In this document: positions 1-64,000 of the stretch, in pieces
How positions within the stretch are numbered: the first letter of the stretch is position 1
Layout of the letters: the number at the start of each line of letters is the position of its first letter
Source of the DNA: a virus
Reading direction: 5' to 3' (one strand)
IMG/VR virus record: IMGVR_UViG_3300029957_000006
Location: 60,455-124,454 of that record
DNA length: 64,000 bases
Made by a program: the position numbers and the translations under genes
Notes under the pieces: model-generated
Told to the model about the DNA's origin: nothing
Databases searched by the model: none
Seen by the model: the letters and a program-made list of their open reading frames with translations, nothing else

Positions 1-204
1 TTTATCCGATTCTGTTTTGCTGGTAAATTCTGGAACAATCAAGTCACCAGTAAAACCTTGCTTTTCAAATTCTTCAATAGCTGCAAATCTCCAAGAAGTT
101 AAATGTGGTTGATGACCTCTAACTGTTGGACCAGCAAGAAAAATTGATGGTTTTGAAATAGTATTTATTTCAGTTTCTGATTCTTCGTATCTATGAACCT
201 TCAT
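1..204 (-). CDS. Nucleoside 2-deoxyribosyltransferase-like protein (N-terminal part, runs off window)
   Basis: Manual translation MKVHRYEE...SIFLAGPTVRG...SWRFAAIEEF; IFLAGP..W motif of NDT-like family. Confidence 0.55.
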   Translation of the reverse strand, partial: MKVHRYEESETEINTISKPSIFLAGPTVRGHQPHLTSWRFAAIEEFEKQGFTGDLIVPEFTSKTESDK

Positions 205-209
205 ACAAA

Positions 210-1871
210 TTATTGTTTTGCTGGTGCATACTCAATCAACAATGCTTGTTTAGTTGACATGATTTCAGCACTTGCTGGATAATTGTGATTTTCTGTTGTT
301 CCAAGACTCAAAGGCATACTTGCCATTTGAGATTTAATATTTGCTTTGATAATCAAGAAGTCATCATCTTGTCCTTCACCAAATGGTTTATAAATGTTGG
401 TACCATCGAAATAAGTAACCATTGCATCTTCACCTGATTCATGTTCAAAACAAATGGTTTTCTTAGCTCCCAATGCTTCTTTACTTCTGAGCAATTTGAA
501 AGGACCTGGTAATGTTCCTTTACCAATTGTTTCGCTGAATTTCACAACTGGACGATCTTCAGAACCAACAGATGATAAAGCATATTTTGCTGATAAGTTA
601 TCACGTTTCAAATTATTACGCAACCCACCACCTTGTCCGAATAATCCCCAAGTGTAGAATGCATATCCTTTTGCAATGAGTGCATCGATTTCTTCAAGAA
701 TATCTTCGCAAGATTTTCCATCACCGTCCAAGAAGTGAAATAATGTACCACATTTCCAAGAACCAGTCTTGGTTGTCATTTCTGTGAACAGACCATTTGC
801 AACTGAAAGATCGCAAATTTCAATGATTTGATCAAGTGTTGTATATCCTTCTTTTGAAGAATCAGGACGAGCAACAACTACTTTACCATTACCTTCTTTG
901 AGACTTCTCAAAGCTAGTGGCAATAACATATTTTTTACGGAGTTTTTAGCATCATAACAATCATCAACCATTGATACAATTTCATGGTTCTTACATGAGT
1001 TATAGATCGCTTCGTAACAATCATTTTCTTTTGTATATGATTGTACGTTTCTGTGAGCAAGAGCATTTACACTTGAGAAGATGCCAATTGCTTCACCAGA
1101 ATTTTTCCATGCTTGGTAAGCACCAGAAAACGTATCTGTACCACCAAAGGTGTATAAGTGAACCATTCCAAGTTCTTCTGATTCTTCAAGTGTCATACCA
1201 GCTCTGTCACCAAAGTCAGTAATCGTAATGCTGGCCCAGAAATTAAGCATTTCTTCTGACATATCTGGATCAACTTTAAGAATGCGTTCTTTGATACGCA
1301 ATAAGAAGTGTTCATCTTGTGTAACACGTTCAGTAGTACTCCAAGTTTGGAGAATTTTAGATTCAAACCAAGCACCCAACACACCAAGTCCATCAACATC
1401 AGAGATGATTTCAATAGCTGGTTCATTTGGATAAATGACGCTTCCTTCACGCACAGCACGAATTTTAATTGGGGGACGGCCACCGAATTCATCAACAACT
1501 CTGCGCCAGATTTCTTCTGGGAATTCATATTCTTTGAATCCTTCCATTGTAACCTTAGCATGAGCTAGGAAACGGATTGTTTCATCGATCTCAGCGTGTG
1601 TGATTGGTTCGTAGAATAATTTTTCAAGAATACGTTGGAGACCAATAAAGATGATACGATTGTCAGCTTTACTGTAAATATGAGGATTAATCGTATTGAG
1701 ATTTTTTCTGAATGTTACATAATAAACCGATTTTTCTTTAGCCTCTGGGCTTTCGAATTTATTAGAACCAATGGTATAAGCATCACCAAGCAATAGACGT
1801 GGTGTTTTATAAACTTTACGTTTTGGCAATACAACCGTTTTAACTTGTTCTGTTGTTGAGACTTCGTTCAT
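210..1871 (-). CDS. nadV: Nicotinamide phosphoribosyltransferase (NAMPT/NadV)
   Basis: 553 aa; DAY, TDFGDRA, GTDT, ARPDS, DGDG, GGGLR..KRD motifs of NAMPT. Confidence 0.85.
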   Translation of the reverse strand: MNEVSTTEQVKTVVLPKRKVYKTPRLLLGDAYTIGSNKFESPEAKEKSVYYVTFRKNLNTINPHIYSKADNRIIFIGLQRILEKLFYEPITHAEIDETIRFLAHAKVTMEGFKEYEFPEEIWRRVVDEFGGRPPIKIRAVREGSVIYPNEPAIEIISDVDGLGVLGAWFESKILQTWSTTERVTQDEHFLLRIKERILKVDPDMSEEMLNFWASITITDFGDRAGMTLEESEELGMVHLYTFGGTDTFSGAYQAWKNSGEAIGIFSSVNALAHRNVQSYTKENDCYEAIYNSCKNHEIVSMVDDCYDAKNSVKNMLLPLALRSLKEGNGKVVVARPDSSKEGYTTLDQIIEICDLSVANGLFTEMTTKTGSWKCGTLFHFLDGDGKSCEDILEEIDALIAKGYAFYTWGLFGQGGGLRNNLKRDNLSAKYALSSVGSEDRPVVKFSETIGKGTLPGPFKLLRSKEALGAKKTICFEHESGEDAMVTYFDGTNIYKPFGEGQDDDFLIIKANIKSQMASMPLSLGTTENHNYPASAEIMSTKQALLIEYAPAKQ

Positions 1872-1873
1872 GG

Positions 1874-2206
1874 TTATTGATTTTTAAAATTAATATACGT
1901 GATTTTGATATTGTGTTCTTGTGCAAATTTAATTTCTTCTTGTACCCCAAGTGATCCTTCCCAACCATCAACCATTAAGACATGCATTTCATTACATAGT
2001 ATAAGTAAGTCAAAACTTAATTTACACCAGAAATTAAAGTCACTTGGAAGTTCAGCATGTTGAAGGATTGTTACACCACTAGTTACTGGTGATATACAAC
2101 TGATACCATCTTTTAAAAGCTTAGCTGAGTATTGAGATATAGATTTGACTCTGTATTCAATTACAGCCTTGTTTTTATCAGAATATGGTATTGATAGAAA
2201 TATCAT
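1874..2206 (-). CDS. DUF1937 / NDT-like protein
   Basis: IFLSIPYS...SPV...DGWEGSLGVQEEI pattern. Confidence 0.6.
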   Translation of the reverse strand: MIFLSIPYSDKNKAVIEYRVKSISQYSAKLLKDGISCISPVTSGVTILQHAELPSDFNFWCKLSFDLLILCNEMHVLMVDGWEGSLGVQEEIKFAQEHNIKITYINFKNQ

Positions 2207-2449
2207 TTATACTTAATTACGACACAAAGGTACTAAATAAATTTTAATTAAACAAGTTTAGTTTAACTTTTCTGTTTTGATCCTCTATTGTTATAATATA
2301 CCACCCTTAATTCTTCTATTTTTTCTATAACTTCCGTTAACTTTTCCTTTTCATTTTTTGATAAAAGACTTGATTTACTTAATTTAATAAGATTGCCTTT
2401 TGTACCATTAATGGAAGCATAAATATGTTTTCGATGATCTGTATATGTT

Positions 2450-2908
2450 TTATTCATATGCGTTTACCATTCTTTTATTCTGTGATTCAGCATATTGGAT
2501 GCAATTCTTGGTTCCACCACTACTCCCATCAAACATTGCCAGTAAAATATCACAATTATCAACCATCCAAATATTTCTTTTTTGCATGTATTCTACACTA
2601 TAATCATCCATACCAGACACATTAACAACCTCTTGTGCCTTATCTAAAAGGTATTGATTATAAGCTTTGCTTTTATCGCTCCAAACCTTAGCTTGATCAG
2701 TGAATGGAATTGCTGCAATGAGGGGGATTTCTAAATTGATAGCTGCTTGAGCTAGTGCTTGATCCCAACCTAAAGCCATCCCTGAGATAACCTTACTGGC
2801 TTTGAGACCCTTTAACCATTTCTCGGCTATTGTGACTAAGCGATCAAAATTGGCTTCAGTATAACCACCCAATTTATCAGGTCTATGTCCAGTGCCAGCT
2901 ATTATCAT
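2450..2908 (-). CDS. SLOG/YspA-like (DUF1273) protein
   Basis: GTGHRPDKL, SGMALGWD, RNIWMVD, GGTKNC motifs. Confidence 0.75.
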   Translation of the reverse strand: MIIAGTGHRPDKLGGYTEANFDRLVTIAEKWLKGLKASKVISGMALGWDQALAQAAINLEIPLIAAIPFTDQAKVWSDKSKAYNQYLLDKAQEVVNVSGMDDYSVEYMQKRNIWMVDNCDILLAMFDGSSGGTKNCIQYAESQNKRMVNAYE

Positions 2909-3782
2909 TCCTCACTTGAATTATATTTGAGAGAATTCTTTTCTAACAACTCAGTCATGTCACATAATTCATTTTGAATACTAGCTCTAATCGTTCCTAA
3001 TTGAAGATATTCATCCTTAGACAACTTATCAATTCCTTTTAATTCATCTCTATTTGTATGAGCAATTGCAAGACATAATTTTAAAAATGATTTTGTTGTT
3101 TTTGGTTTCATCTTAACTTCTCTATTTTACTCAAAAATTTTTCATTGGAATACAATTGTCCCTCAAACCATTTAATATTTCTATGATTTGGTGTATGTTC
3201 TTTCATATATTCAATTTTCTTATTTAAATGAAGAACATTACCTTCTATATCTGTTTTAAGTTGATCAATTAAATTTTGTTTTGAATACCAATGATTAAAA
3301 TCATCTTCAGTAGGGACACTGTTTTCAAAAAATTTTTCGAAAGAATCTTTCAAAATTAATGGTATTATCTTTTCTTCTATTTTTAATTTTTGTTCTGTTA
3401 TATCAGAATTAAAATTTGATATTATTGGCTCACCTACTTTTTTTAAGTAATGAACAATATATCCTACTGAGTTTTCCATATTTATGCAATTCTAATTAAG
3501 TCCAACAATAAAGTGGTTATGTAATTTACAGCTTTTGATGTTCCCAAGTGATTCAAAACAAGAAATAAGCATTGAATTAAATTCACGTCCTTCAAGTGTC
3601 TCTATTCTGAGCATTGTTGGGTCATCAAATGGTTGCCATTCAGGTCGTTTTTTCTTTTTTATTCGTTTCATTTTTATAATTATCAAAGAATCTAAATTAT
3701 TTTACCCAAGCTAAGTCTTTTTCACATCTAACAGATATTTATATACAAAGAAACTAAATAAATCTGAATAAAACAACTAATA

Positions 3783-4412
3783 ATGAATATTTTAATCTAC
3801 AAGCTAATTGATCCAAGGACAAATGAAATTAGATATGTTGGAAAAACTAAAAAATCTTTAACCAAAAGATTATATGAACATTTAACTAAACGTAATTTAA
3901 CACCAAAAACCCATAAAAATCATTGGATTAAACAATTATTAAACGAAAAACTTAAACCTAAAATTGAATTGATTGAAATTACTGATCAAAACAATTGGAT
4001 TGAAAGAGAAATCTTTCATATTAAAAAATTGCGAAGTGAAGGTACTTACTTGACTAACTTAACTGATGGTGGTGATGGTGCATTAGGTAGTAAACAAAGC
4101 AAAGAATCAATACAGAAAAGAATTGACACAATAAAGGAAAGATATGGTAATTTAGCTTTTAAACTATCTGATGAAACCAAAAATAATATAAGAATAGCTC
4201 ATTTAGGTAAAAAACAATCACAAGAACGAAAAGATAAAACTAGCATAAACTTACGAAAAACTCTATTCCAATATGATTTAAATAATAATTTAATTAAGGA
4301 ATGGCATGGAGTTAGAAAGTGTGCTAAAACTCTTAATATAGATTACACAACACTAAGAGTTTATATTAAATCCCAAAAACCATTAAATGGTTTTATTTGG
4401 AAATATCAATAA
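3783..4412 (+). CDS. GIY-YIG homing endonuclease with NUMOD-like C-terminus
   Basis: IYKLIDP...YVGKT...R..EH; NLTDGGDG; opposite strand to neighbours. Confidence 0.8.
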   Translation: MNILIYKLIDPRTNEIRYVGKTKKSLTKRLYEHLTKRNLTPKTHKNHWIKQLLNEKLKPKIELIEITDQNNWIEREIFHIKKLRSEGTYLTNLTDGGDGALGSKQSKESIQKRIDTIKERYGNLAFKLSDETKNNIRIAHLGKKQSQERKDKTSINLRKTLFQYDLNNNLIKEWHGVRKCAKTLNIDYTTLRVYIKSQKPLNGFIWKYQ

Positions 4413-5349
4413 CTTTATTTTTAAGTTTATCAATCAATTGTTTCATTAATGAAACATGTTCTACCATAACTAATTGCTCTATTTTTTGATGTGTGTCAAA
4501 ATCTTCAATTGCTTTCCATTCTAACATTGCAATATCATCAGATGGTTGAATGCGACCCATGATGAATTTACCAATGAAAAGAGTTGTCATGATACCATGT
4601 TCAGTACCAGCATAACGCCAGTCGTTGATTTGTTCACTGGCAACATAACGCAATCCATCAATTTCACATCCACCAGTTTCTTCAGAAAATTCACGTTTAG
4701 CAGCATCTTCCCAACGTCCATCCTTACGATCAACGAATCCACCAATGAATCGATAAAGGTCTTCATTTGGCTTTTTACCCAATAGGATTTGACCTTTTTC
4801 ATTATAAGCAACCACATCAACAGTTGGATATGTTACTGCCCATTGTGCAAACGTAGCATGAATAACACCAGCCCTGAAATCACTTGAGTTTAGAATTTCT
4901 TTTGAAACTTGATTACGGACTTCAGTTCCAGAATAATACACATCAGTGATTAATTCTACAACTGGGAATTTTCCTTTGTAATGTGGGATAAATGAATCAC
5001 GACTACCATATAATAGTGCTGTGATTTTTGAACCGAATGGAATTCGGATTTCAGAATCAAGATTGTCTGACCATCGTTGATCAGATCGTTGATCCTTATG
5101 AGGAAGGATAATTACATCTGGGTAACTTTGTTGGATCATTGCTTTGCGAGTGGCAAAATCCAATGGATTTGCTTTAGTTCCACCAACTTGTGGTATACCT
5201 AAAAATACAATAACTTTTTTGTGGTTTTCACATACTTGGTCAAGAAATTTAATATGACCTTCATGCAATTTATGTACTTGAAAACGTGCTATGATTACAC
5301 CAATTTCATAATCAGAAGGATTGAGTGCGCTTGATTTGATTTCCATCAT
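4393..5349 (-). CDS. Bifunctional NMN adenylyltransferase / Nudix ADP-ribose hydrolase (NadM-Nudix)
   Basis: ARFQ..HEGH, NPL, SGTEVR motifs; Nudix box GGFVD...AAKREFSEETG. Confidence 0.88.
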   Translation of the reverse strand: MMEIKSSALNPSDYEIGVIIARFQVHKLHEGHIKFLDQVCENHKKVIVFLGIPQVGGTKANPLDFATRKAMIQQSYPDVIILPHKDQRSDQRWSDNLDSEIRIPFGSKITALLYGSRDSFIPHYKGKFPVVELITDVYYSGTEVRNQVSKEILNSSDFRAGVIHATFAQWAVTYPTVDVVAYNEKGQILLGKKPNEDLYRFIGGFVDRKDGRWEDAAKREFSEETGGCEIDGLRYVASEQINDWRYAGTEHGIMTTLFIGKFIMGRIQPSDDIAMLEWKAIEDFDTHQKIEQLVMVEHVSLMKQLIDKLKNKVIDISK

Positions 5350-5407
5350 TTTAATATAGATTAGATTGCAAAGGTATGAATAATATTTGGAAGAACCAAA
5401 TTTAATC

Positions 5408-5773
5408 TTATCGATTTGATAACATCGTAAATAATCCAGTCATTGTAAATCCAATTCCAATAACAAACATAGCATTTCTAGGTGTTTGTTTCCAAAATGG
5501 TGGTCTAACAATTGGAGCATTATAGATATTCATTGGGCTTGAATAGGTCCAATAAACATTTCGTTCAAGCAAAGCAGCACCTGTAAAGGCAATACCAGCA
5601 ATTGTAAATGTTAAACCAGTTCTAGTGTTATCATCACTGGAATAATAACGAGGTGATCGTTTAAATGATTGAGAAAATGATGTCAGCGTTGACAACATAA
5701 AGATTAATAATAGGAATTTTTTCATTTGATCATATTTTAAAACAAAGGTACAAAAAATTCCCCAATAAAACAA
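5408..5773 (-). CDS. Membrane/secreted hypothetical protein
   Basis: Signal-like MKKFLLLIF (probable start) and two hydrophobic segments. Confidence 0.5.
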   Translation of the reverse strand: MFYWGIFCTFVLKYDQMKKFLLLIFMLSTLTSFSQSFKRSPRYYSSDDNTRTGLTFTIAGIAFTGAALLERNVYWTYSSPMNIYNAPIVRPPFWKQTPRNAMFVIGIGFTMTGLFTMLSNR

Positions 5774-5789
5774 ATTATTGGGGATATTT

Positions 5790-7076
5790 TTAATGTTTGG
5801 TTTGGAAACCCATTGATTGATTTTCTTTTTCTAGTTGACTTGAATAGAAACCTCTATACGATTCTTCAATAAGACTTACAGTGTCATTAACTGTCCAATC
5901 ATCTTCATCTTCTGACATTTCTTTTATGTTGTCGGCTAAATTAGCAATAAATGAACCAGTAACCTTTGCTTTCTTTCCATTTATTCTGCCATTTAATGCA
6001 TCATAAACTTCTTTAATTTGCCATTTTTCTGGTAAGTGAATATTACAAACTTGAACAATTTGATCTTCATCTAAAAAGCTATAATCTAATGTGAAATTAA
6101 ATCTACCTGGTCTTTCGGCAGCTTTATCCACCAAACCTTTATCATTAGTAGAAGCCAATAAGCTTATCTTACGTTTCTTAACACCATCAAAGAATGATAA
6201 GAATTGACCAAGTAATTGTGTGTAACTTCCGTTATCACGTGATCCTAGATATAAATCAATATCATCCATAATGATGACACCTTGATCAAATATTTCGCAT
6301 GCTTCTAATATTGAAGTTAGATCATCGGATGTCGAGAAATCTGGAATAATGAATGTGACATGTGGAATAAGTCTTCTTGCTATTTCACGAATGCATTCTG
6401 TTTTACCAGTTCCTGGTTCTCCATTCAACAAATATCTAGCATTACCACCTCTACCAACACGTTTTATAAAATGCTCAATATATCTTTTTTGAATCGCATT
6501 AAGAATTAATACATTGCTTGCAATTCCAAGATCAATTATTTCAATACCCTTGAAGCTACTCTCATGTAATTTTACCTTAATGCATTTACCTTTATATTCT
6601 GAATTATTAAAGGCAAATCCTATTAGCTTCTTATAATACTCTTCGAATTTTGTATTTAGAATACTTTTTTTAACTGATGTATTAAGTTGAATGACTAACT
6701 CATTTCGACTATCAACATACATCTTTGTTTGGAAGATAAAGTCATTATCCACACCTTCCATTCTACCAGCAAACCAAAATGAACTGGTTATTTCAAAAGG
6801 ACCACCATAGTTAACTCGTCCCAATGAATCTACTTGTCCATAAGAAGTAACTACAACATCTTTTGTCTTTCCACGAAATGATTTATATAAATAAGCATTT
6901 AAAAAAGCAAATTCAATAAAACTAATATTTTTGGATAATGATTGGGCATCATATTCCTCTGAATCATCAAGTTCATCTGGTGGAACTTCCATGTCTTCTG
7001 TTATCTCTTTAAGTAATTCTTCCTCTTGTGAATCAAATTCCTCAGATTTCTTGTTTTCAAGTTTTTTATTTCCCAT
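5790..7076 (-). CDS. AAA+ ATPase
   Basis: Walker A GEPGTGKT, Walker B IIMDDID, STN, RPGRF. Confidence 0.85.
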   Translation of the reverse strand: MGNKKLENKKSEEFDSQEEELLKEITEDMEVPPDELDDSEEYDAQSLSKNISFIEFAFLNAYLYKSFRGKTKDVVVTSYGQVDSLGRVNYGGPFEITSSFWFAGRMEGVDNDFIFQTKMYVDSRNELVIQLNTSVKKSILNTKFEEYYKKLIGFAFNNSEYKGKCIKVKLHESSFKGIEIIDLGIASNVLILNAIQKRYIEHFIKRVGRGGNARYLLNGEPGTGKTECIREIARRLIPHVTFIIPDFSTSDDLTSILEACEIFDQGVIIMDDIDLYLGSRDNGSYTQLLGQFLSFFDGVKKRKISLLASTNDKGLVDKAAERPGRFNFTLDYSFLDEDQIVQVCNIHLPEKWQIKEVYDALNGRINGKKAKVTGSFIANLADNIKEMSEDEDDWTVNDTVSLIEESYRGFYSSQLEKENQSMGFQTKH

Positions 7077-7101
7077 AATTCTATTTCTCTTTTAACTCTA
7101 A

Positions 7102-7734
7102 TTAATGATGATTATTTGACGCTTTAAAGTCAATATCTTCTTTTAATTTTATTATGTCCAAATAAGAAATTGGCGCATAGTTAAATCCCATACAACCCAC
7201 ATCAATTATTCGATTTTGCTTATGAAATTCACCTTCACTTAAACTTAAATGACAATGACCATGTACATGATAACTACCATGATGTTTCTTATTCCAAGAG
7301 TATATTGGATAATGCATGCAACAAAATAATACTTCTTCATCAATAGAAGAACCATCTGGCAATACTTTTTTAAATCTTATAAATAAATCCAAATAGTCAT
7401 CAACACTGACGAATTTTTTATACTTTTTTATATCATCATATTTATCATGATTACCAATGATATAATGAATTGTTCCATTTAGATTATTAACAAGCTTCTC
7501 AACAGTAATTTTATCTTCACGTCTAGCAAAGCTGAGATCACCTAGATAAATAACAATATCTTCTGGTTTAACAACATCATTCCAAGCCTTTTCAATTTCC
7601 AAATGCATTTCATTAACATCAGTAAATGGCCTATTATCAAAGCGCAATACATTGTGGTGAAACAAGTGAAAATCAGAAGTAAAATATATATTCTTCTGAA
7701 TCTTTCCTTGTGTTAAATCAATATTTAATCTCAT
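7102..7734 (-). CDS. Calcineurin-like metallophosphoesterase
   Basis: SDFH, LGD, GNHD, HGHCH motifs. Confidence 0.85.
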   Translation of the reverse strand: MRLNIDLTQGKIQKNIYFTSDFHLFHHNVLRFDNRPFTDVNEMHLEIEKAWNDVVKPEDIVIYLGDLSFARREDKITVEKLVNNLNGTIHYIIGNHDKYDDIKKYKKFVSVDDYLDLFIRFKKVLPDGSSIDEEVLFCCMHYPIYSWNKKHHGSYHVHGHCHLSLSEGEFHKQNRIIDVGCMGFNYAPISYLDIIKLKEDIDFKASNNHH

Positions 7735-8270
7735 TTATTTAATTTTATTTTAACGTCCTTAAAAATAGTTTCTAATGAATCTGGGCCAATCCCAGTAATG
7801 GTTTCATAAGAAATATTATTTTCTGACAAGAATCCTTTCAAATCTTCATCAACTTGTTTAGCACCATCTAGGTCTTGATATCTGCCTACTGTTTCATATG
7901 GAACATTTAAATCTCGTTCTATGAAATATAGAAGATTATCATATTGATTATATTCCTTTAAAACCAAAGCTTTTAAATGAGGACACTTTGTTTTATCATA
8001 AGATGGAAATAACAATAAAGGTGCATCAGTAACAATTACATCAACTTCACCAGTTAAGCTGAATAAGATAAAATGCTGTTCTGCAAAAAGCTTAACTTGA
8101 CAAGTGATCTCTTTCATTGCTTTTCGCATCAATAACTCCTTGATATATTCTGGAGCCACACTACAGGTAACACCATTTTTTTTCAATTTTGAAAATATAT
8201 CAGCAGCTAGAATTGTCTTACCGATACCTGGTCCTCCAATAAGATTGATGACTATTTGTTTAGTTTCCAT
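7731..8270 (-). CDS. P-loop nucleotide kinase (NadR/AAA_28-like)
   Basis: GGPGIGKT, PEY, TDAPLL, GRYQ. Confidence 0.65.
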   Translation of the reverse strand: METKQIVINLIGGPGIGKTILAADIFSKLKKNGVTCSVAPEYIKELLMRKAMKEITCQVKLFAEQHFILFSLTGEVDVIVTDAPLLLFPSYDKTKCPHLKALVLKEYNQYDNLLYFIERDLNVPYETVGRYQDLDGAKQVDEDLKGFLSENNISYETITGIGPDSLETIFKDVKIKLNK

Positions 8271-8855
8271 CCGAATCCATTTGTTTCTTTAACTTTGATA
8301 ATACATCACTGGCATCTCCAAGTGTAAATGTTGTTACTGGATTCTTTTTTTTCATATTAACGATCTTGTTCTGAACATCAATGTCTTCAATATTTTCAGC
8401 TCGTTCAATAAATGATGTTCGTTTAATAGAACCTAATAACCAATTAATATGTTTATCACCCTTAAGTGATTTTGTGATAACCCAATTATAAAACTCCTGA
8501 AATGCTGGATAAGACATAAATGTAGTGGTATCTTTTCCAGTAACACCCATTTTCTTATCACCAATGAGCTTAGTTACTGGTGATGTCTTGTCAGCATTTT
8601 CATCAAACATGGTCTTCAAGCTCTTCATGAAGTTATCCTTGAATTCTTCTGTTTGAATTCCTTCAAAGATATCTTGTACTGAAAATAACGAATCTTTCGT
8701 AATAACACATTTAAAATCACCCTTTGGTTTATCCATAACCTTTTCAACTTTTGAAATTGGCATATATGCTCTAACAAGATGGTTGATGAACGTTTTAGAT
8801 TTTGGGTTCTCAAGCATCTTATCTAAGCTTGAATGGATTTCTTCTTGGGTCATTC

Positions 8856-9242
8856 TTAATTTTGTTTAATGAAAATGTAATATGCTGAAAGTAATTGTAT
8901 GTAGTGTAATACTTGATCAAAACCAACTACAACAAATCCCCAATGATAATCGTTCTTACCAAAGTATTTGCTGCTTAATCTGCTAGTACAGTAATCAGTA
9001 ATCCAGTGTGTTATAAATACAAAAGCAGCAAACTCTAAATACTGGCTAGCCATGTATTCATATGATGGTTGGAAGAAGCAAAACATCCAAGCTAAGAACG
9101 TTACTGTAGAATAAACAGCAACATGAATTGTTAACCAATAATTGCTCTTACTTTTATTTACAGCCATCTCATCTGATTGGCACATGAAGTCAGCGAAAAA
9201 ATGTATCGCTATTATCAATAAGGCTACAGGTATACTTATCAT
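8856..9242 (-). CDS. DUF3307-like membrane protein
   Basis: HFFADF.CQ, HWITD, GFDQVLH. Confidence 0.7.
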   Translation of the reverse strand: MISIPVALLIIAIHFFADFMCQSDEMAVNKSKSNYWLTIHVAVYSTVTFLAWMFCFFQPSYEYMASQYLEFAAFVFITHWITDYCTSRLSSKYFGKNDYHWGFVVVGFDQVLHYIQLLSAYYIFIKQN

Positions 9243-9243
9243 A

Positions 9244-9684
9244 CTATTTGTTTAATATTTCTTCTTGAATAACTTTAGTAACAACTTTGTTGTCAAAAGC
9301 TTTTCCTTTATTTTGTCTATTGAATGTTCCTGTAAGGAAGCCAACATTTAAAGCAATCGTTTCAGATGTATTTAACATGTTCTTGACTAAAATACGAATT
9401 TCATCTTCAGTCATTAATGTTGGTTGATATGGCTTGATGTAAGATAATTCCAATTCTTGTTCTGAAACATCTAACTTCATTGTCTTGCGACCTTCAATGT
9501 TTTCTAGAATTCCTTTTTCAAAGGATTTAATCACCTTCAAAACATTTTCATCGGTAGATGGAATCAATTGGCCTTCTTGAGTTTGTATAGCACCTTTTAA
9601 AACGCTTAAGAAATTTTTCTTTAACATGTCTTTAGCTTTGTAAGCTTCCATGAAATCAGCGTTTATTTGTTCTTTTATTGACAT
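9244..9684 (-). CDS. GatB/YqeY domain protein
   Basis: I.ADFMEAYKAKD...ELELSYIKPYQP.LMTEDEI. Confidence 0.75.
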   Translation of the reverse strand: MSIKEQINADFMEAYKAKDMLKKNFLSVLKGAIQTQEGQLIPSTDENVLKVIKSFEKGILENIEGRKTMKLDVSEQELELSYIKPYQPTLMTEDEIRILVKNMLNTSETIALNVGFLTGTFNRQNKGKAFDNKVVTKVIQEEILNK

Positions 9685-11384
9685 TTGTTTTATTTTTTTA
9701 CAACTAAATAATGGTGATAATTTTTATTACCATCAGAAGCAAAATAGCCCCATTTCAATTCACCCCTTTGTACTCGTTCACCTATTAATCTGAATTCATC
9801 TTGTGGAGCATCAGATGCTATTCGTATGTATTTCGATGGCTTTATTTCTTCTTTTTCTTCTTTCTTTTTAGCCATTGTGATTCATATAACAAAGGTACTA
9901 TATTTATTTTATAAATACAAGTATTATTTTTTAGGTTTTCTCCAATGATTATTAATCATAATATTAAGATTTGTAAAAGGAATATATCGGCCACCTTTCA
10001 TTCCTTTTCCAGTTCTAAAATATACATGAATACCAAAAATAGTAAACCAAGTTCCACCTATGTGTTTCCAATCACCTTTTTGAAAGGGTTTCCAACAATC
10101 AAGATTATCTGATCTTTCCTTATAGTATTCATTCATAAATCTGATCATGCTCCAAAATTGCTTCTCAGCTTCTTCTTTTGTCTTTCCATCACCATAACTT
10201 GAAAAACCTAGAATTTTTTCAGCTTCTTCTGTTGTTGAAATAAAAACTGTTTCACCCTCTTGAATCAATTCAACTGGTATGCTTATATTAATAGTTTCTG
10301 AAGTCATATTAGTATTTTTTTACTGTTCCTTGATCAGTTATTGAAACAAGAGTGTCTTTGCCATATGGCATTCCAGTTCCGTTGAAAACAACTGAGCGAT
10401 TTTGATCGATCCAACGCTTGAAAATTAATTGGCCTTTAGCATTGTAAAGGTAGAGTTCTTTACCTACGATTACTTTATTAAATGTTCCTTGTAACATAAA
10501 ACTTTATTTATTTTTAATAGAATACTCTTTTCGTTCCAATAGTAAAGTCAAATCAGTATATGCAATCCAATCACTGAACTTATCAATGAATAAATCAATG
10601 TATCTGGATGCACCTTTGGTGTGTTCCAGATTTACGCATGAATTAATAACAGCTTCTGCTTTCTCAAATGCGATTTCTTTTGGACTTAGTTGATTATTCA
10701 TTTACCGAATAGGTTAATAGTTGTTTACATTTGTCACAGTATATTGGAGGTGCCTTTCCTAACATTGATTCAGAAATATACGGTCCTTCATTATTGCCAT
10801 TGATATCTTCAACAATATAATTTTCACCTTCTTTGCTTGATACAAAACACATTATGATGTAACATCGATTACATAAAGCAACTGGGTTACCACCATTAAA
10901 TTTTATTATTGGAGTTAGCTTTTTCATTACAAAGGTACAAATTTATATTCATTTAACCAAATTTTATTTTAGTAGAAACAACTCTTATATAAATATTCCC
11001 TATTGCAACAATAAATTAAAAATTACTTTTCTTCCTCCTTAACAGATTCATTATCAACCTCATCTTTTGGTTTTAACAAATCAGTTAAATTCTTGATGGC
11101 TTCTGTCACCATTACTTCTCTTTTGGAATAGCCATTTTGATCAGCTAAATCAATTAAAGCACATAATGCTTCACAAACACAAACTACGTCTGTATTAACT
11201 AATAATTGAGCTTCTTCGAAATTGGTTGGTGGTTTAATCTCATTTGGTTTCCCAAGAATGACCTTTTGTGGACGATCACTATCAATGTCTATTAATAATA
11301 AAGTTTTCATAATATCTAGCTTTTAGGCAAATATACTATTTTTTTCGTATCAGTGCAACTATTTATATGCAAATTAAACCAATC

Positions 11385-11531
11385 ATGGCAAAACAATTGA
11401 AAACAGGTAATACCTCAACTAGAATAACCAATGCTAAAAAAAGCAGAAAAGGAATTCATGCTAAAAGCAAAGCATCAAGATCAAAAAAAGCTAAAAATTA
11501 CTTTAAACGAAATGTAGGTCAAGGTAAATAA
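11385..11531 (+). CDS. Small basic protein (48 aa, below ORF-track cutoff)
   Basis: MAKQLKTGNTSTRITNAKKSRKGIHAKSKASRSKKAKNYFKRNVGQGK; preceded by TATTTATA. Confidence 0.6.
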   Translation: MAKQLKTGNTSTRITNAKKSRKGIHAKSKASRSKKAKNYFKRNVGQGK

Positions 11532-11553
11532 AAAGGGTTTTAAAATAATTTTA

Positions 11554-12111
11554 TTATTTTAATTTGTAATTCTTTTTTGTTCCATCTGCCTTTGAGTAAA
11601 CAAATTTACTTGGTTTAATTTCAATGTCAACCATCTCTTTTAATTTTTTGATGTACTTATCTGCCATCTTAGGTTTAAGATACGCTATTGTACAGTGAGG
11701 ATGATATTTTGGATGATCATTCGTATATGGAAAATTATCTGTAAATTTTTTGTTTGCTTTATGTAAATCTTCACTTTCAACATCAAATTTCAATACATCA
11801 AATTTTGGATTTGCAAAAGAAGAAATTCCTTTAAATGCCATTTTAGGTGTCTTAAGACTATCAATTTCTTCTTCAATATCTTTATCTAAAATATTATTGT
11901 GAAGTCCAAATAAGATTGTTACATGTGGTTCAGTTTCTCTACCAAATCCAGTATCATCCTTGGGATCATATAAATCATCTTCATCGATCATATCTTGCAT
12001 TTCATTCCAGCGTTTTTGATCTGCATCTAAAAACACCATTACACAACCATATTCATTTTTGTGAGCACCTTCATTTAATAAAGCCATTCTAAGTCGTTTT
12101 CTAATATCCAT
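11554..12111 (-). CDS. 2H phosphoesterase (T4 57B/Acb1-like candidate)
   Basis: Two HxT motifs: PHVTILFG and HPHCTIAY. Confidence 0.7.
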   Translation of the reverse strand: MDIRKRLRMALLNEGAHKNEYGCVMVFLDADQKRWNEMQDMIDEDDLYDPKDDTGFGRETEPHVTILFGLHNNILDKDIEEEIDSLKTPKMAFKGISSFANPKFDVLKFDVESEDLHKANKKFTDNFPYTNDHPKYHPHCTIAYLKPKMADKYIKKLKEMVDIEIKPSKFVYSKADGTKKNYKLK

Positions 12112-12157
12112 ATTATCCTGATTTTAATATAAATATCGTTATGAAACGACAAAAATA

Positions 12158-12189
12158 AAGAAAACCCATACAATTTGTATGGGTTTCTT
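12158..12189. terminator. Hairpin downstream of mnmA
   Basis: aagaaaacccatacaa / ttgtatgggtttctt inverted repeat. Confidence 0.6.
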
Positions 12190-12192
12190 GAA

Positions 12193-13320
12193 TCATAATA
12201 CTTCATGGATATGACCACCGCCTATTACATCCGATGGGTTATTTGGGTCGTAAAAGACCGTTGATTGGCCAGCTGTTATTGTTCGAACTTGGTGAGCAAA
12301 ATCCACTCGCACCATATCATTGCCTAAGCAAGTTAAGGTAGCTAGTGTTGTCTTACCACGATATCTTACATTAGCAAGGACTTCCATTCCATCCAATGCA
12401 TCATAATCAACCTTGATAGTATTTATCTTCTTGACAATCATGTGTTGTCTCATAAGGTCCTTTTCAAGTCCTAGAGTCACTTCATTTGTCTTTGGGTTGA
12501 TATCCGTTACATAAAATGGTTCAGTGCTAGGAAGATCACCAACACCCAATCCACGTCTTTGTCCAACAGTGAAATATGGGAATCCATCATGAGTTCCAAT
12601 TATCTTACCATCCGTATCAATAAAATTACCCTTGTTGATTTCTCTCTTTCTAGAAAGAAATGCTCGGTAGTTATTATCTGGGATGAAACAGATTTCGTAG
12701 CTTTCTCCCTTCTTGGATAATGCTTCATAACCTCTATCAGCAGCCATCTTTCTTATGTCAGTCTTTTCATAACCTCCAACTGGAAAGATGGTTCTTGCAA
12801 GAACTTCTTGAGTAAGTCCCCACAATACATAAGATTGATCCTTTGTTACATCAACACCACTAGACAACATGTAACGACCATTTTCATTTCTGATAATAGC
12901 ATAGTGTCCTGTTGCGATATAATCACAATTCAATTGATCAGCAATCTTTAATAATGCACCCCACTTGATGTGAGTATTACATAGGATACATGGATTAGGT
13001 GTTCTACCTTCCATATATTCATCAATGAAATTGTTGATAACAGAATCATTGAAGCTGTTACGGATATCATAGATTGTATGTGGGATATCATTCTTAACAC
13101 AAATTTCTCTTGCATCATTAATATCATCCAATGAGCAACATCCTGTACTCTTGTTGTGTGCAATGTCAACACCAGAACTAGCATAATCCCATGTCTTCAT
13201 GGTGATCCCAATTACGTCAACTTGATCTTCTTTGAGTAAGACAGCTGATATAGTAGAATCAATACCTCCACTCATAGCACATAACACCCTCTTTCCTTTT
13301 AAATGACTATATACACCCAT
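12193..13320 (-). CDS. mnmA: tRNA 2-thiouridine(34) synthase MnmA
   Basis: AMSGGIDS, TPNPCILCN, ATGHYA, KDQSY, ES.EICF, TVGQRRGLG. Confidence 0.95.
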   Translation of the reverse strand: MGVYSHLKGKRVLCAMSGGIDSTISAVLLKEDQVDVIGITMKTWDYASSGVDIAHNKSTGCCSLDDINDAREICVKNDIPHTIYDIRNSFNDSVINNFIDEYMEGRTPNPCILCNTHIKWGALLKIADQLNCDYIATGHYAIIRNENGRYMLSSGVDVTKDQSYVLWGLTQEVLARTIFPVGGYEKTDIRKMAADRGYEALSKKGESYEICFIPDNNYRAFLSRKREINKGNFIDTDGKIIGTHDGFPYFTVGQRRGLGVGDLPSTEPFYVTDINPKTNEVTLGLEKDLMRQHMIVKKINTIKVDYDALDGMEVLANVRYRGKTTLATLTCLGNDMVRVDFAHQVRTITAGQSTVFYDPNNPSDVIGGGHIHEVL

Positions 13321-13464
13321 GTTTTTATATTTTATTGTACTTCTTTTTACACCAAATAAATCAGCAACGTTTTGTAATGTTAATTTTTATTACATTAACA
13401 CCATTTTAAATAAAATGGGTCTTCATTACAAAGACCCATATCATTATCATAAAAGGACCAATAA

Positions 13465-13905
13465 CTAATCCTCAAGAATATAATCTTTAAACAAGTCCAA
13501 AAATGTAATTCCTAAAAACTTAGCTTGATCTTCACTTTCTACATAAAGGGCCGATGGAACATCCGTATCAGTATTATTATAATAAGTATCATAAGACGAA
13601 AAACCTTGCTCCAAATCAAACCAAACTCTATATTTACGTTGATTGGTGTTAGACCAAACTGGTTTCCAATTAGTAAATGATCGGATTGCCTTAACAATTA
13701 TTTTAAGTTTTCTAAGTGCAATCTCATTCTTATCTAAACCATCAAGTTTAGAGTTGAATTGGCTTACATTGATGTTTTGTTGTTCGCAAGCCTTATCAAA
13801 GGATGTAATATCCTTGTAAGATTTAATTTTACTAGTCTGTCTAGCTATTTCAGCTAATTGTTCATCAGTTAAGGTGATTGAAACACCATTGATATCTATT
13901 TTCAT
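13465..13905 (-). CDS. DGR target protein 1 (146 aa)
   Basis: Contains VR1; paralog of 61936-62373. Confidence 0.85.
   Translation of the reverse strand: MKIDINGVSITLTDEQLAEIARQTSKIKSYKDITSFDKACEQQNINVSQFNSKLDGLDKNEIALRKLKIIVKAIRSFTNWKPVWSNTNQRKYRVWFDLEQGFSSYDTYYNNTDTDVPSALYVESEDQAKFLGITFLDLFKDYILED
13549..13605 (-). repeat. DGR variable repeat VR1
   Basis: Matches TR; every mismatch is at a TR adenine. Confidence 0.92.
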
Positions 13906-13925
13906 GTTGAGTTTTGTTTAGGACA

Positions 13926-13957
13926 CAAAGGTATGAAAAAAAATTGAAACAACCAAA
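13926..13957 (-). promoter_or_regulatory. Bacteroidota-type housekeeping promoter (TTTG..TACCTTTG), representative of about 25 copies
   Basis: Minus strand tttggttgtttcaattttttttcaTACCTTTG; the TAnnTTTG element recurs near 2225, 5369, 5743, 9890, 10930, 15687, 16722, 21157, 22746, 30903, 36772, 43286, 46853, 58194, 60109, 62399. Confidence 0.8.
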
Positions 13958-13958
13958 T

Positions 13959-14927
13959 TTAATTCAACATTGTTTTATTACTTAATAGTTTCTTCATTAA
14001 ATGTCTTGCATTACAATGCATTGACCAACCACTATATGCTGAAAATGATCTTATCTTTCTTCGTTTATACATCATTCTAGCAAAGCTCTTTTTGATTGAT
14101 TTTCTAAGCAATACATGAGTATGAAAGAATACATAACCAACAAAATCTATTCCTCTGATTTCAACCATAAAGACTTGATAGTTGTCTTTTATAGTCAATT
14201 TTAATTTGCTTCCAAGATACTCTCTCATTTCAGCTAACAAAGCATGCAAATAGGCTTTACTACCAGATAATATGACAATATCATCAGCATATCTAAAACA
14301 ATATTTTACACCTTTAACCTCTTTCAACCAATGATCAAAATAAGTTAGATATAAATTAGCAAAGTATTGACTTAAATAATTACCAATTGGAATACCATCA
14401 GCACTATCAATAATCTCATCTAACAACCATAACAAATCTTTATCCTTGATTTTTCGTCTAATGATTTGTTTTAATATCTCATGATCAATACTTGGATAGA
14501 ATTGTTTGATATCAATCTTCAGACAATAAGTTGTATTAGGAACATCCTTGAGTGCTTTTTTAAGGGCATTAGCTGCCCCATGAATGCCTCTTCCTTTAAT
14601 ACAGCTATAAGTATTGGAAGTAAACAAAGATGTGAAGATAGGTTCTAATTTGTTCATTATTGCATGATGAACAATCCTATCTGGATAATAAGGTAAGCTG
14701 GAAATTATTCGTTCCTTACCTTCGAAGATTTTAAACGTTTTATATGTTGAAGTTCTAAAAGTTTTATTTAATAGTGCTTCATTTAATTTTAAAATATTTA
14801 AATCTTTTTCTTTGTCATGTAAAACAACATCATATCTATTACGTTTACTCTTCCTAGCTTTTAAATCAGCCAGTTCCAAGTTTTCAATATCACAAATGTC
14901 ATTGTAAAGATTTCCTACTCTCTTCAT
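13959..14927 (-). CDS. DGR reverse transcriptase
   Basis: PDRIVHHA, LKIDIKQFYPSIDH, GIPIGNYLSQ, RYADD; adjacent TR. Confidence 0.95.
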   Translation of the reverse strand: MKRVGNLYNDICDIENLELADLKARKSKRNRYDVVLHDKEKDLNILKLNEALLNKTFRTSTYKTFKIFEGKERIISSLPYYPDRIVHHAIMNKLEPIFTSLFTSNTYSCIKGRGIHGAANALKKALKDVPNTTYCLKIDIKQFYPSIDHEILKQIIRRKIKDKDLLWLLDEIIDSADGIPIGNYLSQYFANLYLTYFDHWLKEVKGVKYCFRYADDIVILSGSKAYLHALLAEMREYLGSKLKLTIKDNYQVFMVEIRGIDFVGYVFFHTHVLLRKSIKKSFARMMYKRRKIRSFSAYSGWSMHCNARHLMKKLLSNKTMLN

Positions 14928-15031
14928 CCTTTGCTTTAATAGGAGCGTTTTCCGCAGATACTAACACCTAACTAAATTATGTAATTTTTTACCATGTTGG
15001 TAAGGTCTGTGCCGTTATGTTTAAGCAAGTT

Positions 15032-15090
15032 GCTGATGGAACATTCGTATTAGTATTATTATAATTAGTATCATAATACGAAAAACCGCA
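15032..15090 (-). repeat. DGR template repeat (TR)
   Basis: Noncoding tgcggtttttcgtattatgatactaattataataatactaatacgaatgttccatcagc upstream of RT; AAT-rich. Confidence 0.92.
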
Positions 15091-15111
15091 TCCGTTTGGC
15101 ACACAACCCTT

Positions 15112-15666
15112 TTATGAGTAGTATTCTTTATATTCTTCTAACGCAATTTCAATGACATATTTTGCAAGTTCTTGGCTTCTAAGACAAAGGGCCGATGGAA
15201 CAGCCGTATAAGTACTAGTAAAATGATAAGAAGCATCATAAAACGAAAAACCGCCCTTCATTCTAAAGTAATTATACCATTTCGCTTCATTTTCGTCTTT
15301 CCAGTTTGGATACCAACCTTCATTTAGGGCTTTGATAATTACCTTAAGCTTCTTAAATGCAACTTCATCAGGTGTATCATTGGAATGATAAACTTCTTTT
15401 GGGTTGAGATCGAGAACCTTGCAAGCATCCAAAAACGATTTTACTCGATCTCTAATATTTTTTGGTATTGAGAAAAATTTCTTCAAAACATTAGTTTGCT
15501 TCTCATCAGATGCTTTAAACATCTCATCAACTTCAGATTGTGTAAAAGAAATTTCATTTTCAAATGGATTTCTTTTAGCATAATCTTCAATCTTGGTTTT
15601 CCAACCAGAACAAGCAATGTTATAAATTTCTTTAAGGTTGTCTCTACTAATTGTTTGATTTTTCAT
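15112..15666 (-). CDS. DGR target protein 2 (184 aa), VR2 at 15190-15254
   Basis: GFSFYDASYHFTSTYTAVPSAL; A-specific differences from TR plus a 6-nt insertion. Confidence 0.88.
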   Translation of the reverse strand: MKNQTISRDNLKEIYNIACSGWKTKIEDYAKRNPFENEISFTQSEVDEMFKASDEKQTNVLKKFFSIPKNIRDRVKSFLDACKVLDLNPKEVYHSNDTPDEVAFKKLKVIIKALNEGWYPNWKDENEAKWYNYFRMKGGFSFYDASYHFTSTYTAVPSALCLRSQELAKYVIEIALEEYKEYYS

Positions 15667-15720
15667 ATTTTTCTTTTAGATGATTACAAAGGTACATAAA
15701 AAATTTCAATCTACCAAATT

Positions 15721-16278
15721 TTATTGATAATAATCTTTATATAAATGAATAAATTTTTTGCCACAGAATACAGCCAATTTTTCAGATTTTAAATAAAGGG
15801 CCGATGGAACAGCCGTAACAGTATGACCACAATGAGTATCATAATACGAAAAACCGCCTTTGAGGTTAAAATATGGAAAGTATTTGTTTTCATTACCATC
15901 CTCCCAATTAGGATACCAACCTTCATTTAATACTTTGATAATGATTGTTAATTGATATTCAGCTAAAAATTTCTTACCATTAAAACAATCAAAATTAGGA
16001 AGTATTTTTGAAATACCTAATTTATCACAAGCATCTTCAAATGAACTAATACCAATTGATTGACCAAAGGCTTCAATTGAAGCTTCTGCAATTTTAGCTT
16101 TTTCGGTATTAGATGTTATACCAAGTATTGTTGCAACGTCATCAGCTCGACCAAGAAATTCAATATCATTATACTTAGTTGATATGATCTTGGTCCAGTT
16201 TTTAACTGTATGTGATTTAGCAAATAGTTTCAACATTTTATTTTGGATTAGTTTCAAGATATGTACCAGATAAACCAT
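15721..16278 (-). CDS. DGR target protein 3, VR3 at 15799-15857 (start probably MLKLF)
   Basis: GFSYYDTHCGHTVTAVPSAL; all differences at TR adenines. Confidence 0.88.
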   Translation of the reverse strand: MVYLVHILKLIQNKMLKLFAKSHTVKNWTKIISTKYNDIEFLGRADDVATILGITSNTEKAKIAEASIEAFGQSIGISSFEDACDKLGISKILPNFDCFNGKKFLAEYQLTIIIKVLNEGWYPNWEDGNENKYFPYFNLKGGFSYYDTHCGHTVTAVPSALYLKSEKLAVFCGKKFIHLYKDYYQ

Positions 16279-16705
16279 ATTTGTTTAAAACGGCAAATCT
16301 AGCACCTAAAACTTTTATTGGTTTATTGGTTAAATTTTTACATACAAAAGAATCATAGTTGTATGGATTATATGTTATGATAGCTGGTAATTGTTCATTT
16401 CGTGATTCACATTCTTCAGCTGTTGTGGCCATGCCACCTTGTTTGGTTATAATGCCTTTAGCAAATGCATGTACATTCTTTTCTTTCGTTTGTCTGACAC
16501 GTTTATTTCCAACTTTAGATACTACAAATTTTACATCACGTAGCATGATACAATCAGTATGTCCAACTACTACAGAATTCTGTAATATAGAATAAACAAC
16601 ACCTTTTCGTGTTAGACATCGATAAACACAAACTGGCTTATCCAAGTTTATTTCTCTATCCTTATAGGGAGTAATTCGATTACCCAAGCCATAGTTTCTC
16701 ATCAA
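16238..16705 (-). CDS. Phage hypothetical protein
   Basis: VYRCL...RVRQTKEKNVHAFAKG...YNPY pattern typical of a phage family. Confidence 0.5.
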   Translation of the reverse strand: MMRNYGLGNRITPYKDREINLDKPVCVYRCLTRKGVVYSILQNSVVVGHTDCIMLRDVKFVVSKVGNKRVRQTKEKNVHAFAKGIITKQGGMATTAEECESRNEQLPAIITYNPYNYDSFVCKNLTNKPIKVLGARFAVLNKYGLSGTYLETNPK

Positions 16706-17595
16706 TTGATTTTGTTAATTAACAAAGGTAATGAATTTTTTTCATATAACCAAATTATTAATTTCTAAAACTAACTTTACAATTTTTACAAGACATAAAT
16801 TCAAATAAGATAGATGTTCCTTTAACAGTATTCCAATGATTACACTGGGCACAATAAATATCACAACCCATTCGATCACCAGAATAAGTTAAGTCTTCAC
16901 TCCATGTACCAATGAATTCACGATACTGACCTTTAGCACCATGTATTGGTTTAGGTTCTGTTATATTTTCAAAGTACTCCATCTTGTTCAATGCTATTTA
17001 AATTTGACAATAGATTCTCTTTTATCATTATATGAAGATGAGGGTTATCAATTATTTCTTTTCTTAATTGATCAGGATTTGATCTTCTGGTTTTAATATC
17101 AAATACAGGTTGATCACCATAATGAAAATCTACAATATTGCCATTTTCCCATTCTACACGAACATCACCCCATCTATAATCCAATTCAATAGGATCATAA
17201 TAAGTATGATAACTAAGATACATTTCATGTACTTTACGAGTTTTTATATCACAGTATGTAGAAACTCGTCTATCAATCTTATATAGTTGTTTAACCTTAT
17301 ATTGCATATTACGAATCAAGTGTATATATTGAGAATCAATACACTGAATTCCATATGCCGTATAAGCAGAACTTATCCTACGATCAGCAACATCAGTTAT
17401 GAAAATAGATTGATCGATATAAATCTTATCAAAATCTATTCCTTCTTCAAATTCTAATTCATATTGCATATCCATGAGTTAATGTATTTGTGTTGACAAA
17501 CCTAATACAACCAAAAAAAGAAATATTAGATACCAAAAGAAAAATTTATCTCCATCAAACTTTCTTTTTATTTTTTTAAAATAAACCATTTATTT

Positions 17596-18729
17596 TTATG
17601 AATTAATTTCATTAATTATCACATGTGCTTCATCTAACAATGGTGGTTCTAGTTTTGTAATCATCTTTTCAATTGCAACCAAAGGAACCATTGCTTCTCG
17701 ATTTCTATTTTGACTCACTAGTGTTTTATAAGGAACCTCAATATAGATGATCTTTACTCGTCCACCATATGATCTGAATAAGTCAATTAATTGACCTCTC
17801 ATGTCTTTTGTTATATTTGTTGCGTTCCAAACGAAGTTTTGTTTTTTACGCATGAATTCTTTTGCTCGTTCTTTTGCAATTTGAATTACAGTACCATTTG
17901 CTTTCTTATCTGTTGGTTTAACCTTAAGCTCAACCCTGATACCATCAAGACTTACAATTCCATATCCATCAAGATGCTTACCAATATAAGTATCCTTTCC
18001 AGAACCTGGCAAGGCTGACATCATCACAACTTCAAACTTAGTTTCATCAAATGGTTCATAATTCAAATAACCACCTTCTGATAAATAAGTGAATCTACTT
18101 AATTCACTGGTAAACTTTCTTGGACCATACAAACACTCTAAATCAGCTGCATACAATTTGAAGTATTCAATCTTTTCCAATTGCTCAGCTTCATCATTAC
18201 ATATCCGACCAAGAATATCAGCCTTAGATAACATAGCTAACCAATGTATTGGTAATTGCATTGAAATACTAACTATGCTTCTTTCCACTCCAGAATCAGT
18301 AAGACTGTATAGAGGCTTGCCATGCCATCTAACCATCTTGCAAATAATTTCTCTCGTTTCAAAAGGACACTCATATTCTTTGTACAAAAGAATTCTAGCT
18401 GTGAATTCTCCACGCTTTGCATGTCTTGGTGCTGTGATACATATTCGTCCATCACGTTCTTCTTCCATCGTTGTTGAACGCTTTTCGATATCATGCATCA
18501 ATGCACTCGTGAATACAATGTGCTTACTAGCTTCATTCAGTTCAATAAACTCTGGTAGCTTAATGAGTGCTTCACATACCATCTTGGTATGAATTTGAAC
18601 ATCACCTTCAGCATGCCAGATAGCATCTTGTGGAATAGCTTTCATATCACGAAACCACTCACAGTTCTTCTCTATGGCTTCCCAATTGGGTCCAGTATTT
18701 ACATCGTAATATTTAAATTTCCAACTCAT
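17596..18729 (-). CDS. HD-domain / P-loop kinase fusion (putative RNA end-healing enzyme)
   Basis: HAEGDV..HT, MHDIEK HD motif; LPGSGKD Walker A; WNATN. Confidence 0.75.
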   Translation of the reverse strand: MSWKFKYYDVNTGPNWEAIEKNCEWFRDMKAIPQDAIWHAEGDVQIHTKMVCEALIKLPEFIELNEASKHIVFTSALMHDIEKRSTTMEEERDGRICITAPRHAKRGEFTARILLYKEYECPFETREIICKMVRWHGKPLYSLTDSGVERSIVSISMQLPIHWLAMLSKADILGRICNDEAEQLEKIEYFKLYAADLECLYGPRKFTSELSRFTYLSEGGYLNYEPFDETKFEVVMMSALPGSGKDTYIGKHLDGYGIVSLDGIRVELKVKPTDKKANGTVIQIAKERAKEFMRKKQNFVWNATNITKDMRGQLIDLFRSYGGRVKIIYIEVPYKTLVSQNRNREAMVPLVAIEKMITKLEPPLLDEAHVIINEINS

Positions 18730-18959
18730 AAATTATGTATATAATGCACCATAATCTTTAACTTCAACTACAATGAAATCATATTTCTTTTTAACCCAGT
18801 TAATTACTTGTTTCTTTGTTAATCGTTTGTAATTTGGATCAACACCATCATATACTAATTCATTATCTTTCCATACTCGATAACAAACAGCACTACCATA
18901 TCTAGCTGGTACATGATATGGTATTCTCCATTTTTTTACTATTTTAGCAACAGCTATAT

Positions 18960-19286
18960 TCATAATTCATTACTTTTTTCAAATGCTAATTCTTTTGAAC
19001 TTTCAATCATTTTATAAAGATCATCTGGATGTAAACCTTCATTCCATTCTAATCCACCACTAATATGAAACCGTTCACACTTCATGTGACATTCATCTTT
19101 ACAAAGCGTAATACCATTTTCCTTTACATATCCACCATTTGGCATTTCACTCCGATCTGTAATATGATGAGCATCCAATTCTTCAGTATCTGTATGTTTC
19201 TTTTTACAGACCTGACAAATATTTTTATCTCTTTTAAAAACAGCTGTTCTAAACTGCTCTCTTATTTGTTTCTTATTAGTCATCAT
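18960..19286 (-). CDS. HNH nuclease
   Basis: RD...CQVC, AHHI, NGITLC..CH. Confidence 0.75.
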   Translation of the reverse strand: MMTNKKQIREQFRTAVFKRDKNICQVCKKKHTDTEELDAHHITDRSEMPNGGYVKENGITLCKDECHMKCERFHISGGLEWNEGLHPDDLYKMIESSKELAFEKSNEL

Positions 19287-19778
19287 CCGAATTCAATCAT
19301 TCCATTTGGATACTCATTCCAAAATTTAGTTAGTGCTTGTATTGTGTCTTCTTCTGACATATGAAATGCTAAAGCATTTTTATTATCCGATATATACTTT
19401 AGTGTTTGATCTAATGAAAATAATTGTACTTCAGTATATTTACTTCTAAAAATATCATGAGGTAATTTACCATTATCAGCAAATAATCCTTTACCAACTA
19501 CATAACGATATAAAATATTTTCATCATCTGGTTGTTTATTAAACACAGCTTGCATACAGAAGCCATTTTCAACAAGTCTCAATTGTCTTTTTCTAACTTC
19601 TAGATGATAATCACAATATTCTTGTGACCAATTGTATGTAACTCTTGCATGATCATTTGGATTATCACAAATCTCTTTCCATTTATCCATCCATTTTTTA
19701 TGATCATTAATCCAAATTTTTCGTGCTTCTTCAGCTGTACGTTCTATTTTAGTAAAGAACCAAGTATGACATCCCATA

Positions 19779-20492
19779 TTATTTATTTTTTGCTTCCAAT
19801 TCGTGTTTAAGAACTGCTCGTGTTATTGTTTTGCTCCAATGCACATCTGTTTGTACATGATTTTTTCGTACATATTTAAATACATTCTTAGCAAACGCAT
19901 CAACATCATATTCTTCAATGTTTCTACTTACAATTCCTTCACGTGTACAATCCATTGGTGGATTGGTATTATTTTGAATTGATCCAAATACACTTGGCTT
20001 GCTAGCTAAATCCAATACCGTTTGTTTAATAAGATCAGTATCTTGAGTACCTTGAATTAATAACTCTGGAACAACTGGCAAGTCAAACATGGTAGCATAC
20101 CATTTTGTTTCTTCCCATGATAACCATTTATCTAGTATCCTAACTCCAAAGACATAAAAGTGTTCTTCTAATCGTGGATAAATAATTGAATGAATAGCAT
20201 ATAAGTTTTCACCAAATATTTCAAGATTATTTTCTTTCAAATCAGTTGCCATAACACTTTGTTTTATCTTTAGGTGATTGGCCCAAGGATGAAGTGTTGG
20301 TGCAGCATGTGATCGAGCAAATACACCTAATGGTGATAAACAAGTGTTTTCACCATCCATCTTTTCAGTATGAAGTATGGTCTTAAATGATTTCACTTCT
20401 TCACGCCAATTACGATTTATCCGATCATCGGAGGTCGTACCAGGACTGAAGTCATAGTGATAGGTTCTTCCATATTTTGTTGATATACTCAT
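19779..20492 (-). CDS. RNA ligase (Rnl2-like)
   Basis: KY.RTYH, TEKMDGEN, GENLYA.HSI, EGIV, KYVR. Confidence 0.8.
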   Translation of the reverse strand: MSISTKYGRTYHYDFSPGTTSDDRINRNWREEVKSFKTILHTEKMDGENTCLSPLGVFARSHAAPTLHPWANHLKIKQSVMATDLKENNLEIFGENLYAIHSIIYPRLEEHFYVFGVRILDKWLSWEETKWYATMFDLPVVPELLIQGTQDTDLIKQTVLDLASKPSVFGSIQNNTNPPMDCTREGIVSRNIEEYDVDAFAKNVFKYVRKNHVQTDVHWSKTITRAVLKHELEAKNK

Positions 20493-21197
20493 ATTTGTCT
20501 TCCTAATGCTGATGGGTTAGGAACATACTCATCAGCGTTTTCATTATTCATTTCCCAATAAAAAATCTCCCAGTATCCAGACAAAGAGTAACCCATGTCA
20601 CGATACATTTGTCGCATAACTTCTGAGTTCTTAGTATAACCCATTGCATTAAACAATATCCAAATATCGTTTAAATTAAGTTTGCCACCAATTAAATCCC
20701 TAACAGTTGGATTAGCTTTCCAACGATAAGTACCATGTTCGTCTTCAATTATTTCGTGTTTATGATGCTTTTCTTTTTTAAGCATTTCACGATAATCTTT
20801 GCTGGCTTTACCAACTTCTGTTCTAGTTAATGTTTTCATTTTTGTGTTTTAAGATTACATCATCTGATATCTTGTAAGCAAGTATTGCCAATTGATTGTA
20901 ATAAGTCATAGTTAAATCAATGATCTTATCAATATCACTCTTGGTGCAATAAATGCGTACTGGAATCATTCGTTCAGCATGAAGTTCACCTATTGGTGAA
21001 ATCCATTGTCCCTTTGCTGGAGTAAGTATTGTCAAGCCATTGGCTAATGCTCTTACCTTAGCATCCCATACTCTGTGATATCGGGTTCTATAAGGCTTAC
21101 CTTCATTAGATATGGTTGGGACAAGAATTTCCCAGAGACTCTTTGGTTCCATAGAACAAAGGTACTAAAAAAAATCTGAATAAACAAATTGGATTTG

Positions 21198-21270
21198 AGC
21201 TCCCACCCAAATTCGAATTGGGGCTTCTACCTTACCAAGGTAGTGTACTAACCGACTATACTACAGGAGC
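21198..21270 (-). tRNA. tRNA-Thr(GGT)
   Basis: Cloverleaf; anticodon arm ctacc-ttGGTaa-ggtag. Confidence 0.85.
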
Positions 21271-21743
21271 ATTTTTAAAAGACTTGTTGGATCAGCCAAG
21301 TTAACTGGTTGGGATTCACCTAATGACCATAAGGCCCAATCACCTTCATATTTATTATAGAGTTCCAAGTGAAGCATACTAGTTGATGGGACCTTGCCTT
21401 TGTCTTTTAAAAGAACTGGGACCACCTTACCTAATAAATATCCTTCATTTACTATATCACCAACCTTCAGTGTTTCGTTGGCAATAACTTCACCATAGTT
21501 GATCGTTCCAGACCTACTTTTGATTGCAATTGCTTGTGTATTATTCCACCAAGGCATTTGAACCTTTTCACCAGTAAACCATTCAATTGCTACAACTTCA
21601 CCATCTTCTATTGCGAAAACTTCATCACCTTCATTGCAATAAAGATCAACACCAGTATGTATATCGTGTTTACGAGTAACACCAAAGGCACCTAATTCAT
21701 TCCCAATTGGAATTTCGTATTTATAGTTCTTAAGCGGAAACAT
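21261..21743 (-). CDS. M23 family peptidase
   Basis: HTGVDL and LHLE motifs. Confidence 0.75.
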   Translation of the reverse strand: MFPLKNYKYEIPIGNELGAFGVTRKHDIHTGVDLYCNEGDEVFAIEDGEVVAIEWFTGEKVQMPWWNNTQAIAIKSRSGTINYGEVIANETLKVGDIVNEGYLLGKVVPVLLKDKGKVPSTSMLHLELYNKYEGDWALWSLGESQPVNLADPTSLLKMLL

Positions 21744-22779
21744 TGTAACCTTTTACTGATTCAAGCAAATCTCTTTCTTCTTTCAATTTGATCTTTTTAT
21801 TCTCATGCTTACGATACCATTTAGGATAATTATTTCCAGTCCAAGGATGACCATTAGCAACTTGATAAAGCATCTTTTCATTCTCAGCATCCATTTGATA
21901 AAGAACACCATCATGTTCTCTTCTATGTGTGATAAATGATTTAGTTATCTTCACAACCAATTCATATGATAAGGTACAGATATATGATTTGTCAGTATAA
22001 CCATATCTCCAGTATCTTCTTTCTTTAGATGTATCCTCGTAGAAGAACTTCTTAGCTGTTGCTGAAAGATTATCATAAGTCATCTTATTGATCTTCTTCA
22101 ATTTTGGCTTAATGATTTCCCAACGCTTGGTTTTACGATTCTTGTATTTGAAGTCTGGGTTCTTGGACCAGATTCTATCGTTACAAGTATTTAAAGCCTC
22201 TTTATACGCAGCTGAATCATCACGTCTTAAGATATCATCACGAAGGGTCCATTCAGCATTATAGCCATGATGAATAGGTTCTTCCAATTCAACCCAACCT
22301 TGATTGCGGATAGAATCACGGATTTGATCGGCATTCATTTTAAGACGAATGATCTCTTTTTCCTTGAAGAAGAATTTATTGCGTTTTTTTCTACTCATTT
22401 AAATAAATATACTACAATATGTTTAAAAATCAATATTTAATTTTACTTAAATCTATCCAACCGATAACCTTAAAATCTGGTTCTTTAACTTGTGGTTTAA
22501 ATGTTATTTGTTGTTTTTTTAATTTTTCTCGATCCTTCTCTTTTATTTCTTTTCCATTTCGCCCTAAATGGTATTTATGACAAACCTTACATCGATATGG
22601 AACAACTTTATTGATTCTATGATCTAAACTGTTTAAGGCTTTTGCTGCTTCAATAGCTTCATCTTGAGTATTAAAAACCTTTTTTGGTTTCCATACCTTA
22701 CGTCCATCAGGCTCTATTCTAACTAATGTGTTACAATCCATATCGCAAAGGTAATGAAAAAAATTATTAATTCAAACAA

Positions 22780-23175
22780 TTACATGTTAAATTTCATTAT
22801 AGATACATATCCATCATCCTCAATAACTAGTTCTTGTCTTAGTTTTAATCTTTCCCAAAGAGCTTTACTAAACTTATTCATTGATATGTTGGAACAAGAA
22901 ATAGCTTTAGTATGCTTGTTTTCAATTAGAAAAGAAAGAGCTTCAATAAGAAAATCTTCACCAAGATTTTTACCAATGAAATCTTTTGTTAGACCATAAC
23001 CCATGATTGATGAAATCCCATCTGAATCGTTTGGATTTGAATAAAAGAATCCTATTTTTTCACCAGTAATTCTATTTGAGAATTCTAGGATATAAACATC
23101 AAACCAATCACCCATTTTTAAGAATGATAATGATGATCTACATTCTCCAATAGAAATGTCAAACAAATTATTCAT
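22780..23175 (-). CDS. GNAT-like protein
   Basis: FIGKNLG acetyl-CoA-like loop, N..SKALWERL. Confidence 0.45.
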   Translation of the reverse strand: MNNLFDISIGECRSSLSFLKMGDWFDVYILEFSNRITGEKIGFFYSNPNDSDGISSIMGYGLTKDFIGKNLGEDFLIEALSFLIENKHTKAISCSNISMNKFSKALWERLKLRQELVIEDDGYVSIMKFNM

Positions 23176-23176
23176 G

Positions 23177-23300
23177 AGCTGCTCACAGGATTCGAACCTG
23201 TACTACTTCACCTAACGCCAGTTGCAGCTGACTCGGTTCTCTTTCCGCTGGGATTTGCGGTGTTCTAGCCAATCGCACTAACCAACTGTGCTACCTCCCC
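23177..23300 (-). ncRNA. tRNA-like RNA with expanded centre and non-pairing acceptor ends
   Basis: D-arm GCACAGTTGGTTAGTGC and T-arm ACAGGTTCGAATCCTGT separated by about 70 nt. Confidence 0.5.
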
Positions 23301-23422
23301 AATTTAGTTGTGAGATTAATCCAGAATCACTGGTCACAACCACCATTTCCGCTGTAATGCACCCCAAGGTCTTATTCCAAAGACAAACACAAGTGTTCGG
23401 GCCAATACGGTTGAATTTCCAG

Positions 23423-23495
23423 TGGTAACGGCTAGAATCGAACTAGCGACACATAGATTTTCAGTCTATTGCTCTACCAACTGAGCTACATCACC
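23423..23495 (-). tRNA. tRNA-Phe(GAA)
   Basis: Cloverleaf; ataga-ctGAAaa-tctat. Confidence 0.9.
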
Positions 23496-23496
23496 A

Positions 23497-24400
23497 TTTG
23501 CTGACCATTTACATCAGCCCCAGAAGTCTCTGTTTTTTTAGTTTATTGCTACTAATGGGATGGCTACCTCCACCATAAACTATTCCAAGATGTATCTTAG
23601 AACGTATCACCGCTGAAACAATACGAGGGCCATGGACAGCCCGAATACACTAGGTTTACTATACTCTCTCATCTTTTTTCTACTCTTGAGAGTTCCATTC
23701 CGCTAAGACTGGATTTGTTTCATATCACTCCGTAAAAGCTACGTGAATACTACTATTATTATAAACCTTGTTTTTTTTGATTGCAGATGCTCCGAACATC
23801 TTTACGTCTCATTGCTGAGTTAACGTTTGTTTTACAATCGTAGTTGGCTAATCGGTGTATTTCCCCGAAAATTTAAAGAGTGTGAAAACTTACAATCACT
23901 CTGCCAATTTTAAAACAGATTCATGGTGGCTTATGAGCAGTCGCATTGCTTTTCGTGGAGTATTTGAAGTCTTGCCTCATAACTTTGTTCCACAGTAGTT
24001 ATACACCATGTCTCCCCTTACGTTATCCTTTCGTGCTATCACGCACAGCCAACTTAACGGCAAGTTCCCTTATCAGTTTGTTTTATTTCAGATTCATGTT
24101 CATATTGATGTGGACTAAACATCCAAGAACAGATTGTGGCCTCCGTACAACGTATTTTTTAGGGCCGAGAGTCTACCTCGTTTGACCAACCCCTTAGCTT
24201 CCGCTAATATTTTACGCCACTGGGAACGCATGATATTCGTGCTTATTGCTAAGCTTTACCTACCTCAGTACTCAGAATATGAATTAACATATCCCTGTCT
24301 GATAATCATGCTGTCGCTATTCGAATTACCGAGAGATCGCTACCTTAGGACCGTTATAGTTTCTAATTGCAGAAATGAATCTTTATTATTTTTAATTGCT
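23497..24400 (-). ncRNA. Putative large structured ncRNA (about 900 nt)
   Basis: No credible ORF, raised GC, several GNRA-type hairpins, lies between tRNAs. Confidence 0.55.
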
Positions 24401-24418
24401 AAAATGTCAATGAACTAG

Positions 24419-24488
24419 TGGGGGATGATGGGTTCTAACCACCGACCTGTATTACTACTGCTCTAACCAAATTCTGAGCTAATCCCCC
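24419..24488 (-). ncRNA. Anticodon-less tRNA-like RNA
   Basis: 7-bp acceptor, D and T arms present; anticodon arm reduced to GTA-GTAA-TAC. Confidence 0.6.
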
Positions 24489-24806
24489 ATATTTACTTTG
24501 CAAAGTTACTAACTAAATTACGCTTTGTCAAGTATTATTTTTTAATATTTTTGAGGAACCAAATGCTCCTCTAACAGAGCACAAAGGTACAAAAGATTTT
24601 TGAATCTACCAAATTTATTTTTAATCCAAATAGATTTCAAAATAACTGATACAAAAATCATTAAACCAAACACCTCTATCGTAATAAAAAGCTAGAAGTT
24701 CTGGATCGGTGGCTTCTTCCACTCGTTTCACCATCTTATTGGCGATCTTTTGAAGGATTTTCTTTTTCATGAAACAAAGGTACTAAATAATTTTCGAATA
24801 AACAAA

Positions 24807-27128
24807 TTAATATCGTATAAGCTTCTTGATCCTATTAACTTGTTCAAAAAGCTTATGATTGGTAAAATAACTCGGTATATCCTTGATAGGTATATAACCC
24901 TCACGTGATTCACCGTGTTGTTTATCTGTGAATTTAATAAAAACCTTACCATCTAATTGAAATTTCTTTCTATCAATTTCAATTATCGCTATTTCGTTTT
25001 CAATTCTACTACTGGTTGGGTCTTGACCCAATCGTTTTAATGTATCATTTAATAAAAGAATTATTTGACTCTTTAATTTAACCAACTTAGTTTCTTCTTC
25101 TGAATCACCATCATTCGTTTCATCACTTGAATCATCATCTGAAGATAATTCTTCGAGTGCATTATCTACCTCTTTTTCAATTGAATTATAAATGGAGTCA
25201 TTATCGATTTCCATGTTATTATTCCCAGTTTCACTTATTTCTTCCCACACACTTTCATAATTTGTTGGAACATCATAACCTTCAAGTATTTCATCTGCTA
25301 GTGAAATAAGGTTATCAATAAATAATTGCTTATCAGTACTAAAGATATTTTCTTTAGTTAATGCCATGATAAATGGACCTATTCTTAGATTTAAATCAGT
25401 ATCATCATTATCCAAATACATGATCGCTTTTATGCTATTACGAATTTTATCCCAAGCTTTTTCCTCTCCTTCATCTTTAGCTTCAGAATATTTAGAATCT
25501 ATTTCACCTTTAATTTCATCAACTTTTTTATAACTTTCCAATAAATCCTTAAGACTTTCTTTATCCCATCCTAAACCATATGCTTTAAATTGATCCGCAA
25601 ATTCATTATGATTAGTTATAAATGTTTCAAGATAATATTCATAATCTTCATCTAATCTATCACTATCACCATCATAATAACTATAATTATATCCATTGCT
25701 ATTCCAAGTATCATAATCTAATTTTTCCAATAATTCATATACTGATGAATCCATATGTTTTTTCAAATAACTACCATAACTTGATGTATCAAAAGTTATA
25801 TAACCATTATAAAATGTCACATCAACATCTTCTGGTATCATTGATTTTATTTTCTCATACGCTTCTTCATTACCATTATTAGCTAGTTTCAATAAATTTC
25901 CTATTGATTTATGTTCTTCTGTGAATTTATTTGGTAAGTGTTTTTGCAAAAATTCAAGCTTGTCTTCACCAAAGGTATGAACAAAGGCATTTATTTCTTT
26001 TTGATCTAGACTCTCTAAATATGATCTAATATCTTCATCAGATAAAATTATCAATTCAGTAAAATTCATCTTAAGTTGTCTTCTCTCTCTACCATCTCTT
26101 TTAAGATACTCTTCCAATTTCTTTTTACTGATTTGCGTATAGCGTTTTAAGATATCTTTTTTAGGTTTAATAAATTCAAATTGTTTATCATCCAATCCAA
26201 TACCAAAAGAAACATATAAGTTTAATAAATCATCTGGTAAATTAGTCAATTGACGAAAAGTAATTGGTCTTGCAATTGTAGGATAGATATCTAAGTAGCT
26301 TCGTTTATCTTCATAACTAAGCTTCGCAAATTCTTGATCACTAATACCATTTTTAAATCTTTCATTCTTTTCTCTTTCTTCTGGTGTAAATGGTTTAGGT
26401 ACCAACACATCTCTAATAACTTTAAGCTTAGGGTTTATTCCTAGAATCTCATTCCAGCTTAATTGCTTATCACCATCATTATTTGCCGATGTAACAAAAT
26501 ATTGTTGTGTTTCTAAATCATCCATCTTTGCATTCTTTGGAACTTGAATAACGAAAAAGTGATATGGATATTTGAATTGACCTTTAAATACATTCTTAGT
26601 CATATTCCAAACACCAAATTCTTTCTCAGCAAGCTTTAAATTCTTGACAAAATAAAACGCTGGTTCATATGGCTTGAATCTGTATGTATAAAACATATTG
26701 GATGAATCTGATCTAGCTACACACCAAGAATAAGGAAATTTACCCTTATATTTTATACAAGCTCTTGGTGTATCAGCATAATACACTTCAAAATTTTCAT
26801 CTTTATAAACTGGCTTGGCATCAATTTCTATTTGTTCATTTCCACTACCAAAGGTTGATACACCTTGTCTACGTCCACCAACATAATCAACTAATTGTTC
26901 TAGATCATGAAAATCTGTGTAAGAATCGATATTGTTTCTTTTATCTGGAGCAACAGAAATATCTAAATCTGTATCAAACATTTCTTTGAACTTCTTATCT
27001 CTGATATGCTTAAACTTGTCAACGTAATTTTTAACCACTTCTGGATCGATACCTTGTTTTATAAACTTGGCACTTTGTGATTTAAAATCCTCATTAAGTA
27101 TTTCTTGAAATATGTGGCTAATCTTCAT
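24807..27128 (-). CDS. Large hypothetical protein, possibly virion-associated (start re-set to MKISHIFQEILNE)
   Basis: Long ORF; GATATTTATA motif just upstream of 27128. Confidence 0.6.
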   Translation of the reverse strand: MKISHIFQEILNEDFKSQSAKFIKQGIDPEVVKNYVDKFKHIRDKKFKEMFDTDLDISVAPDKRNNIDSYTDFHDLEQLVDYVGGRRQGVSTFGSGNEQIEIDAKPVYKDENFEVYYADTPRACIKYKGKFPYSWCVARSDSSNMFYTYRFKPYEPAFYFVKNLKLAEKEFGVWNMTKNVFKGQFKYPYHFFVIQVPKNAKMDDLETQQYFVTSANNDGDKQLSWNEILGINPKLKVIRDVLVPKPFTPEEREKNERFKNGISDQEFAKLSYEDKRSYLDIYPTIARPITFRQLTNLPDDLLNLYVSFGIGLDDKQFEFIKPKKDILKRYTQISKKKLEEYLKRDGRERRQLKMNFTELIILSDEDIRSYLESLDQKEINAFVHTFGEDKLEFLQKHLPNKFTEEHKSIGNLLKLANNGNEEAYEKIKSMIPEDVDVTFYNGYITFDTSSYGSYLKKHMDSSVYELLEKLDYDTWNSNGYNYSYYDGDSDRLDEDYEYYLETFITNHNEFADQFKAYGLGWDKESLKDLLESYKKVDEIKGEIDSKYSEAKDEGEEKAWDKIRNSIKAIMYLDNDDTDLNLRIGPFIMALTKENIFSTDKQLFIDNLISLADEILEGYDVPTNYESVWEEISETGNNNMEIDNDSIYNSIEKEVDNALEELSSDDDSSDETNDGDSEEETKLVKLKSQIILLLNDTLKRLGQDPTSSRIENEIAIIEIDRKKFQLDGKVFIKFTDKQHGESREGYIPIKDIPSYFTNHKLFEQVNRIKKLIRY

Positions 27129-27858
27129 TTTAAATGGTATTTCACTATAAATATCACTTAAAAGGTTAAAATTACCAAGATTTTGAACCCAATTTCCGAT
27201 AAATTCTATTATTAAAATCATTTAATAATGATTCTGGTATGATTATACCGTTTTTTGAAAATTCTTCAAGAATTTCTCTTTTACTGAATGAACCTTCAAC
27301 AATTCCATCACTCCATTCATTTACCCAAAGACCCCAAGATTTTTTACCAATTATAACACTTCTAACTATGTTAGGGTGTCTGGTTTTAATAACGATATTG
27401 TCTTTGTAATTTCCATTGTCGTATTTTCTGAATACGTTTTTACCTTCAATTTCATTCACATCAAATTGAATTGGATTTATATCACTACCACAAAAAGTAA
27501 GAATACCTTTTCGATGTGATTGTATAAAGAAGATGAAGATTTGATTAAATCCTTGTGAGTATTTTTGAAGCTTTCTTTCATGCTTCGATCCTATTTGTAG
27601 CTTACGTAATTCTATACGTTGCTGCTTGGTGCGTCCAAGCTGTTGCCCCCTTGACTTATCATTTTAATAGAGTTAATTCTTTTCGTAATTCACTTATCTT
27701 TCTTTGTGTTCCAGCAACATCAATTTCCTTAGTAGTGGAAGTCTTTTTAGTTAGAGCTGAAATCATTTCATTTTCTAAATATTGGATTCTTTCTTGAAGC
27801 TTGGCTTTCTTTTTTTCTAACTTTCCCATTACTAGGTATTTTAATCATGTGTTATTTG

Positions 27859-27970
27859 CAGTGGTGCTAGGAATCGAACCTAGAATTCTGGCGTGAGAGG
27901 CTAGTTTAATTGCTGAACGTAATCTTAACAGATTAGCTTTTACATTGTGATACCATTTCACTACACCACT
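27859..27970 (-). tRNA. tRNA-Glu(CTC)-like with insertion of about 40 nt
   Basis: Acceptor AGTGGTG/CACCACT; D and T arms intact; insert lies between D and anticodon arms. Confidence 0.55.
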
Positions 27971-27973
27971 AGT

Positions 27974-28045
27974 TGAGAGAGCGAGTTTCGAACTCGACTT
28001 TTCCACCCGTCTAGGTGGCGTACTAACCAATTATACTATCTCCCA
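27974..28045 (-). tRNA. tRNA-like, anticodon ambiguous (6-nt loop TAGACG)
   Basis: Cloverleaf with CCACC/GGTGG stem. Confidence 0.45.
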
Positions 28046-28150
28046 ATTTTGCAGTCATAGTTGGATTCGAACCCAACCTAGAGGAAGAATCGAACTTCCA
28101 TCTCACTTAGTTCCTACTACCATTCGGAAACTTTTGTATTTGTTAATTTG

Positions 28151-28223
28151 CGGATGTGACGAGAGTTGAACTCGCTCCATACTGCGTGACAAGCAGACAT
28201 CTTAACCGTTTGACCTCACATCC
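28151..28223 (-). tRNA. tRNA-Asp(GTC)
   Basis: ctgc-ttGTCac-gcag. Confidence 0.8.
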
Positions 28224-28285
28224 ATTTTAATAACAAGAACCACTCATTGACTAGACGAGTGTTTGGTTGTCAACCATCCTTTTAG

Positions 28286-28360
28286 TGGAGCGTAAGGGAA
28301 TTGAACCCTGTTTTTCAGAATATCTTGCAAGGATATTTGGCTGCGCCTGTGCAACACCCC
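28286..28360 (-). tRNA. tRNA-Ala(TGC), atypical D-arm
   Basis: aatatc-ctTGCaa-gatatt; G3:U70 pair present. Confidence 0.65.
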
Positions 28361-28370
28361 ATTTTAATTT

Positions 28371-28449
28371 TGGCGGTTCTAGAGGGAGTTGAACCCTCAT
28401 TCTTCCTAGATCGACAATCTAGTTCCCAACCCAGTGGGCTCATAGAACC
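28371..28449 (-). tRNA. tRNA-Asp(GTC)
   Basis: ctaga-ttGTCga-tctag; encoded CCA. Confidence 0.75.
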
Positions 28450-28452
28450 AAG

Positions 28453-28526
28453 CGGAGAGTACGGGATTCGAACCCGTGGCCTTTTGCGTGACAGGCAAAT
28501 ATTGTAACCAGCTCTACTAACTCTCC
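28453..28526 (-). tRNA. tRNA-Asp(GTC)
   Basis: tttgc-ctGTCac-gcaaa. Confidence 0.85.
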
Positions 28527-28583
28527 ATTTAATCCGATTACGTTGATTTTTTACTGCTCGGATTGACACAACAAAAACACTTG

Positions 28584-28655
28584 TAAGATGTACGAGACTC
28601 GAACTCGTGTTTGCCCCTTCAACGGGGCTGTCCTAGGCCACTAGACGAACATCTC
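28584..28655 (-). tRNA. tRNA of Glu/Gln-type body with irregular anticodon loop (GTTGAA)
   Basis: Good acceptor, D and T arms; gcccc/ggggc stem. Confidence 0.5.
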
Positions 28656-28724
28656 TGACCACTAGAACATCTACAAATGCTTTTCATGGCCTCTACTTTG
28701 ATCATTGTAGTGATCTCCATATAG

Positions 28725-28809
28725 TACTGCGTATGGGATTCGAACCCATGATACTCTTACGAGTTCCACCTTGAAAGGATGGCGACCTAGACCGCTAGTC
28801 AAACGCAGC
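28725..28809 (-). tRNA. tRNA-Glu(TTC) with long variable arm
   Basis: ccatc-ctTTCaa-ggtgg; variable arm actc-gtaa-gagt. Confidence 0.75.
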
Positions 28810-29013
28810 ATTTTTAATTATTGCAAGTATTTCTCTTGGTGTTATTACTTCACACTTAGATTGTATCTCAACAATTCTTTTCTTTGGTATATCATAGTGA
28901 TCTTTATGAAACCAACATTTTTTTATTCCTAATTCCTTAGCCATTTCATGTAAGTTCTCGATTGAATACGGAACACATACTAGATGGCGTTTATTATCAC
29001 ATTTGTATTTCAT
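28795..29013 (-). CDS. Small DUF4031-like protein (start MKYKCD)
   Basis: HLV...LHEMA..LGIK..WFH..HYDI. Confidence 0.55.
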   Translation of the reverse strand: MKYKCDNKRHLVCVPYSIENLHEMAKELGIKKCWFHKDHYDIPKKRIVEIQSKCEVITPREILAIIKNAAFD

Positions 29014-29028
29014 AATTATAAATACTTG

Positions 29029-29100
29029 TACTCCCAAGGAGAATTGAACTCCTGTTTTTTGGTTGAAAACCAAACGAACTAACCACTATTCGATGGGAGC
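29029..29100 (-). tRNA. tRNA-Glu(TTC)
   Basis: tttgg-ttTTCaa-ccaaa. Confidence 0.85.
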
Positions 29101-29356
29101 ATTTAATAGTCTTTCCTATTAGTCTTTAAATGGGTTATGAATATATTCATTAGGAAATTCCTTGATAAATAACTTCCTCAATTTAGAATATCTTAAATTA
29201 CCTAATTCCTTTAGATTATATTGAGGTAAATTTTCTAATTCTTGTATCCAATGTATTCTAACAAGAAGTATATGAAATCTAATATGTCTACGTTTAACAA
29301 TCCATCTTGAATATTTCCATTTCAATAATATTAAAAATTTCTTCATAATTCTTTAG

Positions 29357-29998
29357 TTATTTTCTTCCTTTAATCCATCCTTGTTCTATAAACGAATTAA
29401 TATATTCTTTTTTTATTTTTTTATGTTCACCTTCTTTCGTAATCCAACAGGTATCATATTGAGAATTTTTATTTCCATTATGTTTACCTTTATGTGATTC
29501 AGACATCAATTCAATTGTTTCAATACTATGATTTTTCCCTGTCATGGTATCATACTTAATTTTACCATTTTTATGAGCAATTTTCACATTCTCCAACAAA
29601 GTTTTTTTTATTCTATTTCCAAATAATTTATCCTTTTTAAATCTTATAGCGAAATTTTTAGGACCATCTGATGTAATAAATTTATGTTTATGTTCTTCAT
29701 TAACAAATCCACCATCTCCACCTTCCTTCAAATTCATACATAAATCTTCACCAATCAACTCTTTTGTCACTAATTCCTTCTCTCTGTTTTTCAATAATTC
29801 TCTTGTTGGTAACCACTCAAGTATTTCCTTAGTATGATTCTTTTTACCATGATAGTTAATACTAAACCAAAGTCGTTTTCCACTACCAAAATAACCATCA
29901 TTCAAGTTATCTGTTGAGTGCATTCCTATGTAATATCTATTTGTTACATTACATGTAATTTTATAGATGTAATGATATTTTCTTTCTTGTCTTGCCAT
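29357..29998 (-). CDS. GIY-YIG (Seg-like) homing endonuclease within tRNA cluster
   Basis: YIYKIT...YYIGMHST...YFGSG, NLKEGGDGG. Confidence 0.8.
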   Translation of the reverse strand: MARQERKYHYIYKITCNVTNRYYIGMHSTDNLNDGYFGSGKRLWFSINYHGKKNHTKEILEWLPTRELLKNREKELVTKELIGEDLCMNLKEGGDGGFVNEEHKHKFITSDGPKNFAIRFKKDKLFGNRIKKTLLENVKIAHKNGKIKYDTMTGKNHSIETIELMSESHKGKHNGNKNSQYDTCWITKEGEHKKIKKEYINSFIEQGWIKGRK

Positions 29999-30034
29999 AT
30001 ACTAAATATACGGCAAGGTACAAAAAAGTCAAGG

Positions 30035-30107
30035 TCATCCCTACGGAATTTGAATCCGTGTTACCGCCTTGAAAGGGCAGTGTCCTAGACCACTAGACGA
30101 AAGGATG
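30035..30107 (-). tRNA. tRNA-Glu(TTC)
   Basis: ctgcc-ctTTCaa-ggcgg. Confidence 0.85.
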
Positions 30108-30112
30108 ATTAG

Positions 30113-30186
30113 TGGAACTTCCAGTTATCGAAGCTGGGACGCAGACCCTAACTGGGTCTCGCTCTACCATTCTGAGCTAAAGTTCC
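30113..30186 (-). tRNA. tRNA, possibly Asn(GTT), atypical loop
   Basis: agacc-caGTTag-ggtct; lacks U33. Confidence 0.5.
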
Positions 30187-30216
30187 TTAAATCCAATATG
30201 TCAAATAACGTTGTTG

Positions 30217-30289
30217 TGGACCTTCCCAGTTTCGAACTGGGCTCTCATGTTCTTCAGACATGCGCTTTCACCAGATTAGCTTAAAGTCC
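30217..30289 (-). tRNA. tRNA-Phe(GAA)
   Basis: catgt-ctGAAga-acatg. Confidence 0.85.
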
Positions 30290-30679
30290 ATTTATTTCTT
30301 TTTCAATTAAATCATTACTATGTCCATTGTTATACAAATCAATTATTATTTGTATCATTTCCTTTGTAATATGACCTCTTGATTGATTTTTCATGTTTTC
30401 TAGATGTGTTACCCATCTTAAATTTTCAATTCTATTATCATTTTTTACCCTATTAATATGATCAATAAATGGTTTATTATCTGGATTTTCAATAAACGCT
30501 TCACCTATCAATCTATGAAGAATACAAGTTTTTCGTTTTCCATTGAAGTACAAACCAACTATTTTATATCCTTTACTATCATTATGTATTTTAACTAATT
30601 TTCCTGTTTTAATGTTTTTAAGATTACCAAGAGTTGAAACCTCGTAATTACCTTCTTTTATTTTTTTCCATTTTTCCAT
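30281..30679 (-). CDS. NUMOD4-HNH homing endonuclease (start re-set to MEKWKKI)
   Basis: YEVSTLG, HRLIGEAF, IDHINRVKNDNRIENLRW. Confidence 0.8.
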   Translation of the reverse strand: MEKWKKIKEGNYEVSTLGNLKNIKTGKLVKIHNDSKGYKIVGLYFNGKRKTCILHRLIGEAFIENPDNKPFIDHINRVKNDNRIENLRWVTHLENMKNQSRGHITKEMIQIIIDLYNNGHSNDLIEKEINGL

Positions 30680-30691
30680 TGCAATATATGT

Positions 30692-30722
30692 AAAAAAAAA
30701 AGGTTGACTTCGGCCAACCTTT
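30692..30722 (-). terminator. Attenuator terminator of the Phe/Asp/Ala/Glu tRNA operon
   Basis: aaggttggc-cgaa-gtcaacctt followed by U-run. Confidence 0.8.
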
Positions 30723-30749
30723 CTTATCAAATTAATTATAACGTTTTCG

Positions 30750-30839
30750 TTAACTTTTGACAATAGTTGACCTTCCTTGGCTTTTATCGGCCTCGGCTGC
30801 AAAAAATGCAAAATCAAATATGTTGTTAACTGTTTTCAT
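30750..30839 (-). promoter_or_regulatory. Leader peptide MKTVNNIFDFAFFAAEADKSQGRSTIVKS
   Basis: 29-codon ORF between promoter (30903) and terminator; F/D/A/E run. Confidence 0.8.
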
Positions 30840-31250
30840 TGTTTTTAGTCTTGTGGGTTTCCCCTTGTCTTAATAAATATGTCGTTTCTTTTAAATGTTA
30901 CACAAAGGTACTAACTATTTTATTAAAAAGCAAGTCTTTTGGCAATTTTTTTTTAGTTAGAAGAATAAGTCTTGATCAAAGAAGTAAATTCTGTGTAAGT
31001 TTCTCTACTAACATTTTTGTTTTTGTAGTTAGCTTTAACTCTTGCTTTGATGTCAGAAACATAATTTCTTCCGAAGTTAGCTTTTCTTGAAGCTTCTGAT
31101 AATGAGATTTTTTGTTTAATGGCAGTCTTGATGATTTTGATACCATTTTTAACACTGGTTTCTGTTTTGGTGTTTGTCATAAATTTTGGTTTTTGTTTTT
31201 TGTTATATTGCAAATATACTAAATTATTTTATATCTAGCAAGCTTTTTAT

Positions 31251-32132
31251 TTAATTAGTCTTAACATAGAGTCTCAGCTTATCTTGATTCAAGAGTCCTT
31301 TCATACCATATCCTTCATCATAAGAAGCAAAGATATCTGAAAAATTATCAGCTGAGAATTTTCTAAACCATCCACCAGTTAAATTTGTTGAGACTCTTAC
31401 CAACGCATACTTGAAAGCATCTTTATGTGTAAAGGCTGGAATATTTGACTCTCCTTTAATAAGAGGATAAAGACATCTTTCCAAAGCAATTACATAACAC
31501 TCTTCAAGAACTTGTTTAATCTTGTCCTCATGAGATAGAGATTCAAAAAGAGACTTATGACATTCAACTGTTTCGTCAATCTTTGTTCTCAAATACATTG
31601 GTTTATCATAATGAGCCATTATCTCATGAATTGAGTCATGTTCATAATAATATTTAACCTTATCAGTGAAAAATACCGTACTATCTTTACCTTTTAATTT
31701 AGGTAAATGAAGTCGTTTAAGTTCAGCTTCGTTAAAGGATAGAATAAATTCTTCTCCCCAACTTTTTGATAGCTCAGTAAGTTCTGGTGTTAATTTAGTG
31801 ATCTTAAGTAGCTCTGAATAATCCATCAAGTGTTTAAATGATTTTCTAAACTTGCCTCGATAAATATACTTGTGACTATTCTTGATACTTAAAACAACAT
31901 CTAATGGTGCAACTACCTCAGAGGTAGTTGCATTACAATAGTTTAAATAACGTTCTCCAGTTGAATTGGGATGAGCGACAAATATATCAGTTCTTTTTCC
32001 ATCTTTTATAACTGAATAAAATCTATCAGTTGCCTCAACACCTGTTAATTTAGATGTTTCAAATGGAGTAGCGATGACATCTAAGTCTTCTGGCTCTCTT
32101 AACTTACTTGCTGTTGATCCTATTATTAGCAA
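31251..32132 (-). CDS. Phage hypothetical protein, nucleotidyltransferase-like N-terminus
   Basis: IIGS...DLDVI; HDSIHE motif. Confidence 0.45.
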   Translation of the reverse strand: MLIIGSTASKLREPEDLDVIATPFETSKLTGVEATDRFYSVIKDGKRTDIFVAHPNSTGERYLNYCNATTSEVVAPLDVVLSIKNSHKYIYRGKFRKSFKHLMDYSELLKITKLTPELTELSKSWGEEFILSFNEAELKRLHLPKLKGKDSTVFFTDKVKYYYEHDSIHEIMAHYDKPMYLRTKIDETVECHKSLFESLSHEDKIKQVLEECYVIALERCLYPLIKGESNIPAFTHKDAFKYALVRVSTNLTGGWFRKFSADNFSDIFASYDEGYGMKGLLNQDKLRLYVKTN

Positions 32133-32421
32133 TTTGAGTTTTCGTCAAAGTTAGCATATTCATCAGTCATTGCTTCGATGATACAAACTGATGCTTTTGT
32201 ATTCAAGTTTTCGAATTCACCATTAAGTGATTCAATTGCATTTTCTCCAGCACGTGCTGTCAATTCGCCATCTTGTACTTTTACAAGGATTTCATTTAAG
32301 CGAACATAGTATTTCTTTTGTTCTGCTTTCTTTTCTTCTGCTGTCATTTTCATTTTTGTGAATTTTAAGTGTTAATTTTTATTTTTACAAAACTACACCT
32401 AATTTTTGAAACCTACAAGTT

Positions 32422-32739
32422 TTATTTTTGATTATTTCTAAAATGTTCTTTAAGTTTCTTTTGTCCAAGTAATTCCAACAACACATCACCATGACAGGGT
32501 TCTGGTTTACAAAAACAACCAAGTACCTTTCCTTCAAGCTCATCTAATGCTTCCATTAATTCTGGACTAGCAAGGATGTGTTCTTTATACTTAGCAAGAG
32601 CTTCTTCTTTTGATCCAACTACTTCTTTAGCTAGTGTTGGCCGATCTTTAATTATTGTAAAAGGACAACCCCATTTACTACCTCTGCCAATATACACATC
32701 ATATGGATCATGTTTAAGATTTACCAGTTTAGTTACCAT
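32422..32739 (-). CDS. DUF4326 protein
   Basis: DVYIGRGSKWG.PF...LGCFCKP.PCHGDVL. Confidence 0.8.
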   Translation of the reverse strand: MVTKLVNLKHDPYDVYIGRGSKWGCPFTIIKDRPTLAKEVVGSKEEALAKYKEHILASPELMEALDELEGKVLGCFCKPEPCHGDVLLELLGQKKLKEHFRNNQK

Positions 32740-33509
32740 ACTTCAATTTCCAATATCCTTGTTTATTTAATCTGAAAAATGTTACATATTCCTTAGGTAC
32801 ATCAATGAATTCTTCTTTATAAATATCAGCATCATATAATTCAAATGCTTCAGTGCAATACACACTAACTGGTTTATCTGTAAATTTACTGATATCAGAC
32901 ATCTTAATCAAACCAACTTCAGTATAGTCAAGACCCCAAACGAAATAATAATCACATTGTGAATTCCTTTTCCTTATTGGAATATGAACAGTTGAGTAGA
33001 TATCTCGAATTTTTTTAAAATTACCCCGATATTCATTTTCAACACTTATTACTTCACCTTTATCATTCTTGAATATTAAATCATATTTTTTGAAGTGTTC
33101 TTTTTCAACATCACCTATTAATTCGTAGCCTCTATTTTTCATAAGTGATATAGCAGCTTTTTTTGCACTCATATCACACTGTCTATATATATGAATATCA
33201 AATTCTCTTTTTGCTTCACTCATATCAATTAAAAACGAATAATTTCTTTATCATATTAATTAACAGTAATGGTTATTCCTAATGACATACCTAACCATAG
33301 AAGACTTAAATTATATGACATTGGTCCAAAATGTCTAAATTCTTTTTTATGACCAAATCTACTAGGTATTAATGTTGGTATAAGTGCTAGTTCACTATTA
33401 TATTTAGTAAAAGATACTGAATATTTTTTTGTTAATGTTAATGTTGTTCTCATATTACAAATATACATAAAAAAAGCCGAACAATCAAGTTCAGCTTTTA
33501 GATAAAAAT

Positions 33510-33947
33510 TTAGGTAGTTTTCTTCTTTCTGAAAGTTGGAGTTTGGCTATGACAATTAGGGCAAAGAATTCTAAGGTTTTCTAATCTATTGTCATTACTA
33601 TCACCATTGATATGATCCAATTCAAGTGTCATTGGTTTACCATTCCACTCACCAGTATTACCACAACTTAAACATTTATTCTCTAATAATCCAGTAAATA
33701 TTAATCGTCTTTTTAGATGAGGTGAATCAAATGTTACTTTATTAGCTAAGATATCCTCCATCTTAACCTTACTCTTAAGTATTCCCTTACCAGACATATT
33801 CCCAACATAAATAATATCCATTTTTTTTAAGTAGATATTAAGTGTATCTTGTTTACATCCAAGTTCTTTTGATATGAAAGATTTAGGTTTATTTTCTGAA
33901 ATCCAAATTAAAATTTCGTCTTTTCGTTTAATTATATCTTTTCTCAT
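33510..33947 (-). CDS. HNH endonuclease
   Basis: LELDHINGDSNDNRLENLRILCPNCHSQT. Confidence 0.85.
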   Translation of the reverse strand: MRKDIIKRKDEILIWISENKPKSFISKELGCKQDTLNIYLKKMDIIYVGNMSGKGILKSKVKMEDILANKVTFDSPHLKRRLIFTGLLENKCLSCGNTGEWNGKPMTLELDHINGDSNDNRLENLRILCPNCHSQTPTFRKKKTT

Positions 33948-34003
33948 ATATTAAATATATGGTAGACATGTGAAAAGTACACAATACGTGTTAAAACATT
34001 TTG

Positions 34004-34077
34004 TAGCCCTCGTGAGATTCGAACTCACACTGGATGGCTTCTTAGACCATTGCCTCTACCAATTGGGCTAGAGGGCC
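34004..34077 (-). tRNA. tRNA-Leu(AAG), short variable arm
   Basis: atggt-ctAAGaa-gccat. Confidence 0.75.
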
Positions 34078-34164
34078 AAGTTCAAGATGGTTGTATGGAA
34101 TTGAACCACTGATTTATTTTTGAGATAAATTTTTAACCTGTTACTTTGCTGTAACCATCTTTTG

Positions 34165-34246
34165 TGAGAGTGGTGGGACTCGAACCCACAAGCCTTTCGG
34201 CCTCCGTTTCTAAGACGGAGCTGTATGCCAATTCCAGCACACTCCC
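34165..34246 (-). tRNA. tRNA-Leu(TAG)
   Basis: tccgt-ctTAGaa-acgga; long variable arm. Confidence 0.9.
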
Positions 34247-34403
34247 ATAAATACTAATAGCTGAATGTATCCCAGTTTACCATTGACTTACTTTGACCAA
34301 TCCCAATCTTAGTTGTTGTTGGTTTTAAGAGCTTGGACTTATTTCATTGCCAAGATAAACACGCAAATATTTCAATTTACGTAGTAAGCACTATTAATAT
34401 TTG

Positions 34404-34485
34404 TAGCCTAGAACGGACTCGAACCGTTACGTCTTGCGACACCAGATTTTGAGTCTGGCGTGTCTACCAATTTCACCACAAGGCC
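34404..34485 (-). tRNA. tRNA-Leu(CAA)
   Basis: ccaga-ctCAAaa-tctgg. Confidence 0.9.
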
Positions 34486-34500
34486 ATTGTGATCATGTTG

Positions 34501-34576
34501 TAGCCCAAGTGGGATTCGAACCCACAGTTGTACAGATTTTAAGTCTGTTGTGTCTAACCAGTTGCACCACTGGGCC
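34501..34576 (-). tRNA. tRNA-Leu(TAA), short variable arm
   Basis: acaga-ctTAAaa-tctgt. Confidence 0.8.
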
Positions 34577-34582
34577 ATCTAG

Positions 34583-34664
34583 TAGGGAAAAACGGACTCG
34601 AACCGTTACGCCTTACGGCAAGGGATTTTAAGTCCCTCGTGTCTACCAATTTCACCATATCCCC
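34583..34664 (-). tRNA. tRNA-Leu(TAA)
   Basis: aggga-ctTAAaa-tccct. Confidence 0.88.
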
Positions 34665-34680
34665 ATAAGAACATATGTTC

Positions 34681-34857
34681 TTATTCATTTTCTTTCCATT
34701 GAGAATTTCGATATCCTTTCCAAGAGAGGCTGTGATTATCTCTATTTCTATTACAACCTCTGTTAGGTGGACAAATCGGGCAACCCATGTTTTGTCTTAA
34801 AGCCTTGTTATACACTTGGCTATTCATTGTGTGTTTCAGTGTCTTTTTTTCTCTCAT
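34681..34857 (-). CDS. Small Cys-containing basic protein (58 aa)
   Basis: MREKKTLKH...MGCPICPPNRGCN...SWKGYRNSQWKENE. Confidence 0.5.
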   Translation of the reverse strand: MREKKTLKHTMNSQVYNKALRQNMGCPICPPNRGCNRNRDNHSLSWKGYRNSQWKENE

Positions 34858-35190
34858 GTTTCACTGTGCTTTATTATGCACTAGGTGAAACCATCCGCTT
34901 TTAAATTCATCATTATACTTTTTCTTCTTTAATGGTTGATGACTTGCAACATTCAAATAATTTAGCTAATTCTGGTTTAATTTTACCTTTCAATCCATTT
35001 AAAAGACCAGAATCTTCCCAAGCTTTTGTGACTTTTTTGATCTTATCTTCTTCTATTTTTTTCTTAAGATCACTTAAACAAGCTGAGTGAGCAAAGTGTG
35101 TTTTATCAACAACAATTGCCATGCAACTAATTGGTTTTTCGCAGTATGAGCATGTAAAGTAAATCATGTTATTTTGTATTAAATTTTTAG

Positions 35191-35261
35191 TAGCCCCTGA
35201 CGGAATCGAACCATCTACGCTTGCATGTAAGGCAAGTACACATCCATTGTGAATAAGGGCC
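35191..35261 (-). tRNA. tRNA-Val(TAC)
   Basis: cttgc-ctTACat-gcaag. Confidence 0.8.
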
Positions 35262-35266
35262 ATTTG

Positions 35267-35339
35267 TTGGACTTGAGAATTTTGAAATCTCGACTTCTAC
35301 CATGTCATAGTAGCACTCTAGCCTCTGAGTTAAAGTCCA
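35267..35339 (-). tRNA. tRNA-Val(GAC)
   Basis: ctact-atGACat-ggtag. Confidence 0.75.
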
Positions 35340-35351
35340 ATTTTTGAGTAG

Positions 35352-35479
35352 AGCAAAAGGTAGGGATCGAACCTACATTACAGTCAACCAGACATCCTGA
35401 TGAGAACCATCAGGTAGAGGATTGATGACTATTCCTCCGTTTAAAAAGCTAGCGTGTATACCACTTTCACCACCTCTGC
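35352..35479 (-). ncRNA. tRNA-like RNA with large structured central insertion
   Basis: Acceptor GCAGAGG/CTTTTGC, Leu-type D-arm, T-arm GTAGGTTCGATCCCTAC; centre contains cctgatg/catcagg hairpin. Confidence 0.55.
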
Positions 35480-35503
35480 ACTACTCAATATTTTAAAGAA
35501 CTG

Positions 35504-35578
35504 TGGGAATGACAGGGTTCGAACCTGTGACCCTCTGCTTGTAAGGCAGATGCTCTGAACCAGCTGAGCTACACTCCC
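35504..35578 (-). tRNA. tRNA-Val(TAC)
   Basis: tctgc-ctTACaa-gcaga. Confidence 0.92.
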
Positions 35579-36437
35579 ATGATAGGATTAACCTACCTTT
35601 ATAAATTCACCAGCATCAATCGCTTTTTGAATCCATCTGATTAATTCTGATCCTTTTACTTCGGCACCAAATGGTGTTGATCCTAAATCAGAAGAAAGCT
35701 TATCGAATTTAATTTCTTCAAAATCATCCATTCCATCAACAGGTTCTTTTATTTTTGTAACTAATTTTCCTTCAAATTTATAATGAAAATTAGTAGCATC
35801 ATAAATACCAGATGTTACAACATCATCCAATTTAACTTTATCAAGTGTTGAAATAGGGAACTGAAATTTACCTTCATTAATTTCAACAGTATAATATAAA
35901 TTACCAGATTGGTAATGGCTAAATACTGCAAAGTTTTTTGACTTGTATAAGTCTTTTTTTATTTCATTCTTGTCAACCATCTTAAACAATTTTTTCTTTT
36001 GTATATTTTTTTTGCTCTGATTTTTATTTCTTTTTCTTTTAAAGCATTTTCAAATAATATTGCTTCAATTTCTTTTTTCACTTGATTAGGCATATCCGTT
36101 TTCTCGTTTCCATTTTTCATGCATTTGATGAATGGTATCACCCACACTTGCACCTTGTCCTTCGACTATATTATCAAATCCATTTTCTTTTGTGATCATG
36201 GATTCTTCTGCTTTGATGGCACCTTTGAATTTCATTCCATAAGCACCTTCCATTTGTTTGGTTGCTGGATTTACATCACCCCAACCAACTCTCCAATTTC
36301 TTGGTTCAATATATTCAACGAAATATCTTTTACCAGTTTCTGGATAAAAATAAATCTCTCGTCCTGTTTCATCCCTATCAATAAGGAAATCTTTTTTAAT
36401 GTCTGTCATAAAACTATTTTTACTCTTTGTTATTTTG

Positions 36438-36508
36438 AGTTCCCAACTGGATTCGAACCAATGTAGGAGGATTTGCAATCCTCAGCCTAGCCACTCGACC
36501 ATGGAAAC
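36438..36508 (-). tRNA. tRNA-Cys(GCA)
   Basis: gagga-ttGCAaa-tcctc. Confidence 0.88.
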
Positions 36509-36524
36509 TTATTTTCATTACTTG

Positions 36525-36599
36525 AGCACATGATAGGATTCGAACCTATGGTTGTACAGTTTTGCAGACTGCTGCTTTGGACCACTCAGCCACATGTGC
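36525..36599 (-). tRNA. tRNA-Cys(GCA)
   Basis: gcagt-ctGCAaa-actgt. Confidence 0.88.
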
Positions 36600-36602
36600 A
36601 TT

Positions 36603-36633
36603 AAAAAAGCCCACCTTGTTGGAGATGGGCTTT
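36603..36633 (-). terminator. Attenuator terminator of the Cys/Val/Leu tRNA operon
   Basis: aaagcccatct-ccaaca-aggtgggcttt followed by U-run, immediately before tRNA-Cys. Confidence 0.8.
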
Positions 36634-36652
36634 CATGTTTAAGTATCATAAC

Positions 36653-36727
36653 TTAACAAGCATAGCCCATCCTGTCTAGCACTAGACATAACAATAAAAG
36701 GACTGATGTGTTGTTAATGTTTTTCAT
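36653..36727 (-). promoter_or_regulatory. Leader peptide MKNINNTSVLLLLCLVLDRMGYAC
   Basis: 24-codon ORF between promoter (36772) and terminator; V/L/C run. Confidence 0.82.
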
Positions 36728-36843
36728 TTTGTTTTTCTTATCGAATTTCTTCGTTGTTTAATAAATATAAGCAAAGGTACTAAAAGTTTTGGTAATTGTC
36801 AAGTTTTTTGTTGTTTATTTTGATATTTATGATAAAATAAGTC

Positions 36844-37413
36844 ATGATCAAAGAACTTCTTAGGAAATATTTATTGGAATATGCTATTACTGAGGCTGAA
36901 CCCACTGGTCATTTTGGTGATAGAGTTAACGAAGTTATTAACAATATAGTGTCAATTCAAATTCCTCCTACTGCTTATTTACCCAATATTCCTAAAGAAA
37001 AACAAGACGCTTGGATTATAAGTCAGATACAAACACAACTTAGAAATAAAATTAATGCTGTAAAAGAAAAACAATACCCAGAAGGTAATTCTGGAATTTG
37101 TGTCTTGGTTCCTTTAGGTCTTATAAAAATACAACCAATGAATGGTGTTGCATCAAATATTATAGTAACAGCAAAAAGAACAGAAGGATTAATGAGTGGA
37201 TTTAATTATTATATAGCAATTTATGATAATCGTATGCCATCTATCGTATTAGCTGACCCTAAGAATCCAAATAATTCATCGCCTGGTAATCAATTGTTAG
37301 CTCATATGAATAACAATATTAAAAGAGGGGATAATGTTAATAAAGCTAAATCTTTCGTTGATAAAAGCTTTATGAATAATATTGTTGTTAATATGAGAGA
37401 CTTTAAAGCTTAA
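36844..37413 (+). CDS. Hypothetical protein, putative late/virion class
   Basis: GATATTTAT upstream; N-terminus ...YLLE. Confidence 0.5.
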   Translation: MIKELLRKYLLEYAITEAEPTGHFGDRVNEVINNIVSIQIPPTAYLPNIPKEKQDAWIISQIQTQLRNKINAVKEKQYPEGNSGICVLVPLGLIKIQPMNGVASNIIVTAKRTEGLMSGFNYYIAIYDNRMPSIVLADPKNPNNSSPGNQLLAHMNNNIKRGDNVNKAKSFVDKSFMNNIVVNMRDFKA

Positions 37414-37781
37414 TACTTATAAGCCCAATCATCATTCCAATAATCATCATTCCCAACAAATTCAATATAAACACGTATATTATTCTTATGCTTCTTAACA
37501 GTAAATTGTTTAACTTCTCCTGTGTTAGCTTTTACGATTTGTTCAGCTTCATCAAGATTAAGTGTAGTTAAATTTCCATTATAAAACGTGATAATGGCAT
37601 CAACTGGCTCATTTGTCTTGTTATTGATAATACTATTAACCTTAAACGAGCTAACACCATATTTAGCTACCAAAGCTAAAAAAAGACCAGTTAAATTTAC
37701 GTTTTTCATAGTATTATTTTTGATTACGAAGCAAAGGTAGGTAAATATTTCAATATTTCCAAATATTTATATGTGAATCTT

Positions 37782-38540
37782 ATGAAAATTCTAGAAATCT
37801 ATAAAAATCTACTAATTGAAGCTGAAGTCGAAGCTTGTGTCAAAAAATTTGGTCATGAACTATTCGGACATGAATTAGGTGGAACTGAGGCTAATACAGG
37901 TATTGAAAATTCATATGTTAGGGATATTTCAGACTTTACAGATAATAAATATGGTGAAGAGATAACACCAGAATTTGTACGTGCTGTTAGAACACTAAGT
38001 AGTTGTATGAAACAATATCCAGAAGTGCTTATTCCAGAAAAAACAAAGGTTTATAGAGGTTTAACCATTCCAGTTAAATATTTCATAGAAAAAGGTCAAC
38101 CAATTGACATTAAAACTCCATTTCCATACACTTATAAAGCAAAAAATCAAATTCAAAGCTGGACCAATGATTTTGATGCTGCATCTACATTTGGCAATCA
38201 TGACACCTTGAATGAAGTTGCTAGGAATATCAATTTTAATGATTATAATTCACCACAAGCAAGAAAAGAGTTATTACATGATATGATTAATGAAGAATTA
38301 AGAATGGCTTTTGTTTTAGAATATACAACCAATTCAAAAGAATTTATCTTCAAATCTAAATATTTTAAAATGTTATCAATGGCCCATCATGAAAATGAAC
38401 TTATTAGAATAGATAATAAACCAATCAAGGTAATTGCTAAGTTCAATGATCATTCTGATGTATTTTTAACTGGTAAGGGTCTCACTTTACTTAAGTATAT
38501 CAATCAAGCAATACTAGAATCAAAAAGCTTGACTAAATAA
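37782..38540 (+). CDS. Putative ADP-ribosyltransferase-fold protein
   Basis: VYRG, QSWT...A..F and ENE resemble the R-S-E ART motifs. Confidence 0.55.
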   Translation: MKILEIYKNLLIEAEVEACVKKFGHELFGHELGGTEANTGIENSYVRDISDFTDNKYGEEITPEFVRAVRTLSSCMKQYPEVLIPEKTKVYRGLTIPVKYFIEKGQPIDIKTPFPYTYKAKNQIQSWTNDFDAASTFGNHDTLNEVARNINFNDYNSPQARKELLHDMINEELRMAFVLEYTTNSKEFIFKSKYFKMLSMAHHENELIRIDNKPIKVIAKFNDHSDVFLTGKGLTLLKYINQAILESKSLTK

Positions 38541-38566
38541 TAATTTTTCATTATTATTGTAAAATT

Positions 38567-38890
38567 ATGGGATATGTATATCTATTTCTGGAAGTTGATG
38601 CAATAGGTAAGGAAACTTACAAGATTGGTATTACCAAAAATAATCCAAATAAACGCATCAAACAATTACAAACAGGTAATCCTAGAAAGATAAGTCTTAT
38701 TAAATATTATCAATCAGAAAATTATTTGAAAGTGGAAAGATGGTTGCATAAAAAATACTTAATAAAAACAGAAGCTGAAAATGAATGGCGTAATCCAAGT
38801 GATGAAGAAATAATTTCATTTAATGAAGATTGCAAAAAAGCTGATGAAATTATAACTATGATGTTAAAGGAAAACCCCTTTTATAAATAA
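38567..38890 (+). CDS. GIY-YIG (T5orf172-like) nuclease
   Basis: GYVY...YKIGIT...RIKQLQTGNP...EW. Confidence 0.75.
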   Translation: MGYVYLFLEVDAIGKETYKIGITKNNPNKRIKQLQTGNPRKISLIKYYQSENYLKVERWLHKKYLIKTEAENEWRNPSDEEIISFNEDCKKADEIITMMLKENPFYK

Positions 38891-39080
38891 TTAAGCTGAA
38901 CCATAACGGTATGATGCCCAACAATCATGTTCATCATTCCAGAAAAAACCTAAGGTATCTAATTCATCTTTATCTTCTTGTGATACTTGATCTTGAGTAA
39001 CTCCCATGATCATTAGAACATCATGTTCACAATGTGTTGGAGAATTGCAATCATTATATTTTAAAAATATTATCAGTGCT

Positions 39081-39602
39081 TTAATAAGATTTTTCATATT
39101 CTTTAGTTGTTAATTCATAATACATTTTCAAGAATTTTCTTTTGGCTTTTTTCTGAGACCAACATTTGAATTTTTTATTATTATTGTTGACAAGATTCTC
39201 CCATTCCAAATGAATCATTATCTTGTCAATTTTTTTAACTTCTTTATCAAAAGGATATTGAATTTTGAATTTGCTTGCAATAGCAAGCATTAATACTCGT
39301 TCAAACTCCTTGTACTCTGGCATTCTAGCCTTAATTGGACTAGGCATATCCAAAATAAAAGCTTCAGTGCTATCATGTAAAAGAGTTGCCAATTTATTTT
39401 TCTTTTTAGCCATTCTAGCAGCTAATACACTATGTTGTGCAACTGAATAATGTCTATTTAGATGACCAGCAAATCTAGGCTGTGCAGCTAAAGAATGTGC
39501 AATATCTTCAATACAAAACATTTCAGGTGTTGGATTAAAAATATTCATGAAAATACCAGAATTAGTTCTGATACAATCTTTAGGTAAATCTTCTAGGTTC
39601 AT
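39081..39602 (-). CDS. HD-domain 5'-deoxynucleotidase-like protein
   Basis: DIAHSL..RFAGH..YSVAQHS..LLHD..EA. Confidence 0.8.
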   Translation of the reverse strand: MNLEDLPKDCIRTNSGIFMNIFNPTPEMFCIEDIAHSLAAQPRFAGHLNRHYSVAQHSVLAARMAKKKNKLATLLHDSTEAFILDMPSPIKARMPEYKEFERVLMLAIASKFKIQYPFDKEVKKIDKIMIHLEWENLVNNNNKKFKCWSQKKAKRKFLKMYYELTTKEYEKSY

Positions 39603-39606
39603 GTTT

Positions 39607-40620
39607 TTAAGGTTTTAAATATAACTCAAAATCTTTATATATGTCTTCAATACTATGATTTATAATATAATCATCATAAGTTTCATCTTTAAAAATACTA
39701 TCAATTGTTTTTTTGAACCCAGACATTGCATCACCAAGTTCTTTACCTTTTAGATCATATTTACGCATTACATCACCACCATTGAACTTAGCTTTTATAT
39801 ACAACTTCTTACACTCTTCATATTCAAGTCGTCTAATTTCAGTCATTACTCTTGCTTCTGGAAAATGTTCATCAATAACATCAATATAAGCATCTTTGTT
39901 ATCCAAATAAGTATCCTTAAAAATATATTTATGATCATCATCTGCAACGTTATGATCCATCCATTCAAGAAATGACATATATGATTTTCGTTTCAAATTT
40001 CTATCTCTATTGATCTTGTTCAATTTATCCAATTGAAACATTTCCCAATTGAAATAAGGACTCGTTGCTATATATACAAATATATCTTCCAATTCATCAA
40101 AACCAGCTTCCCATCTTTCATAAGATAATCCAAGAAATTTAAAAATTTCTTTATAATTCTTTGATATTGGAATACGACCAATATTCATACCCTTATAATA
40201 GTGTTCATACCAAAGACCTTCTTGACCATATTTTAACCCAAAACCTTGTGCTATTCTGCCAATAAAGTTTCCAAGATCATTATATGATAAATACATTTCA
40301 TTGGAATCGAAGTGTTCTTGTGCAAGTGTTATAAGATCAATTTGCAATTCCTTATAATCAAAAGAATAACAATTCCCATTGTGAAAAATTTCGATTGGAT
40401 TGAAGGTTTCAACTATATAATCTCTAACATTACGATCAAAACCTTCCATTGATACAATTAAATCAGCATCACCAAATGATTTCTTATTGCTATAAAATAA
40501 TGGCATTGCAACACGCTTAAAGTCTTTCCTTAATGTATCAATAAGTTCCTTGCTGATAATATCAAATTCAGCTCGTTCATATCTACGTGTATGTGCTTTT
40601 TTAAGTGCTAATCCACCCAT
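39607..40620 (-). CDS. Pol-beta-like nucleotidyltransferase-fold phage protein
   Basis: K.SFGDADL, QIDLI motifs. Confidence 0.5.
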   Translation of the reverse strand: MGGLALKKAHTRRYERAEFDIISKELIDTLRKDFKRVAMPLFYSNKKSFGDADLIVSMEGFDRNVRDYIVETFNPIEIFHNGNCYSFDYKELQIDLITLAQEHFDSNEMYLSYNDLGNFIGRIAQGFGLKYGQEGLWYEHYYKGMNIGRIPISKNYKEIFKFLGLSYERWEAGFDELEDIFVYIATSPYFNWEMFQLDKLNKINRDRNLKRKSYMSFLEWMDHNVADDDHKYIFKDTYLDNKDAYIDVIDEHFPEARVMTEIRRLEYEECKKLYIKAKFNGGDVMRKYDLKGKELGDAMSGFKKTIDSIFKDETYDDYIINHSIEDIYKDFELYLKP

Positions 40621-41985
40621 ATTTTTATAATACTTTAATTTCTGTTATACTATCAAATGTTTTGGATGCTCCATTTGTGAATTTTATCAAATAGGTTTTC
40701 CAATCCTGAGTTTCACCCCACCAGTCATTTTCAGCTGTATCTGGAGTGATTTGTCTTGAATGGTGTTGTGGGATGACTTCTTTGATTTCAAGTTCTACCT
40801 CAACCTTCAAATCAGTCATAATTTTCATCTTTTTACCAACTAATAATTGTAATACATCCATGATTTTATTTATTTACCATTTCAAATCTTGAAGGATGAC
40901 ACCAATGAATTGTTTCACCATTAGGTAATTGTTCTTTAGTTTCCCAGCTTCTAACATAATTTAATTCTGACACAAGACCAACATCTAAGTGTTGATTGCC
41001 TTGACTATCCAGAATTATTTGTTTAATTGTATAAATCTTATCCAATTCAAGTGCTGGTGCTTTATCATTTCCAGCTAGTGGAGCGATATTAATCGCTTTA
41101 ACTTCTGTTCCTTCTTCAAAAATTATTTTCATATTTGTTTTATCTTCTGTTTCGTAATGTGCTTTAAATCGTTTGTTATCTTCATCAGATACATCATTAC
41201 CTTCCCAATCAAGAATTCCTAACATTTTATCAATATCCCATTGTTGTTGCATTGGTAATTTAAAAAAGTTCTTAGGACGTAAGAACGATAACTCAAACAT
41301 TTCTTTTTCAGTCTTCATTTATTCTTATTTTTAAAATTTATTCTAATTAAATGTATTTTTTCTTTAAACCAAATAAATAATAATTTTTGTTGAAACCAAT
41401 TTAACTTTTTACCGTTTTTCCACGTTTTAGCTGATTCATTAAAAAATGACTTATCTAGCATTGGATATTTTTCAAGAATTTCTGAGGCTCTTTGATTAAA
41501 GATAGGTGTTTTTTCAATCCAATCTCTATCCATCTTGTAATTCTTATCTGCTGGTATACTACCCCAAATAAGTTCACAAACAAAACGCATTTGTTTATCA
41601 GTTAACTTTTCCATTATTTAGCTGGTGTGAAAACAAAGTATTCATCAAAATTCTGATCTCTATCAGGTGATTGATAATTAACATGCCATCCATTCTTTCT
41701 AAAAATAGGTTCAAAATCCATCCAGTTATTATCAAATAATTTATCTCTTGTGATTGTATTATCCAATTTGATTATTTCAGATACAATGGCTTTTTGTGTT
41801 ATAGATATGGACTTACCAACAAATTCTTTTTTTAAAAGATTATTTACTGCTTCAATAACAACACTAGGAATAACATTTTCAATGTTATCTTTTAAATCTG
41901 TTGGACTAAGTGGTTTTACATTTTCCATGTTTATTGGCTTAGGTACAAACAAAGGTACTGATAATAAATGATATATGCAAGTTAA

Positions 41986-42225
41986 TTAACGTTTACCTTC
42001 CTTAAAGGCTGATTTCGTTTTGTCAGAAAATCGCTTTAAATCACCAAGATTTAAATGATATTGTTTTGCATATTCTTCAATTGCACCAATCAAATCACTT
42101 AATTCACACATGATAAGAATTTTATCACATTGATCATAAGCATCTGTAAGTTCTTCAAATTCTTCTCGTATCTTTGAGAATTCTCCTATCTCACCTTTAG
42201 TGATTTCTCGTTTATGATATCCCAT
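41986..42225 (-). CDS. MazG-like small protein
   Basis: KIREEFEEL...ELSDLIGA. Confidence 0.55.
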   Translation of the reverse strand: MGYHKREITKGEIGEFSKIREEFEELTDAYDQCDKILIMCELSDLIGAIEEYAKQYHLNLGDLKRFSDKTKSAFKEGKR

Positions 42226-42760
42226 AGAGTTTAATTAATGACGATGTTCTAGGTTCAGCACAACCAGTAGCATATATCCAATCAAGGAATTCACAACTTC
42301 TGATTCCATAACTACCCAATTCCTTACCATATATTTCAATATCAAAACCGATATCAGTTGTAAGAACCTTTAGTCCTTCTTTAAAATACTGTTCATAAAA
42401 ACTTAATGCTTTCTCAACAATATTAGTCAGCTCCAATTGAGTTATAGTATCGGTTTTTATCAATTCATTCTTCATGAAATATTTTGTATGTGTGAAGTCA
42501 AAAGCTTCAAATCTAAAACATGGTGTTATAGTTTGATATTGTCCCTTAGGTAAAAATCCTTTCAAATATAAATATAAAAAAGACTGCTCACCAGATGCTA
42601 CTAAGCATTTATTGTTATGCTTAAGCTGAAAGGAAATACGATCACTTGGTTTTGTGATATTATCAACCTGTTCTGAGACTGTCCAAGGACTTTCTACTCG
42701 TTGGAAACCTCTTGCTTCATAAAAATTAATAGAGTCGTCTAATAGCTTATAATTGATCAT
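42212..42760 (-). CDS. Minimal class II aminoacyl-tRNA synthetase-like domain
   Basis: GFQRVESP (motif 1-like), PCFRFE...FMKNEL (motif 2), ELGS, TGCAEPR (motif 3-like). Confidence 0.6.
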   Translation of the reverse strand: MINYKLLDDSINFYEARGFQRVESPWTVSEQVDNITKPSDRISFQLKHNNKCLVASGEQSFLYLYLKGFLPKGQYQTITPCFRFEAFDFTHTKYFMKNELIKTDTITQLELTNIVEKALSFYEQYFKEGLKVLTTDIGFDIEIYGKELGSYGIRSCEFLDWIYATGCAEPRTSSLIKLYGIS

Positions 42761-43281
42761 GTTGTTATAAAACCTTTTTTAATTAAATCATGAATATATA
42801 TACTATGGAAGATATTTTTTTCATTAGCATAGCCAATACTCATATGAAGACCCCAAAATGGTCGGCCAAGACCTAATTCTGCTCGAATGCTATGAAGCAA
42901 CTCACGTTCATCTTGTGGAATATTCAACCACCAGATTCTATCATCTGTTTTTGGATTTAAATCTAGTGTAATTGGAATTACTTGGTTATGCCATTTAAGC
43001 TTTACAGCTTCCCATGTTGCATCAATCTGTTCAATGGTTTTAGTGCCATTGATGCTTAGGTCCTTGATACTATCATTAATGAATGATATGTGACCACCAC
43101 GAAGTGGTTTATTAAGAATCAAATTATAACGCTTGTTAACAAACCATGCATAATAATCTGTTACATCACCATCAAGATGAACCATAGCCATTCGTTTCCA
43201 CGATGACTGTACATTATGTTTCTTTGTCTTGTTCTCGACTTCAAATGCTATTTTACCCGTAAGTGTTATTTGGTCAGACAT
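42757..43281 (-). CDS. 2H phosphoesterase-like protein
   Basis: HISF and HMSI motifs. Confidence 0.5.
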   Translation of the reverse strand: MSDQITLTGKIAFEVENKTKKHNVQSSWKRMAMVHLDGDVTDYYAWFVNKRYNLILNKPLRGGHISFINDSIKDLSINGTKTIEQIDATWEAVKLKWHNQVIPITLDLNPKTDDRIWWLNIPQDERELLHSIRAELGLGRPFWGLHMSIGYANEKNIFHSIYIHDLIKKGFITT

Positions 43282-43356
43282 ATTACAAAGGTACTAACTT
43301 TTTTTATGGTTTCCAAATATCTTTACATTTTCATATAAAACAATATATTTTTAAGT

Positions 43357-43884
43357 ATGACACTAGAAGAGCGAATAAATTATAATAGAGCTTACGGTAA
43401 AGCATATCGTAAGAATAATAAGAAAAAATTGGTTGCTAAACAAAAAGAATGGAAGAAAAATAATCCATTAAATGTTAAAATATCTGAGAAGAAATGGCGA
43501 GATAATAATCCACTATATAAACGAAACTACATTAAAAAAAGAAAAGAATTAGACCCTCTTTATAAATTAACTTCTAATATTAGAAGTTTAATTAGACAAT
43601 CGTTCAGATATCGTGGAATTAAGAAAAATACATTATCTGAACAAATACTTGGATGTTCTTTTATTATCTTTAAAGAATATTTAGAATCAAAATTTCTTCC
43701 TTGGATGAATTGGGATAACTATGGTAAATATAATGGTGAATTAAACTATGGTTGGGATATTGACCACATTATTCCATTAAATACAGCTACTTGTGAAGAT
43801 GACATTATAAAACTTAACCATCATACTAATCTTCAACCATTATGTAGTAGAACAAATAGAAATATTAAGATGGGTGGTTTTTAA
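43357..43884 (+). CDS. HNH endonuclease
   Basis: MNWDNYG..WDIDHIIP...NHHTNLQPL. Confidence 0.75.
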   Translation: MTLEERINYNRAYGKAYRKNNKKKLVAKQKEWKKNNPLNVKISEKKWRDNNPLYKRNYIKKRKELDPLYKLTSNIRSLIRQSFRYRGIKKNTLSEQILGCSFIIFKEYLESKFLPWMNWDNYGKYNGELNYGWDIDHIIPLNTATCEDDIIKLNHHTNLQPLCSRTNRNIKMGGF

Positions 43885-44470
43885 TCCAATCTTGCCAGAA
43901 AGTGTTATTCTTTCGCTCATTGATTATATCGTTATGTGTCATAGATATAAAATATTTCCTAGGTGTGAATGTTTCAACATCATACATTAACAATGATGTT
44001 TCATAACCAACACATTTAACTAAGCTTAAAAATTCATCATATGTTTTTACTTTTGTTTTTAATTCATAAAGTATTTCTGAATTAATTTCCTTTGATATTT
44101 CTTCAGTAATAGCAGCAATTAAATTTTCCTCTGCATTTACAACACCATAAGCTTGTAAATCTTGTATCATTTCTGGTACCCATGTTGCTTTTAATTTATG
44201 TGACTGATAAGCTGTTTCCCACTGATCATTAGTTATTCCTTCAGCGTATGCCCATTTTGAAAACTCAGATTCACATAAAACAATATTAAAAGAAAAGATA
44301 ATTGATAGTGATTCTACTATCTTACAACCCCATTCATGAATATCATTATATTTTGTAAAGAACTTACCATCCTTGAATTGATAATTCTTATCAAGGTAAT
44401 TTAATATTTGTATTTGTTTTTCTCTATTTTCCACATAACAATAATACGAAAAATAATAGAAAAATAAAGA

Positions 44471-45172
44471 TTATGCCAATCTAAGAGTTTTTAAATACTC
44501 TCTTAAAAATGCATTTCTTTCACCACCAATCTTCTCAAGCCAGTGAACATAATTTCTATTGTTTTTCAATTCTAGTTCAGCCAATTGATCTTCGCTTGGC
44601 TTTCTTCTACCCCATGGAAGTGTTTCTGGAATAAAATCTGGATAAAGAGTCTTATCAAAAACCCTTTCATCTACTAAAAAACAAATAGCTGTTAATTGAT
44701 CACCTAAATCTGGTTCATAAAATGATTGTATTTGAACTCCTAGATTTTCTAGTGTAATTAAATGTTTATTTAGTGTTCCAAGACGTTCTGGATTGTTATT
44801 GGTTGTACCACCATTAAGAATGATAAATGTTTCATATTTATCAGCCCATCGATTATATGTTTCTTCAATAATACCAATACCTCTTACTGATCTACCATAT
44901 CTAACAACAGCATGACCAAATTGGATTCCTTGTTGAATTGGACTCAAGTTATATGGAACCATACCATACATACGAGTAATCAAATACTTGTCAGTTTTAC
45001 GTGGTTGAGAATTTGGCTTTACTGTGCATTCACTAATGAATTTCACAAATAAATCCTTATCGATTTTATCTGTAAAATAACCGTCTTCACCTACTGGCCA
45101 TTCTTTTAAATCCAATACTCTCATATTAGATTCTAGGCACCATTCATATCCTGTTTTTTTTATCGTTTCCAT
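44471..45172 (-). CDS. Peptidyl-tRNA hydrolase (Pth2)-like protein
   Basis: QQGIQFGHAV, IILNGG, FYEPDLGDQLTAI. Confidence 0.55.
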   Translation of the reverse strand: METIKKTGYEWCLESNMRVLDLKEWPVGEDGYFTDKIDKDLFVKFISECTVKPNSQPRKTDKYLITRMYGMVPYNLSPIQQGIQFGHAVVRYGRSVRGIGIIEETYNRWADKYETFIILNGGTTNNNPERLGTLNKHLITLENLGVQIQSFYEPDLGDQLTAICFLVDERVFDKTLYPDFIPETLPWGRRKPSEDQLAELELKNNRNYVHWLEKIGGERNAFLREYLKTLRLA

Positions 45173-45372
45173 ATCATTTATTTACCAACAACTAACGTCA
45201 GTTATATCTTTTTCAATTCCGTAGTCATCAAATCTAATCTTAACAACGGTACCAATACCTGTTGCTTGAAAGAGAAACGTTTCTTCACCGACTTTACCAT
45301 GAAGTGTTTTCAATGCTGATCGCAATTCATTTAGAGCTGCTAATTCTTTTTCGTTTAGTTCAAATTTCATAT

Positions 45373-46638
45373 TTAGTTCAGTTCCAACAGATGACTGATG
45401 GTACATTGTTTTGTATTGTAAAGCACATATTCATTATTGATAAGATCATAACCACCCTTAGCGAATACACTGTCATATCCTTCTCTTTTTAATTGACTTT
45501 CACAAAGCGAATAACAACTTGATGTATGATGAAGGATTTCTTTTTGATTTCCTAAATGAGAATCATATAGTGCTATATAACCTTTGTTTGAACTTCCTTT
45601 GGTCCAATATGAACCTTTTAATGATGAATAACCACGTGCCTTTTGTGCTTTATCAGCAAGGTAAATTCCATCACCAAACATACTGCCAGTATGAACTGCT
45701 CCAGCTGGTCGAATTAGTATTCCTGATTGAAGTAAGTTGAACCAATTTTCATTTCTTGAACCATGAAAATAAAGTCGTTTCTTTTTAACTTTTGCATTTG
45801 TGACAAACTTATCAAATGTATCCTTTGTCTTCGGATTATTAACTCTGAAGATACGTTTAACTTGATCTTTACTAGAACCCAATAACTTATAAATAAGTTC
45901 AAGCATCTTAGGGTCTTTTTCAACTTCAATACTCACACCCATTTGATCAAGAATGGTTGATCCAGCATTATTAGTTTTATTAACTAGTGTTGCCTTTTGT
46001 TTCAAAAGCTTTACCTGACCAGCCATTGTATCTAACGTGTCCTGTTCATTTCCAATTAATTCTTTTGCTATTTTAAGGGTATTAGAATTAGTGATTGGCT
46101 CAAATAGATGATCACGTACATCTTTCATCTTTCTAGGGATGGTGATGTAAAGTTTCATTAACAAATCATTCAATATTTTCAAATCAACACCAACCTTCAA
46201 AATTTTATTGATTGAATCGATAACATCTTGAGCTGTATTAACTTGTTGTTCAGATACTGCTTCTTGTGTTACCTTATAGTTTTGTTGAATAGATTTATTT
46301 GCAAAATTCATCAAATCTTCAATCAAAGCTCTTACATCCTTGTCTTGAATATCAACAGTCTTGCTACCATTGGCATTGTTGACTGGTTCAACCATCAAAT
46401 CAGTTACATCAGTATAACCTTTAGTCTTACTAAGCTTCTGTTTGTAAACTGAATCCCATTTGGATTTATCCTTGTATTCAGTTGTTAGTTCTTTTCCAAC
46501 ACGCCCATAATCACAACGAATTCTTCCATCTGGAAGTTCTTCCATTATGTAAACCTTATTACTATTGCCTGTCTTACCATTATCAACACTGACATGAATA
46601 AGCTTAGCATATCTTAAACCGTTTTCTTTGAGGATCAT
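45373..46638 (-). CDS. PARP-like ADP-ribosyltransferase (WGR + regulatory + catalytic domains)
   Basis: NKVY..YGRVG (WGR); FHGSR, GSMFGDGIYLA, GY, NNEYVLY (H-Y-E triad). Confidence 0.88.
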   Translation of the reverse strand: MILKENGLRYAKLIHVSVDNGKTGNSNKVYIMEELPDGRIRCDYGRVGKELTTEYKDKSKWDSVYKQKLSKTKGYTDVTDLMVEPVNNANGSKTVDIQDKDVRALIEDLMNFANKSIQQNYKVTQEAVSEQQVNTAQDVIDSINKILKVGVDLKILNDLLMKLYITIPRKMKDVRDHLFEPITNSNTLKIAKELIGNEQDTLDTMAGQVKLLKQKATLVNKTNNAGSTILDQMGVSIEVEKDPKMLELIYKLLGSSKDQVKRIFRVNNPKTKDTFDKFVTNAKVKKKRLYFHGSRNENWFNLLQSGILIRPAGAVHTGSMFGDGIYLADKAQKARGYSSLKGSYWTKGSSNKGYIALYDSHLGNQKEILHHTSSCYSLCESQLKREGYDSVFAKGGYDLINNEYVLYNTKQCTISHLLELN

Positions 46639-47594
46639 GATTACTCAGTCATATAAGTTTGAATAGTATGAACACCAGTTTTAAGCTCAATCAAATCTGA
46701 TGTCTTAACATCATTATGTCCAGCTTCTTTAAGCAATTTCTTAGCTGAAACCTTATTAATTGCAATTACAATAATTTCTGTATCTGTAATTGCCCAAGGA
46801 TCAGTATTTTTGATCGTATAATGAAATGTTTTCATGATTGTTTATTAATGTACAAAGGTAGTAAAAAAAATTCATTAAACCAAACCTTTTTTCATACTAT
46901 CCAGATATGGCTTACATATATCAGCTGGACCTTCATTAAAAAAATTCATATTTGGTGTAATCGTTTTTATCGGTTCATCTCTGAAATTAACTTCTTTTTT
47001 TGGTAATGGTTTAGGTTCTTCTTTTTTATCCGAACCCTTAAGCATTTCTGGTCTGTTCTCTTGCACCCAAGCAAGATAAGATGGTTGATTATTCAACAAC
47101 CACCCAATTGTCTTACCAGCATGCTTACCACTCCTTAAAACAAATTCATTATTCATTTTATTCCTACCAATTCTTAGTTACATCATCAAAAAGGTTAGGA
47201 TTCTTTATGATCCAATTATAAAAAAGAGATTGCATTTCTGGTGGTACCATGTTTCCATTAATATATACCACATCAGTTACAATCTCAATTTCTTGATGAG
47301 CTGGAAGGGGCATTCCTTTACCTACTTCAGCAGCTTCTTTTAATCTATACACTCTATTTGTTATCATATTGCAAATATACTAATAAAATAATTCATTTGC
47401 AACTATTAAACAAAAAGAGCCCTATCAAGGACTCAAATTGTTATCAGCAAAGGGACCGATAATTATTAATACAAAGATACTACTTTTTTATTAATCTAGC
47501 AATTTTATTTTTCAAAGATGGTTAAGTTTTATTAAATTCCTATATGGAGTTATAAAATAAATAATCAAAATGGTGTCAAAACGCCATAGTAATA

Positions 47595-48416
47595 GTTGTG
47601 ATTCCCTTTTAGAAGAATAAAAAAAACGTCACAATAAGCAGAAAGATCAAGGTGGGTGTTGTGATTCCTTTATGGAATTATAGAATAATTAATTCATCTG
47701 TGATAAAAGCAGATGTATTACCATTGTGATTCCAATATGGATTAATATAATTACTAACTAGTCTTAATTGTCAAATTCAAATACTAGCATTGTGATTCCC
47801 TACGGAATAATATAATTACTAACAAATTACCCTTAGATTCATCAAATCGATTGTTGTGATTCCCCTACAGAACGATATAATTACCAACTTTTATTAATCT
47901 AGGAACTTGGATTAATCTGTTGTGATTCCTCTACGGAATGATATAATTATCAACTTTAACAACTGGAACTACAATTACAATTGGGTTGTGATTCCCCTAT
48001 GGAATGATATAATTATCAACTACTGTTAAGAACTAATTCAGAACTCTGAAGTTGTGATTCCCTTACGGAATAATATAATTACCAACTAGATTAGAGTGAG
48101 TGTCAAGGTAATCCTTGTTGTGATTCCCTTACGGAATAATATAATTACCAACTAAACCAATTGATGTATGGGAGGCTTATTAGTTGTGATTCCCTTACGG
48201 AATAATATAATTACCAACCTTTTTGTTTTAAACGTTGAATCGATTTGTGTTGTGATTCCCTTACGGAATAATATAATTACCAACTATTGGTTTCCATTTG
48301 TTGAGTGTTGCTAAGTTGTGATTCCCTTACGGAATAATATAATTACCAACAGCGTTTTGAAATAATTGCTTAAGCCTTTTGTTGTGATTCCCTTACGGAA
48401 TAATATAATTACCAAC
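47595..48416 (-). CRISPR. CRISPR array: about 13 repeats of 36 nt, 29-30 nt spacers
   Basis: Plus-strand repeat GTTGTGATTCCCTTACGGAATAATATAATTACCAAC, identical at 48051, 48117, 48183, 48249, 48315, 48381 and progressively degenerate toward 47595. Confidence 0.97.
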
Positions 48417-48494
48417 CTATCTCAAGTTAAATATTTGATATTAATTGATTTAGGTTATTTTATTAAAAATAATATGTCAAAGAACTTGTATAAA
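48417..48494 (-). promoter_or_regulatory. CRISPR leader with boxA-like element (48474-48486)
   Basis: AT-rich; adjacent to the undegenerate repeats; minus-strand AGTTCTTTGACAT. Confidence 0.6.
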
Positions 48495-49199
48495 TTAGTC
48501 TAGTTTATACAATTTATGATTTTCAGTTTTATATATTGTACCAAATCCAGAACCAGTTGATTGACCTATGCCAATATTATATAAAAGCTCGGCAACCTTC
48601 TTGTTTGTATAAATACTAATATGACACGAATTAGCAGAATTAATTACGTTTTTAACTAAAATTCGTTTAATTTTATGACTATCATTAATAGGTATTTTAA
48701 TTTCAAAATCTGTTAAATCTAAACTAGTATCGATCTTAGTTAATTTATTAATTAAATAATGTTTTATTTGATTCTCAAAATCAGTATCATTAAGGGTAAT
48801 AAAAGAATAGTTTTTCTTATCTATATATTTTTTTATTATAAATGGTGATAATGTAGCAAAATGATTCCATCCATTATTAAAATATTCATTAATATGATCA
48901 ACACCACAAAAAGTCATACCAGCCATTAATGATGGATTATTGATGACACCAATTAATATATTATTAATGAATTCATTATTTTTAGACGAAACAATAATAT
49001 ATCCACCATTATCAAAAGATAAATGTTTAGATTCTAAATTTAATTTACCACCATATAAATGAGAAATATTATAATCATTTTTAGCATCATGATAAATATT
49101 ATTTCTACCTAAACATTTATGAATATAAGAATTCAACATTGCTTGATTGCTTATTGGAATTTCACTAGTATTTTTTGAAAAATTTATTTTGATTCTCAT
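48495..49199 (-). CDS. cas6: Cas6 endoribonuclease (classical type, not Cas6f)
   Basis: TLSP, C-terminal GIGQSTGSGFG glycine loop; next to array. Confidence 0.9.
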   Translation of the reverse strand: MRIKINFSKNTSEIPISNQAMLNSYIHKCLGRNNIYHDAKNDYNISHLYGGKLNLESKHLSFDNGGYIIVSSKNNEFINNILIGVINNPSLMAGMTFCGVDHINEYFNNGWNHFATLSPFIIKKYIDKKNYSFITLNDTDFENQIKHYLINKLTKIDTSLDLTDFEIKIPINDSHKIKRILVKNVINSANSCHISIYTNKKVAELLYNIGIGQSTGSGFGTIYKTENHKLYKLD

Positions 49200-49200
49200 A

Positions 49201-50043
49201 TTATTGTTTTTCTAAACTTATTTCACTAACTCTTGTAAACCCTTCTGTTGTAATTATATTACCAGATTTAACACCTTTAATATAGATAAAACCATTATCA
49301 AGTATAGTAGCACAACCTTTATTGGTTTTAATTTTCTCTATATCTTTATCAGATACTGGAACAATTATTTGACCACTAAGTCTTATAATTTTATCTAAAC
49401 CTGTTAAAACTGTTAATTGTGTTCTATTGTTCATATTAATACTTGTATTAGTTGTTGTTTGCCCATAAATACTATCAAAAACGGGTGTTTTACCTTTTGA
49501 TTTCAACATTTTAAATAATTCATCAATACGCTTATCTGGTCTTGATAGAATCAATTCTTTAACCTTATTAAAAGATGTGATATTAATATCTATTTTATAA
49601 ACACTTGTTAATATATCAATGAACTCTTTATATAGTTCATCACCTAATAAATTATTTATACGTTTCCAATAAACAAATGATTGAGTACTCCAAGAATTTC
49701 CGATTGATTTTTTAGTTTGTATTGTTTCACTTTGAAAATTACCCTTACTATCCTTATAAGAATCAATTCTTAAATACGATTCTAAAGCTTTATTAAAGAG
49801 ATATGGTATGTTATTATATACTGTATCTCGATTAATTGGCTTAGGTCGTTCACCAAACAATACATGAAGCATATTTGATATTTGGTGAACAGTTATGGGT
49901 TCAATGAATTCAGTTTCAGTTTTACGGTCTCTCCTTCCACACATGTCAAACATTTTATCTTTGGTATTTCTATGTTTTCTGAATAACCCTGCATTTCTAA
50001 ATTCTAATACTAGAAATTTAGTCATTTGATTCGGTTGTGACAT
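49201..50043 (-). CDS. cas5: Cas5 (Cas5fv/I-F2-like)
   Basis: Position in operon; IT..QISNMLHVLFGE and SGQIIV...NGFIYIK resemble Cas5fv as recalled. Confidence 0.6.
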   Translation of the reverse strand: MSQPNQMTKFLVLEFRNAGLFRKHRNTKDKMFDMCGRRDRKTETEFIEPITVHQISNMLHVLFGERPKPINRDTVYNNIPYLFNKALESYLRIDSYKDSKGNFQSETIQTKKSIGNSWSTQSFVYWKRINNLLGDELYKEFIDILTSVYKIDINITSFNKVKELILSRPDKRIDELFKMLKSKGKTPVFDSIYGQTTTNTSINMNNRTQLTVLTGLDKIIRLSGQIIVPVSDKDIEKIKTNKGCATILDNGFIYIKGVKSGNIITTEGFTRVSEISLEKQ

Positions 50044-51106
50044 CAGTTTCGGTTTTAGATGATTTCGATTTCTTAATAGCTTCTTTCTTATCTGCCTTCT
50101 TTTTCTTACTTTCTAATTTACGAGACTCGTAATCAGCTTCAATCATCGCTCTTTTTTCCTTCGCCATTTCAGTATTTTCTTGAATATAAAAATCTTCAGT
50201 TTCAAATACGATGTTTGTTAAATCATTCCTATTAGAAATTCTAATCCAACCATCTTCATTAACAAAAGTATCCTCAAACACATCATAAACTATTTTATAT
50301 TCTAATTCTGATATTTCAACATAAGACCCCTTTCTTTTGATATTGAATTTCAATAGACGTTCAAATAATTCTCTAACAAGTATTTGAATATTATCATTAC
50401 TCATTTTAAATCCATATTCAGCTATTTCAACAAGACTATTTTTAATTTGATAGTAACCCAATTCACTGTCAAAGGATGGCATCTTAGCTTTTAAAAATTG
50501 TTTGTAGATATTAAACATATCAGGATTAAAAGAAAATCTATCAAAAATTTGATCACAACTAATAAATTGTAATTGCATCAAATCAATATTACCAATTGTT
50601 GCATATTCAATTTCACCGACAACTTCTTTTTTATAAAATGAATTATCTGTTTTCTCAGCATCGGTATTTTTAAAACCACTTCTTGAAAAGGTTTCAATTG
50701 AGCTTACAGCATTACATGTCTGTTCTGCATCTGTAATACATAAAACACCTTTTCGTTTGAGGGTTTCTGTTTCGTTAGCGAATAAATAGCCTCTGATAAT
50801 TGATGCTGGGGAAGCAATAAATGAATATAATAAATGTTCGTTATTAATAACGTTTGGTGATTGAAATAGAACATCTTCTTTGAATATATCGTGTCTAATA
50901 CAATCAGATGAAATACTAATTTTATATGATGTTTTATCACCATCTCTATAAAATTTCTTCTTAGCATAAGATGTATTATCATGCATTGTTTTCATATTTA
51001 CAAGATTTGTACCATTAAACATGAATTTCTGATCAGAACTATCAAAGTTAACAACTCCATTACCTTTTAATTTCATTCTGAATAATATGTTTTTAGCTTT
51101 TTTCAT
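50018..51106 (-). CDS. cas7: Cas7 (Cas7fv/I-F2-like)
   Basis: GNGVVNF, ISSDCIRHDIF, IIRGY, QLQFISCDQIFDR parallel Cas7fv motifs as recalled. Confidence 0.8.
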   Translation of the reverse strand: MKKAKNILFRMKLKGNGVVNFDSSDQKFMFNGTNLVNMKTMHDNTSYAKKKFYRDGDKTSYKISISSDCIRHDIFKEDVLFQSPNVINNEHLLYSFIASPASIIRGYLFANETETLKRKGVLCITDAEQTCNAVSSIETFSRSGFKNTDAEKTDNSFYKKEVVGEIEYATIGNIDLMQLQFISCDQIFDRFSFNPDMFNIYKQFLKAKMPSFDSELGYYQIKNSLVEIAEYGFKMSNDNIQILVRELFERLLKFNIKRKGSYVEISELEYKIVYDVFEDTFVNEDGWIRISNRNDLTNIVFETEDFYIQENTEMAKEKRAMIEADYESRKLESKKKKADKKEAIKKSKSSKTETDVTTESND

Positions 51107-51142
51107 TTTTTTGTATTTAAATTGTTATTTGTTTTAAATATA

Positions 51143-53404
51143 TTAATAATTTTTAAGTGTTGATAATCTTTCTGGTGAAATCTCCCCATAAATTGGATGA
51201 TATATTTTATCAAATCTAATATATGGTGTATTTGATTTTTTACCTAATTTTCTGATAATATCAAGCGTTGCATATTTTTTATTGGAGATAATTTCATTAT
51301 AATCGAAACGATCATCATTGGTGTCTCTGAGAATTTTCATTGTACCAATCATTCTTTTAAATGTTCCTTCATCTTCATGAAATTCTTCAGTAAAATTGTT
51401 TTCCCTAACACTGATACTAAATGGATTAGTAAATTTATCGCTATTGAAATACTTACAGATGACAAATACCTCAAAACTACTTGAACGTAATTTATTACCA
51501 CCAGCTGTCTTATTATCGCTTTTTCTAATATTAAAAAATTTAACTGGATAAATGAATTGAAGAGACTCTGAACTTGTATTATATTCATCACTTAAATATG
51601 CAAATAAGGTTTTTTCGTGATTCATCTCGAAATCATTGTAAATTATATATATTTCATCAAGGGTTAATTTCTGGTTATTAAATTTGGAAATATATTCAAA
51701 CCACGAATTGGATAAATTATTTGTGTACAACAAATCACGCATACTAGTTTCAGCTTTATTGACTAGTCTGACAATATTGATGGTAGATTCACCTAAATAA
51801 TCACCCCATCTGTCACATCTACCGATACGTTGTAATGAGCTTTGAGGAGATAACACAGATTCATATAAATTATTAAACGAAACATCTAAACTAGCTTGTA
51901 TAATATGTGTACCAACTACATTTGGTTTTATTATATTACGATCACTTTGTTTACCGTAAAAACGATATAATTGATTCACATTAAAATCTTTATCCAAGTC
52001 TTCAAATTTACTATGAAGAAGTAATCCAGCATCTAATGTACTTTTATGTATTTGGGCAGTACCAATGGAATTTAAGACAATTAAATTATTATCATCAATT
52101 TTGATCAATTTGATCTCAGATTCAGTTTTTAACAAATATTTCTTATTATGAGGTGCTGAATAATGTTTACCAATACTTGGCAAAATTAATGTTTTCTGTA
52201 ATTGAGAATCCCATAAACGATACATGTGAGTTCCAGTTGCTGATAATAATAACGTATTGCTATTGGTAAGAGTATTTCTTGTTTTCATTATATTAATAAA
52301 ACAAGCAAATAAAGCTGTGTCACCAACTAATTCATGATATTCATCAAATACAACATCTGCATTGATAATGGTATATAGACGACTACCATGTCTATTATCC
52401 ACACTAGGTGATAAATAATTATCAATATTTGTAACAATAATGTCTGATGAGAAATCACTTTCGAATAATGGGTTACAAGCTTTAACTTCGCCTCCAGTAT
52501 ATAATTCAACTGATAGATAATCAATACCAAAATTATCTATTTCTTCTAGAATTGATTTGTAAACTGATTCAGCAACTATATTTCTAGGACAAACCCAGAT
52601 TAATTTTCTATTAGTCTTAAAATTCCATAATAATCCAAGAATTGTTTTACCAAATCCAGCTGGTGCATTAATTTGCGTTGTTCTTTCAACATTAAGAACA
52701 ATGTTTTCTTGTTGATTGAAGCGGTCATTACCATAAAATTTGTGTTTAGTAATATCAATATCACAACATCTTATATTGGCGTTTTTAATCATTTCTTCAA
52801 TTTCAATATCGCTTATATCAAGATTATCAATACTAGATGCTAATCTATCAGCAGATATTAAACAAGTTCTGGTTAACAAACGAAAAGAATTTATTTCATC
52901 TGCTTCATCACCTGTTACATAATATTTAGGTGCTTTTTTAGGTTTATATTCCTTTTCATGAACGTGTAATTCACCAACAATACTAATTAAATAATTTAAC
53001 ATTATTTTAGTATCTGATTCAGATATTTTTACATCAGTGTCATTATAACCACATAATTTATTAGAAATTCCATGATGCCAATATACACTATCAAGAATTA
53101 TAGATAATTGTTTTTTTGGTAAATCTAAATATCTGCTTAAAAATGCCCAACCAACTTCATTATGACGATATTTTAATTTTGCTTCTAAATTATTTTCATC
53201 AATATTTATAATACCTAATTTTTTTTGGAATTGAGAAGTGCATTTCCCAATATCATGTAATAATCCTGATAATCTGATAGTTTCAATTAATTCATCATCT
53301 TTAACCAATAAAGATTGATTTGCTATTTCAACAGCAAATCTTGAAACTAAAAGCGAATGATCAACTAAGGTTATTCCATTAGTTTTTGCTAGTATTTGAC
53401 CCAT
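51143..53404 (-). CDS. cas3: Cas3 HD nuclease-helicase (no Cas2 fusion)
   Basis: DHS, LHDIGK, HHG, SAD; APAGFGKT, DEYH, SAT, QRIGRCDR. Confidence 0.93.
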   Translation of the reverse strand: MGQILAKTNGITLVDHSLLVSRFAVEIANQSLLVKDDELIETIRLSGLLHDIGKCTSQFQKKLGIINIDENNLEAKLKYRHNEVGWAFLSRYLDLPKKQLSIILDSVYWHHGISNKLCGYNDTDVKISESDTKIMLNYLISIVGELHVHEKEYKPKKAPKYYVTGDEADEINSFRLLTRTCLISADRLASSIDNLDISDIEIEEMIKNANIRCCDIDITKHKFYGNDRFNQQENIVLNVERTTQINAPAGFGKTILGLLWNFKTNRKLIWVCPRNIVAESVYKSILEEIDNFGIDYLSVELYTGGEVKACNPLFESDFSSDIIVTNIDNYLSPSVDNRHGSRLYTIINADVVFDEYHELVGDTALFACFINIMKTRNTLTNSNTLLLSATGTHMYRLWDSQLQKTLILPSIGKHYSAPHNKKYLLKTESEIKLIKIDDNNLIVLNSIGTAQIHKSTLDAGLLLHSKFEDLDKDFNVNQLYRFYGKQSDRNIIKPNVVGTHIIQASLDVSFNNLYESVLSPQSSLQRIGRCDRWGDYLGESTINIVRLVNKAETSMRDLLYTNNLSNSWFEYISKFNNQKLTLDEIYIIYNDFEMNHEKTLFAYLSDEYNTSSESLQFIYPVKFFNIRKSDNKTAGGNKLRSSSFEVFVICKYFNSDKFTNPFSISVRENNFTEEFHEDEGTFKRMIGTMKILRDTNDDRFDYNEIISNKKYATLDIIRKLGKKSNTPYIRFDKIYHPIYGEISPERLSTLKNY

Positions 53405-53478
53405 ATTGCAAACATACGAATTATTAACAAAATAAACAAGTATTGACTAAAATTGTTTTAATAATTATATTTATACTT

Positions 53479-53820
53479 ATGAAAGACAATAAACACATAA
53501 GTATTGCCATTGATCCAGATATCATTAAACTATTAGATAAAGGTGACTATAATAAATCCAAGCTTATTGATGGATTATTGACTAAGTACTTTAAAAATAA
53601 AAATCGCCAAAAAGCGACTTTTTCTAAAAAGTAACATATTTATTAGTATATAAACAATACTAATATGGGACGAAACAAAAAGTCAAAAGAAGAAAAGAAA
53701 GGTAAATTAAGCATATCCATCTCCACCATCAATTTCCAACAAATGGAACAGGATGGAATTAATAAGTCACGACTAATTAATTGGTTGTTAGAACAGCATT
53801 TTAATGATATTAAAAAGTAA
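53479..53820 (+). CDS. Two tandem 51-aa RHH-like ORFs (53479-53634, 53665-53820)
   Basis: HISIAID...NKSKLIDGLL and KLSISIS...NKSRLINWLL; duplicated at 62764-63112. Confidence 0.6.
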
Positions 53821-54548
53821 TGTTTTATACCGTATATAAAACCACCAATATAATCAATAATAAGATTTATATTGGTCTTCATGAAACTGAAGACCTTGAT
53901 GATTCTTATTTAGGTTCTGGTATCTTATTAAAACAATCCATCAAGAAATACGGTTCTAATAACTTTAAAAAAGAAATTCTATTTGTTTATAATAACAAAA
54001 CAGAAATGATTAATAAAGAGAAAGAACTGGTCTCAGAAGCTTTTATTAACAGACGAGATACATATAATCTATCTAAGGGTGGGTTTGGTATGTCTACGTT
54101 ACCAGAACACGTTAAAATGAAAGCAATTGCTAAAATGAAAAGAACGAAACAATCACAAGACTTAACTATTATATCTGAAAAGAGAATCAAGACCATGTTA
54201 GCCGAAGACCCAGATTGTTTTAGTAAGTTAGCTGCTAAATCAGCTACCAAACAAAAAGATAATTATTTAAAAGGTTATGTTAATCCTAAACAAAGATTAG
54301 ATGATGTTATTATCTATAATCAATATGATGAAGTTATGTACCAATGTCAACGTATTGATTTAACAACGTTATGTACTAAACATGATTTACCTATTCGTGT
54401 TCTTATTAAATCAATACAGAATAAAGGCTTACCATTATATACAACACAAGCTCCTAGAAAAGAAGCTTATGTTAAATATACAGGTTGGTATGCAATTTAC
54501 GGAAACGATTTAACTAAACCTTTTCTTGGTCAAAGAAATAACGTCTAG
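53820..54548 (+). CDS. GIY-YIG (Seg-like) homing endonuclease
   Basis: VYKTTN...YIGLH...YLGSG, YNLSKGG. Confidence 0.8.
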   Translation: MFYTVYKTTNIINNKIYIGLHETEDLDDSYLGSGILLKQSIKKYGSNNFKKEILFVYNNKTEMINKEKELVSEAFINRRDTYNLSKGGFGMSTLPEHVKMKAIAKMKRTKQSQDLTIISEKRIKTMLAEDPDCFSKLAAKSATKQKDNYLKGYVNPKQRLDDVIIYNQYDEVMYQCQRIDLTTLCTKHDLPIRVLIKSIQNKGLPLYTTQAPRKEAYVKYTGWYAIYGNDLTKPFLGQRNNV

Positions 54549-55578
54549 CTATTTCAGACACATATTTAGATACATCTTTTGGTTCTAAACCAGCTTCAAC
54601 TAAGATATCTAAATCTTCTTTAAGCACATCATCCATAACCAACTTAAGATATATACCTAACTTAGCTCTATCAAGTTCACCACCATTCATTAAATCACAT
54701 GATTTTTCAATCATTTGATCAAGTCTCCAATTTGGTGTTACTTTATCAGCAATCTCTCTAGCTTTTGTTATTTTAACATCATCAACTTTACTTAGTGTTT
54801 TTACTTTAGATTTAGCAGCATGAAGTGATCCCTTTACTTTGAATCTATGAACGACTCCATTGAATTCACAAGCCCATACAATACCTTCACCAACACCAGA
54901 AAAACCAAATGCTTTCGCAACAGGACATTCTTCTTCCACTTCAAGCGTTAATTCGCCTAACTTGTTTTGAACCATTTCTGGATAATTGAAATCGATCTCA
55001 ATGCTGAAGGTTTTGTAATCACTGATATTGTAAACCTTATTTGCTGGTGATTTTAAATAAGTATGATCAACCCAGTATGCTACTGGTGGTTTTTCATTTA
55101 CTGCTAATTCTTCACCAACAAAGTGTGGTGTAATCTTAACACCAAAGATGAAAAATGATTTTTCAAGATTGCAAATTCCAACACCTTTTTGAATGTTACC
55201 ACCACACCATTCTCCATAAATAGAAATAGTATTTTGATCCATATCAAGATTGTTTTTAACCATGATTTCAGCCATTAAGGTTGAAAATACACCTTGATTA
55301 GATACAACAAAAAATGCAAATCCAGCATTATCTTGTTCTGGCGTAATAATGTTCTCACGTGATTGAATCCAAAGACCATCAATACGATTGTAACAAATAC
55401 TAGCGTTGGTTCCATGAAGCTTTACACTACCAGTAAAGGTAAGCTTAGGCTTAATCTTATTATGATCATAGATAGCATCACCATTGTCATCTAATCCAAC
55501 AAAATTAAATTGTCGGTTGATATTGGTAACAACATTTCTGAATTGTTCGATACTTGGGAAGCTAATGTGCTTTTTCAT
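54514..55578 (-). CDS. RNA ligase 2 family protein
   Basis: VKLHGTN, YGEWCG, GEGIVW, FKVKG. Confidence 0.75.
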   Translation of the reverse strand: MKKHISFPSIEQFRNVVTNINRQFNFVGLDDNGDAIYDHNKIKPKLTFTGSVKLHGTNASICYNRIDGLWIQSRENIITPEQDNAGFAFFVVSNQGVFSTLMAEIMVKNNLDMDQNTISIYGEWCGGNIQKGVGICNLEKSFFIFGVKITPHFVGEELAVNEKPPVAYWVDHTYLKSPANKVYNISDYKTFSIEIDFNYPEMVQNKLGELTLEVEEECPVAKAFGFSGVGEGIVWACEFNGVVHRFKVKGSLHAAKSKVKTLSKVDDVKITKAREIADKVTPNWRLDQMIEKSCDLMNGGELDRAKLGIYLKLVMDDVLKEDLDILVEAGLEPKDVSKYVSEIARRYFFDQEKV

Positions 55579-56243
55579 TGTAATATTTATTAAATGTTTT
55601 TTTGAATATTGGTTGATATTCTTTTAATTGTTCTTTCACTGGTTTCAAATCTTTATCATTAATGAATCAATCAAATAGGCATGCAATTCATCCATATGAA
55701 CAGCTTTATTATAACCCATTTTTTTAAAACAAATAAACGCCTTTTTTCTTAGTGTTAAAGGTATTGATTTGAGTAATTTAATCATGGCATCATGATAGTC
55801 TTTATTTGTGCTATAAAAACCATGTGCCATTTCATGTTTTATAGTTGCCGTATCACCTTTTTTAACTCCAATCAAATAAAATGGTTTTAATGAAATACCA
55901 TTTATTCTCTTGACAATATTAAACATTTCGTGATCATAAATGTTTAAACAAATTGTATCTGAATCGTATGATAATATTTCGTATATTACATCACTTGGAA
56001 TATTGAAACCTCTCCAATCTTCAGCATATGTAAATTTGTTTTTATTTTTTCTAGAATAAAAACGAATATAATCAAACATATTAAATACCTTACCCTTAAT
56101 TCCAGTAAATGGTGATTCATAAAATTCTTGATAACGGCAAAATAACATTGCTAAATCAAATGAATCATCACATTCTACTAACCAAATACTAGGAGCAACT
56201 TCTTTTAATGTATACTTGATCTTATCGTATATTCTAACCATAG

Positions 56244-56702
56244 TTAAAAATTAAGGGTAATCGCTGGTGTTAAATAATTCGCACCATCCCAATTGGAAAA
56301 TGTTACACCATACCCAAGTTTTCCTTGTGATAGAGAAGCACCAAAACCATATTCAATAAAATTGTGTCTAGTATTACAAAATTCACCATAACCAAAAATC
56401 AAGCTACCTGTTACAGGTCCAATTGGAAAATAAATACTTGTTTTACATTCAAAATAATAATTTTGAATAACATCACCTGTTTTCCAAATACCAAGCAAAT
56501 TACCACGGCCAATTACAAGACCATAAGCTAAGTTTTTAGGTATGATACCTAGTTCAATAGAAGGGTATGATGAGAATTTAAAATTATTTGAATTTGTCAC
56601 CGAAATGCCAATAGAGGCATAAGGATGTAAATTACATGAATCTGTTTGTGCGTTAACTACAAAGGTTAAGCAAATCAAGGCAAGTGTAAAAAATTTTTTC
56701 AT
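56244..56702 (-). CDS. Secreted / outer-membrane beta-barrel-like protein
   Basis: Signal peptide, amphipathic strands, terminal Phe. Confidence 0.45.
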   Translation of the reverse strand: MKKFFTLALICLTFVVNAQTDSCNLHPYASIGISVTNSNNFKFSSYPSIELGIIPKNLAYGLVIGRGNLLGIWKTGDVIQNYYFECKTSIYFPIGPVTGSLIFGYGEFCNTRHNFIEYGFGASLSQGKLGYGVTFSNWDGANYLTPAITLNF

Positions 56703-56741
56703 TTTTATTTTTTAGTTTGTATTAATAGATTAATTCAGGTA

Positions 56742-58175
56742 TTACGCAGTTGTTAATGATTTAACCATGTTCTCAATCGATTTGATTGATTCAAGACTAT
56801 CACAAGTATCTTTATCGTCACGCAAAGACACAAAAGCTGGGTACATCAATGAATATTCACCACTTGAATTGCTTGAAAGACCATTGCATTTAACTTGAAC
56901 CACCTTGCCAAGCCAAGTAGCTTGATTATCCGTAATCTCTTGCATTTTAGCTTCAGTAATACCCTGTGGACGAGTCTTTACCAATCCATCAGAAGATTCA
57001 CAGCTTAAACTAGAAATCACATGTTCGTTTTTTGAACCCTTTGTTCCAAAGTTAAATCCTACAATTCGTAAATCCACATCCATTTCAAGTTTCATCTTGA
57101 TTTGCCATGTTGGTTTACCATCTTTCCATTCTCCATCCATTGATTTGAGAATGGTTCCTTCTTGAGGTACACCATCAACTTCAGTTGCAAGAACTTCTTG
57201 AAAGTGTTCCATTGCCTCAGCATAAGAACCAACCACTTTAGATTCAATTAATCGAACCATAGTTGCTCTTGAATTGCTGATAAGCTCCTTAGCATTATCT
57301 AAACGAATGTAATAAGGAGTTTTTGATTCTTTATCAAAGTATTCATCAACAGTAATAGTATCCCATACCGTATAACGAATTTTATTTAATGCTTCTTCAA
57401 AGTTTCCGTGTTTTTTCTCAAAAACTTCAAGTTTCTTAGCATGTTCTTTTTCTGTACGTTCAGCTTTCTTACCACAGATATCAATGATTGACGCAATCAT
57501 TCCGTTACTTTCATAACGAGGTACACCATCCATTGTCAATTCACCGTTCAATACACAATCATCAAACTTAGCAAGCTCAGCTAAAAATTTAGCACCAGCA
57601 ACAGCTGTCGTTTCACCACTACGACTTTCCAATTCAACATCACCATTACGAATAATAGCATTGCAGTATCGGCCATCCATCTTAATTTGGGAAACACCTT
57701 TTTTACCACCTTTAAAAACTTCACGTGCTTTCTTTTCATCAAATGAAATAGCACCCATATATGGAGTATCTTCAATCAAGTCTGGAGTCTTTTTATCAAC
57801 CTTATAAACCTTGTTGATAAAAGTAGTTCCCATACCAATCTTAGGGTCCTTGTCAATGATACGTTCAATGATATATGCATCATCTTCATTTAACGATGTA
57901 AGTATTGATTTCAAATAACCAGTTGCTTCACTACCTGTTACTTTTCGACTAGATAATGCATCTAATCCAATGATTGCCATATCTAATGAATGACCACCAT
58001 TTGGCGTATATTCTGGTAATTGTTTAATGTAAAATTTTACACGTTTAGACTTACACAAATAAAGCACACGCTTCAAAAGCTTATTATCCTTATGCTTAGC
58101 TAGAACAGCCATCTTATCTTTATCGCCAGATACAGCGTTAATCTCATCGAAAATATTTTTAATGCTCATCATCAA
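56742..58175 (-). CDS. ATP-dependent DNA ligase
   Basis: KMDGRY, LNGEL, EGTILK, KMK, OB-fold ending P.F..LRDDK. Confidence 0.9.
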   Translation of the reverse strand: MMMSIKNIFDEINAVSGDKDKMAVLAKHKDNKLLKRVLYLCKSKRVKFYIKQLPEYTPNGGHSLDMAIIGLDALSSRKVTGSEATGYLKSILTSLNEDDAYIIERIIDKDPKIGMGTTFINKVYKVDKKTPDLIEDTPYMGAISFDEKKAREVFKGGKKGVSQIKMDGRYCNAIIRNGDVELESRSGETTAVAGAKFLAELAKFDDCVLNGELTMDGVPRYESNGMIASIIDICGKKAERTEKEHAKKLEVFEKKHGNFEEALNKIRYTVWDTITVDEYFDKESKTPYYIRLDNAKELISNSRATMVRLIESKVVGSYAEAMEHFQEVLATEVDGVPQEGTILKSMDGEWKDGKPTWQIKMKLEMDVDLRIVGFNFGTKGSKNEHVISSLSCESSDGLVKTRPQGITEAKMQEITDNQATWLGKVVQVKCNGLSSNSSGEYSLMYPAFVSLRDDKDTCDSLESIKSIENMVKSLTTA

Positions 58176-58206
58176 GTATTTAGTTTATTATTGCAAAGGT
58201 AAGTAT

Positions 58207-59472
58207 TTATTCTGACATCTCCAAATCTTTTAATCCAAGATAAACCTTCTCAAAACCAGAGGTTGATTTATTCAGATCAAAATTATTTGTGATAAAGTCA
58301 ATTACTTCTTTAGGGTCAATTGAATCATTGAAGACGATATTAGGCCCATGATTATCCAACATAACACAATACAGGTTGCCAAATTTGCCTAAACCATTAG
58401 CCGTATTTTCACCACATTGGTGAGAACCACATTCGTATTCTCTTTGTGAAACGATTGGAATGTTATTGACATTGCCTTCTTTTAATGGACAATGGAAGTG
58501 AACAATTGAATTGCAATCATTATAACGATTGAAAATTATTCGTTGTGATTGTCCACCAACTGATGGTTTTGAACCATAAGCAATTACATTGTCATCACCA
58601 TCAGTTTCAACCAATACCATTCCATTTTTATCAATGTTATTGAAATTGGTTTTACGAATTGAAGTCAGAAATTTATTTGATTCAAGCTTAACTGCAAAGT
58701 GACCCGTAGTTGCTCCATTGAATTCTTTATAAGCGTTATGTTCAACACACCAGTTAATTACTGTTCGTAACGTTGCTGGGATTCGTTCATCACTCCATGA
58801 AACTGGATTACCTTTTACCACCGTTGATCGTGTAAAGGTCAAATGAGTACGATAATAAGTGATATCAACCAATTCGACTAAACACTCATCTCGTGTCATG
58901 TCTTTACCATAAACACCTTCTTCTGGTGTGATGATAAAATTACTTCTTGTTACAACATCATTTGCCAATACAATATTCGCTGAACTCTTCTTCAAGAGAT
59001 TTAATCCATCGCTGAATTGTTCTTGTTTTGTTGCATTGGATGTAGTTTTGAAACCAACCAAGAAGATATCTTTTCTGTTAGCTCGTATCTTATTAATGAT
59101 CTTGGCTGCTGGTGAAATATAAATGAAAGCATCACCTTCAAGTGTCTTTAATCTCTCAGCATACTTGCCAGATTCAATTCCATTGATCTTACCATCGAAA
59201 TCACATAATGCAACATTAAAGAAAATAGCTTTAACAGTGTTATCATTGATAAGCTTATCAACCAAATTAGATACATCTTCGTTGGTGACGATTTTAGATG
59301 TTGAATCAGCCATCTTTGTCAGAATCAATTCAACATCCATATTGGTGAACTTTTCTTTACATTTTTCATATAAAGATTTTGCTGTTTCACCAAATGCTGG
59401 TGTTGCTAGGGCCAAATGTGTTCTAAGATGTGAAAATGTTCCACCACCTAGTATTACAATTTTCTTATTCAT
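58207..59472 (-). CDS. CoaB-like domain fused to class II aldolase-like domain
   Basis: GGGT, VALCDF, LVGFKT, VLAND; then KPS..., VHFH, NHG. Confidence 0.6.
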   Translation of the reverse strand: MNKKIVILGGGTFSHLRTHLALATPAFGETAKSLYEKCKEKFTNMDVELILTKMADSTSKIVTNEDVSNLVDKLINDNTVKAIFFNVALCDFDGKINGIESGKYAERLKTLEGDAFIYISPAAKIINKIRANRKDIFLVGFKTTSNATKQEQFSDGLNLLKKSSANIVLANDVVTRSNFIITPEEGVYGKDMTRDECLVELVDITYYRTHLTFTRSTVVKGNPVSWSDERIPATLRTVINWCVEHNAYKEFNGATTGHFAVKLESNKFLTSIRKTNFNNIDKNGMVLVETDGDDNVIAYGSKPSVGGQSQRIIFNRYNDCNSIVHFHCPLKEGNVNNIPIVSQREYECGSHQCGENTANGLGKFGNLYCVMLDNHGPNIVFNDSIDPKEVIDFITNNFDLNKSTSGFEKVYLGLKDLEMSE

Positions 59473-59480
59473 AAGTGAAT

Positions 59481-60104
59481 TTATTTTAATGTCTCTAAAT
59501 GTTTTTCATTTAGTGCTAAATACAATTGAATTTGATTAGTCATGATAAATTTAATGTTCTCATAGACACCTTCTTGATGTGGGAAATTACGTCTTGCCAA
59601 TTTAAGCATTGGAATTGTAAATTCTTTTGTTTCTTGAATGTAAGACATTCTTTTTTCTGGCTTAAAGCCATTCAGCATGGACATAAGATTATGAACTCGA
59701 TCAAATCCCTTACAGACACTTGTGATTTCACACTCAGCCATTGCTGGATAGTATTGTTCATTAGGGACTTTAACACCTTGATAAACCTTAGTCATCAATC
59801 TAACTGCATTGGTTACCCTTTCACCAAAACGTTGATTGATTTCTTCAAATGATATTCCTTTATCTTCACATATATCATGAAGAAAGATTACAATGAAAAC
59901 TTCTTCTTTAAAATTGAAATGATGAACGAGTGTTCTAGCTAAATTTGCTTGAGAAACTTGATGGGAAAATTCATGCTGACCATCTTTACGAGTTCCATTA
60001 TGAAACTTTTCAGCAAAAGCCATAGCTTCAGCTGCTTTGTAATATCCTCTACCCATTAACCAATAGCGTAAAGCTATCTTCATTTTTTCGTAGTCTTCTT
60101 TCAT
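59481..60104 (-). CDS. RelA/SpoT-type HD hydrolase (small alarmone hydrolase-like)
   Basis: H..TRKDG..EFSH, LHDICED, DRVHNL. Confidence 0.7.
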   Translation of the reverse strand: MKEDYEKMKIALRYWLMGRGYYKAAEAMAFAEKFHNGTRKDGQHEFSHQVSQANLARTLVHHFNFKEEVFIVIFLHDICEDKGISFEEINQRFGERVTNAVRLMTKVYQGVKVPNEQYYPAMAECEITSVCKGFDRVHNLMSMLNGFKPEKRMSYIQETKEFTIPMLKLARRNFPHQEGVYENIKFIMTNQIQLYLALNEKHLETLK

Positions 60105-60506
60105 GATACAAAGGTAGTAAAACTATTTGGTTAATCCAAATAAATTATAATGTAGGTATTTCTTGAGTTGTGTTCCAAACTGCTTTGCCAATCAACAAAG
60201 AAGCATCTTGGCCTTCATAATAACCATCTGATTCTCGAAGAACATAAATTGGTTCACCGATTTCAGCTGCAACTGCTTTCAATGCTTCACCATGCTTGGT
60301 TAAATCCAAATCACCCCACCAAACCTTTCCTTCTTTTAGTGTTATAACATTAGCATTAAAAACACAAACACTCTTCGGATTAGCATCTCTATACATTGTT
60401 TTTGATATGGATATCATATTACCCATATATAGTGATTGATTCTTAAATGATTCTTTTATATTCATACTTTATATTGAGATTTCAATCTTTATTAATACAA
60501 AATTAA

Positions 60507-61058
60507 TTATTTGATGAACTTAATTAATTCAGCTTTCTTTGCATCATATTCAGCCTGTGTAATCAATCCTAAATCAAGTTTATCTTTCCATTTTTTAAGT
60601 TCAGCAAGTGCTTCATCACTTGTCATTCCAAATGATTTAATCTCACCATTTTCAATTGCTATTTCAAATTTTGAAGAATAATTACCTGTTAGAGCACCAT
60701 AATATCCTTTACTTCTAACAGATACATAAAACCCACTTTTTTTAGTACCAACAACATCAAATCGTTTAATTATTGTTTTATCACCACTAGCTGAAGCAAA
60801 TAATGGTGTTATTGGTGTAATCAAACCATCACCCTGAGTAATATATGCAAATGTTTTATTTGATGAGGGAACACCAATTGTTAATGTATCGCCAATTTTA
60901 TAAATTGAACCATCTTTTGCTTGGTAGACTGTGAATTCTGTTGTTGTTTTTGGTCGAATACTCCCTTGAAGATCGGAATATTTTAATGTGTCTTGTCCAA
61001 AAACTGTCAACGTAAAACACATTATAAGTGCTATTATAATAAATCTAATATTTTTCAT
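60507..61058 (-). CDS. Secreted protein with C-terminal SHOCT domain
   Basis: Signal peptide; LKKWKDKLDLGLITQAEYDAKKAEL. Confidence 0.7.
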   Translation of the reverse strand: MKNIRFIIIALIMCFTLTVFGQDTLKYSDLQGSIRPKTTTEFTVYQAKDGSIYKIGDTLTIGVPSSNKTFAYITQGDGLITPITPLFASASGDKTIIKRFDVVGTKKSGFYVSVRSKGYYGALTGNYSSKFEIAIENGEIKSFGMTSDEALAELKKWKDKLDLGLITQAEYDAKKAELIKFIK

Positions 61059-61116
61059 TATTTGTTTTATTTTGTGATTACTCTTTAAAGGATTTTCATC
61101 TCAACCCCTATATTTA

Positions 61117-61743
61117 TTAAAAATTAAATCCAGCCAATAAAACAACCCCTTTTGGATTAAAATCATAACCTAATCCAAATGAAAAGTGACTTTTTTCAGC
61201 TAAAACACCAAAAGTGAAATTTGCTTTTGTTTCAGATGTTGATGATGAACCATTATTCACCCAATAATATCCTAAAACATTATAACCAGAGCTGACATCT
61301 TCTGCTTCTAAAAACTTATCTGTTGTAGATGATCTTTTTGTTACACCAACACCAATATATGGTCTTACAAAAAAATTATTTTTATGATATACCGCATAAC
61401 CCATACCAAAATCAATTCTAAATATATTATTTGTTGTATAAAAAGCTGATTTACCAGTGGCAACATTACCCCAAGTTCCTATTTGATAAACTCCACTATT
61501 ATCATAAGCAACAATGCTTCCATCTCCAGAATATGAAGTACCACCTTTTATTGTTGTAAAAAAAGATAGTTCTTTAGCATGAATAAACACACCACCACCA
61601 GCTGGTAATGATGGTAAATTTCCAGTATATAAAATTGAACAAATTGGAGAGTGCTCTTTTTGAATATCAGTGCTTGTTTGTCCAAAAATCATGATGGACA
61701 TACATGTCATCATTACAATCATAATAGTTTTAAAATTTTTCAT
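61117..61743 (-). CDS. Outer-membrane beta-barrel-like protein
   Basis: Signal peptide, RPYIGVG, terminal GFNF. Confidence 0.55.
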   Translation of the reverse strand: MKNFKTIMIVMMTCMSIMIFGQTSTDIQKEHSPICSILYTGNLPSLPAGGGVFIHAKELSFFTTIKGGTSYSGDGSIVAYDNSGVYQIGTWGNVATGKSAFYTTNNIFRIDFGMGYAVYHKNNFFVRPYIGVGVTKRSSTTDKFLEAEDVSSGYNVLGYYWVNNGSSSTSETKANFTFGVLAEKSHFSFGLGYDFNPKGVVLLAGFNF

Positions 61744-61935
61744 TTTATTTTTAGTTAAATATCCCTACTCTTATTACCATTTTCGGGTTACTGGTATTAT
61801 TTTAATACAAAGGTATGATTATTATTTGAAATTACCAAATTTAATTATAGTTTTACTTAAAACAAAAAGAGTCTCCATTACAAAGACTCAATCTGTTATC
61901 AGCAAAGGGACTGAATGTGGTTAAGGTCTGTTAAA

Positions 61936-62373
61936 TTATTTTTCGTTTAAAAGGTAATCCTTAAACAAGTCCAAAAATGTAATACCCAAAAATTTAGCTT
62001 GATCATCGCTTTCTACATAAAGGGCCGATGGAACATACGTATTAGTATTAAAATAACTAGTATCATAATACGAAAAACCGCAGTCAACTTTAAACCAAGT
62101 AAACCATTTTGATTGATTCCTATCACTAAAATTTGGTGTCCAATTGGTAAATGATCTAATGGCTTCAACCACTACTTCAAGATGCCTTAATGCTATTTCA
62201 CGTTTACGTAAACTGGTATTAGTATAATCTGGTAGTGTTTTACCTAAGTGTTTATAGGCATCTTCAAGTGTTTTGATGTCTTTATAAGACCTGAATTTGT
62301 TGGTTTGTCTAGCTATTTCAGCTAACTGTTCATCAGTTAAGGTGATACTTACACCATTGATATCGATTTTCAT
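61936..62373 (-). CDS. Remote DGR target protein 4, VR4 at 62023-62082
   Basis: CGFSYYDTSYFNTNTYVPSAL; only A-position differences from TR. Confidence 0.88.
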   Translation of the reverse strand: MKIDINGVSITLTDEQLAEIARQTNKFRSYKDIKTLEDAYKHLGKTLPDYTNTSLRKREIALRHLEVVVEAIRSFTNWTPNFSDRNQSKWFTWFKVDCGFSYYDTSYFNTNTYVPSALYVESDDQAKFLGITFLDLFKDYLLNEK

Positions 62374-62763
62374 ATTTGTATATTTTAAGATTATGATGCA
62401 AAGGTATGAATAATAATTGAATTTACCAAATCTATATCAATATTTATTTCTAATAAGAACTTTAATTTGACTATTATTAATTATATCTCTTACTTCTTTC
62501 CTAGTTTTAGCTAAACGTAAACGATTAAAGCAGATACCATATTCAACTCTCTTATGCCACATATCTGGTCTTTCCTTTAGCTTTTCAACCATAAGATATA
62601 ATTGTACATATCGTCTACATTTATAGAGGAAGAAACTTCTACCCCATTTTGTTTTTAAATCAGCACACTCTTTTTCCATGTTTTTAGTCTAAAGATACTA
62701 AAAACGCAATAAAATGTCAATGAAAACTTTGTTTTTATTTTTATATTACTATATTTATAACCT

Positions 62764-63112
62764 ATGAAAGACTCTAAACATATCAGTATTGCTATTGATC
62801 CAAATATCCTTAAACAATTAGATGAAGGCAACTATAATAAGTCTAAATTGGTTGATTCACTGCTTACTGAACACTTTAAAAATAAAAATCGCCAAAAAGC
62901 GAACTTTACTAAAAAGTAAGATATTTATTAGTATATAAACACATACTAATATGGGACGAAACAAAAAACCAAAAGAAGAGAAAAAGGGTAAATTAAGCAT
63001 ATCTATCTCAACCATTAATTTTCAGCAAATGGAACAGGATGACATTAATAAGTCACAACTAATTAATTGGTTATTGGAACAGCATTTTAACTCTATTAAC
63101 AATGGAAAATAA
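62764..63112 (+). repeat. Second copy of the tandem RHH-like ORF cassette (62764-62919, 62951-63112)
   Basis: Clear nucleotide and protein similarity to 53479-53820. Confidence 0.8.
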
Positions 63113-63830
63113 AATCTGTACTAAATGTGGTAATGAAAAACCTATTAGCGAATATCATACCTCAAATGGTAAACATATTAGTATTTGTAAAATTTGCAAA
63201 AATAATACTAATAAAAAGTACCGAAATAATAACAAAAACTATTTTAAGACTTATATTAAAAATTATCAAATAGAAAATAAAGGAAAATTATCTGAGTATA
63301 GAAAAGAATTTTATAAAGAATATAATAAAGGTGGTAAATTTGAAACTAGAAGAACTGAAACCTTAGAAAGAAATAAGGATAAAATATCTAATAATAAAAA
63401 AAATTATAGAACTAAAAATAAAGACAAAATAAAAGACTATATGAAAAGATATGGTCAAATAAATCGTGAAAAATTAAACAAATATAAAAAGAAATATAAT
63501 AAAGAAAAACCACATATTAAAATATGGATTAGTGTATTAACTAATACTCTCAAAAGATTTGGTAAAAATAAAGAAAATAAAACTATCGATTTATTAGGGT
63601 ATTCACCTACTGATCTTAAAAATCATATTGAAAACTTGTTTACTGATGGAATGAATTGGGATAACTATGGTGAATGGCATATAGACCATATTAATCCAGT
63701 TATTAGTTTTGATAATAATACTAATATAATGGTTGTAAACGCACTCAGCAATCTACAACCATTATGGGCTACAACAAGAGAAATAAATGGGGTTATTTAT
63801 ATTGGTAATCTAAATAAAAACAAATATTAA
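63102..63830 (+). CDS. HNH endonuclease with N-terminal Zn ribbon
   Basis: CTKC..CKIC; MNWDNYGEWHIDHINP...NLQPL. Confidence 0.78.
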   Translation: MENKICTKCGNEKPISEYHTSNGKHISICKICKNNTNKKYRNNNKNYFKTYIKNYQIENKGKLSEYRKEFYKEYNKGGKFETRRTETLERNKDKISNNKKNYRTKNKDKIKDYMKRYGQINREKLNKYKKKYNKEKPHIKIWISVLTNTLKRFGKNKENKTIDLLGYSPTDLKNHIENLFTDGMNWDNYGEWHIDHINPVISFDNNTNIMVVNALSNLQPLWATTREINGVIYIGNLNKNKY

Positions 63831-64000
63831 AGCAAACGATAAAGTGCTTTATCATCATAGTTAAACATAAAGTCTTCTACAGAGGCAATCTTACCATCAG
63901 CAAGACCAAAATATAATCCAGTAAATATTTTGATATCGTGTTTTCCACAAACTTCAAATACTGCTTGAGCAAACTTTTTCTTTTCAGCTGGCATGATATT

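What the first reader, a model, noticed from the sequence alone, without database searches (positions are those of the whole stretch)
24337..24361. Perfect 25-nt copy of 23S rRNA helix 69/70 sequence in a phage ncRNA
Seen: minus strand AACTATAACGGTCCTAAGGTAGCGA near the 5' end of the putative large RNA. Known: this is the highly conserved 23S rRNA H69 loop-H70 segment, also 25 of 26 nt of the I-CeuI site; the flanks are not rRNA. The match lacks the 5' strand of H69. Inference: an rRNA mimic or decoy for H69-binding factors or ribotoxins, a strand-invading ribosome-binding RNA, or a captured rRNA fragment.
Basis: partly seen in the sequence, partly recalled or inferred. Interest (0 to 1): 0.8.

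Follow-up and report, generated by a model that had tools for sequence, protein, structure and literature searches.

The report
Phage RNA copying a ribosome junction
A large phage carries a gene for a folded, non-coding RNA whose core looks like a rearranged miniature of the central junction of the bacterial large ribosomal RNA, so the virus may be making a stand-in for part of the ribosome.

Summary
The 25-mer is real (window 24361..24337, minus strand; 1 match, 0 expected) and identical to true 23S rRNA. It is not a chimera: an independent DNA run spans both junctions, and six homologous loci exist in other viral and metagenome contigs.

It lies in a conserved, roughly 300-nt structured RNA (24384..24086) that matches no Rfam family. 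On 7 sequences, 96% of cells pair and 13 pairs show compensatory changes.

Relatives keep only GGUYCUAAGGUAG(Y)G plus AAUAAY. The H69-loop part varies, so a decoy centred on the H69 loop is not supported.

The "missing" H69 5' strand is present about 210 nt downstream. GGCC pairs with GGUC in 7 of 7 sequences, with the G.U kept and 2 compensatory changes. The arm before it matches helix 68: a covariance model that excludes the 25-mer hits exactly H68/H69-5' as top match in three 23S genes.

Upstream lies a box also found in 16S-23S spacers of the Flavobacteriales MAG's class.

My reading: a circularly permuted replica of the 23S domain IV junction, made from an rrn-like unit and acting as a mimic. 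Its ligand is unknown. The similarity beyond the motif is weak by sequence alone.

Earlier notes of this scan concern this genome only.

The parts
24582..24590 (-). GTACCTTTG promoter-type motif (TAnnTTTG form) upstream of the unit
   Evidence: 12 copies in the window, all on the minus strand, 0.24 expected. Reading it as a Bacteroidota -7 box is recalled knowledge.
24419..24488 (-). tRNA-like element with a truncated anticodon arm, upstream of the RNA
   Evidence: Read. Not called by ARAGORN or by Rfam tRNA at E<=10. Not conserved in L004.
24404..24415 (-). boxA-like element GTTCATTGACAT, of the type found in 16S-23S spacers
   Evidence: Within 27-39 nt of the core in 4 of the 6 loci with 320 nt of upstream sequence, and at -185 in a fifth. 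GTTCTTTGAC with up to 2 mismatches lies 51-117 nt before the 23S gene in 4 of 7 rrn loci of the class of a Flavobacteriales MAG; L183 shares AGTTCATTGACAT exactly.
24375..24382 (-). P1 5' strand AGAUUCAU (closes the core)
   Evidence: Pairs with 24097..24090; 98% of cells paired in 7 sequences, with G-U and compensatory changes.
24359..24374 (-). P2 small variable hairpin
   Evidence: UUUCU/AGAAA here, UUACAG/CUGUAA in L010, GUUUC/GAAAC in L015; read by eye.
24337..24361 (-). The 25-mer identical to 23S 1912-1936
24349..24352 (-). GGUC, equivalent to the H69 3' strand; pairs with GGCC at 24141..24138
   Evidence: GC 7, GC 7, UG 7, CG 5 + UA 2 in 7 sequences.
24337..24348 (-). Junction strand CUAAGGUAGCGA (23S 1925-1936)
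   Evidence: CUAAGGUAG is invariant in the family apart from one G>A in L014.
24321..24332 (-). Hairpin UCGGUAAUUCGA at the place of H71
   Evidence: Same sequence in 5 of 7; GAAA-loop hairpins in L011 and L015. Its likeness to H71 (GUCGGGUAAGUUCCGAC) is by eye.
24305..24311 (-). Helix X 5' strand (at the place of H67)
   Evidence: 7 bp with 24234..24228; 5 of 7 pairs show compensatory changes.
24235..24304 (-). Insertion domain capping helix X (two nested helices, GCAA hairpin, conserved GGUAGGUAAAG and CACGAAY)
   Evidence: Covariation. No consistent rRNA match with model R2. Mostly absent in L015.
24228..24234 (-). Helix X 3' strand
24142..24225 (-). H68-like arm: 3 bp, 5' bulge of 2, 2 bp, 3' bulge of 2, 6 bp, then a family-specific distal part holding the most conserved block (AACGAGG.UAGACUCUCGGCCCUAAAAA)
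24138..24141 (-). GGCC, equivalent to the H69 5' strand
   Evidence: In L004 the stretch reads ACGGAGGCCGTAACT, 14 of 15 identical to 23S 1901-1915.
24098..24137 (-). P-last hairpin (loop UUGUCU in most relatives)
   Evidence: Read by eye; not counted formally.
24090..24097 (-). P1 3' strand AUGAAUCU
23496..24089 (-). 3' extension up to tRNA-Phe; its first part (about 24076..23925) is shared with L010 and L012 only
   Evidence: No rRNA likeness. A relative's RNA-library contig lies on 23908-24003.
23422..23495 (-). tRNA-Phe(GAA) ending the unit

Best explanation
The 25-mer is the best-preserved piece of a phage-encoded structured RNA (core about 300 nt, 24384..24086, minus strand). The central four-way junction of this RNA is a circularly permuted replica of the 23S rRNA domain IV junction. 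Read 5' to 3' the RNA contains: the 3' half of the H69 loop, the H69 3' strand, the junction strand CUAAGGUAGCGA, a hairpin where H71 sits, a helix where H67 sits (capped by a phage-specific domain), an H68-like arm, and the H69 5' strand. The two H69 strands pair, and the H69 apex is replaced by the helix that joins the RNA's own ends (P1) and two small hairpins. The gene lies in an untranslated unit laid out like an rrn spacer (tRNA-like element, boxA-like box, RNA, tRNA). It is therefore probably transcribed with rRNA-type antitermination and cut out by tRNA-processing enzymes (inferred). I think it works as a molecular mimic: a free copy of the surface that domain IV shows at the subunit interface, which competes for something that normally docks there (inferred). 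My preferred ligand is the small subunit's platform and h44-h45 face, that is, the contacts of bridges B2b, B2c and B3 (recalled). A protein that reads this junction in naked or immature 23S (a modifying enzyme, an assembly factor or an rRNA-directed nuclease) is nearly as likely. My odds: conserved structured RNA with the motif as a functional part 0.95; permuted replica of the rRNA junction 0.7; acts as a mimic or decoy 0.45; the 30S subunit is the ligand 0.2.
For: Shown. (1) Six homologues exist (L004/L009, L010, L011, L012, L014, L015), all in tRNA-rich viral or metagenome contigs. (2) Structure: 96.1% of 308 cells pair, against 31-45% when partners are slid; 13 of 44 pairs have changes on both sides; 0 of 500 shuffles reach this. 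(3) The motif GGUYCUAAGGUAG is conserved in 7 of 7; the family profile hits 23S only there (E 1e-5). (4) GGUC pairs with GGCC in 7 of 7, with the G.U of H69 kept; C>U is matched by G>A in L010 and L015. (5) L004 carries 14 of 15 nt of 23S 1901-1915. This is the single best 15-mer match among all windows of the 23S and abuts the first match. L015 keeps the rRNA's G-C pair at the base of H68. (6) Model R1 was built only from the arm plus the GGCC tail, without the 25-mer. With filters off, its top hit in each of three 23S-bearing loci (22.6 kb, both strands) falls on H67-3'/H68/H69-5', over the full model length, at E 0.027, 0.032 and 0.11; the skipped distal parts are 46 and 49 nt long. A control model R2 from the neighbouring domain gives no consistent rRNA hit. 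(7) The bulge and helix pattern of the arm's base equals that of H68 in the Rfam structure line. (8) A boxA-like box lies upstream, as in spacers of the Flavobacteriales MAG's class. (9) Contigs of close relatives occur in two RNA libraries of different studies, one spanning the motif. (10) Precedent from passages of bioRxiv 10.1101/2024.12.08.627333: phage RNAs GOLLD and ROOL lie near tRNA islands, GOLLD pulled down ribosomes, and OLE has a pocket like the one RpsU occupies in the ribosome.
Against: Beyond the motif the likeness to rRNA is weak by sequence alone. nhmmer finds nothing else at E<=100. Smith-Waterman scores of the rest of the core do not exceed shuffles: 6 to 199 of 200 shuffles reach the observed score, 15 of 200 for L004. 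R1's scores (13.9-16.2 bits) are marginal: 94.5 kb of unrelated bacterial DNA gave one 14.5-bit hit. The argument therefore rests on the place of the hits, and the three 23S genes are one observation, not three. The arm-only model R3 puts its best hit elsewhere (L184 834-903, 15.6 bits). Its H68 hits score only 9.3-13.1 bits (E 0.86-7.9) in 5 of 9 loci. Rfam's LSU model does not match the core even in a 299-nt search. The H71-like loop is kept in only 5 of 7. The most conserved block of the family has no rRNA counterpart. RNAalifold prefers a local hairpin for the motif. Only 7 sequences are known, so the H69-like stem rests on one covarying column whose pattern is shared by three other columns. 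No binding, expression in a host or 3D structure was tested. Function, ligand and antitermination are inferred.
Confidence: 0.45

Rival explanations
1. Relic, not mimic. An ancestor phage captured and rearranged a piece of a host rrn operon (boxA plus part of domain IV). The rRNA-derived helices survive only as a stable scaffold of a phage RNA whose job has nothing to do with ribosomes, for example a self-assembling or protein-binding RNA like other large phage RNAs near tRNA islands.
For: The most conserved block of the family (AACGAGG.UAGACUCUCGGCCCUAAAAA) and the insertion domain have no rRNA counterpart. The context equals that of GOLLD and ROOL, whose functions are unknown (passages). Different members keep different rRNA-like letters, as expected from drift away from an rRNA ancestor.
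Against: The junction strand and both H69 strands are the least variable rRNA-like parts. This points to selection on exactly the rRNA-like surface rather than on any stable helix. The G.U in the H69-like stem is kept in 7 of 7 although G-C or A-U would be more stable.
Confidence: 0.25
2. Chance or convergence. The RNA is an independent structured RNA. A 13-nt junction strand happens to equal a universally conserved rRNA strand, the window's 25/25 is a lucky extension in an A-rich linker, and the H68 and H69-5' likeness is over-reading.
For: Unbiased sequence tests find only the motif. CM scores are marginal. In relatives the loop part is simply A-rich.
Against: The profile-to-23S E-value for the motif is 1e-5. 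R1's top hits abut the motif's rRNA position in the predicted permuted order: by my arithmetic, about 20 of 27,408 start positions in L002 would count as 'on site'. L004's second match is the best 15-mer of the whole 23S and is contiguous with the first. An rrn-type box lies upstream.
Confidence: 0.15
3. One reading: a decoy or strand-invading RNA centred on the H69 loop, for H69-binding factors (RRF, release factors, RluD, RlmH) or ribotoxins.
For: In this window the whole loop from A1912 on is intact. Family-wide, AAUAAY before the stem and R-Y-A-A after GGCC resemble the two sides of the H69 loop.
Against: The loop is interrupted by P-last, P1 and P2 in every member, and its sequence differs from rRNA in 6 of 6 relatives. 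There is no closed H69 hairpin to be read.
Confidence: 0.07
4. A DNA-level site: a target of an I-CeuI-like homing endonuclease, a remnant of a mobile intron's exon flank, or an attachment core for integration into a 23S gene.
For: 25 of 26 bp of the I-CeuI site.
Against: The letters are embedded in an RNA with compensatory base changes. Relatives differ at several site positions. There is no group I or II intron match at E<=10. There is no LAGLIDADG_1 domain in the 124-kb record, which is only about 35% of the genome. No 23S 3' part is present to restore a disrupted gene.
Confidence: 0.03
5. Assembly chimera or contamination with rRNA.
For: None beyond the identity itself.
Against: A 440-nt contig of another sample's DNA run covers 23960-24399 without a difference (record 7). 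17 runs hold all sampled words and 2 more hold 63-72%. Six homologous loci come from other data sets.
Confidence: 0.01

Closest known systems
23S rRNA domain IV junction (helices 67-71) of bacteria
   Same: Identical 25 nt (1912-1936). The same H69 stem pairs, including G.U. The same bulge and helix pattern at the base of H68. The same cyclic order of four helices around the junction. An rrn-type box lies upstream.
   Different: About 300 nt instead of 2.9 kb. The order is circularly permuted, with the ends in place of the H69 apex. H67 is capped by a phage-specific domain. The distal part of H68 is unrelated. Rfam's LSU model does not match.
GOLLD and ROOL: large ornate RNAs of phages and prophages near tRNA islands (Rfam families; names recalled, context from passages of bioRxiv 10.1101/2024.12.08.627333)
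   Same: A phage-encoded, several-hundred-nt, highly structured RNA among tRNA genes with unknown function. GOLLD is reported to pull down ribosomes.
   Different: No Rfam family other than tRNA (plus chance-level snoRNA and miRNA hits) matches this RNA or its 5 searched relatives at E<=10. No rRNA-like junction is described for GOLLD or ROOL in the passages I read.
rRNA mimicry by ribosomal-protein mRNA leaders, and the OLE RNA pocket for RpsU (recalled; OLE passages)
   Same: An RNA reproduces a local rRNA structure so that a ribosome ligand binds it.
   Different: Those are cis-acting leaders or a bacterial RNA that copy a single protein site. This is a trans-acting phage RNA copying a four-helix junction to which no ribosomal protein is known to bind (recalled).
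Stable RNAs of unknown function in the phage T4 tRNA cluster (species 1 and 2; recalled, not checked here)
   Same: Non-tRNA stable RNAs encoded inside a phage tRNA gene cluster and presumably released by tRNA processing.
   Different: They are much smaller and no rRNA likeness is known to me.
I-CeuI recognition site in 23S genes
   Same: 25 of 26 bp.
   Different: Here it lies in an RNA gene of a phage, with no intron or endonuclease found, and the site is not conserved in relatives.

Membership tests
Bacterial LSU rRNA (Rfam LSU_rRNA_bacteria) | Match to the covariance model at or above its gathering score | tested here: not met
   No hit in the window, in 21000-28000 at E<=10, in the 299-nt core alone or in the 124-kb record. 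The same model scores 2213 bits on L002.
23S domain IV junction (as a fold, not as a gene) | H69 stem pairs G-C, G.U, C-G, C-G formed by two strands | tested here: met
   Columns 37-40 with 266-269 pair in 7 of 7 sequences, with 2 compensatory cells.
23S domain IV junction (as a fold, not as a gene) | H68 directly 5' of the H69 5' strand, with the rRNA's bulge pattern | tested here: inconclusive
   R1's top hits fall on H68 in 3 of 3 23S loci, E 0.027-0.11. The arm-only model R3 hits H68 in 5 of 9 loci at only 9.3-13.1 bits, and its best hit is elsewhere. A background hit of 14.5 bits was seen.
23S domain IV junction (as a fold, not as a gene) | Three-dimensional equivalence to H67-H71 | not testable with these tools
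   No RNA 3D prediction or structure comparison was available.
GOLLD / ROOL / other described large bacterial and phage RNAs in Rfam 15 | Match to the family's covariance model | tested here: not met
   at E<=10 there are only tRNA hits and chance-level hits in the window region and in 5 homologous loci.
Group I / group II introns | Intron covariance model match next to the exon-like 25-mer | tested here: not met
   No such match at E<=10.
I-CeuI-type homing site | 26-bp recognition sequence | tested here: met
   25 of 26 bp against the primer-borne site in PMC2790883 (passages).
I-CeuI-type homing site | A LAGLIDADG endonuclease or intron associated with the site | tested here: not met
   No PF00961 match in the record, which is about 35% complete. 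Other LAGLIDADG families were not searched.
rrn boxA antitermination element | Conserved box between spacer tRNA and 23S, in the sense strand | tested here: met
   GTTCTTTGAC with up to 2 mismatches lies upstream of 23S in 4 of 7 loci of the Flavobacteriales MAG's class and upstream of the phage RNA in 5 of 6 loci. The background is 91 such matches per 128,000 positions of the window.
rrn boxA antitermination element | Binding of NusB-NusE and termination-resistant transcription | not testable with these tools
   The name boxA and its function are recalled. A literature search by motif gave only unrelated primer matches.

The most novel reading that the evidence does not exclude
A virus encodes a miniature, circularly permuted copy of the interface junction of the large ribosomal RNA. 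It expresses this copy like an rRNA (boxA unit) and uses it to dock on host small subunits, or on factors that handle immature 23S. In this way it would steer subunit joining or ribosome biogenesis during infection. This would be the first rRNA-domain mimic RNA known from any virus.
Probability: 0.22. Interest if true: 0.92.

Novelty: new variant of a known kind. Interest (0 to 1): 0.8.

Why it matters
Phages are known to bring tRNAs, ribosomal proteins and translation factors, and to make large RNAs of unknown function next to tRNA genes. No virus is known to make a copy of part of an rRNA.

If this RNA really reproduces the domain IV junction, it gives a concrete, testable idea for at least one class of these enigmatic phage RNAs: binding to 30S, tRNA or rRNA-directed enzymes.

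It would also be a natural example of a circularly permuted rRNA domain that folds on its own.

The boxA-like boxes suggest that a phage probably infecting Bacteroidota borrows rRNA-type antitermination for its untranslated operons.

It could further provide a compact natural probe for ligands of the ribosome's central bridges.

Tried and rejected
Searches that gave nothing useful.
- BLAST of 23400-24800 against 50,697 phage records: only tRNA-Phe-like matches in 42 records, nothing on the RNA.
- Exact-pattern scan of genome contigs for a conserved 18-mer: 0 hits.
- A degenerate 15-base pattern gave 40 viral and at least 120 genome stretches. nhmmer over all 172 loci then held confirmed only the known members; the two weak hits (L036, L048) are coding sequence.
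- Two further viral scans gave 3 new loci, none homologous, and no new carrier of the 3' module.
- L013, from the metagenome scan, is a chance hit.

Readings I dropped or could not support.
- I first read TTGACA-N16-TAATAA as a sigma-70 promoter. I dropped this because the box equals the rrn spacer box, and because the consensus promoter scan was no better than shuffles (6 found, 5.0 expected).
- The 8-mer GCACGAAU shared with 23S 1964-1971 lies inside helix X's domain, and about one such 8-mer is expected by chance. I do not count it.
- A weak match to the S4-Flavobacteria leader (16.1 bits, E 4.2) conflicts with the covariation-supported pairs. I treat it as chance.
- The 3' extension has no rRNA likeness (best score 21 against a shuffle mean of 22.9).

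Neighbouring proteins.
- No Pfam or PHROG family for the 804-aa neighbour or for the other neighbours tested.
- The Atlas gave only unnamed viral clusters at 0.86 or less.
- Four loci with the 804-aa homologue (L003, L005, L006, L008) lack the RNA.

Literature.
- 'rRNA mimic' + phage; 'helix 69' + bacteriophage + noncoding RNA; 23S + mimic + phage-encoded + structured RNA; rRNA-like + bacteriophage genome + 23S (listings and abstracts only). None describes such an RNA.
- bioRxiv 10.64898/2026.10.15.759028 (passages) concerns RluA and MS2 and is not related.
- Supplements were closed and not needed.

Read layout.
- RNA-library contigs did not cover 24387-24800 or most of the 3' extension. Since these are contigs of relatives, this says nothing about transcript ends.
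- No complex prediction was run, because no protein partner is claimed.
Full report
OBSERVATION

The minus strand of the window reads AACTATAACGGTCCTAAGGTAGCGA at 24361..24337. It is the only match in the window even with 3 mismatches allowed, and none of 100 shuffles gave a match. It occurs once in the 124-kb virus record that holds the window; this is an IMG/VR record classed as linear and estimated about 35% complete.

The only other viral contig with the exact 25-mer (L002) carries a true 23S rRNA gene (2213 bits to LSU_rRNA_bacteria). 23S genes of a Flavobacteriales MAG (L176) and a Terrimonas MAG (L177) have the same letters.

By E. coli numbering this is 1912-1936. The numbering is recalled, checked against the three uridines of the H69 loop and the Rfam structure line. 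The stretch covers the H69 loop from A1912, the H69 3' strand, and the junction strand CUAAGGUAGCGA.

The 26-bp I-CeuI site given in PMC2790883 (passages) is this 25-mer preceded by T. The window has A there, so '25 of 26' is right.

NOT AN ARTEFACT

The stretch 23900-24500 is held by 19 DNA runs of rhizosphere metagenomes. 17 hold all sampled words, though these may include the source and may be one campaign. In one run not flagged as the source (X18), a 440-nt contig covers 23960-24399 without a difference, spanning both junctions of the 25-mer (record 7).

More important, the region has homologues in other data sets.

A CONSERVED STRUCTURED RNA

The region 23496-24620 has no credible ORF on the coding (minus) strand. 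It lies among 22 tRNA genes. No Rfam family matches it at E<=10.

Homologues were found in two ways. One came through a neighbouring 804-aa protein (L004). The others came through exact scans with conserved blocks (L010, L011, L012, L014, L015). L013 from the same scan is a chance hit. Further scans of viral and bacterial collections found no more. All homologous loci that could be searched are tRNA-rich and also lack any Rfam match for the RNA.

The shared core is 232-307 nt long. On the 7-sequence alignment A2, with the structure I propose:
- 96.1% of 308 cells form standard pairs, against 31-45% when the partners are slid by 1-3 columns.
- 13 of 44 pairs show changes on both sides.
- 0 of 500 shuffles reach the observed values.

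The core is closed by P1 (AGAUUCAU/AUGAAUCU). The window, L010 and L012 share an additional 3' module.

WHAT IS CONSERVED OF THE 25-MER

In the six relatives the stretch reads AAUAAY-GGUYCUAAGGUAG-YG. The 13-mer GGUYCUAAGGUAG is kept in 7 of 7, with one G>A in L014. The H69-loop part is replaced by A-rich sequence.

The family profile hits 23S only here (E 1e-5 on two 23S sequences).

So the window holds the most rRNA-like copy of a motif that is a conserved part of the RNA. The part that is conserved is the H69 3' strand plus the junction strand, not the H69 loop.

THE OTHER STRAND OF H69 AND AN H68-LIKE ARM

Column 40 of A2 (C in 5 sequences, U in L010 and L015) covaries perfectly with column 266 (G in 5, A in the same 2). 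Three other columns share this pattern, so the covariation alone does not single out column 266.

GGUC (columns 37-40) pairs with GGCC (columns 266-269) in 7 of 7 sequences as G-C, G-C, U.G and C-G/U-A. These are the pairs of the H69 stem in the Rfam consensus, wobble included.

The letters before GGCC read ACGGA, against ACGGC in rRNA. Opposite them lies UCCCAGUG, against GCCCGGUG in rRNA. The U-A pair replaces the rRNA's G-C, and L015 has G-C.

The base of this arm has the pattern 3 bp, 5' bulge of 2, 2 bp, 3' bulge of 2, 6 bp. I read the same pattern for H68 from the structure line.

In L004 the stretch is ACGGAGGCCGTAACT, 14 of 15 identical to 23S 1901-1915. Its 5' proximal motif matches 1916-1936 (20 of 21). 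L004 thus carries both halves of H69, split in the loop. That 15-mer is the single best-matching window of the whole 23S for L004; in the other members the adjacent windows rank in the top 0.5-18%.

Ungapped, anchored identities to three 23S genes are 8-15 of 23 for the strand at the H67/H68 base, and 11-16 of 21 for the H68-end/H69-5' strand. The anchoring favours matches.

AN OBJECTIVE TEST AND ITS LIMITS

I built covariance model R1 only from A2 columns 170-278: helix X 3' strand, the arm, and GGCC plus tail. The 25-mer is not in it. With filters off, I searched 22.6 kb (both strands) of three loci holding 23S genes.

The top hit in each locus is the stretch H67-3'/H68/H69-5'. Each hit covers the full model length, at 16.2, 15.9 and 13.9 bits (E 0.027, 0.032, 0.11). 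The skipped distal part is 46 nt in the model and 49 nt in rRNA. In L002 the hit is 675..580, overlapping the start of the 25-mer site at 585..561.

Model R2, of equal size and built from the adjacent helix X and insertion domain, gave no hit shared among the rRNAs (best E 2.7).

The limits are these:
- The scores are marginal. 94.5 kb of unrelated bacterial DNA gave one hit of 14.5 bits.
- The three rRNAs are homologous, so this is one observation. Its weight comes from the place: by my arithmetic, roughly 20 of 27,408 possible start positions in L002 would count as 'on site'.
- A stricter model of the arm alone (R3) put its best hit elsewhere (L184 834-903, 15.6 bits). It found H68 in 5 of 9 23S loci at only 9.3-13.1 bits; these 5 are among 13 hits listed at E<=10.
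- Unbiased Smith-Waterman comparison with shuffles finds nothing significant beyond the motif.
- Rfam's LSU model does not match.

ANATOMY

Going round the central junction the order is:
- H69-like stem.
- The strand CUAAGGUAGCGA.
- A hairpin at the place of H71. It reads UCGGUAAUUCGA in 5 of 7; there are GAAA-loop hairpins in L011 and L015.
- A 9-nt linker.
- Helix X (7 bp, with 5 pairs showing compensatory changes), capped by a 70-nt phage-specific domain.
- One or two linker bases.
- The H68-like arm.
- Back to the H69-like stem.

This is the cyclic order H69, H70/71, H67, H68 of domain IV, with helix X where H67 sits. The H69 apex is replaced by P-last, P1 (the RNA's ends) and P2. The RNA is therefore a circular permutation of the rRNA junction opened in the H69 loop.

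rrn-LIKE SETTING

I tested this.

GTTCTTTGAC with up to 2 mismatches lies 51-117 nt upstream of the 23S gene in 4 of 7 rrn loci sampled from the class of a MAG titled Flavobacteriales. One of them (L183) has AGTTCATTGACAT exactly.

The same box lies 27-39 nt before the RNA core in 4 of the 6 loci with 320 nt of upstream sequence, and at -185 in a fifth. It is absent in L010, and L012 is cut. The background is 91 matches per 128,000 positions.

Upstream at 24590..24582 is GTACCTTTG. This motif has 12 copies in the window, all on the minus strand, with 0.24 expected. It has the TAnnTTTG form of Bacteroidota promoters (recalled).

The unit thus reads: promoter motif, tRNA-like element, box, RNA, tRNA-Phe. 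A Bacteroidota host, rRNA-type antitermination and release by tRNA-processing enzymes are inferences.

EXPRESSION HINTS

Contigs of close relatives stand in two RNA libraries of different studies:
- 202 nt on 24134-24333 (11 differences, 2 gaps) and a contig on 23908-24003 in a soil library.
- 157 nt on 24229-24373 (3 differences, 1 insertion), spanning the motif, in a sediment library.

The tool warns that DNA can be present in RNA libraries and that contigs show neither ends nor expression level.

HOW IT MOST LIKELY WORKS

Shown: a conserved fold in which the rRNA-identical letters form one strand of an H69-like stem and the adjoining junction strand.

Inferred: the fold reproduces the surface that domain IV offers at the subunit interface. 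From memory of the 70S structures, residues 1836-1837, 1919-1920, 1922 and 1932 (bridge B2b) and the H69 stem contacts of P-site tRNA fall in the conserved letters.

I therefore favour a mimic that competes for a ligand of that surface. The free 30S platform and h44-h45 face is my first guess (about 0.2). A protein acting on naked or immature 23S is a close second.

The family's most conserved block is not rRNA-like, so the RNA also does something of its own. A relic reading remains serious (0.25), and so does plain coincidence (0.15).

COMPARISON AND NOVELTY

The RNA is not a member of the LSU rRNA family, of GOLLD or ROOL, or of intron families (tested, not met). It shares its context with the large phage RNAs near tRNA islands (passages). 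It shares the principle of rRNA mimicry with ribosomal-protein leaders (recalled).

My literature searches (listings and abstracts) found no description of a phage RNA that resembles an rRNA domain. The library lacks most subscription journals.

I rate it a new variant of known kinds, with a bolder reading still open.

Noticed in passing
window, minus strand: 2225, 5743, 9890, 10930, 15687, 21157, 24582, 24775, 30903, 36772, 41950, 43286 (start of each 9-mer): GTACCTTTG occurs 12 times, always on the minus strand (0.24 expected). It is probably the phage's main promoter element, of the TAnnTTTG type recalled for Bacteroidota, which would name the host phylum.
   Followed up: partly
window minus strand 48485, 30209, 35501 (first base of each 12-mer): Further boxA-like boxes occur: GTTCTTTGACAT, GTTATTTGACAT and GTTCTTTAAAAT. 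Two of them lie directly beside tRNA genes (30216-30289, 35503-35578). The phage may use rRNA-type antitermination throughout its tRNA operons.
   Followed up: partly
window 24419-24488 (-): A tRNA-like element has acceptor, D and T arms but a shortened anticodon arm. It is missed by ARAGORN and Rfam and is not conserved in L004.
   Followed up: no
window 23916-23924 (-) versus 24089-24097 (-): AUGAAUCUG, which contains the 3' strand of P1, occurs a second time at the end of the 3' module. P1's 5' strand could therefore pair with either copy, giving a short or a long form of the RNA. This is unexplained.
   Followed up: no
window 24807-27221 (-); L004, L010, L014: An 804-aa protein without any Pfam, PHROG or Atlas family precedes the RNA in 4 of 6 RNA loci. 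It also occurs without the RNA in L003, L005, L006 and L008.
   Followed up: partly
L002 (IMG/VR contig, 13.7 kb) 1-2486 and beyond: This viral contig carries 2.5 kb of an enterobacterial-type 23S gene joined to sequence that looks protein-coding and lacks an rrn spacer. It is either an assembly chimera or packaged host DNA.
   Followed up: no
window 24275-24307 (-): There is a weak match to the S4-Flavobacteria ribosomal-protein leader (16.1 bits, E 4.2) in the insertion domain. It conflicts with the covariation-supported pairs, so it is probably chance.
   Followed up: partly
window 27859-27970 (-) and 35352-35479 (-): Two tRNA matches carry long insertions (112 and 128 nt overall).
   Followed up: no
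window 61762-61796 (-): A DUF805b RNA motif just reaches its gathering score (35.9 against 35.6 bits).
   Followed up: no

Follow-up and report, generated by a model that had tools for sequence, protein, structure and literature searches.

A probable leader-peptide attenuator gating a tRNA operon in a phage genome

Known attenuators and the control of tRNA genes

Leader-peptide attenuation is a textbook control of amino-acid biosynthesis, known in enterobacteria from trpL, hisL, leuL and pheL and from multivalent leaders such as those of ilvGMEDA (Ile/Leu/Val) and thr (Thr/Ile). The device also reaches the translation apparatus: in the E. coli pheST attenuator, the cognate-codon leader pheM attenuates the gene of an aminoacyl-tRNA synthetase. 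T-box riboswitches make a choice between terminator and antiterminator by binding tRNA directly, without a ribosome, through one specifier codon. Arrays of tRNA genes can be controlled in another way: the trn operon of Anabaena is described as a long tRNA array that stays silent until translation is impaired, governed by promoter direct repeats to which the repressor TrcR binds (PMC8421152; PMC10272220; available portions of both), and the strings “attenuat” and “leader” occur 0 times in the first of these papers. Phage tRNAs have been described as a counter-defence that replaces host tRNAs cleaved during infection; to the extent that their abstracts show, these papers deal with tRNAs and nucleases and describe no sensor for switching tRNA genes on (PMC10264068, PMC11464382). 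A literature search, with supplements outside its scope, brought up no description of tRNA genes under the control of a leader peptide or an attenuator.

The element considered here lies in the window, a 64,000-nucleotide stretch of a phage genome. We judge it likely to be a transcription attenuator of the ribosome-mediated (leader-peptide) kind, with a phage tRNA operon under its control. The device appears here to act on the tRNA genes themselves, so that the ribosome would gauge how much tRNA is at hand, and the phage probably makes Phe, Asp, Ala and Glu tRNAs only when those codons are slowly read. Like the enterobacterial leaders, the element combines a short ORF in which regulatory codons follow one another, an intrinsic terminator and a predicted, mutually exclusive antiterminator that uses the terminator 5′ arm; an upstream strand is a candidate for sequestering that antiterminator, and more than one amino acid would be sensed per leader. 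There are multiple distinguishing characteristics. First, tRNAs instead of biosynthetic enzymes would be gated, and the product would directly relieve the stall. Second, four amino acids would be sensed here and up to seven in one class of relatives (class IV), with four paralogs dividing all 20 among them. Third, the element is phage-encoded and has a Bacteroidota-type promoter. The Rfam leader families (Phe_leader, His, Leu, Thr, Trp) gave no match on 30692-30910; on a twin element elsewhere in the window Phe_leader scored 28.8 bits against a threshold of 55, and no Rfam leader family reached threshold.

The remaining systems each share part of this design. The pheST attenuator also applies a leader peptide to a translation-apparatus gene, but it is cellular, gates a synthetase and senses one amino acid. 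The Anabaena operon is an accessory tRNA array that stays silent and comes on when translation falters, as proposed here, whereas its control, as described in the available portions of those papers, acts at the promoter and has no codon-specific sensing. T-boxes turn the reading of the state of a specific tRNA into a terminator/antiterminator choice, as proposed here, but they need no ribosome and have a single specifier.

The element and its tRNA block

On the minus strand, promoter, leader ORF and terminator all verified at the coordinates that an earlier sequence-only reading had given them (Table 1). The TACCTTTG box occupies 30910-30903 of that strand, and TTGCTT lies 17 nt upstream of it. 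The same layout (TTGnnn-17-TACCTTTG) heads the twin element, which the sequence-only reading had proposed at 36779-36603 and which is real, and it also heads 20 of the 21 relatives' leaders checked; the exception is a class IV leader (G001) that has a 36-aa ORF between box and leader. When bacterial genomes were searched with the promoter 20-mer, 14 stretches were recovered, none with a leader; 9 of the 14 precede a pyrF-like ORF. The small GGGG-AAA-CCC hairpin of the 5′ untranslated leader is found again in class I relatives, and folding of the whole leader beats 200 of 200 shuffles (z -3.16). The terminator stem runs from 30725 to 30696 and its 10-T run ends at 30692.

Table 1. Features of the element and of the genes around it (window coordinates)
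Feature	Coordinates	Strand	Description
Promoter	30903..30933	-	TTGCTT, 17-nt spacer, TACCTTTG; Bacteroidota -7 type box
5′ untranslated leader	30840..30902	-	A-rich before ATG; small GGGG-AAA-CCC hairpin
Leader ORF	30750..30839	-	29 codons + stop; MKTVNNIFDFAFFAAEADKSQGRSTIVKS
Control run, codons 8-18 (FDFAFFAAEAD)	30786..30818	-	TTT GAT TTT GCA TTT TTT GCA GCC GAG GCC GAT
Region 2, putative antiterminator 5′ strand	30765..30772	-	GGUCAACU; inside ORF; partner 30719-30712
Hairpin H2	30724..30763	-	between stop codon and terminator; predicted antiterminator helix encloses it and stacks on it
Intrinsic terminator	30692..30725	-	AAGAAAGGUUGGC-CGAA-GUCAACCUUUUUU + U-run; 13 pairs, -14.6 kcal/mol
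HNH homing-endonuclease ORF	30281..30679	-	132 aa; HNH_3 1.5e-11, NUMOD4 3e-09
Putatively gated tRNA block	27972..30289	-	Phe(GAA), Asn(GUU), Glu(UUC) x3, odd tRNA-like, Asp(GUC) x2, Ala(UGC), Asp(GUC), odd tRNA-like
Paralogous putative attenuator of class II (twin element)	36603..36779	-	MKNINNTSVLLLLCLVLDRMGYAC; directly ahead of Cys x2, Val x3, Leu x5

The claim of 11 consecutive F/D/A/E codons is borne out in ORF 30839-30750, and among the 1049 small ORFs of the 124-kb genome a run of this length occurs once, in the leader itself (the next best run is 6). A V/L/C run of 9 is equally confined to 1 of the 1049, the twin leader itself. Region 2 lies within the ORF, 13 nt past the last control codon (the RNAduplex site, which includes flanks, gives a distance of 11 nt) and 12 nt short of the stop codon. 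Its pairing with the terminator 5′ arm stands as the sequence-only reading had described it: GGUCAACU (30772-30765) and GGUUGGCC (30719-30712) form 8 bp, including 2 G:U, at -12.4 kcal/mol. That duplex energy is equalled by 11 of 200 shuffles; the helix is present in the minimum free energy fold of the truncated transcript, where 0 of 40 shuffled-arm controls match it.

The tRNA block is interrupted by a GIY-YIG/NUMOD3-like ORF and a DUF4031 ORF, and its two tRNA-like genes have 6-nt anticodon loops. Phe, Glu x3, Asp x3 and Ala, the tRNAs assigned earlier, are all present (the third Asp tRNA is detected only with Rfam or relaxed ARAGORN), but a further “CTC-like copy” could not be confirmed: it has a Glu-like D arm but the loop GUUGAA. 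The HNH ORF, which the earlier reading had missed, sits between the attenuator terminator and tRNA-Phe. From leader ORF to first tRNA the distance is 461 nt here and 63-182 nt in five viral-contig class I relatives, a comparison made on the window and the viral contigs, which had yielded the first six class I leaders. The HNH gene is apparently an insertion between the attenuator and the first tRNA, and those five relatives are without it.

Four leader classes and their pairing with the terminator

Four paralogous classes of leader were found in viral and metagenome contigs, with 54 unique sequences from 69 leaders. Class I leaders are F/D/A/E, class II V/L/C, class III T/Y/Q/K/P/G and class IV I/N/H/M/S/W/R; jointly the four sets span all 20 amino acids, and each class precedes a tRNA block of matching amino acids. 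The metagenome search gave 119 pattern matches, 70 of which were not classed as leaders by the first-ORF rule: 46 had long ORFs, 10 other short ORFs and 14 no ORF (mostly contig ends). Two of the 10 other short ORFs (L057, L108) are the 36-aa ORF preceding a class IV leader. Two matches to the pattern GGGYTATGCTTGTTAAGT (L004, L005) were dropped as chance matches within coding sequence. Elsewhere relatives did not appear: megablast of 28000-37000 against INPHARED phages returned 16 records with tRNA-sized matches covering at most 1% of the query and no relative, and a neighbouring 293-aa gene used as query for related loci gave 10 pattern matches, 0 of them confirmed.

The match between leaders and tRNA blocks can be counted. 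Identifiable tRNAs fall within their own class's set in 304 of 322 cases (I 53/59, II 67/73, III 88/91, IV 96/99), from contigs that are not independent. One 233-kb contig carries the four classes together, and of its 117 leader residues 67 belong to the amino-acid set of the tRNA block that their leader precedes; when the 20 amino acids are partitioned at random the mean is 30.3 and the maximum 57, 0 of 200,000 partitions reach 67, and the true leader-to-block assignment is the best of 24. The suggestion that leader codons would track tRNA content in homologs was checked and passed at the level of operon class across the four classes. Some tRNAs have been gained without a leader match: Asn in the present block, which has no counterpart in the leader's F/D/A/E set, Phe in the class II block of L003, His in class III and Met in L069. 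The first three of these unmirrored gains are recent. The earlier description of the leader as “codon-matched” holds for amino acids (0/200,000 partitions); at the codon level the match is not separately significant (6 Leu codons at genome usage cover all 4 cognate codons, P = 0.21). Under strict wobble, the UGC anticodon does not read the two GCC codons of the control run.

Homologs keep the reading frame. Among unique sequences, the ORF is retained in 11 of 11 from class I and in 54 of 54 over the four classes, gap runs inside it are all of 3 nt (class I 9/9, class II 22/22) while lengths after the stop vary, and alternative forward frames are open in just 8 of 108 cases. In every class I peptide, F/D/A/E supply 10-12 of the residues in some stretch of 12. 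Homologs differ in the order of their residues and agree in composition, as in the class III pair TTATYQTKQYQPKGG and TYTGKQYPQGKQTPTG. Each of the 54 unique leaders has a U-run behind a terminator hairpin of -11.1 to -19.0 kcal/mol, a count that is partly by construction since the T-run was a selection criterion.

Pairing between ORF and terminator arm occurs in 53 of 54 leaders, compared with 470 of 2160 shuffled-arm controls, and the ORF's own terminator arm is its better partner in 1944 of 2174 comparisons with arms from other classes. In the class II alignment 96.3% of 135 cells are paired and 3 of 9 pairs show compensatory changes; with the partner slid, pairing is 26-58%. Class IV members with an unrelated terminator differ in both strands: CCUUGACC replaces ACCCGAC in the terminator and the ORF segment GGUCAAGG replaces GUCGGGU. 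The window's class II leader taken alone is matched by 19 of 40 shuffled arms; the case for its helix rests on the class II covariation. In class I the helix between region 2 and the arm folds in 11 of 11 unique sequences when the terminator 3′ arm is omitted, with the pairs GGUCA/UGACC, GGUCAA/UUGGCC, GUGGU/ACCAC and GGGGU/ACCCU. This antiterminator is short (5-8 bp), and by duplex energy alone 9 of the 11 members are equalled or bettered by more than 10 of 200 shuffles. In a covariation test on MAFFT columns the window-derived register pairs 37% of class I cells, with shuffles and slides no worse; on the basis of the per-sequence folds we attribute this failure to a one-base register shift, an alignment problem, and we do not count the test in favour of the predicted class I helix. 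One divergent class I sequence with a shortened ORF end (I_L068) was omitted from the class I alignment A1, and one class II sequence with an N-terminal extension (II_L065) from the class II alignment A2; both are still counted in the 54-leader, duplex, fold, own-arm and shuffled-arm tallies.

The putative class I helix between region 1 (the upstream strand) and region 2 is conserved, at 82.7% paired, with 0 compensatory pairs, and the class II region 1 helix is 79.6% paired with 1. The two leaders of the window do share the start MKx(I/V)NN that the sequence-only reading had pointed out, but this start pairs with the ORF 3′ end and is not evidence of Asn sensing; it is better explained by RNA pairing than by codon sensing. 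Downstream, the UUGUC...GAUAA base of H2 is kept in class I relatives.

The proposed switch and its trigger

Computation shows the parts, the conserved frame, the composition match of the four classes and the covarying pairing of ORF and terminator arm. We infer the rest of the scheme: that the ORF is translated, that ribosomes stall on it, which way the switch turns and what triggers it physiologically. Transcription would begin at the TACCTTTG promoter and the 29-codon ORF would be translated as RNA polymerase proceeds. If Phe, Asp, Ala or Glu codons were decoded slowly, the ribosome would stall in codons 8-18, about 13 nt before region 2 (GGUCAACU), and prevent the upstream strand from pairing with region 2 as it otherwise could. 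Region 2, stacked on H2, would then capture the terminator 5′ arm (GGUUGGCC) so that no terminator forms, and read-through would cross the inserted HNH gene into the Phe, Asn, Glu, Asp and Ala tRNA genes. With fast decoding, the ribosome would reach the stop codon, 12 nt beyond region 2, and mask region 2 together with the 5′ strand of H2; the terminator would then form and transcription would end at the U-run. A truncated class I transcript without a ribosome already prefers the antiterminator, and the unstalled default would therefore depend on kinetics and on masking by the ribosome.

Because its products are tRNAs that would relieve the stall, the circuit would be a negative-feedback gauge of supply. 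If the stall reflected amino-acid starvation, extra tRNA would not help. The four leaders could together form a four-channel gauge of decoding capacity for 20 amino acids that keeps the replacement tRNA sets silent and fires only the block whose codons are slowly read, mainly to detect and repair tRNA loss in infection (anticodon nucleases or phage-driven decay of host tRNA), with the odd-loop tRNA-like genes as nuclease-resistant or decoy forms; we offer this as a tentative proposal. That the switch works as described and answers ordinary supply and demand (AT-rich codon usage of the phage, host shut-off or late amino-acid limitation) instead of tRNA cleavage has close to an even chance of being right. 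The known targets of anticodon nucleases are few tRNAs, such as Lys, and leaders that span all 20 amino acids go well beyond these; the control codons are also mostly the common ones of the phage (TTT 73%, GAT 87%, TTA 39%). Multi-copy anticodons (Glu x3, Asp x3, Leu UAA x2) and tRNA-like genes with abnormal loops would nevertheless suit decoy or replacement roles.

Other readings dispense with the ribosome-read switch. The terminator is strong and the class I antiterminator weak by energy alone, as might be expected if the element were a constitutive terminator, or an insulator, that separates the tRNA block from the protein genes upstream; the tRNAs would then be expressed by leak or from internal promoters, with the ORF irrelevant. 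A sigma-70-like match (TTGTCA-17-TATAAT) does lie inside the leader at 30763-30735, though such matches are near chance (50 found, 40.4 expected). Every class, however, has a dedicated promoter that precedes the ORF by 70 nt and the terminator by about 210 nt, which would make no sense for a simple stop, and the conserved frame and covarying ORF:arm pairing make a mere insulator highly improbable. We see a very faint chance that the short ORFs encode functional small hydrophobic peptides, or that the unit makes a small RNA that ends at a terminator of its own, and that the resemblance to the tRNAs is incidental. Class II does resemble the N-terminus of a signal peptide or lipoprotein (MK..VLLLLCLVL), and C-terminal residues are conserved (GYAC; GRS.IVKS); at the RNA level, however, these C-terminal codons provide the strands for pairing with the terminator arm and with the ORF 5′ end, it is composition that is conserved and not residue order, and four wholly different compositions match their own tRNA blocks, a fit equalled by 0 of 200,000 random partitions. 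A T-box-like RNA that senses tRNA directly would suit the regulation of translation-apparatus genes, but it is implausible in the extreme, as a search of 27500-37200 at E <= 1 returned no T-box or other riboswitch family, one specifier could not account for 4-7 amino acids per leader, and the frame of the ORF is conserved.

It is an open question why phages carry tRNA genes, as is the control of those genes. The leader-peptide switch, if real, would be a new regulatory logic for the translation apparatus, in which leader composition is a readable “label” that predicts the tRNAs of an operon. It would also offer a direct way to ask by experiment whether phage tRNAs respond to defences that target tRNA or to codon demand, and a compact, programmable codon-specific sensor for Bacteroidota.

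The window element and the genes behind it

The sequence-only reading had described a promoter, a short ORF of Phe, Asp, Ala and Glu codons and a terminator ahead of a tRNA operon, and all three are confirmed on the minus strand (see the feature table). Codons 8-18 of the leader ORF are F, D, A or E exclusively. Among 1049 ORFs of the 124,454-bp genome (ATG start, 15-60 codons, six frames), an F/D/A/E run of 11 occurs once, in this leader, and the runner-up run is 6; the V/L/C run of 9 in the leader of the twin element (36603-36779, minus strand) is also unique. At -40.2 kcal/mol, the predicted fold of the 216-nt leader beats 200 of 200 dinucleotide shuffles (z -3.16).

Features of the window element and the tRNA blocks
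Feature	Coordinates	Strand	Details
Promoter	30933-30903	minus	TTGCTT, 17-nt spacer, TACCTTTG
Untranslated leader		minus	A-rich, 63 nt, between promoter box and ORF
Leader ORF	30839-30750	minus	29 codons, MKTVNNIFDFAFFAAEADKSQGRSTIVKS
Region 2	30772-30765	minus	GGUCAACU
Hairpin (H2)		minus	between ORF and terminator
Terminator 5' arm	30719-30712	minus	GGUUGGCC
Terminator	end at 30692	minus	13-pair stem and ten U
HNH_3 + NUMOD4 ORF	30679-30281	minus	132 aa; 1.5e-11 and 3e-09; between terminator and tRNA-Phe
GIY-YIG/NUMOD3-like ORF	29357-29998	minus	between Glu tRNAs
DUF4031 ORF	28795-29073	minus	amid Glu tRNA genes
tRNA-like gene	28583-28655	minus	6-nt anticodon loop; D arm Glu-like
Third tRNA-Asp(GUC)	28151-28223	minus	Rfam 53.3 bits
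tRNA-like gene	27972-28045	minus	6-nt anticodon loop
HNH ORF	33510-33947	minus	after Leu tRNAs
Terminator	33472-33499	minus	past HNH gene
Weak tRNA match	35352-35479	minus	29.1 bits; Ile(GAU) with 50-nt intron by ARAGORN

All 22 tRNA genes that ARAGORN predicts in the genome are inside the window on the minus strand. Downstream of the window leader lie Phe(GAA), Asn(GUU), Glu(UUC) x3, Asp(GUC) x3 and Ala(UGC), the third Asp gene being seen by Rfam or relaxed ARAGORN only; default ARAGORN also misses the weak match at 35352-35479. The two tRNA-like genes of the block have counterparts with an 8-nt anticodon loop ('agac') in four related contigs (L007, L011, L069, L003), and in several contigs genes with such abnormal loops recur at similar positions of the class I block; roles as decoys, as frameshift readers or as nuclease-resistant versions are conceivable. 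The earlier account of the locus, sound as to the element, overlooked the HNH ORF, which runs a few bases into the 5' end of tRNA-Phe. The first tRNA begins 461 nt after the leader ORF in the window versus 63-182 nt in five viral-contig class I relatives, and the HNH gene is therefore read as a later insertion: the attenuator now heads an endonuclease gene as well as tRNAs. Homing-endonuclease genes are dispersed through the tRNA blocks, and the DUF4031 ORF has the same place in L003 (about 9985-10195, plus strand). The terminator at 33472-33499, the sole other strong one on the minus strand between the two attenuators, probably ends the Cys/Val/Leu transcription unit.

Four leader classes and their tRNAs

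The INPHARED phage collection held no close relative, and relatives were recovered from IMG/VR and metagenome contigs with patterns from both window leaders. One (L003) has both window-type leaders, each immediately 5' of tRNAs; another, the 233-kb viral contig G001, has 53 tRNA-model matches and four leaders, whose classes divide all 20 amino acids into sets of 4, 3, 6 and 7. Promoter, 5' UTR start and a GGGUAUG-like core of region 2 (the antiterminator 5' strand, inside the ORF) are common to all classes, which are therefore taken to be paralogs. The promoter/UTR 20-mer has 119 metagenome matches at 115 loci: 49 precede leaders (class I 8, II 16, III 12, IV 13), 46 long ORFs (44 of them one bacterial gene, OMP decarboxylase), 10 other short ORFs and 14 no ORF. 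The full collection of 69 leaders contains 54 unique ones (I 11, II 16, III 13, IV 14). Two of the other short ORFs (L057, 6637-6744, plus strand; L108) are a very basic 36-aa ORF (MATHKRVAHTRV...) between promoter and class IV leader, found also at L008 (3488-3598, minus strand) and without a Pfam match. ARAGORN also reports tRNAs with stop-codon anticodons in relatives, CUA in G001 (L008 10100-10173, minus strand) and UCA in L027.

Leaders of G001 and tRNA content of the four classes
Class	G001 leader	tRNAs following in G001	Tally over class blocks	Own set among identified tRNAs
I	MRTLTNIFDIAFFAAEEDYSFGRSNTVIS	Phe, Glu, Asp, Glu, Asp, Ala	Glu 19, Phe 16, Asp 10, Ala 8	53/59
II	MKNFNNVVVLLVLCLLVADRMGYAC	Cys, Val, Leu, Leu, Val, Leu	Leu 31, Val 22, Cys 14	67/73
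III	MKTTATYQTKQYQPKGGTPNGTTGYVMLKDVIVG	Pro x2, Gln, Tyr x2, Thr, Gly x2, His, Lys x2	Pro 21, Gly 16, Gln 15, Lys 15, Tyr 11, Thr 10	88/91
IV	MRTINIHMISISNWRRNSHQVSGMFNCEGGTEV	Ser, His x2, Trp, Ile, Met, Asn x3, Met, Arg x2, Ser	Asn 18, His 17, Ser 16, Arg 16, Ile 11, Trp 10, Met 8	96/99

For each unique leader the tally uses the copy followed by the largest number of tRNAs and stops at the next leader or after 4 kb; 304 of 322 identified tRNAs fall in their own class set, counts that are not independent, as many contigs are near-identical. Against such pseudo-replication the G001 leaders were tested alone (initial Met excluded): 67 of 117 residues belong to the set of their own tRNA block. When the 20 amino acids were split at random 200,000 times into sets sized like the real ones, the mean was 30.3 (sd 6.1, maximum 57) and 67 was never reached. 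Among the 24 assignments of leaders to blocks, the true pairing scored 67 versus 50 for the runner-up, and every unique peptide (51/51) holds 9-12 residues of its own set within a 12-residue window. Because residue order changes between homologs while composition is kept (most clearly in class III), the comparison points to selection on the codons present, not on a peptide. The proposal that leader codons match the downstream tRNAs thus stands for composition by class. It does not extend to tRNAs unmatched in leaders, namely Asn in the window block, Phe in the V/L/C block of L003, His in class III blocks and Met in the class I block of L069. At the codon level, the nine control codons of the twin leader are all readable by downstream anticodons, but its six Leu codons would cover four cognate codons at genome usage with P = 0.21; two GCC codons of the window leader are unreadable by a UGC anticodon under strict wobble.

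Leader translation and the proposed terminator switch

Gap runs within the ORF are 3 nt in 9/9 cases in class I and 22/22 in class II (mostly 3 nt in classes III and IV); past the stop codon, lengths of 1, 2, 3, 5 or 8 nt occur. The other two forward frames are open over the ORF span in 8 of 108 cases. The gap pattern and the rarity of other open frames support translation of the leader.

Region 2 is predicted to pair with the terminator 5' arm at -12.4 kcal/mol. When the transcript is truncated at the terminator loop, mimicking the moment before 3' arm synthesis, a region 2:arm helix enclosing H2 forms in 11/11 unique class I sequences, with varying pairs (GGUCA/UGACC, GGUCAA/UUGGCC, GUGGU/ACCAC, GGGGU/ACCCU). 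Across classes, 53/54 leaders have 5 nt or more of the arm paired to the last 36 nt of the ORF in the truncated minimum free energy (MFE) fold; shuffled arms did at least as well in 470 of 2160 trials (window leader 0/40, twin 19/40). Column tests gave 96.3% of 135 helix cells paired in class II, with compensatory changes in 3/9 pairs (5/12 in the terminator helix), versus 26-58% for a slid partner. In class I (MAFFT alignment without I_L068, window register) 37% of cells were paired, no better than controls, which we attribute to the terminator arm being one base out of register. ORFs pair better with their own arm than with other-class arms in 1944 of 2174 comparisons (mean -13.2 vs -8.6 kcal/mol); the preference within classes is smaller (class I 58/102). 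Where class IV members have another terminator, CCUUGACC, their ORF segment matches it (GGUCAAGG).

In the full-length MFE fold the control-codon region pairs with region 2 (class I 82.7% paired, no compensatory pair; class II 79.6%, one compensatory pair). The MKx(I/V)NN start noted for both leaders is indeed shared; since UUAACAA (class II, codons 4-6) pairs with UUGUUAA at the ORF end, this start and the conserved GYAC end would be explained as RNA strands, not as Asn sensing. A ribosome usually covers about 12-13 nt 3' of its A site. The last control codon of the window leader ends 13 nt upstream of region 2, so a ribosome stalled anywhere in codons 8-18 would leave region 2 free; the stop codon starts 12 nt downstream of region 2, so a terminating ribosome would mask the 3' end of region 2 together with the 5' strand of H2.

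Known systems, probable host and possible triggers

Composition match, reading frame and ORF:arm pairing, all comparative evidence, support the attenuator reading, and we consider it likely that the window element is a leader-peptide attenuator. Its design is that of ilvGMEDA and thr, the multivalent enterobacterial attenuators. Rfam leader families gave nothing at threshold on the window element, the twin had a sub-threshold Phe_leader match (28.8 bits vs 55), and the Rfam search found no T-box. In our literature search, no report turned up of tRNA genes, phage or cellular, being controlled by a leader peptide or an attenuator. The nearest published case, going by the accessible parts of the reports, is the Anabaena trn array, which is induced under translational stress and, unlike the window element, has its promoter regulated by the repressor TrcR (PMC8421152; PMC10272220); the words 'attenuat' and 'leader' are absent from the accessible part of PMC8421152.

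The promoter region of the Flavobacteriaceae OMP decarboxylase gene (pyrF) contains an identical copy of the 20-nt promoter/5'-UTR start of the phage leaders. This match, also present in 44 metagenome loci (e.g. L030, 5394-6203, minus strand), hints at the host or at where the promoter came from. In bacterial genomes the 20-mer has 14 matches; 12 of them are to the pyrF promoter, every one in Flavobacteriaceae (counting Xanthomarina, which we take to be a member). Because of this match and the Bacteroidota-type promoter box, the host probably belongs to the Flavobacteriaceae. In nature the proposed switch may be triggered by loss of tRNAs to a defence system, by host shut-off or by codon demand.

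What the first reader, a model, noticed from the sequence alone, without database searches (positions are those of the whole stretch)
36603..36779. Phage tRNA operon apparently controlled by a leader peptide that samples exactly the codons its tRNAs read
Seen: promoter TACCTTTG (36772-36779), then ORF 36727-36653 whose control run is GTC CTT TTA TTG TTA TGT CTA GTG CTA (VLLLLCLVL), then GATGGGCT, stop, and a terminator aaagcccatct..aggtgggcttt-Un right before tRNA-Cys. GATGGGCT is perfectly complementary to the terminator 5' arm AGCCCATC (antiterminator). Downstream anticodons are Cys GCA x2, Val TAC x2, Val GAC, Leu TAA x2, CAA, TAG and AAG, so every control codon has a cognate tRNA and every anticodon has a control codon. 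Known: ribosome-mediated attenuation regulates amino-acid biosynthesis operons; I know of no description for phage tRNA arrays. Inference: an on-demand tRNA replacement circuit sensing starvation or defence-driven tRNA destruction.
Basis: partly seen in the sequence, partly recalled or inferred. Interest (0 to 1): 0.95.

Follow-up and report, generated by a model that had tools for sequence, protein, structure and literature searches.

The report
Leader-peptide switches controlling phage tRNA genes
A large phage places a tiny test gene, written in the amino acids that the following tRNA genes carry, plus a switchable transcription stop in front of each tRNA block, so it probably makes its own tRNAs only when ribosomes run short of them.

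Summary

- **Module 1:** window 36782-36603 (- strand) holds a promoter-like box, a 24-codon ORF with a nine-codon Val/Leu/Cys run, and a strong terminator 4 nt before tRNA-Cys.
- **Module 2:** 30913-30692 has a Phe/Asp/Ala/Glu/Asn run before Phe, Asn, Glu, Asp and Ala tRNAs.
- **Relatives:** related contigs gave 30 distinct leaders of four types: L/V/C; F/D/A/E(N); T/Y/Q/G/K/P; N/I/H/S/M/W/R. Two contigs carry all four types. In one of them the four tRNA blocks cover all 20 amino acids.
- **Match:** 167 of 179 downstream tRNAs belong to their leader type's amino-acid set.
- **RNA switch:** in the three types counted (1, 2, 4), a segment just after the run can pair with the terminator's 5' arm (89-95% of cells). 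Covariation for that pairing is weak.
- **Codon level:** the match is no better than the amino-acid choice predicts (7/7, P=0.13).

Best reading: trp/ilv-type ribosome-mediated attenuation applied to tRNA genes. My searches found no published account. Earlier notes of this scan report the same design on other DNA.

The parts
36797..36802 (-). upstream promoter element (TTGACA) of module 1
   Evidence: read; lies 17 nt upstream of the 8-nt box; a TTG at the same distance is found at the other strong boxes
36772..36782 (-). promoter-like 11-nt word containing the TAnnTTTG-type box (36779-36772)
   Evidence: 15 matches in the window against 1.04 expected, all on the - strand; conserved in front of all homologous leaders
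36742..36753 (-). 5'-UTR hairpin with a four-base GAAA loop
   Evidence: paired in the minimum-energy fold; most relatives have a G/C-stem hairpin with a GNRA-type loop at the same place
36653..36727 (-). leader ORF 1, 24 codons plus stop
   Evidence: 9 distinct homologues of 24-25 codons with conserved start and stop, gap of three bases
36677..36703 (-). control run: nine codons for Val, Leu x4, Cys, Leu, Val, Leu
   Evidence: unique among 985 short ORFs of the record; composition kept but order shuffled in relatives
36700..36704 (-). region 1 (pairs with region 2 when no ribosome covers it)
   Evidence: paired in the fold; the five core pairs are kept in 78-100% of 9 sequences
36664..36672 (-). 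region 2: antiterminator strand inside the ORF, a near-copy of the terminator 3' arm
   Evidence: 9-nt complement of the terminator 5' arm; 95.1% of 81 cells paired in 9 sequences against 21-59% in slid controls; duplex -15.0 kcal/mol against -6.4 for shuffles, p=0.007
36603..36633 (-). intrinsic terminator (11-bp stem, 6-nt loop, T-run) ending 4 nt before tRNA-Cys
   Evidence: 93.9% of cells paired, 3 pairs with compensatory changes, 1-3 of 500 shuffles as good
34003..36599 (-). regulated block: tRNA-Cys x2, two ORFs, tRNA-Val x3 plus one odd tRNA-like gene, two ORFs, tRNA-Leu x5
   Evidence: ARAGORN and Rfam; no TAnnTTTG box with an upstream TTG inside it
33472..33499 (-). terminator-like hairpin that probably ends transcription unit 1, after an HNH endonuclease ORF (33947-33513)
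   Evidence: 11 pairs plus T-run; HNH family match; a new promoter-like box follows at 33465
30903..30913 (-). promoter-like word of module 2
   Evidence: exact match, TTG at 30933-30931
30855..30864 (-). 5'-UTR hairpin of module 2 (G/C stem, GAAA loop)
   Evidence: used as the search word that found the four leader types
30750..30839 (-). leader ORF 2, 29 codons plus stop, run of Asn/Phe/Asp/Ala/Glu codons at 30827-30786
   Evidence: only short ORF of the record with an A/D/E/F/N run of 7 or more (11)
30765..30772 (-). region 2 of module 2
   Evidence: duplex with the terminator 5' arm -12.1 kcal/mol, p=0.023; 89.3% of 56 cells paired in 8 sequences, 19 of 500 shuffles as good
30692..30722 (-). 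terminator of module 2
   Evidence: 93.8% of cells paired, 5 pairs and 13 cells with compensatory changes, 0 of 500 shuffles as good
27972..30679 (-). block behind module 2: HNH_3/NUMOD4 endonuclease ORF (30679-30284), tRNA-Phe, Asn, Glu, two ORFs, Glu x2, odd tRNA, Asp x2, Ala, Asp, odd tRNA

Best explanation
The element is a ribosome-mediated (leader-peptide) transcription attenuator placed in front of a phage tRNA operon.

Proposed sequence of events:
1. Host RNA polymerase starts at the promoter-like box and transcribes a 5' hairpin and a 24-codon ORF.
2. If ribosomes read the Val/Leu/Cys run quickly and reach the end of the ORF, they cover region 2 (36672-36664). In the longer leader types, region 1 instead re-pairs with region 2 behind the ribosome.
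3. The terminator (36633-36603) then forms and transcription stops 4 nt before tRNA-Cys.
4. If the ribosome stalls in the run because charged Val, Leu or Cys tRNA is scarce, it covers region 1 and leaves region 2 free.
5. Region 2 then pairs with the terminator's 5' arm as it emerges, and the polymerase reads through into the Cys, Val and Leu tRNA genes.

Because the product is the limiting tRNA itself, the circuit is a negative-feedback supply control. A second module (30913-30692) does the same for Phe/Asn/Glu/Asp/Ala. In fuller relatives four such modules together cover all 20 amino acids.

Shown here: the parts, their conservation, the leader-to-tRNA match, and the pairing potential.
Inferred: translation of the ORF, stalling, the switch itself, and its trigger.
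For: 1. Anatomy at the stated coordinates is confirmed.

2. A second module in the same window has a different run matched to different tRNAs. Each leader is the single outlier among 985 short ORFs of the record.

3. An automatic scan for promoter word, then a 15-50-codon ORF, then a hairpin with T-run, was run over 10 sources. It returned 17 modules, all of the four leader types, and nothing else except nested frames of the same leaders.

4. There are 30 distinct leaders: 9, 8, 5 and 8 of types 1 to 4. 26 of the 30 have at least one tRNA downstream in the sequence held. 167 of the 179 tRNAs belong to the leader type's amino-acid set.

5. In contig G001 the four blocks cover all 20 amino acids. 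Its leader 4 names 7 of 7 amino acids of its block.

6. 264 of 616 leader codons are decodable by the leader's own block, against 119 expected. 112 of 121 anticodons have a codon in their leader.

7. Within a type the composition of the run is kept while the order changes. Of the four gap sites inside the ORFs, three are of three bases or multiples; the type 2 alignment also holds a single-base gap in two rows.

8. Terminators covary: type 1 has 3 compensatory pairs, type 2 has 5 pairs and 13 cells with 0 of 500 shuffles as good.

9. The antiterminator pairing is kept in 95.1%, 89.3% and 90.5% of cells in types 1, 2 and 4, against 9-59% in slid controls.

10. In 21 of 30 leaders the duplex is stronger than shuffles at p<=0.05. 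In 28 of 30 the partner lies at codons 15-26, just after the run; two type 2 leaders pair from codon 17, inside the run.

11. Folding of the nascent RNA with a ribosome mask: region 2 is paired in 30 of 30 leaders when no ribosome is present. It is free mostly when the A site is in the N-terminal part and the run, and masked or re-paired once the ribosome is past it, apart from the leaders listed under evidence against.

12. No promoter-like box with an upstream TTG lies between the terminator and the end of the Leu tRNAs in the window.
Against: - No RNA, ribosome or reporter data exist, and no RNA run holds the sequence.
- Covariation for the antiterminator is weak. Shuffle controls reach the observed pairing in 172 of 500 (type 1) and 132 of 500 (type 4) trials, because these columns hardly vary. 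Only type 2 is modestly better (19 of 500).
- The synonymous-codon match is not beyond expectation.
- In the window's own leader 1 the simulation frees region 2 at only 3 of the 9 run codons. In one relative (L070) it frees it at none. In three leaders (L072, L078, G003 type 2) the free state also appears at late codons or at the stop, and in one type 3 leader it appears from codon 2.
- With the 3' arm absent, the minimum-energy fold forms the antiterminator even without a ribosome in 27 of 30 leaders at 3 or more arm bases (24 of 30 at 5 or more; the window's leader 1: 8 of 8), so default termination rests on a kinetic argument.
- Exceptions to the match: a tRNA-His in block 3 of G001 without a His codon in its leader; tRNA-Gln in block 4 of G004; tRNA-Ser(cga) in block 2 of two contigs; one type 1 leader followed only by Val, Phe, Val.
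- One contig keeps leader 3 but has lost the tRNA array behind it.
- One relative has a full promoter word directly before its Leu tRNAs, inside the block.
- All 30 leaders come from related phages, so they count as about four independent matches, not 30.
Confidence: 0.8

Rival explanations
1. The leaders are translated and matched to the tRNAs, but they act through something other than a terminator/antiterminator choice. Possibilities are translation-dependent stability or processing of the pre-tRNA transcript, Rho-type polarity, or a pause signal. On this reading the hairpin is a constitutive partial terminator or a processing site.
For: Covariation for the antiterminator is weak in types 1 and 4. 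The simulation is patchy for the window's leader 1. The terminator ends only 4 nt before the tRNA, where RNase P must cut.
Against: Region 2 is a near-copy of the terminator 3' arm in all four types and always sits just after the run. When a relative (L076) has a different terminator, it also has a different matching region 2. Pairing potential is 89-95% against 9-59% in slid controls.
Confidence: 0.1
2. The polarity is reversed. Efficient translation of the leader promotes read-through, so phage tRNAs are made only while translation works well (a feed-forward design, as in the pyrBI leader).
For: In leader types 2 to 4 a ribosome at the stop codon does not cover region 2. In the truncated-transcript fold the antiterminator then forms.
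Against: The ORFs stop 20-33 nt before the terminator arm, so a ribosome cannot melt the terminator. In the nascent-RNA folds region 2 is masked or re-paired when the ribosome is at the stop in 29 of 30 leaders (free in G003 type 2), which leaves the terminator free to form. The full-length minimum-energy folds show the terminator hairpin in 15 of 17 leaders.
Confidence: 0.05
3. The ORF encodes a small functional peptide, for example a hydrophobic membrane peptide, with its own terminator. The tRNA genes merely lie downstream.
For: The window's leader 1 taken alone looks like a short hydrophobic peptide. The peptide sequence is fairly conserved within each type.
Against: Types 2 to 4 are polar or charged, and each is built from the amino acids of its own tRNA block. 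The hydrophobic run has only 9-11 residues. The order of residues changes while the composition is kept. The conserved C-terminal codons coincide with the RNA pairing segments.
Confidence: 0.03
4. The ORF is a chance reading frame in a plain 5' leader, and the match to the tRNAs is coincidence.
For: The synonymous-level match is not significant.
Against: Each leader is the single outlier among 985 short ORFs. Four independent matched types exist. The frame is conserved in 30 distinct sequences.
Confidence: 0.02

Closest known systems
Multivalent leader-peptide attenuators of enterobacterial amino-acid operons (ilvGMEDA: Ile/Leu/Val; thr: Thr/Ile). Recalled from textbook knowledge, not from a call.
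   Same: A short ORF with a run of codons for several amino acids, a terminator, a mutually exclusive antiterminator whose 5' strand lies just after the run, and a protector pairing within the ORF.
   Different: The regulated genes here are tRNA genes, not biosynthetic enzymes. The owner is a phage. Up to seven amino acids are sampled in one leader, and four leaders partition the whole code. There is no sequence relation: the best Rfam leader hit scores 28.8 bits against a threshold of 55.
trp operon attenuator (trpL). Recalled.
   Same: A four-region logic in which region 1 resembles region 3 and region 2 resembles region 4. In leader type 1 a ribosome at the stop codon covers region 2.
   Different: It senses several amino acids rather than one, the output is tRNA, and the setting is probably a Bacteroidota-type host without a Shine-Dalgarno signal in front of the ORF (inference from promoter type).
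pheST (pheM leader) attenuation and T-box riboswitches, which tie synthesis of the translation apparatus to tRNA charging. Recalled.
   Same: Expression of a component of the decoding machinery responds to the supply of charged tRNA.
   Different: Those systems control aminoacyl-tRNA synthetases. T-boxes bind uncharged tRNA directly and need no ribosome. No T-box match turned up in the Rfam scan of 20000-38000.
Long tRNA gene array of Anabaena, silent unless translation is impaired (PMC8421152; I saw the search listing, the abstract and a term search of the main text).
   Same: A spare tRNA array that is switched on under translational stress.
   Different: It is a bacterial chromosome array. 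The paper's main text holds 0 occurrences of words beginning with leader, attenuat or terminator, so no leader-peptide mechanism is described there.

Membership tests
Leader-peptide (ribosome-mediated) transcription attenuators | Promoter-proximal short ORF with a run of regulatory codons | tested here: met
   ORF 36727-36653 with a nine-codon run. It is unique among 985 short ORFs, and 30 conserved homologues exist.
Leader-peptide (ribosome-mediated) transcription attenuators | Intrinsic terminator between the leader ORF and the regulated genes | tested here: met
   Terminator at 36633-36603. Covariation in types 1 and 2.
Leader-peptide (ribosome-mediated) transcription attenuators | Antiterminator mutually exclusive with the terminator, placed so that ribosome position decides which one forms | tested here: met
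   Pairing potential is 89-95% in three types. The position just after the run holds in 28 of 30 leaders. The ribosome-mask folds agree. The evidence is computational only, and covariation is weak.
Leader-peptide (ribosome-mediated) transcription attenuators | Protector (1:2) pairing that gives termination when the leader is not translated | tested here: inconclusive
   Region 2 is paired in 30 of 30 nascent-RNA folds without a ribosome. The core pairs are kept. Once the 5' arm is present, however, the antiterminator is the minimum-energy fold in 27 of 30 leaders at 3 or more arm bases.
Leader-peptide (ribosome-mediated) transcription attenuators | Regulated genes make or charge the amino acid named by the run | tested here: not met
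   The genes behind the terminator are tRNA genes plus small ORFs and homing endonucleases. This difference is what makes it a new variant.
Leader-peptide (ribosome-mediated) transcription attenuators | Read-through rises when the cognate charged tRNA is scarce | not testable with these tools
   No RNA holder was listed. This needs a reporter assay or Term-seq.
Rfam leader families (e.g. Phe_leader RF01859) | Score at or above the family's gathering threshold | tested here: not met
   28.8 bits against 55 at 36601-36719. Only sub-threshold hits at module 2.
T-box riboswitch | Match to the T-box model (specifier loop and T-box sequence) | tested here: not met
   No T-box hit with E up to 1 in 20000-38000.

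The most novel reading that the evidence does not exclude
This phage lineage runs a complete, four-channel decoding homeostat. All 20 amino acids are divided among four tRNA operons. Each operon is gated by a leader peptide that samples exactly that operon's amino acids. A shortage of any one tRNA class, whether from host shut-off, codon-usage mismatch or host anticodon nucleases, is sensed by the ribosome itself and answered by transcription of the replacement tRNAs. On this reading the attenuators are a general, self-contained counter-measure to tRNA-targeting defence, and the first case of tRNA genes regulated by translation of a leader peptide.
Probability: 0.35. Interest if true: 0.95.

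Novelty: new variant of a known kind. Interest (0 to 1): 0.88.

Why it matters
How phages regulate the many tRNA genes they carry, and why they carry them, are open questions. A leader-peptide switch would make tRNA genes the output of a mechanism so far known for amino-acid and synthetase genes. The ribosome would act as a sensor of the phage's own decoding capacity, which gives a direct and testable link between phage tRNA arrays and tRNA depletion by host shut-off or anticodon nucleases.

The four-leader partition of the genetic code is a compact natural design. It could be reused as a set of codon-class-specific translation-speed reporters.

The modules also give annotation pipelines a simple signature for tRNA transcription units in large uncultured phages: a promoter, a short ORF whose composition mirrors the tRNAs, and a terminator.

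Tried and rejected
**RNA evidence.** No RNA holder was listed for window 30600-36800. All 24 runs are DNA.

**Close relatives among deposited phages.** A DNA search of 34000-37500 found only tRNA-sized matches. A protein search with the 804-aa ORF found one record, LR756511.1, at 44% coverage and 51.4% identity.
- That 595-kb phage has 60 tRNA hits, but its arrays mix amino acids.
- One short ORF before a strong terminator has 29 of 35 residues in the set of the array behind it. That set covers about three quarters of an average protein, so I reject it as evidence.

**First pattern searches.** Two-arm and region-2 patterns gave mostly unrelated hits. 3 of 15 and 4 of 18 loci were true homologues.

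**Protein search.** The search with the divergent 189-aa neighbour found one relative.

**Family searches.** PHROGs and Pfam searches of the ORFs between the tRNAs gave nothing except homing endonucleases.

**Synonymous-codon test.** It gave no signal beyond amino-acid choice.

**Rest of the record.** A look for type 3 and type 4 leaders in the rest of this 124-kb record found none. The record is about 35% complete.

**phiCbK lead from earlier notes (partly followed).**
- The record has three annotated terminators directly before tRNA blocks.
- The short ORFs before two of them have 23 of 45 and 14 of 44 residues in the block's set.
- The ORFs before the third have 2 of 30 and 4 of 52.
- I ran no statistics and no structure test on these.

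**Literature.** Searches found no description of leader-peptide control of tRNA genes. I saw only search listings and abstract starts, plus a term search in PMC8421152. Supplements were not seen. About 1.7 million PMC articles are outside the searched library.
Full report
**What is there**

The window is the last 64 kb of a 124,454-b virus record estimated at 35% complete. ARAGORN finds 22 tRNA genes, all on the - strand between 21197 and 36599 and sorted by amino acid. Rfam adds two more tRNA-like genes.

- a TTGACA at 36802-36797;
- an 8-nt box of the TAnnTTTG kind at 36779-36772 (the consensus is recalled as the Bacteroidota housekeeping promoter type);
- a small hairpin with a GAAA loop at 36753-36742;
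- an ATG at 36727 opening a 24-codon ORF that ends at 36653;
- an 11-bp hairpin with a T-run at 36633-36603.

The nine codons at 36703-36677 encode only Val, Leu and Cys. The segment 36672-36664 inside the ORF is a 9-nt complement (one G-U pair) of the terminator's 5' arm and a near-copy of its 3' arm. The leader folds better than shuffles (z = -3.1).

The 11-nt word holding the box occurs 15 times in the window, always on the - strand, against 1.04 expected. In 10 of these 15 cases an ORF of 49 codons or more starts 13-32 nt after it. Only two cases have a long 5' UTR followed by a mini-ORF and a terminator: this one and a second at 30913.

**The second module**

At 30913-30692 the same promoter word is followed by:
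- a G/C hairpin with a GAAA loop;
- a 29-codon ORF (30839-30750) whose run is made of Asn, Phe, Asp, Ala and Glu (plus one Ile);
- a terminator (30722-30692).

Behind it lie a homing-endonuclease ORF (HNH_3 plus NUMOD4) and then tRNA-Phe, Asn, Glu x3, Asp x3 and Ala.

Among 985 short ATG ORFs (15-50 codons, six frames) of the whole record, leader 1 is the only one with a Cys/Leu/Val run of 7 or more (run 9, next best 6). Leader 2 is the only one with an Ala/Asp/Glu/Phe/Asn run of 7 or more (run 11, next best 6).

**Relatives**

Pattern searches built from the leader and from the promoter-plus-hairpin module were run in viral contigs and metagenome contigs. I also fetched five longer records. 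Together these gave 30 distinct leader sequences, falling into four types by the composition of the run:

| Type | Run composition | Distinct leaders |
|---|---|---|
| 1 | L/V/C | 9 |
| 2 | F/D/A/E, often N | 8 |
| 3 | T/Y/Q/G/K/P | 5 |
| 4 | N/I/H/S/M/W/R | 8 |

An automatic scan (promoter word, first 15-50-codon ORF, hairpin plus T-run) over ten sources returned 17 modules. All were of these four types, and nothing else appeared except nested frames of the same leaders.

Two contigs carry all four types. In G001 (232,931 b) the four tRNA blocks contain C,L,V / A,D,E,F / G,H,K,P,Q,T,Y / H,I,M,N,R,S,W, which is all 20 amino acids. Its leader 4 names 7 of 7 amino acids of its block.

Over all 30 leaders, 26 have at least one tRNA downstream in the sequence held, and 167 of the 179 tRNAs belong to the type's set. 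The four leaders without a downstream tRNA are:
- two with only 256 and 537 nt held;
- one with 2,556 nt held;
- one (G003, type 3) where comparison with a close relative shows the 2.3-kb tRNA array replaced by 0.9 kb of other sequence.

The twelve tRNAs outside the set include four of undetermined identity, a His in block 3 of G001, a Gln in block 4 of G004, Ser(cga) in block 2 of two contigs, and a Phe in a short block behind one type 1 leader.

Because these phages are related, I count this as four independent matches maintained over divergence, not 30.

**Is the ORF a reading frame?**

- Start, stop and length are conserved within types: 24-25, 25-30, 30-39 and 32-33 codons.
- Of the four gap sites inside the ORFs in the alignments, three are of three bases or multiples of three. 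The type 2 alignment also has one single-base gap in two rows.
- Within a type the residues of the run change order while staying inside the set. This is clearest in types 1 and 3.
- This pattern fits selection on which codons are read, not on a folded peptide.

At the codon level, 112 of 121 distinct anticodons have a cognate codon in their own leader. 264 of 616 leader codons are decodable by the leader's own block, against 119 for random ORFs. When the peptide is held fixed and synonymous codons are redrawn from the phage's usage, the coverage is not exceptional. For the window's leader 1 it is 7 of 7 against a mean of 5.59, P = 0.13.

It carries no information beyond the amino-acid match.

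**RNA switch**

Terminators are supported by covariation:
- Type 1: 93.9% of 99 cells paired, 3 compensatory pairs, 1-3 of 500 shuffles as good.
- Type 2: 93.8% of 80 cells paired, 5 pairs and 13 cells compensatory, 0 of 500 shuffles as good.

The proposed antiterminator (region 2 with the 5' arm):
- Paired in 95.1% of 81 cells (type 1), 89.3% of 56 (type 2) and 90.5% of 63 (type 4). Slid controls give 9-59%.
- These columns hardly vary, so the shuffle controls are not exceeded in types 1 and 4 (172 and 132 of 500). They are only modestly exceeded in type 2 (19 of 500).
- Individual cases are suggestive. In G001 a synonymous change in region 2 matches a change in both terminator arms. One type 2 relative (L076) has a different terminator and a correspondingly different region 2.

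Sequence by sequence, the best partner of the 5' arm in the upstream RNA lies at codons 15-26, just after the run, in 28 of 30 leaders. In two type 2 leaders (L072, L078) it starts at codon 17, inside the run. The duplex beats shuffles at p<=0.05 in 21 of 30: 9 of 9 in type 1, 2 of 8 in type 2, 4 of 5 in type 3 and 6 of 8 in type 4.

A protector pairing exists. In type 1, five bases at the start of the run pair with region 2, kept in 78-100% of sequences. In type 4, an invariant six-base segment inside the run pairs with region 2 in 97.9% of cells.

**Position logic**

I folded the nascent RNA up to the terminator arm with a ribosome mask (18 nt behind to 12 nt ahead of the A-site codon). Results:
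- Region 2 is paired in 30 of 30 leaders without a ribosome.
- It is free mostly when the A site is in the N-terminal part and the run.
- It is masked, or in most of the longer leaders re-paired, once the ribosome has passed it.
- Exceptions: in three leaders (L072, L078, G003 type 2) it is also free at late codons or at the stop; in one type 3 leader (L034) it is free from codon 2.

This is the classical attenuation logic.

Weak points:
- For the window's leader 1 only 3 of the 9 run codons give the free state, and one relative gives none.
- Once the 5' arm is present but the 3' arm is not, the antiterminator is the minimum-energy fold even without a ribosome in 27 of 30 leaders at 3 or more arm bases, 24 of 30 at 5 or more. 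Default termination therefore depends on the order of folding.

**Extent of the unit**

Between the leader terminator and the last Leu tRNA there is one TAnnTTTG match, and it has no upstream TTG. After the Leu tRNAs come an HNH ORF and a terminator-like hairpin at 33499-33472, followed by a new promoter-like box.

Unit 1 therefore probably runs from about 36770 to 33472. It contains the Cys, Val and Leu tRNAs, four small ORFs of no known family and a homing endonuclease.

One relative (L016) has a full promoter word directly in front of an interrupted tRNA-Leu(taa) inside the block. Control by the leader is therefore not exclusive everywhere.

**What it is and what is new**

It works like the multivalent leader-peptide attenuators of amino-acid operons. 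It is not related to them in sequence: the best Rfam leader hit scores 28.8 bits against a threshold of 55, and there is no T-box hit. It differs in the defining point that the regulated genes are tRNA genes.

Seven full-text searches found no description of such control. The nearest paper, on a stress-induced tRNA array of Anabaena, does not mention leaders, attenuation or terminators in its main text.

Earlier notes of this scan report the same design on other DNA, including phiCbK-like Caulobacter phages. I checked phiCbK only in part. Terminators do sit before its tRNA blocks, and two of the three upstream ORFs are enriched in the block's amino acids. The match is less clean than here, and I did no statistics on it.

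**Verdict**

The mechanism is inferred from anatomy, conservation and folding, with confidence 0.8. The proposed triggers (starvation, host shut-off, anticodon nucleases) are untested.

Noticed in passing
window 30679-30284, 33947-33513, 29998-29360; L002 about 450-70; L016 8560-9340: Homing endonuclease ORFs sit inside the tRNA operons. They are HNH_3 plus NUMOD4, HNH, and a weak NUMOD3 match. In the window's module 2 and in L002 one lies between the attenuator terminator and the first tRNA. In L016 a tRNA-Leu(taa) is split by about 750 nt that carries an HNH-type ORF; it may be a group I intron, which I did not verify.
   Followed up: partly
window 35479-35352, 28655-28583, 28045-27972: Three odd tRNA-like genes. 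The first is 128 nt long and scores 29.1 bits against Rfam tRNA; ARAGORN's intron mode calls it Ile(gat) with a 50-nt insert. The other two have anticodon loops of abnormal size. The last of them has a counterpart with a four-base anticodon call in G001, behind tRNA-Ala.
   Followed up: partly
window 24592-23495: Two promoter words (24592, 24511) are followed at once by a tRNA-like sequence that neither ARAGORN nor Rfam calls. About 0.9 kb without a long ORF then follows, up to tRNA-Phe (23495-23422). This is unexplained.
   Followed up: no
G003 5295-5370 and G004 5408-5481 (loci L058, L061): These relatives carry a tRNA with anticodon CTA, labelled Pyl by ARAGORN, next to Met tRNAs and behind a promoter word. 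It is a candidate amber suppressor, which hints at stop-codon recoding in this phage group. None is present in the window.
   Followed up: no
G003 40483-41600 (locus L060) against L083: This is an orphan leader. The type 3 leader and its terminator are kept at 92.6% identity, but the 2.3-kb tRNA array behind them is replaced by 0.9 kb with small ORFs.
   Followed up: yes
window 36753-36742 and 30864-30855; the same place in relatives: A 5'-UTR hairpin with a GNRA-type loop lies between promoter and leader ORF. Its stem differs (A/U-rich in module 1, G/C in most others) while the loop type is kept. Its role is unknown; it could be a stabiliser or a pause site.
   Followed up: partly
G001 about 211590-211480 (locus L049): In G001 a 36-codon, very basic ORF lies between the promoter and leader 4. 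The leader is therefore the second ORF of that transcript.
   Followed up: no
LR756511.1 230001-295000 and 432001-440000 (loci L091-L093): This 595-kb uncultured phage is the only relative in the phage collection. It has 60 tRNA hits in mixed arrays. Ser, Leu and Tyr tRNAs sit in a separate cluster. A 35-codon ORF with no Leu lies before a strong terminator ahead of the main array. This is suggestive but not significant.
   Followed up: partly
window 36844-37413 (+ strand): This is a divergent 189-aa ORF of no known family next to module 1. It is 60% identical in one relative (L002), where it also lies next to leader 1.
   Followed up: partly

Follow-up and report, generated by a model that had tools for sequence, protein, structure and literature searches.

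A compact type I CRISPR system of a huge-phage lineage with a type II-C-format array that host Cas1-Cas2 might load with spacers

The large soil phage analyzed here, represented by a window of 64,000 nucleotides from the 124,454-bp IMG/VR record IMGVR_UViG_3300029957_000006, carries a CRISPR array that looks functional and, judging by sequence comparison, is part of a lineage of reduced type I systems found in huge phages. Given that no spacer-inserting enzyme is detected and that the layout of the array is that of type II-C, we infer that a host enzyme probably writes the targets, and the best reading, which we hold with about even confidence, is that host type II-C Cas1-Cas2 loads the phage array. 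In the proposed mechanism, the interference steps of which follow what is known of the family, the array would be co-transcribed with the cas operon, Cas6 would cut at the 3' base of a small hairpin, leaving an invariant 8-nt 5' handle, AUCACAAC, Cas5, Cas7 and Cas6 would assemble on the crRNA, and Cas3 would degrade DNA targets with a GG (CC) PAM. An integrase of the host that measures 36/30, in all likelihood a type II-C Cas1-Cas2, would act in trans to add new spacers.

If this reading is correct, the adaptation module would be common to different CRISPR classes as well as to virus and host, and the memory-writing enzyme of a bacterium would arm a phage weapon aimed at competing elements. 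The repeat would be split in two, with the ends and the length serving a foreign integrase, and the hairpin and the handle serving the phage's own Cas6 and Cascade. Because the system is compact (four genes, ∼4.9 kb) and the lineage is widespread, it could become a tractable model for the tolerance of II-C Cas1-Cas2 to foreign leaders and repeats.

Organization of the array and the effector operon

An ungapped scan of the whole record recovered a single array (Table 1), in the position, on the strand and with the 36-nt repeat given by the original prediction, and no further repeat copy outside the array on either strand. The mismatches to the 36-nt consensus are, in unit order, 0, 0, 0, 0, 0, 0, 4, 4, 4, 10, 6, 8 and 10, a unit scored at 10 mismatches being in fact 35 nt long, having lost a single base. 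The six repeats on the cas6 side (R1-R6) are identical and R7-R13 decay, so that the polarized decay described originally is evident and runs away from cas6. R7-R10 have two positions in common at which they depart from the R1-R6 block, the pattern that is expected if each insertion copies the first repeat. The period is 66 across the first nine units, followed by 65, 65, 65 and 63, and accordingly, 8 of the 12 spacers are exactly 30 nt long, with 27-30 nt in the decayed tail, in agreement with the near-uniform spacers originally described. Logan contigs end within the perfect repeats of the array, and the exact repeat was unmatched in IMG/VR and JGI metagenome contigs, in searches from which near-identical records may have been withheld. 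The leader of the window has no stable fold (z +0.43) and contains only a weak promoter-like site (9/12). Strong leader hairpins are present in several relatives and absent from the window.

Table 1. Coordinates of the array, its surroundings and the effector genes in the window
Feature	Coordinates	Strand	Remarks
Terminator-like hairpin and T run, past the array	47417..47434	-	consensus scan only
CRISPR array	47595..48416	-	13 repeats, 12 spacers
Spacer 1, newest	48351..48380	-	perfect protospacer in a co-occurring contig
Leader	48417..48494	-	78 AT-rich nt from the cas6 stop to repeat 1; read from sequence
cas6, 234 aa	48495..49199	-	generic or Cas6b-like
cas5fv-like subunit, 280 aa	49201..50043	-	fold only
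cas7fv-like backbone subunit, 362 aa	50018..51106	-	NCBIfam and PDB profile matches
cas3, 753 aa	51143..53404	-	HD nuclease and helicase, no Cas2 fusion

The 3' ATTCC/GGAAT hairpin that had been proposed as a Cas6 site is present, with its three inner pairs kept in all 14 distinct family repeats and one pair covarying among them (CG in 8, UA in 3, AU in 2 and UG in 1), but it is weak when judged solely by its folding energy (−4.4 kcal/mol, z −0.76), which 45 of 200 shuffles also reached. Over the same 14 repeats, 87% of the hairpin cells are paired compared with 80% in shuffles. As for the proposed GTTG..ACAAC ends, the 3' end holds up, given that AATCACAAC, together with the 36/30 format, is found throughout the phage lineage and is common to this lineage and II-C arrays, whereas the GTTG start is not conserved (20 of the 74 distinct family repeats). 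An Rfam search gave no match at the gathering score; one sub-threshold match, CRISPR-DR34 (22 of 35 bits, E 0.19), falls within the decayed end, on the plus strand.

Upstream of the array, in the order cas3-cas7-cas5-cas6-array, are four genes that are all of type I rather than the cas9-cas1-cas2 set. The cas3 product matches the Pfam families Cas3_HD (1.3e-10), DEAD (5.6e-8) and Cas3-like_C (9.9e-11) as well as the PADLOC model Cas3fv (5.5e-59, profile positions 320-801 of 951), and because the alignment starts at ∼320, the N-terminal part of this Cas2-3 model is absent. For Cas7, the match to the NCBIfam model NF040577 (Cas7fv, 5.3e-27) scores 95 bits, under the 200-bit cut-off, and the family profile matches the Cas7fv chain 5o6u_C in the PDB at 2.2e-27; on these profile comparisons, the phage protein is a homolog, but not an equivalog, of Cas7fv. 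Its homologs number 179 in a large protein database, many of them on 300-380 kb contigs, with none in 401 sampled Bacteroidota genomes.

The 280-aa protein has no family match by sequence in Pfam, NCBIfam or PADLOC, and the comparison of its sequence profile with the PDB was also empty, so that it is recognized, by fold only, as putatively Cas5fv-like. The best match of its AlphaFold model (pLDDT 78.7) among solved structures is 5o6u_F (Foldseek E 6.1e-4, Z 7.9, 131 residues aligned), followed by 9g44_B (Z 7.2) and then by Cas5 chains of other Cascades; these Z values are middling, and the Cas5fv-type matches are only ∼1 above the other Cas5 chains. Cas6 matches TIGR01877 (7.8e-21, over the cut-off) and PADLOC Cas6b (1.5e-38), and no Cas6f model in NCBIfam or PADLOC. 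There is no Cas8-sized ORF in the operon. Against 50,697 deposited phage genomes, the cas operon and array gave chance-level matches only (E of at least 0.8).

Spacer acquisition in a lineage without Cas1

The lineage is known from 25 IMG/VR records and 97 metagenome contigs from soil, water and brine samples, and an array is present at 22 of the 25 IMG/VR loci. In the closest relatives, one of which is on a 363,897-bp contig, Cas7 is 79-90% identical to that of the window. The 18 arrays from relatives with Cas7 identity of at least ∼29% share the period of 66 and the AATCACAAC end, and 707 of the 829 family spacers are 30 nt long. More distant relatives of the effector have 28-nt repeats, the length found in I-F style arrays, and spacers of 32-34 nt. 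In line with the original prediction, the 36/30 format is not that of I-F or I-E relatives.

The predicted lack of cas1 and cas2 in the window extends to the whole 124-kb record (∼35% complete according to CheckV), in which neither Cas1 (PF01867) nor Cas2 (PF09827) is matched, although PF09827 misses some Cas2 families and left an Escherichia coli control unmatched. Among the 25 related records, Cas1 was detected in one (G019) and in none of the seven with a completeness of 90% or more, among them G001 and G002, the complete relatives nearest to the window (Cas7 63% and 56% identical). The search with PF09827 for Cas2 was negative in 26 records, and the tblastn search for Cas9 and type II Cas1 was negative at 96 metagenome family loci. 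A tracrRNA anti-repeat was sought as a second repeat copy with at most 13 mismatches of 36 on both strands of the 124 kb, a threshold that would miss an anti-repeat of lesser length or greater divergence, and was not found. It is quite improbable that the ∼65% of the genome outside the record encodes a cas1-cas2 pair. The incompleteness of the record leaves room for such genes, and G019 is a fragment with a Cas1e-like gene adjoining the array; however, this fragment belongs to the 28-nt-repeat branch, the relatives that are nearly complete have no Cas1, and adaptation genes normally adjoin the array, which is not the case here.

In at least six lineages, the old, trailer-end spacers are common to related arrays whereas the spacers at the leader (cas6) end are unique (L011/L013/L020, L156/L187/L225, L008/L200/L221, and also L184/L234, L176/L218 and L194/L198), which implies that spacers are still being added; these examples of spacer turnover come mostly from incomplete records. 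The ongoing acquisition that had been deduced from the decay of the repeats is thus supported by growth at the leader end in a lineage with complete genomes without Cas1. Arrays of the lineage gain spacers even though its complete genomes lack Cas1, as would be expected of adaptation in trans.

Under an alternative of low probability, the guides are static and inherited, and the arrays differ owing to deletion or recombination between co-infecting phages. This would account for the internal deletion in L013, which lacks spacers 5-8 of L011, for the shuffled spacer order in the L154 group, and for the newest spacers of five relatives, which matched only their own arrays in IMG/VR. It does not readily explain why unique spacers accumulate at the leader end, with the trailer spacers in common, in all these lineages, why the newest spacer of the window perfectly matches a co-occurring contig, or why there are six identical leader-side repeats, which fit serial copying of repeat 1.

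Relationship with cellular type II-C arrays

A scan of cellular sequences for the 9-mer AATCACAAC at a period of 65-67 yielded at least 120 loci. Among the matches listed, all 120 loci have 36-nt repeats, 64 of the 120 encode type II Cas1 (2e-87) and/or Cas9 (4.4e-182), and only one, L107, has phage-type cas genes. With the exception of L089, the cellular order is cas9-cas1-cas2-array, the decayed repeats are at the far end only, as in the phage, and 1,630 of the 2,139 cellular spacers are 30 nt long. The phage array agrees with these in repeat length, in its 30-nt spacers, in ending with AATCACAAC and in its orientation towards the cas genes, so that the assignment of the 36/30 geometry to the II-C format is supported; the phage and cellular arrays also share a spacer length of 30 ± 1 nt and an N-N-T-G/A-T-like repeat start. 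In contrast to the cellular repeats, the phage repeat has a Cas6-type mini-hairpin in its interior, and transcription of the phage array starts on the leader side, in contrast to the reported reading of II-C arrays towards the leader (PMC8092290). Comparison of the phage and II-C leaders by eye revealed no common junction motif.

The likely host phylum of the phage is Bacteroidota. Type II Cas1 is common there, being encoded in 69 of the 401 sampled Bacteroidota genomes, and arrays with the exact motif are rare, being present in 4 of the 401, one of these being the center genome, which was chosen for having such an array. The notion that a 36-nt repeat is typical of Bacteroidota II-C arrays was not supported: this is a minority length, seen in 3 of the 17 Bacteroidota type II arrays examined, with 46-47-nt repeats in the other 14. 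The repeats most similar to those of the phage come from the L107 and L053 MAGs, in which no type II Cas1 was found above the cut-off. The scarcity of exact-motif arrays, the minority status of 36-nt repeats and the missing type II Cas1 in these MAGs count against loading by a host II-C enzyme. An unannotated 1,075-aa ORF of L118 matched nothing in NCBIfam or PADLOC, and a 1,163-aa protein cluster, whose reading frame in L097 is antisense to cas9 and inside it, has no Pfam or NCBIfam match and was dismissed as spurious.

The likeness to II-C could reflect shared descent only, a rather unlikely alternative in which a II-C or VI-B type locus was the original source of the array and perhaps of cas6, the 3' end became frozen as the Cascade handle, and some other integrase, either one of another type from the host or an unrecognized one of the phage, adds the spacers. 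Even where the Cas7 proteins of two phages are about 30-40% identical, their 9-mers do not differ, as expected of a protein-bound handle, and the handle-binding proteins of the phage alone could hold AATCACAAC invariant. Across the lineage, the start of the repeat is freely variable, and so is the leader. Array exchange is hinted at by L194, with a repeat 1 nt from that of the window in spite of a Cas7 identity of only 40%, and the sole PAM observed is of the type I-F kind. On the other hand, spacer length is set by the integrase, and the length of 30 ± 1 nt, skewed to 29, fits II-C and is unlike the 32-34 nt of the relatives with 28-nt repeats; furthermore, none of the seven complete genomes has any Cas1. 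Loading by host II-C Cas1-Cas2, the reading that we prefer, draws on the II-C format, the Cas1-less relatives, the growing arrays and the laboratory precedent discussed below; the integration by the host is the part that we infer, and the originally predicted borrowing of host machinery is, in our estimate, about as probable as its opposite.

Spacer targets and PAM

The target of the newest spacer is on a contig from runs X2 and X12 (1,483 nt in X12) that matches positions 48351-48381 and lies outside any array. The spacer match is followed by a G on the plus strand, which places GG beside the leader-proximal end or, in the crRNA sense, CC 5' of this one protospacer. A GG/CC flank is the type I-F PAM and would not be expected from a Cas9-guided integrase, a point against II-C loading that comes from a single protospacer. 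Outside arrays, neither the record nor the other loci gave a match to any of 2,105 cellular II-C spacers or of 199 spacers from the phage family; apart from array self-matches, 1,050 spacers compared with ∼2 Mb gave only two old ones, of L018 and L022, each with 2 mismatches to the locus from which it came. The mapping of spacers that had been suggested as a check thus produced one perfect target with a GG flank, whereas the other spacer screens produced no outside target.

Possible antisense reading of the array

Every well-kept repeat contains, on the plus strand and pointing towards the leader, a promoter-like match, TTGTGA-N16-TATAAT (10/12), which suggests dual use of the array: read antisense from these repeat-internal promoters, it would give II-C-format spacer-plus-repeat RNAs that could load host Cas9. 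The direction and layout are as reported for II-C arrays (PMC8092290), and the conserved 9-mer would start the repeat part of such an RNA. Even so, we consider this highly improbable: within the family, conservation of the −10 part is only partial, there is no anti-repeat-like copy in the record, the scan having given no match on the plus strand and only the array on the minus strand, and the cellular repeats share only the 9 nt. With a DNA that is 70% A+T, the promoter match may be due to chance. A run search placed the phage in 21 rhizosphere runs and listed the locus in no RNA run. Hardly less improbable is a composite scheme with chimeric repeats that serve two CRISPR classes, in which the 9 invariant nucleotides at the leader-distal end would double as the Cascade 5' handle and as the end read by host II-C, spacers would come from the II-C integrase of the host, and both strands would be read, with the antisense guides also arming host Cas9 against the rivals of the phage.

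Comparison with known systems

The type I-F2 (I-Fv) system of Shewanella putrefaciens CN-32 (PDB 5O6U; PMC4937334) has the same gene order as the phage system and likewise lacks the large and small subunits; Cas7 is homologous, 5o6u_F is the nearest fold for Cas5, and the GG PAM is consistent with the one phage protospacer. The phage system differs in that its Cas3 carries no Cas2 fusion, Cas1 is missing from the 35%-complete record, Cas6 is Cas6b-like rather than Cas6f, the array is 36/30 with the predicted handle AUCACAAC compared with 32-nt spacers in I-F2, and the carriers are huge phages. Compact arrays without Cas1, Cas2 and Cas4, some with host-like repeats, have been described in huge phages (Al-Shayeb et al. 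2020, PMC7162821), and the sections consulted deal with class 2 systems and with a variant of type I-C, but mention no Cas7fv-type effector on II-C-format arrays. A literature search returned no earlier description of such a phage system or of its loading by a host II-C enzyme.

The prediction that II-C Cas1-Cas2 can serve a foreign 36-nt array in trans has an experimental precedent: in Flavobacterium columnare, VI-B acquisition requires the II-C Cas1, with repeat similarity at the leader-distal end (PMC8092290). Both the VI-B array and the phage array lack cas1, have a 36-nt repeat that is II-C-like mainly leader-distally, are read from the leader and acquire spacers. The VI-B case is confined to one cell and to class 2 and is proven by cas1 deletion, compared with the phage array, which is known from sequence alone and belongs with a PAM-dependent effector of class 1. 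A promiscuous II-C Cas1-2 is also described, in a preprint, as loading VI-A arrays (bioRxiv 10.1101/2024.10.25.620265), and loading of the phage array would, by analogy, parallel these cas1-less VI-B and VI-A arrays. Among mobile elements, type IV-A3 plasmids acquire spacers via host I-E adaptation, as summarized in a review (Benz et al. 2024, in review PMC11656645). Like the phage, for which use of the host enzyme is the predicted state, they combine an effector and an array with no integrase of their own and use that of the host; in the review's summary, the IV-A3 element is a plasmid rather than a phage, the pairing is class 1 to class 1, and there is no nuclease.

CRISPR array and cas operon

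Across all 124,454 bp of the record, an ungapped scan of both strands located 13 copies of the repeat, every one of them within the array. The array is confirmed as originally predicted, with 36-nt repeats on the minus strand, near-uniform 30-nt spacers and polarized decay. The six repeats nearest to cas6 (R1–R6, numbered from the leader) are identical, R7–R9 have four differing positions each, R10 has lost one base, and R11–R13 show 6, 8 and 10 differences, respectively; of the 12 spacers, eight have a length of exactly 30 nt and the four in the decayed tail measure 27–30 nt. A C at position 15 is common to R7–R9 and a G at position 24 to R7–R10, and because both states are missing from R1–R6, the array combines an older type of repeat with a six-copy leader-side block of a newer one, the pattern expected if every insertion copies the first repeat. 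The repeat of two metagenome loci, L194 and L198, is one base apart from that of the window, with C for T at position 15, the state of the older R7–R9. Despite this, the Cas7 proteins of L194 and the window are only 40% identical, so that the near-identity of the repeats may be due to strong constraint or to an exchange of arrays.

Features of the window array, its surroundings and related loci
Feature	Sequence	Position	Strand	Basis
CRISPR array, 13 x 36-nt repeat, 12 spacers	window	48416-47595	minus	sequence, ungapped scan
Terminator-like hairpin, 3' of array	window	47434-47417	minus	terminator-like pattern
Promoter-like sites in well-kept repeats	window	47854-48409	plus	sigma-70-like motif
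Spacer 1 plus one base	window	48351-48381		perfect match to metagenome contig
PARP-like ADP-ribosyltransferase domain protein, locus neighbour	window	45373-46638		domain match, 1e-22
GIY-YIG homing-endonuclease-like gene, locus neighbour	window	53820-54548
Rnl2-like RNA ligase, locus neighbour	window	54514-55578
Cas1e-like gene	L019	12668-13486		2.5e-44
Self-match of spacer 8	L018	5652-5682		2 mismatches
Self-match of spacer 2	L022	5934-5961		2 mismatches

Four genes lie directly upstream of the array on the same strand. Cas3 (753 aa) combines an HD domain with a helicase; among PADLOC models it matches Cas3fv best (5.5e-59), but the N-terminal third of this Cas2-3 model is missing from it. 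The 362-aa protein is, judging by its profile matches, a Cas7fv homologue (NF040577, 5.3e-27, under the curated cut-off; PDB 5o6u_C, 2.2e-27 with the family profile). For the 280-aa protein, no family was found by sequence; the top fold matches of its structural model (pLDDT 78.7) are in the I-Fv Cascade (chain F, 336 residues, Z 7.9) and in 9G44, an I-F2 complex (chain B, Z 7.2), with Cas5 chains of other Cascades about 1 Z unit below the best matches, which lends moderate support to a putative Cas5fv-like subunit. The 234-aa Cas6 has profile matches of the generic Cas6b kind and none to Cas6f. There is no Cas8-sized ORF in the operon. The identity of the system is well supported.

Array format across the phage lineage

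Arrays are present in 22 of the 25 related loci gathered from IMG/VR records with the Cas7 profile. In 18 of the 22, from relatives whose Cas7 is at least about 29% identical, the period is 66 and the repeats end in AATCACAAC, so that the format belongs to the lineage, beyond the window phage; cas6 immediately precedes 17 of these arrays, and the remaining one (L006) is upstream of cas3. The first four repeat bases vary (GTTG, ATTG, ACTG, CCTG, GATA, AGTA, GGTG), and the GTTG start, once taken as typifying, is not conserved, occurring in 20 of 74 distinct family repeats, a set whose metagenome portion was chosen by the 3' 12-mer. The arrays of four distant relatives (L019 and L023–L025, Cas7 28–33% identical) have ∼28-nt repeats ending in ATTGAAA and periods of ∼60–71. 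Strong hairpins occur in the 78 nt before repeat 1 in L001, L002, L003, L005 and L011 (z from -1.9 to -5.2; -25.9 kcal/mol in L011), no more than ∼10 nt away from the first repeat in all of these except L005, where the hairpin is farther upstream; its sequence is not conserved among relatives, and the window leader has none.

Metagenome contigs were likewise scanned for the 12-mer at period 66, which yielded 97 loci, 96 of them with arrays. Phage-type genes were found in 58 of the 96 (45 of 57 among loci with at least 700 nt upstream), and tblastn detected Cas9 or type II Cas1 in none of the 96. Five of the contigs (L158, L162, L240, L212 and L236) contain mini-arrays with two to three copies of a different 36-nt repeat that likewise has the end GGGGAATCACAAC; these are surrounded by small genes, with no ORF above ∼930 aa within up to 14 kb and no match to six Cas queries, and may be orphan mini-arrays of other viruses.

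The predicted absence of cas1 and cas2 from the window extends to the whole 124-kb record, where neither Cas1 (PF01867) nor Cas2 (PF09827) was matched, the record being 35% complete according to CheckV, with the window as its second half. This estimate implies a full genome of ∼355 kb; of 179 Cas7 homologues in a large protein database, many are on 300–380 kb contigs, and the locus is present in 21 rhizosphere metagenome runs from 2019, filed under 21 studies but perhaps from one campaign. Cas1 was detected in one of the 25 related records, a 42-kb fragment from the distant 28-nt-repeat branch, and in none of the seven that are at least 90% complete. The Cas1 of this fragment is Cas1e-like and is encoded at locus L019, where its gene separates cas6 from the array; in the same branch, Cas1 was not found in G024, a record complete at 419 kb. 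PF09827 matched none of 26 records, but this profile is blind to some Cas2 families, so that only the Cas1 result carries weight. Excerpts from Al-Shayeb et al. 2020 (PMC7162821) state that Cas1, Cas2 and Cas4 are missing from nearly all CRISPR systems of huge phages and that the repeats of some resemble those of hosts. The effector Cas7 was found in none of 401 sampled Bacteroidota genomes, which fits a phage-borne lineage and gives no pointer to the host.

Type II-C arrays as the cellular counterpart

When one genome of each prokaryote species was scanned for three copies of AATCACAAC at a period of 65–67, at least 120 loci emerged, from Bacteroidota, Kiritimatiellia, Lentisphaerae, Gammaproteobacteria, Nitrospiria and others. 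The scan fixed the 9-mer and the period and left free the 36+30 split, the N-N-T-G/A-T-like start and the neighbours, and a 36-nt conserved block was present in all 120 loci listed. By ORF clustering and NCBIfam, type II Cas1 (TIGR03639, 2e-87) was identified in 60 of these 120, Cas9 (TIGR01865, 4.4e-182) in 55 and at least one of the two in 64. Among the remaining 56, most begin inside the array, with the cas side out of view; about a dozen show no cas9 or cas1 in over 2 kb of upstream sequence, and the large ORFs annotated in seven are ordinary genes or have no family match. The only listed locus with phage genes, L107, is on a 44-kb scaffold that binning placed in a Bacteroidetes MAG.

When the repeat is oriented as ...AATCACAAC, the listed loci follow the order cas9-cas1-cas2-array, with L089 as the sole exception, and decayed repeats are found solely at the far end, a polarity identical to that of the phage arrays. 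Spacer lengths agree closely, with 30 nt in 707 of 829 phage-family spacers (29 nt in 90, 31 nt in 29) and in 1,630 of 2,139 spacers of the listed cellular arrays (337 and 88, respectively). On these sequence features, the cellular counterpart of the phage array format is type II-C, and the II-C format of the phage array is well supported, so that the class 2-style format of the original prediction holds in its 36-nt repeat, 30-nt spacers, AATCACAAC end and polarity.

Type II Cas1 is encoded in 69 of the 401 sampled Bacteroidota genomes. Among 20 of these loci, fetched in listing order, 17 have arrays, all with 30-nt spacers and ACAAC-type ends, and with repeats of 46–47 nt in 14 and 36 nt in three; this agrees with the II-C repeats reported as ∼11 bp longer in eight other species in excerpts from Hoikkala et al. 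2021 (PMC8092290). In Flavobacterium columnare, according to the same excerpts, both II-C and VI-B repeats measure 36 bp, with a likeness that is mainly leader-distal (given there as GTTGT of the opposite strand), reading of the II-C array begins within the repeats and runs towards the leader, reading of the VI-B array begins at the leader, and experimental evidence, with a cas1 deletion mutant among the methods, indicates that VI-B spacers are acquired in trans via the II-C adaptation machinery. A promiscuous II-C Cas1-2 loads VI-A arrays in Listeria seeligeri, as described in a preprint (bioRxiv 10.1101/2024.10.25.620265). In-trans adaptation itself is an already known kind of mechanism; no description of a Cas7fv-type phage system on II-C-format arrays was found in the literature searched. 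The phage arrays share with VI-B arrays the 36-nt repeat, reading from the leader, the lack of an integrase and the conserved end, and so occupy the same position. In F. columnare, the II-C cas1 is reportedly needed for VI-B acquisition.

Spacer acquisition and its proposed source

Near-identical phages have trailer spacers in common and differ at the leader ends. L011 has three unique spacers ahead of the one common to its group, L013 has three others, and L020 has the oldest of those three with one of its own ahead; L156, L187 and L225 have 8, 8 and 5 unique spacers, respectively, ahead of a common last one, and the leader ends turn over likewise in L008/L200/L221, L184/L234, L176/L218 and L194/L198. 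Spacer deletions and reshuffling are seen as well. This turnover supports the view that arrays of the lineage are probably still acquiring spacers without a phage integrase; the records concerned are mostly fragments, so that cas1 may exist in those particular phages. One population (L154, L179, L184, L193, L207, L210, L234 and L237) has slightly degenerate repeats and many common spacers whose order is shuffled, which points to recombination among the arrays.

The explanation that fits best is that a host II-C Cas1-Cas2 loads the phage array, and we consider it about evenly poised between right and wrong. The borrowing of host adaptation machinery, as first proposed, draws support from the II-C format and from growth of the lineage's arrays without phage Cas1, whereas integration by the host enzymes is what we infer from them. 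Several observations count against such loading: none of 2,105 cellular II-C spacers matches the record, the MAGs with L107 and L053 (another cellular locus) have only non-type-II Cas1 matches, exact-motif arrays are rare (4 of the 401 sampled Bacteroidota, the centre genome included), the 36-nt class is a minority among the sampled Bacteroidota type II arrays, and inspection by eye revealed no junction motif common to phage and II-C leaders. Alternatively, the conserved 9-mer could be kept by the phage's own proteins.

A contig from X2 and X12, metagenome runs in which the window locus also occurs (1,483 nt in the X12 row), perfectly matches spacer 1, the newest, and one adjoining base, and differs from the window to either side of the match. 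Read on the plus strand, the spacer match is followed by G, G; the GG at the leader-proximal end equals CC 5' of the protospacer in the crRNA sense, the usual flank orientation for type I. In this single case, the GG flank agrees with the PAM reported for I-Fv in excerpts from PMC4937334; such a spacer suits the effector better than one chosen by Cas9 and argues mildly against Cas9-guided capture. Two old spacers, in L018 and L022, match their own loci outside the array, and both matches are without the CC flank.

Repeat hairpin and promoter-like sites within repeats

The ATTCC/GGAAT hairpin, predicted to suit Cas6, stands up in its pairing, with three inner stem pairs formed in all 14 distinct family repeats and one pair that covaries, but not in its folding energy, which is unremarkable (z -0.76). 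The stem stops immediately before the invariant AUCACAAC, and an 8-nt handle would result if Cas6 cleaved at the base of the stem.

Each well-kept repeat contains TTGTGA-N16-TATAAT, a sigma-70-like match (10 of 12), on the strand opposite to the cas operon and directed at the leader. Promoters within repeats directed at the leader are the layout reported for type II-C arrays in excerpts from PMC8092290; the sites seen here may be chance occurrences in AT-rich DNA, a relic, or functional.
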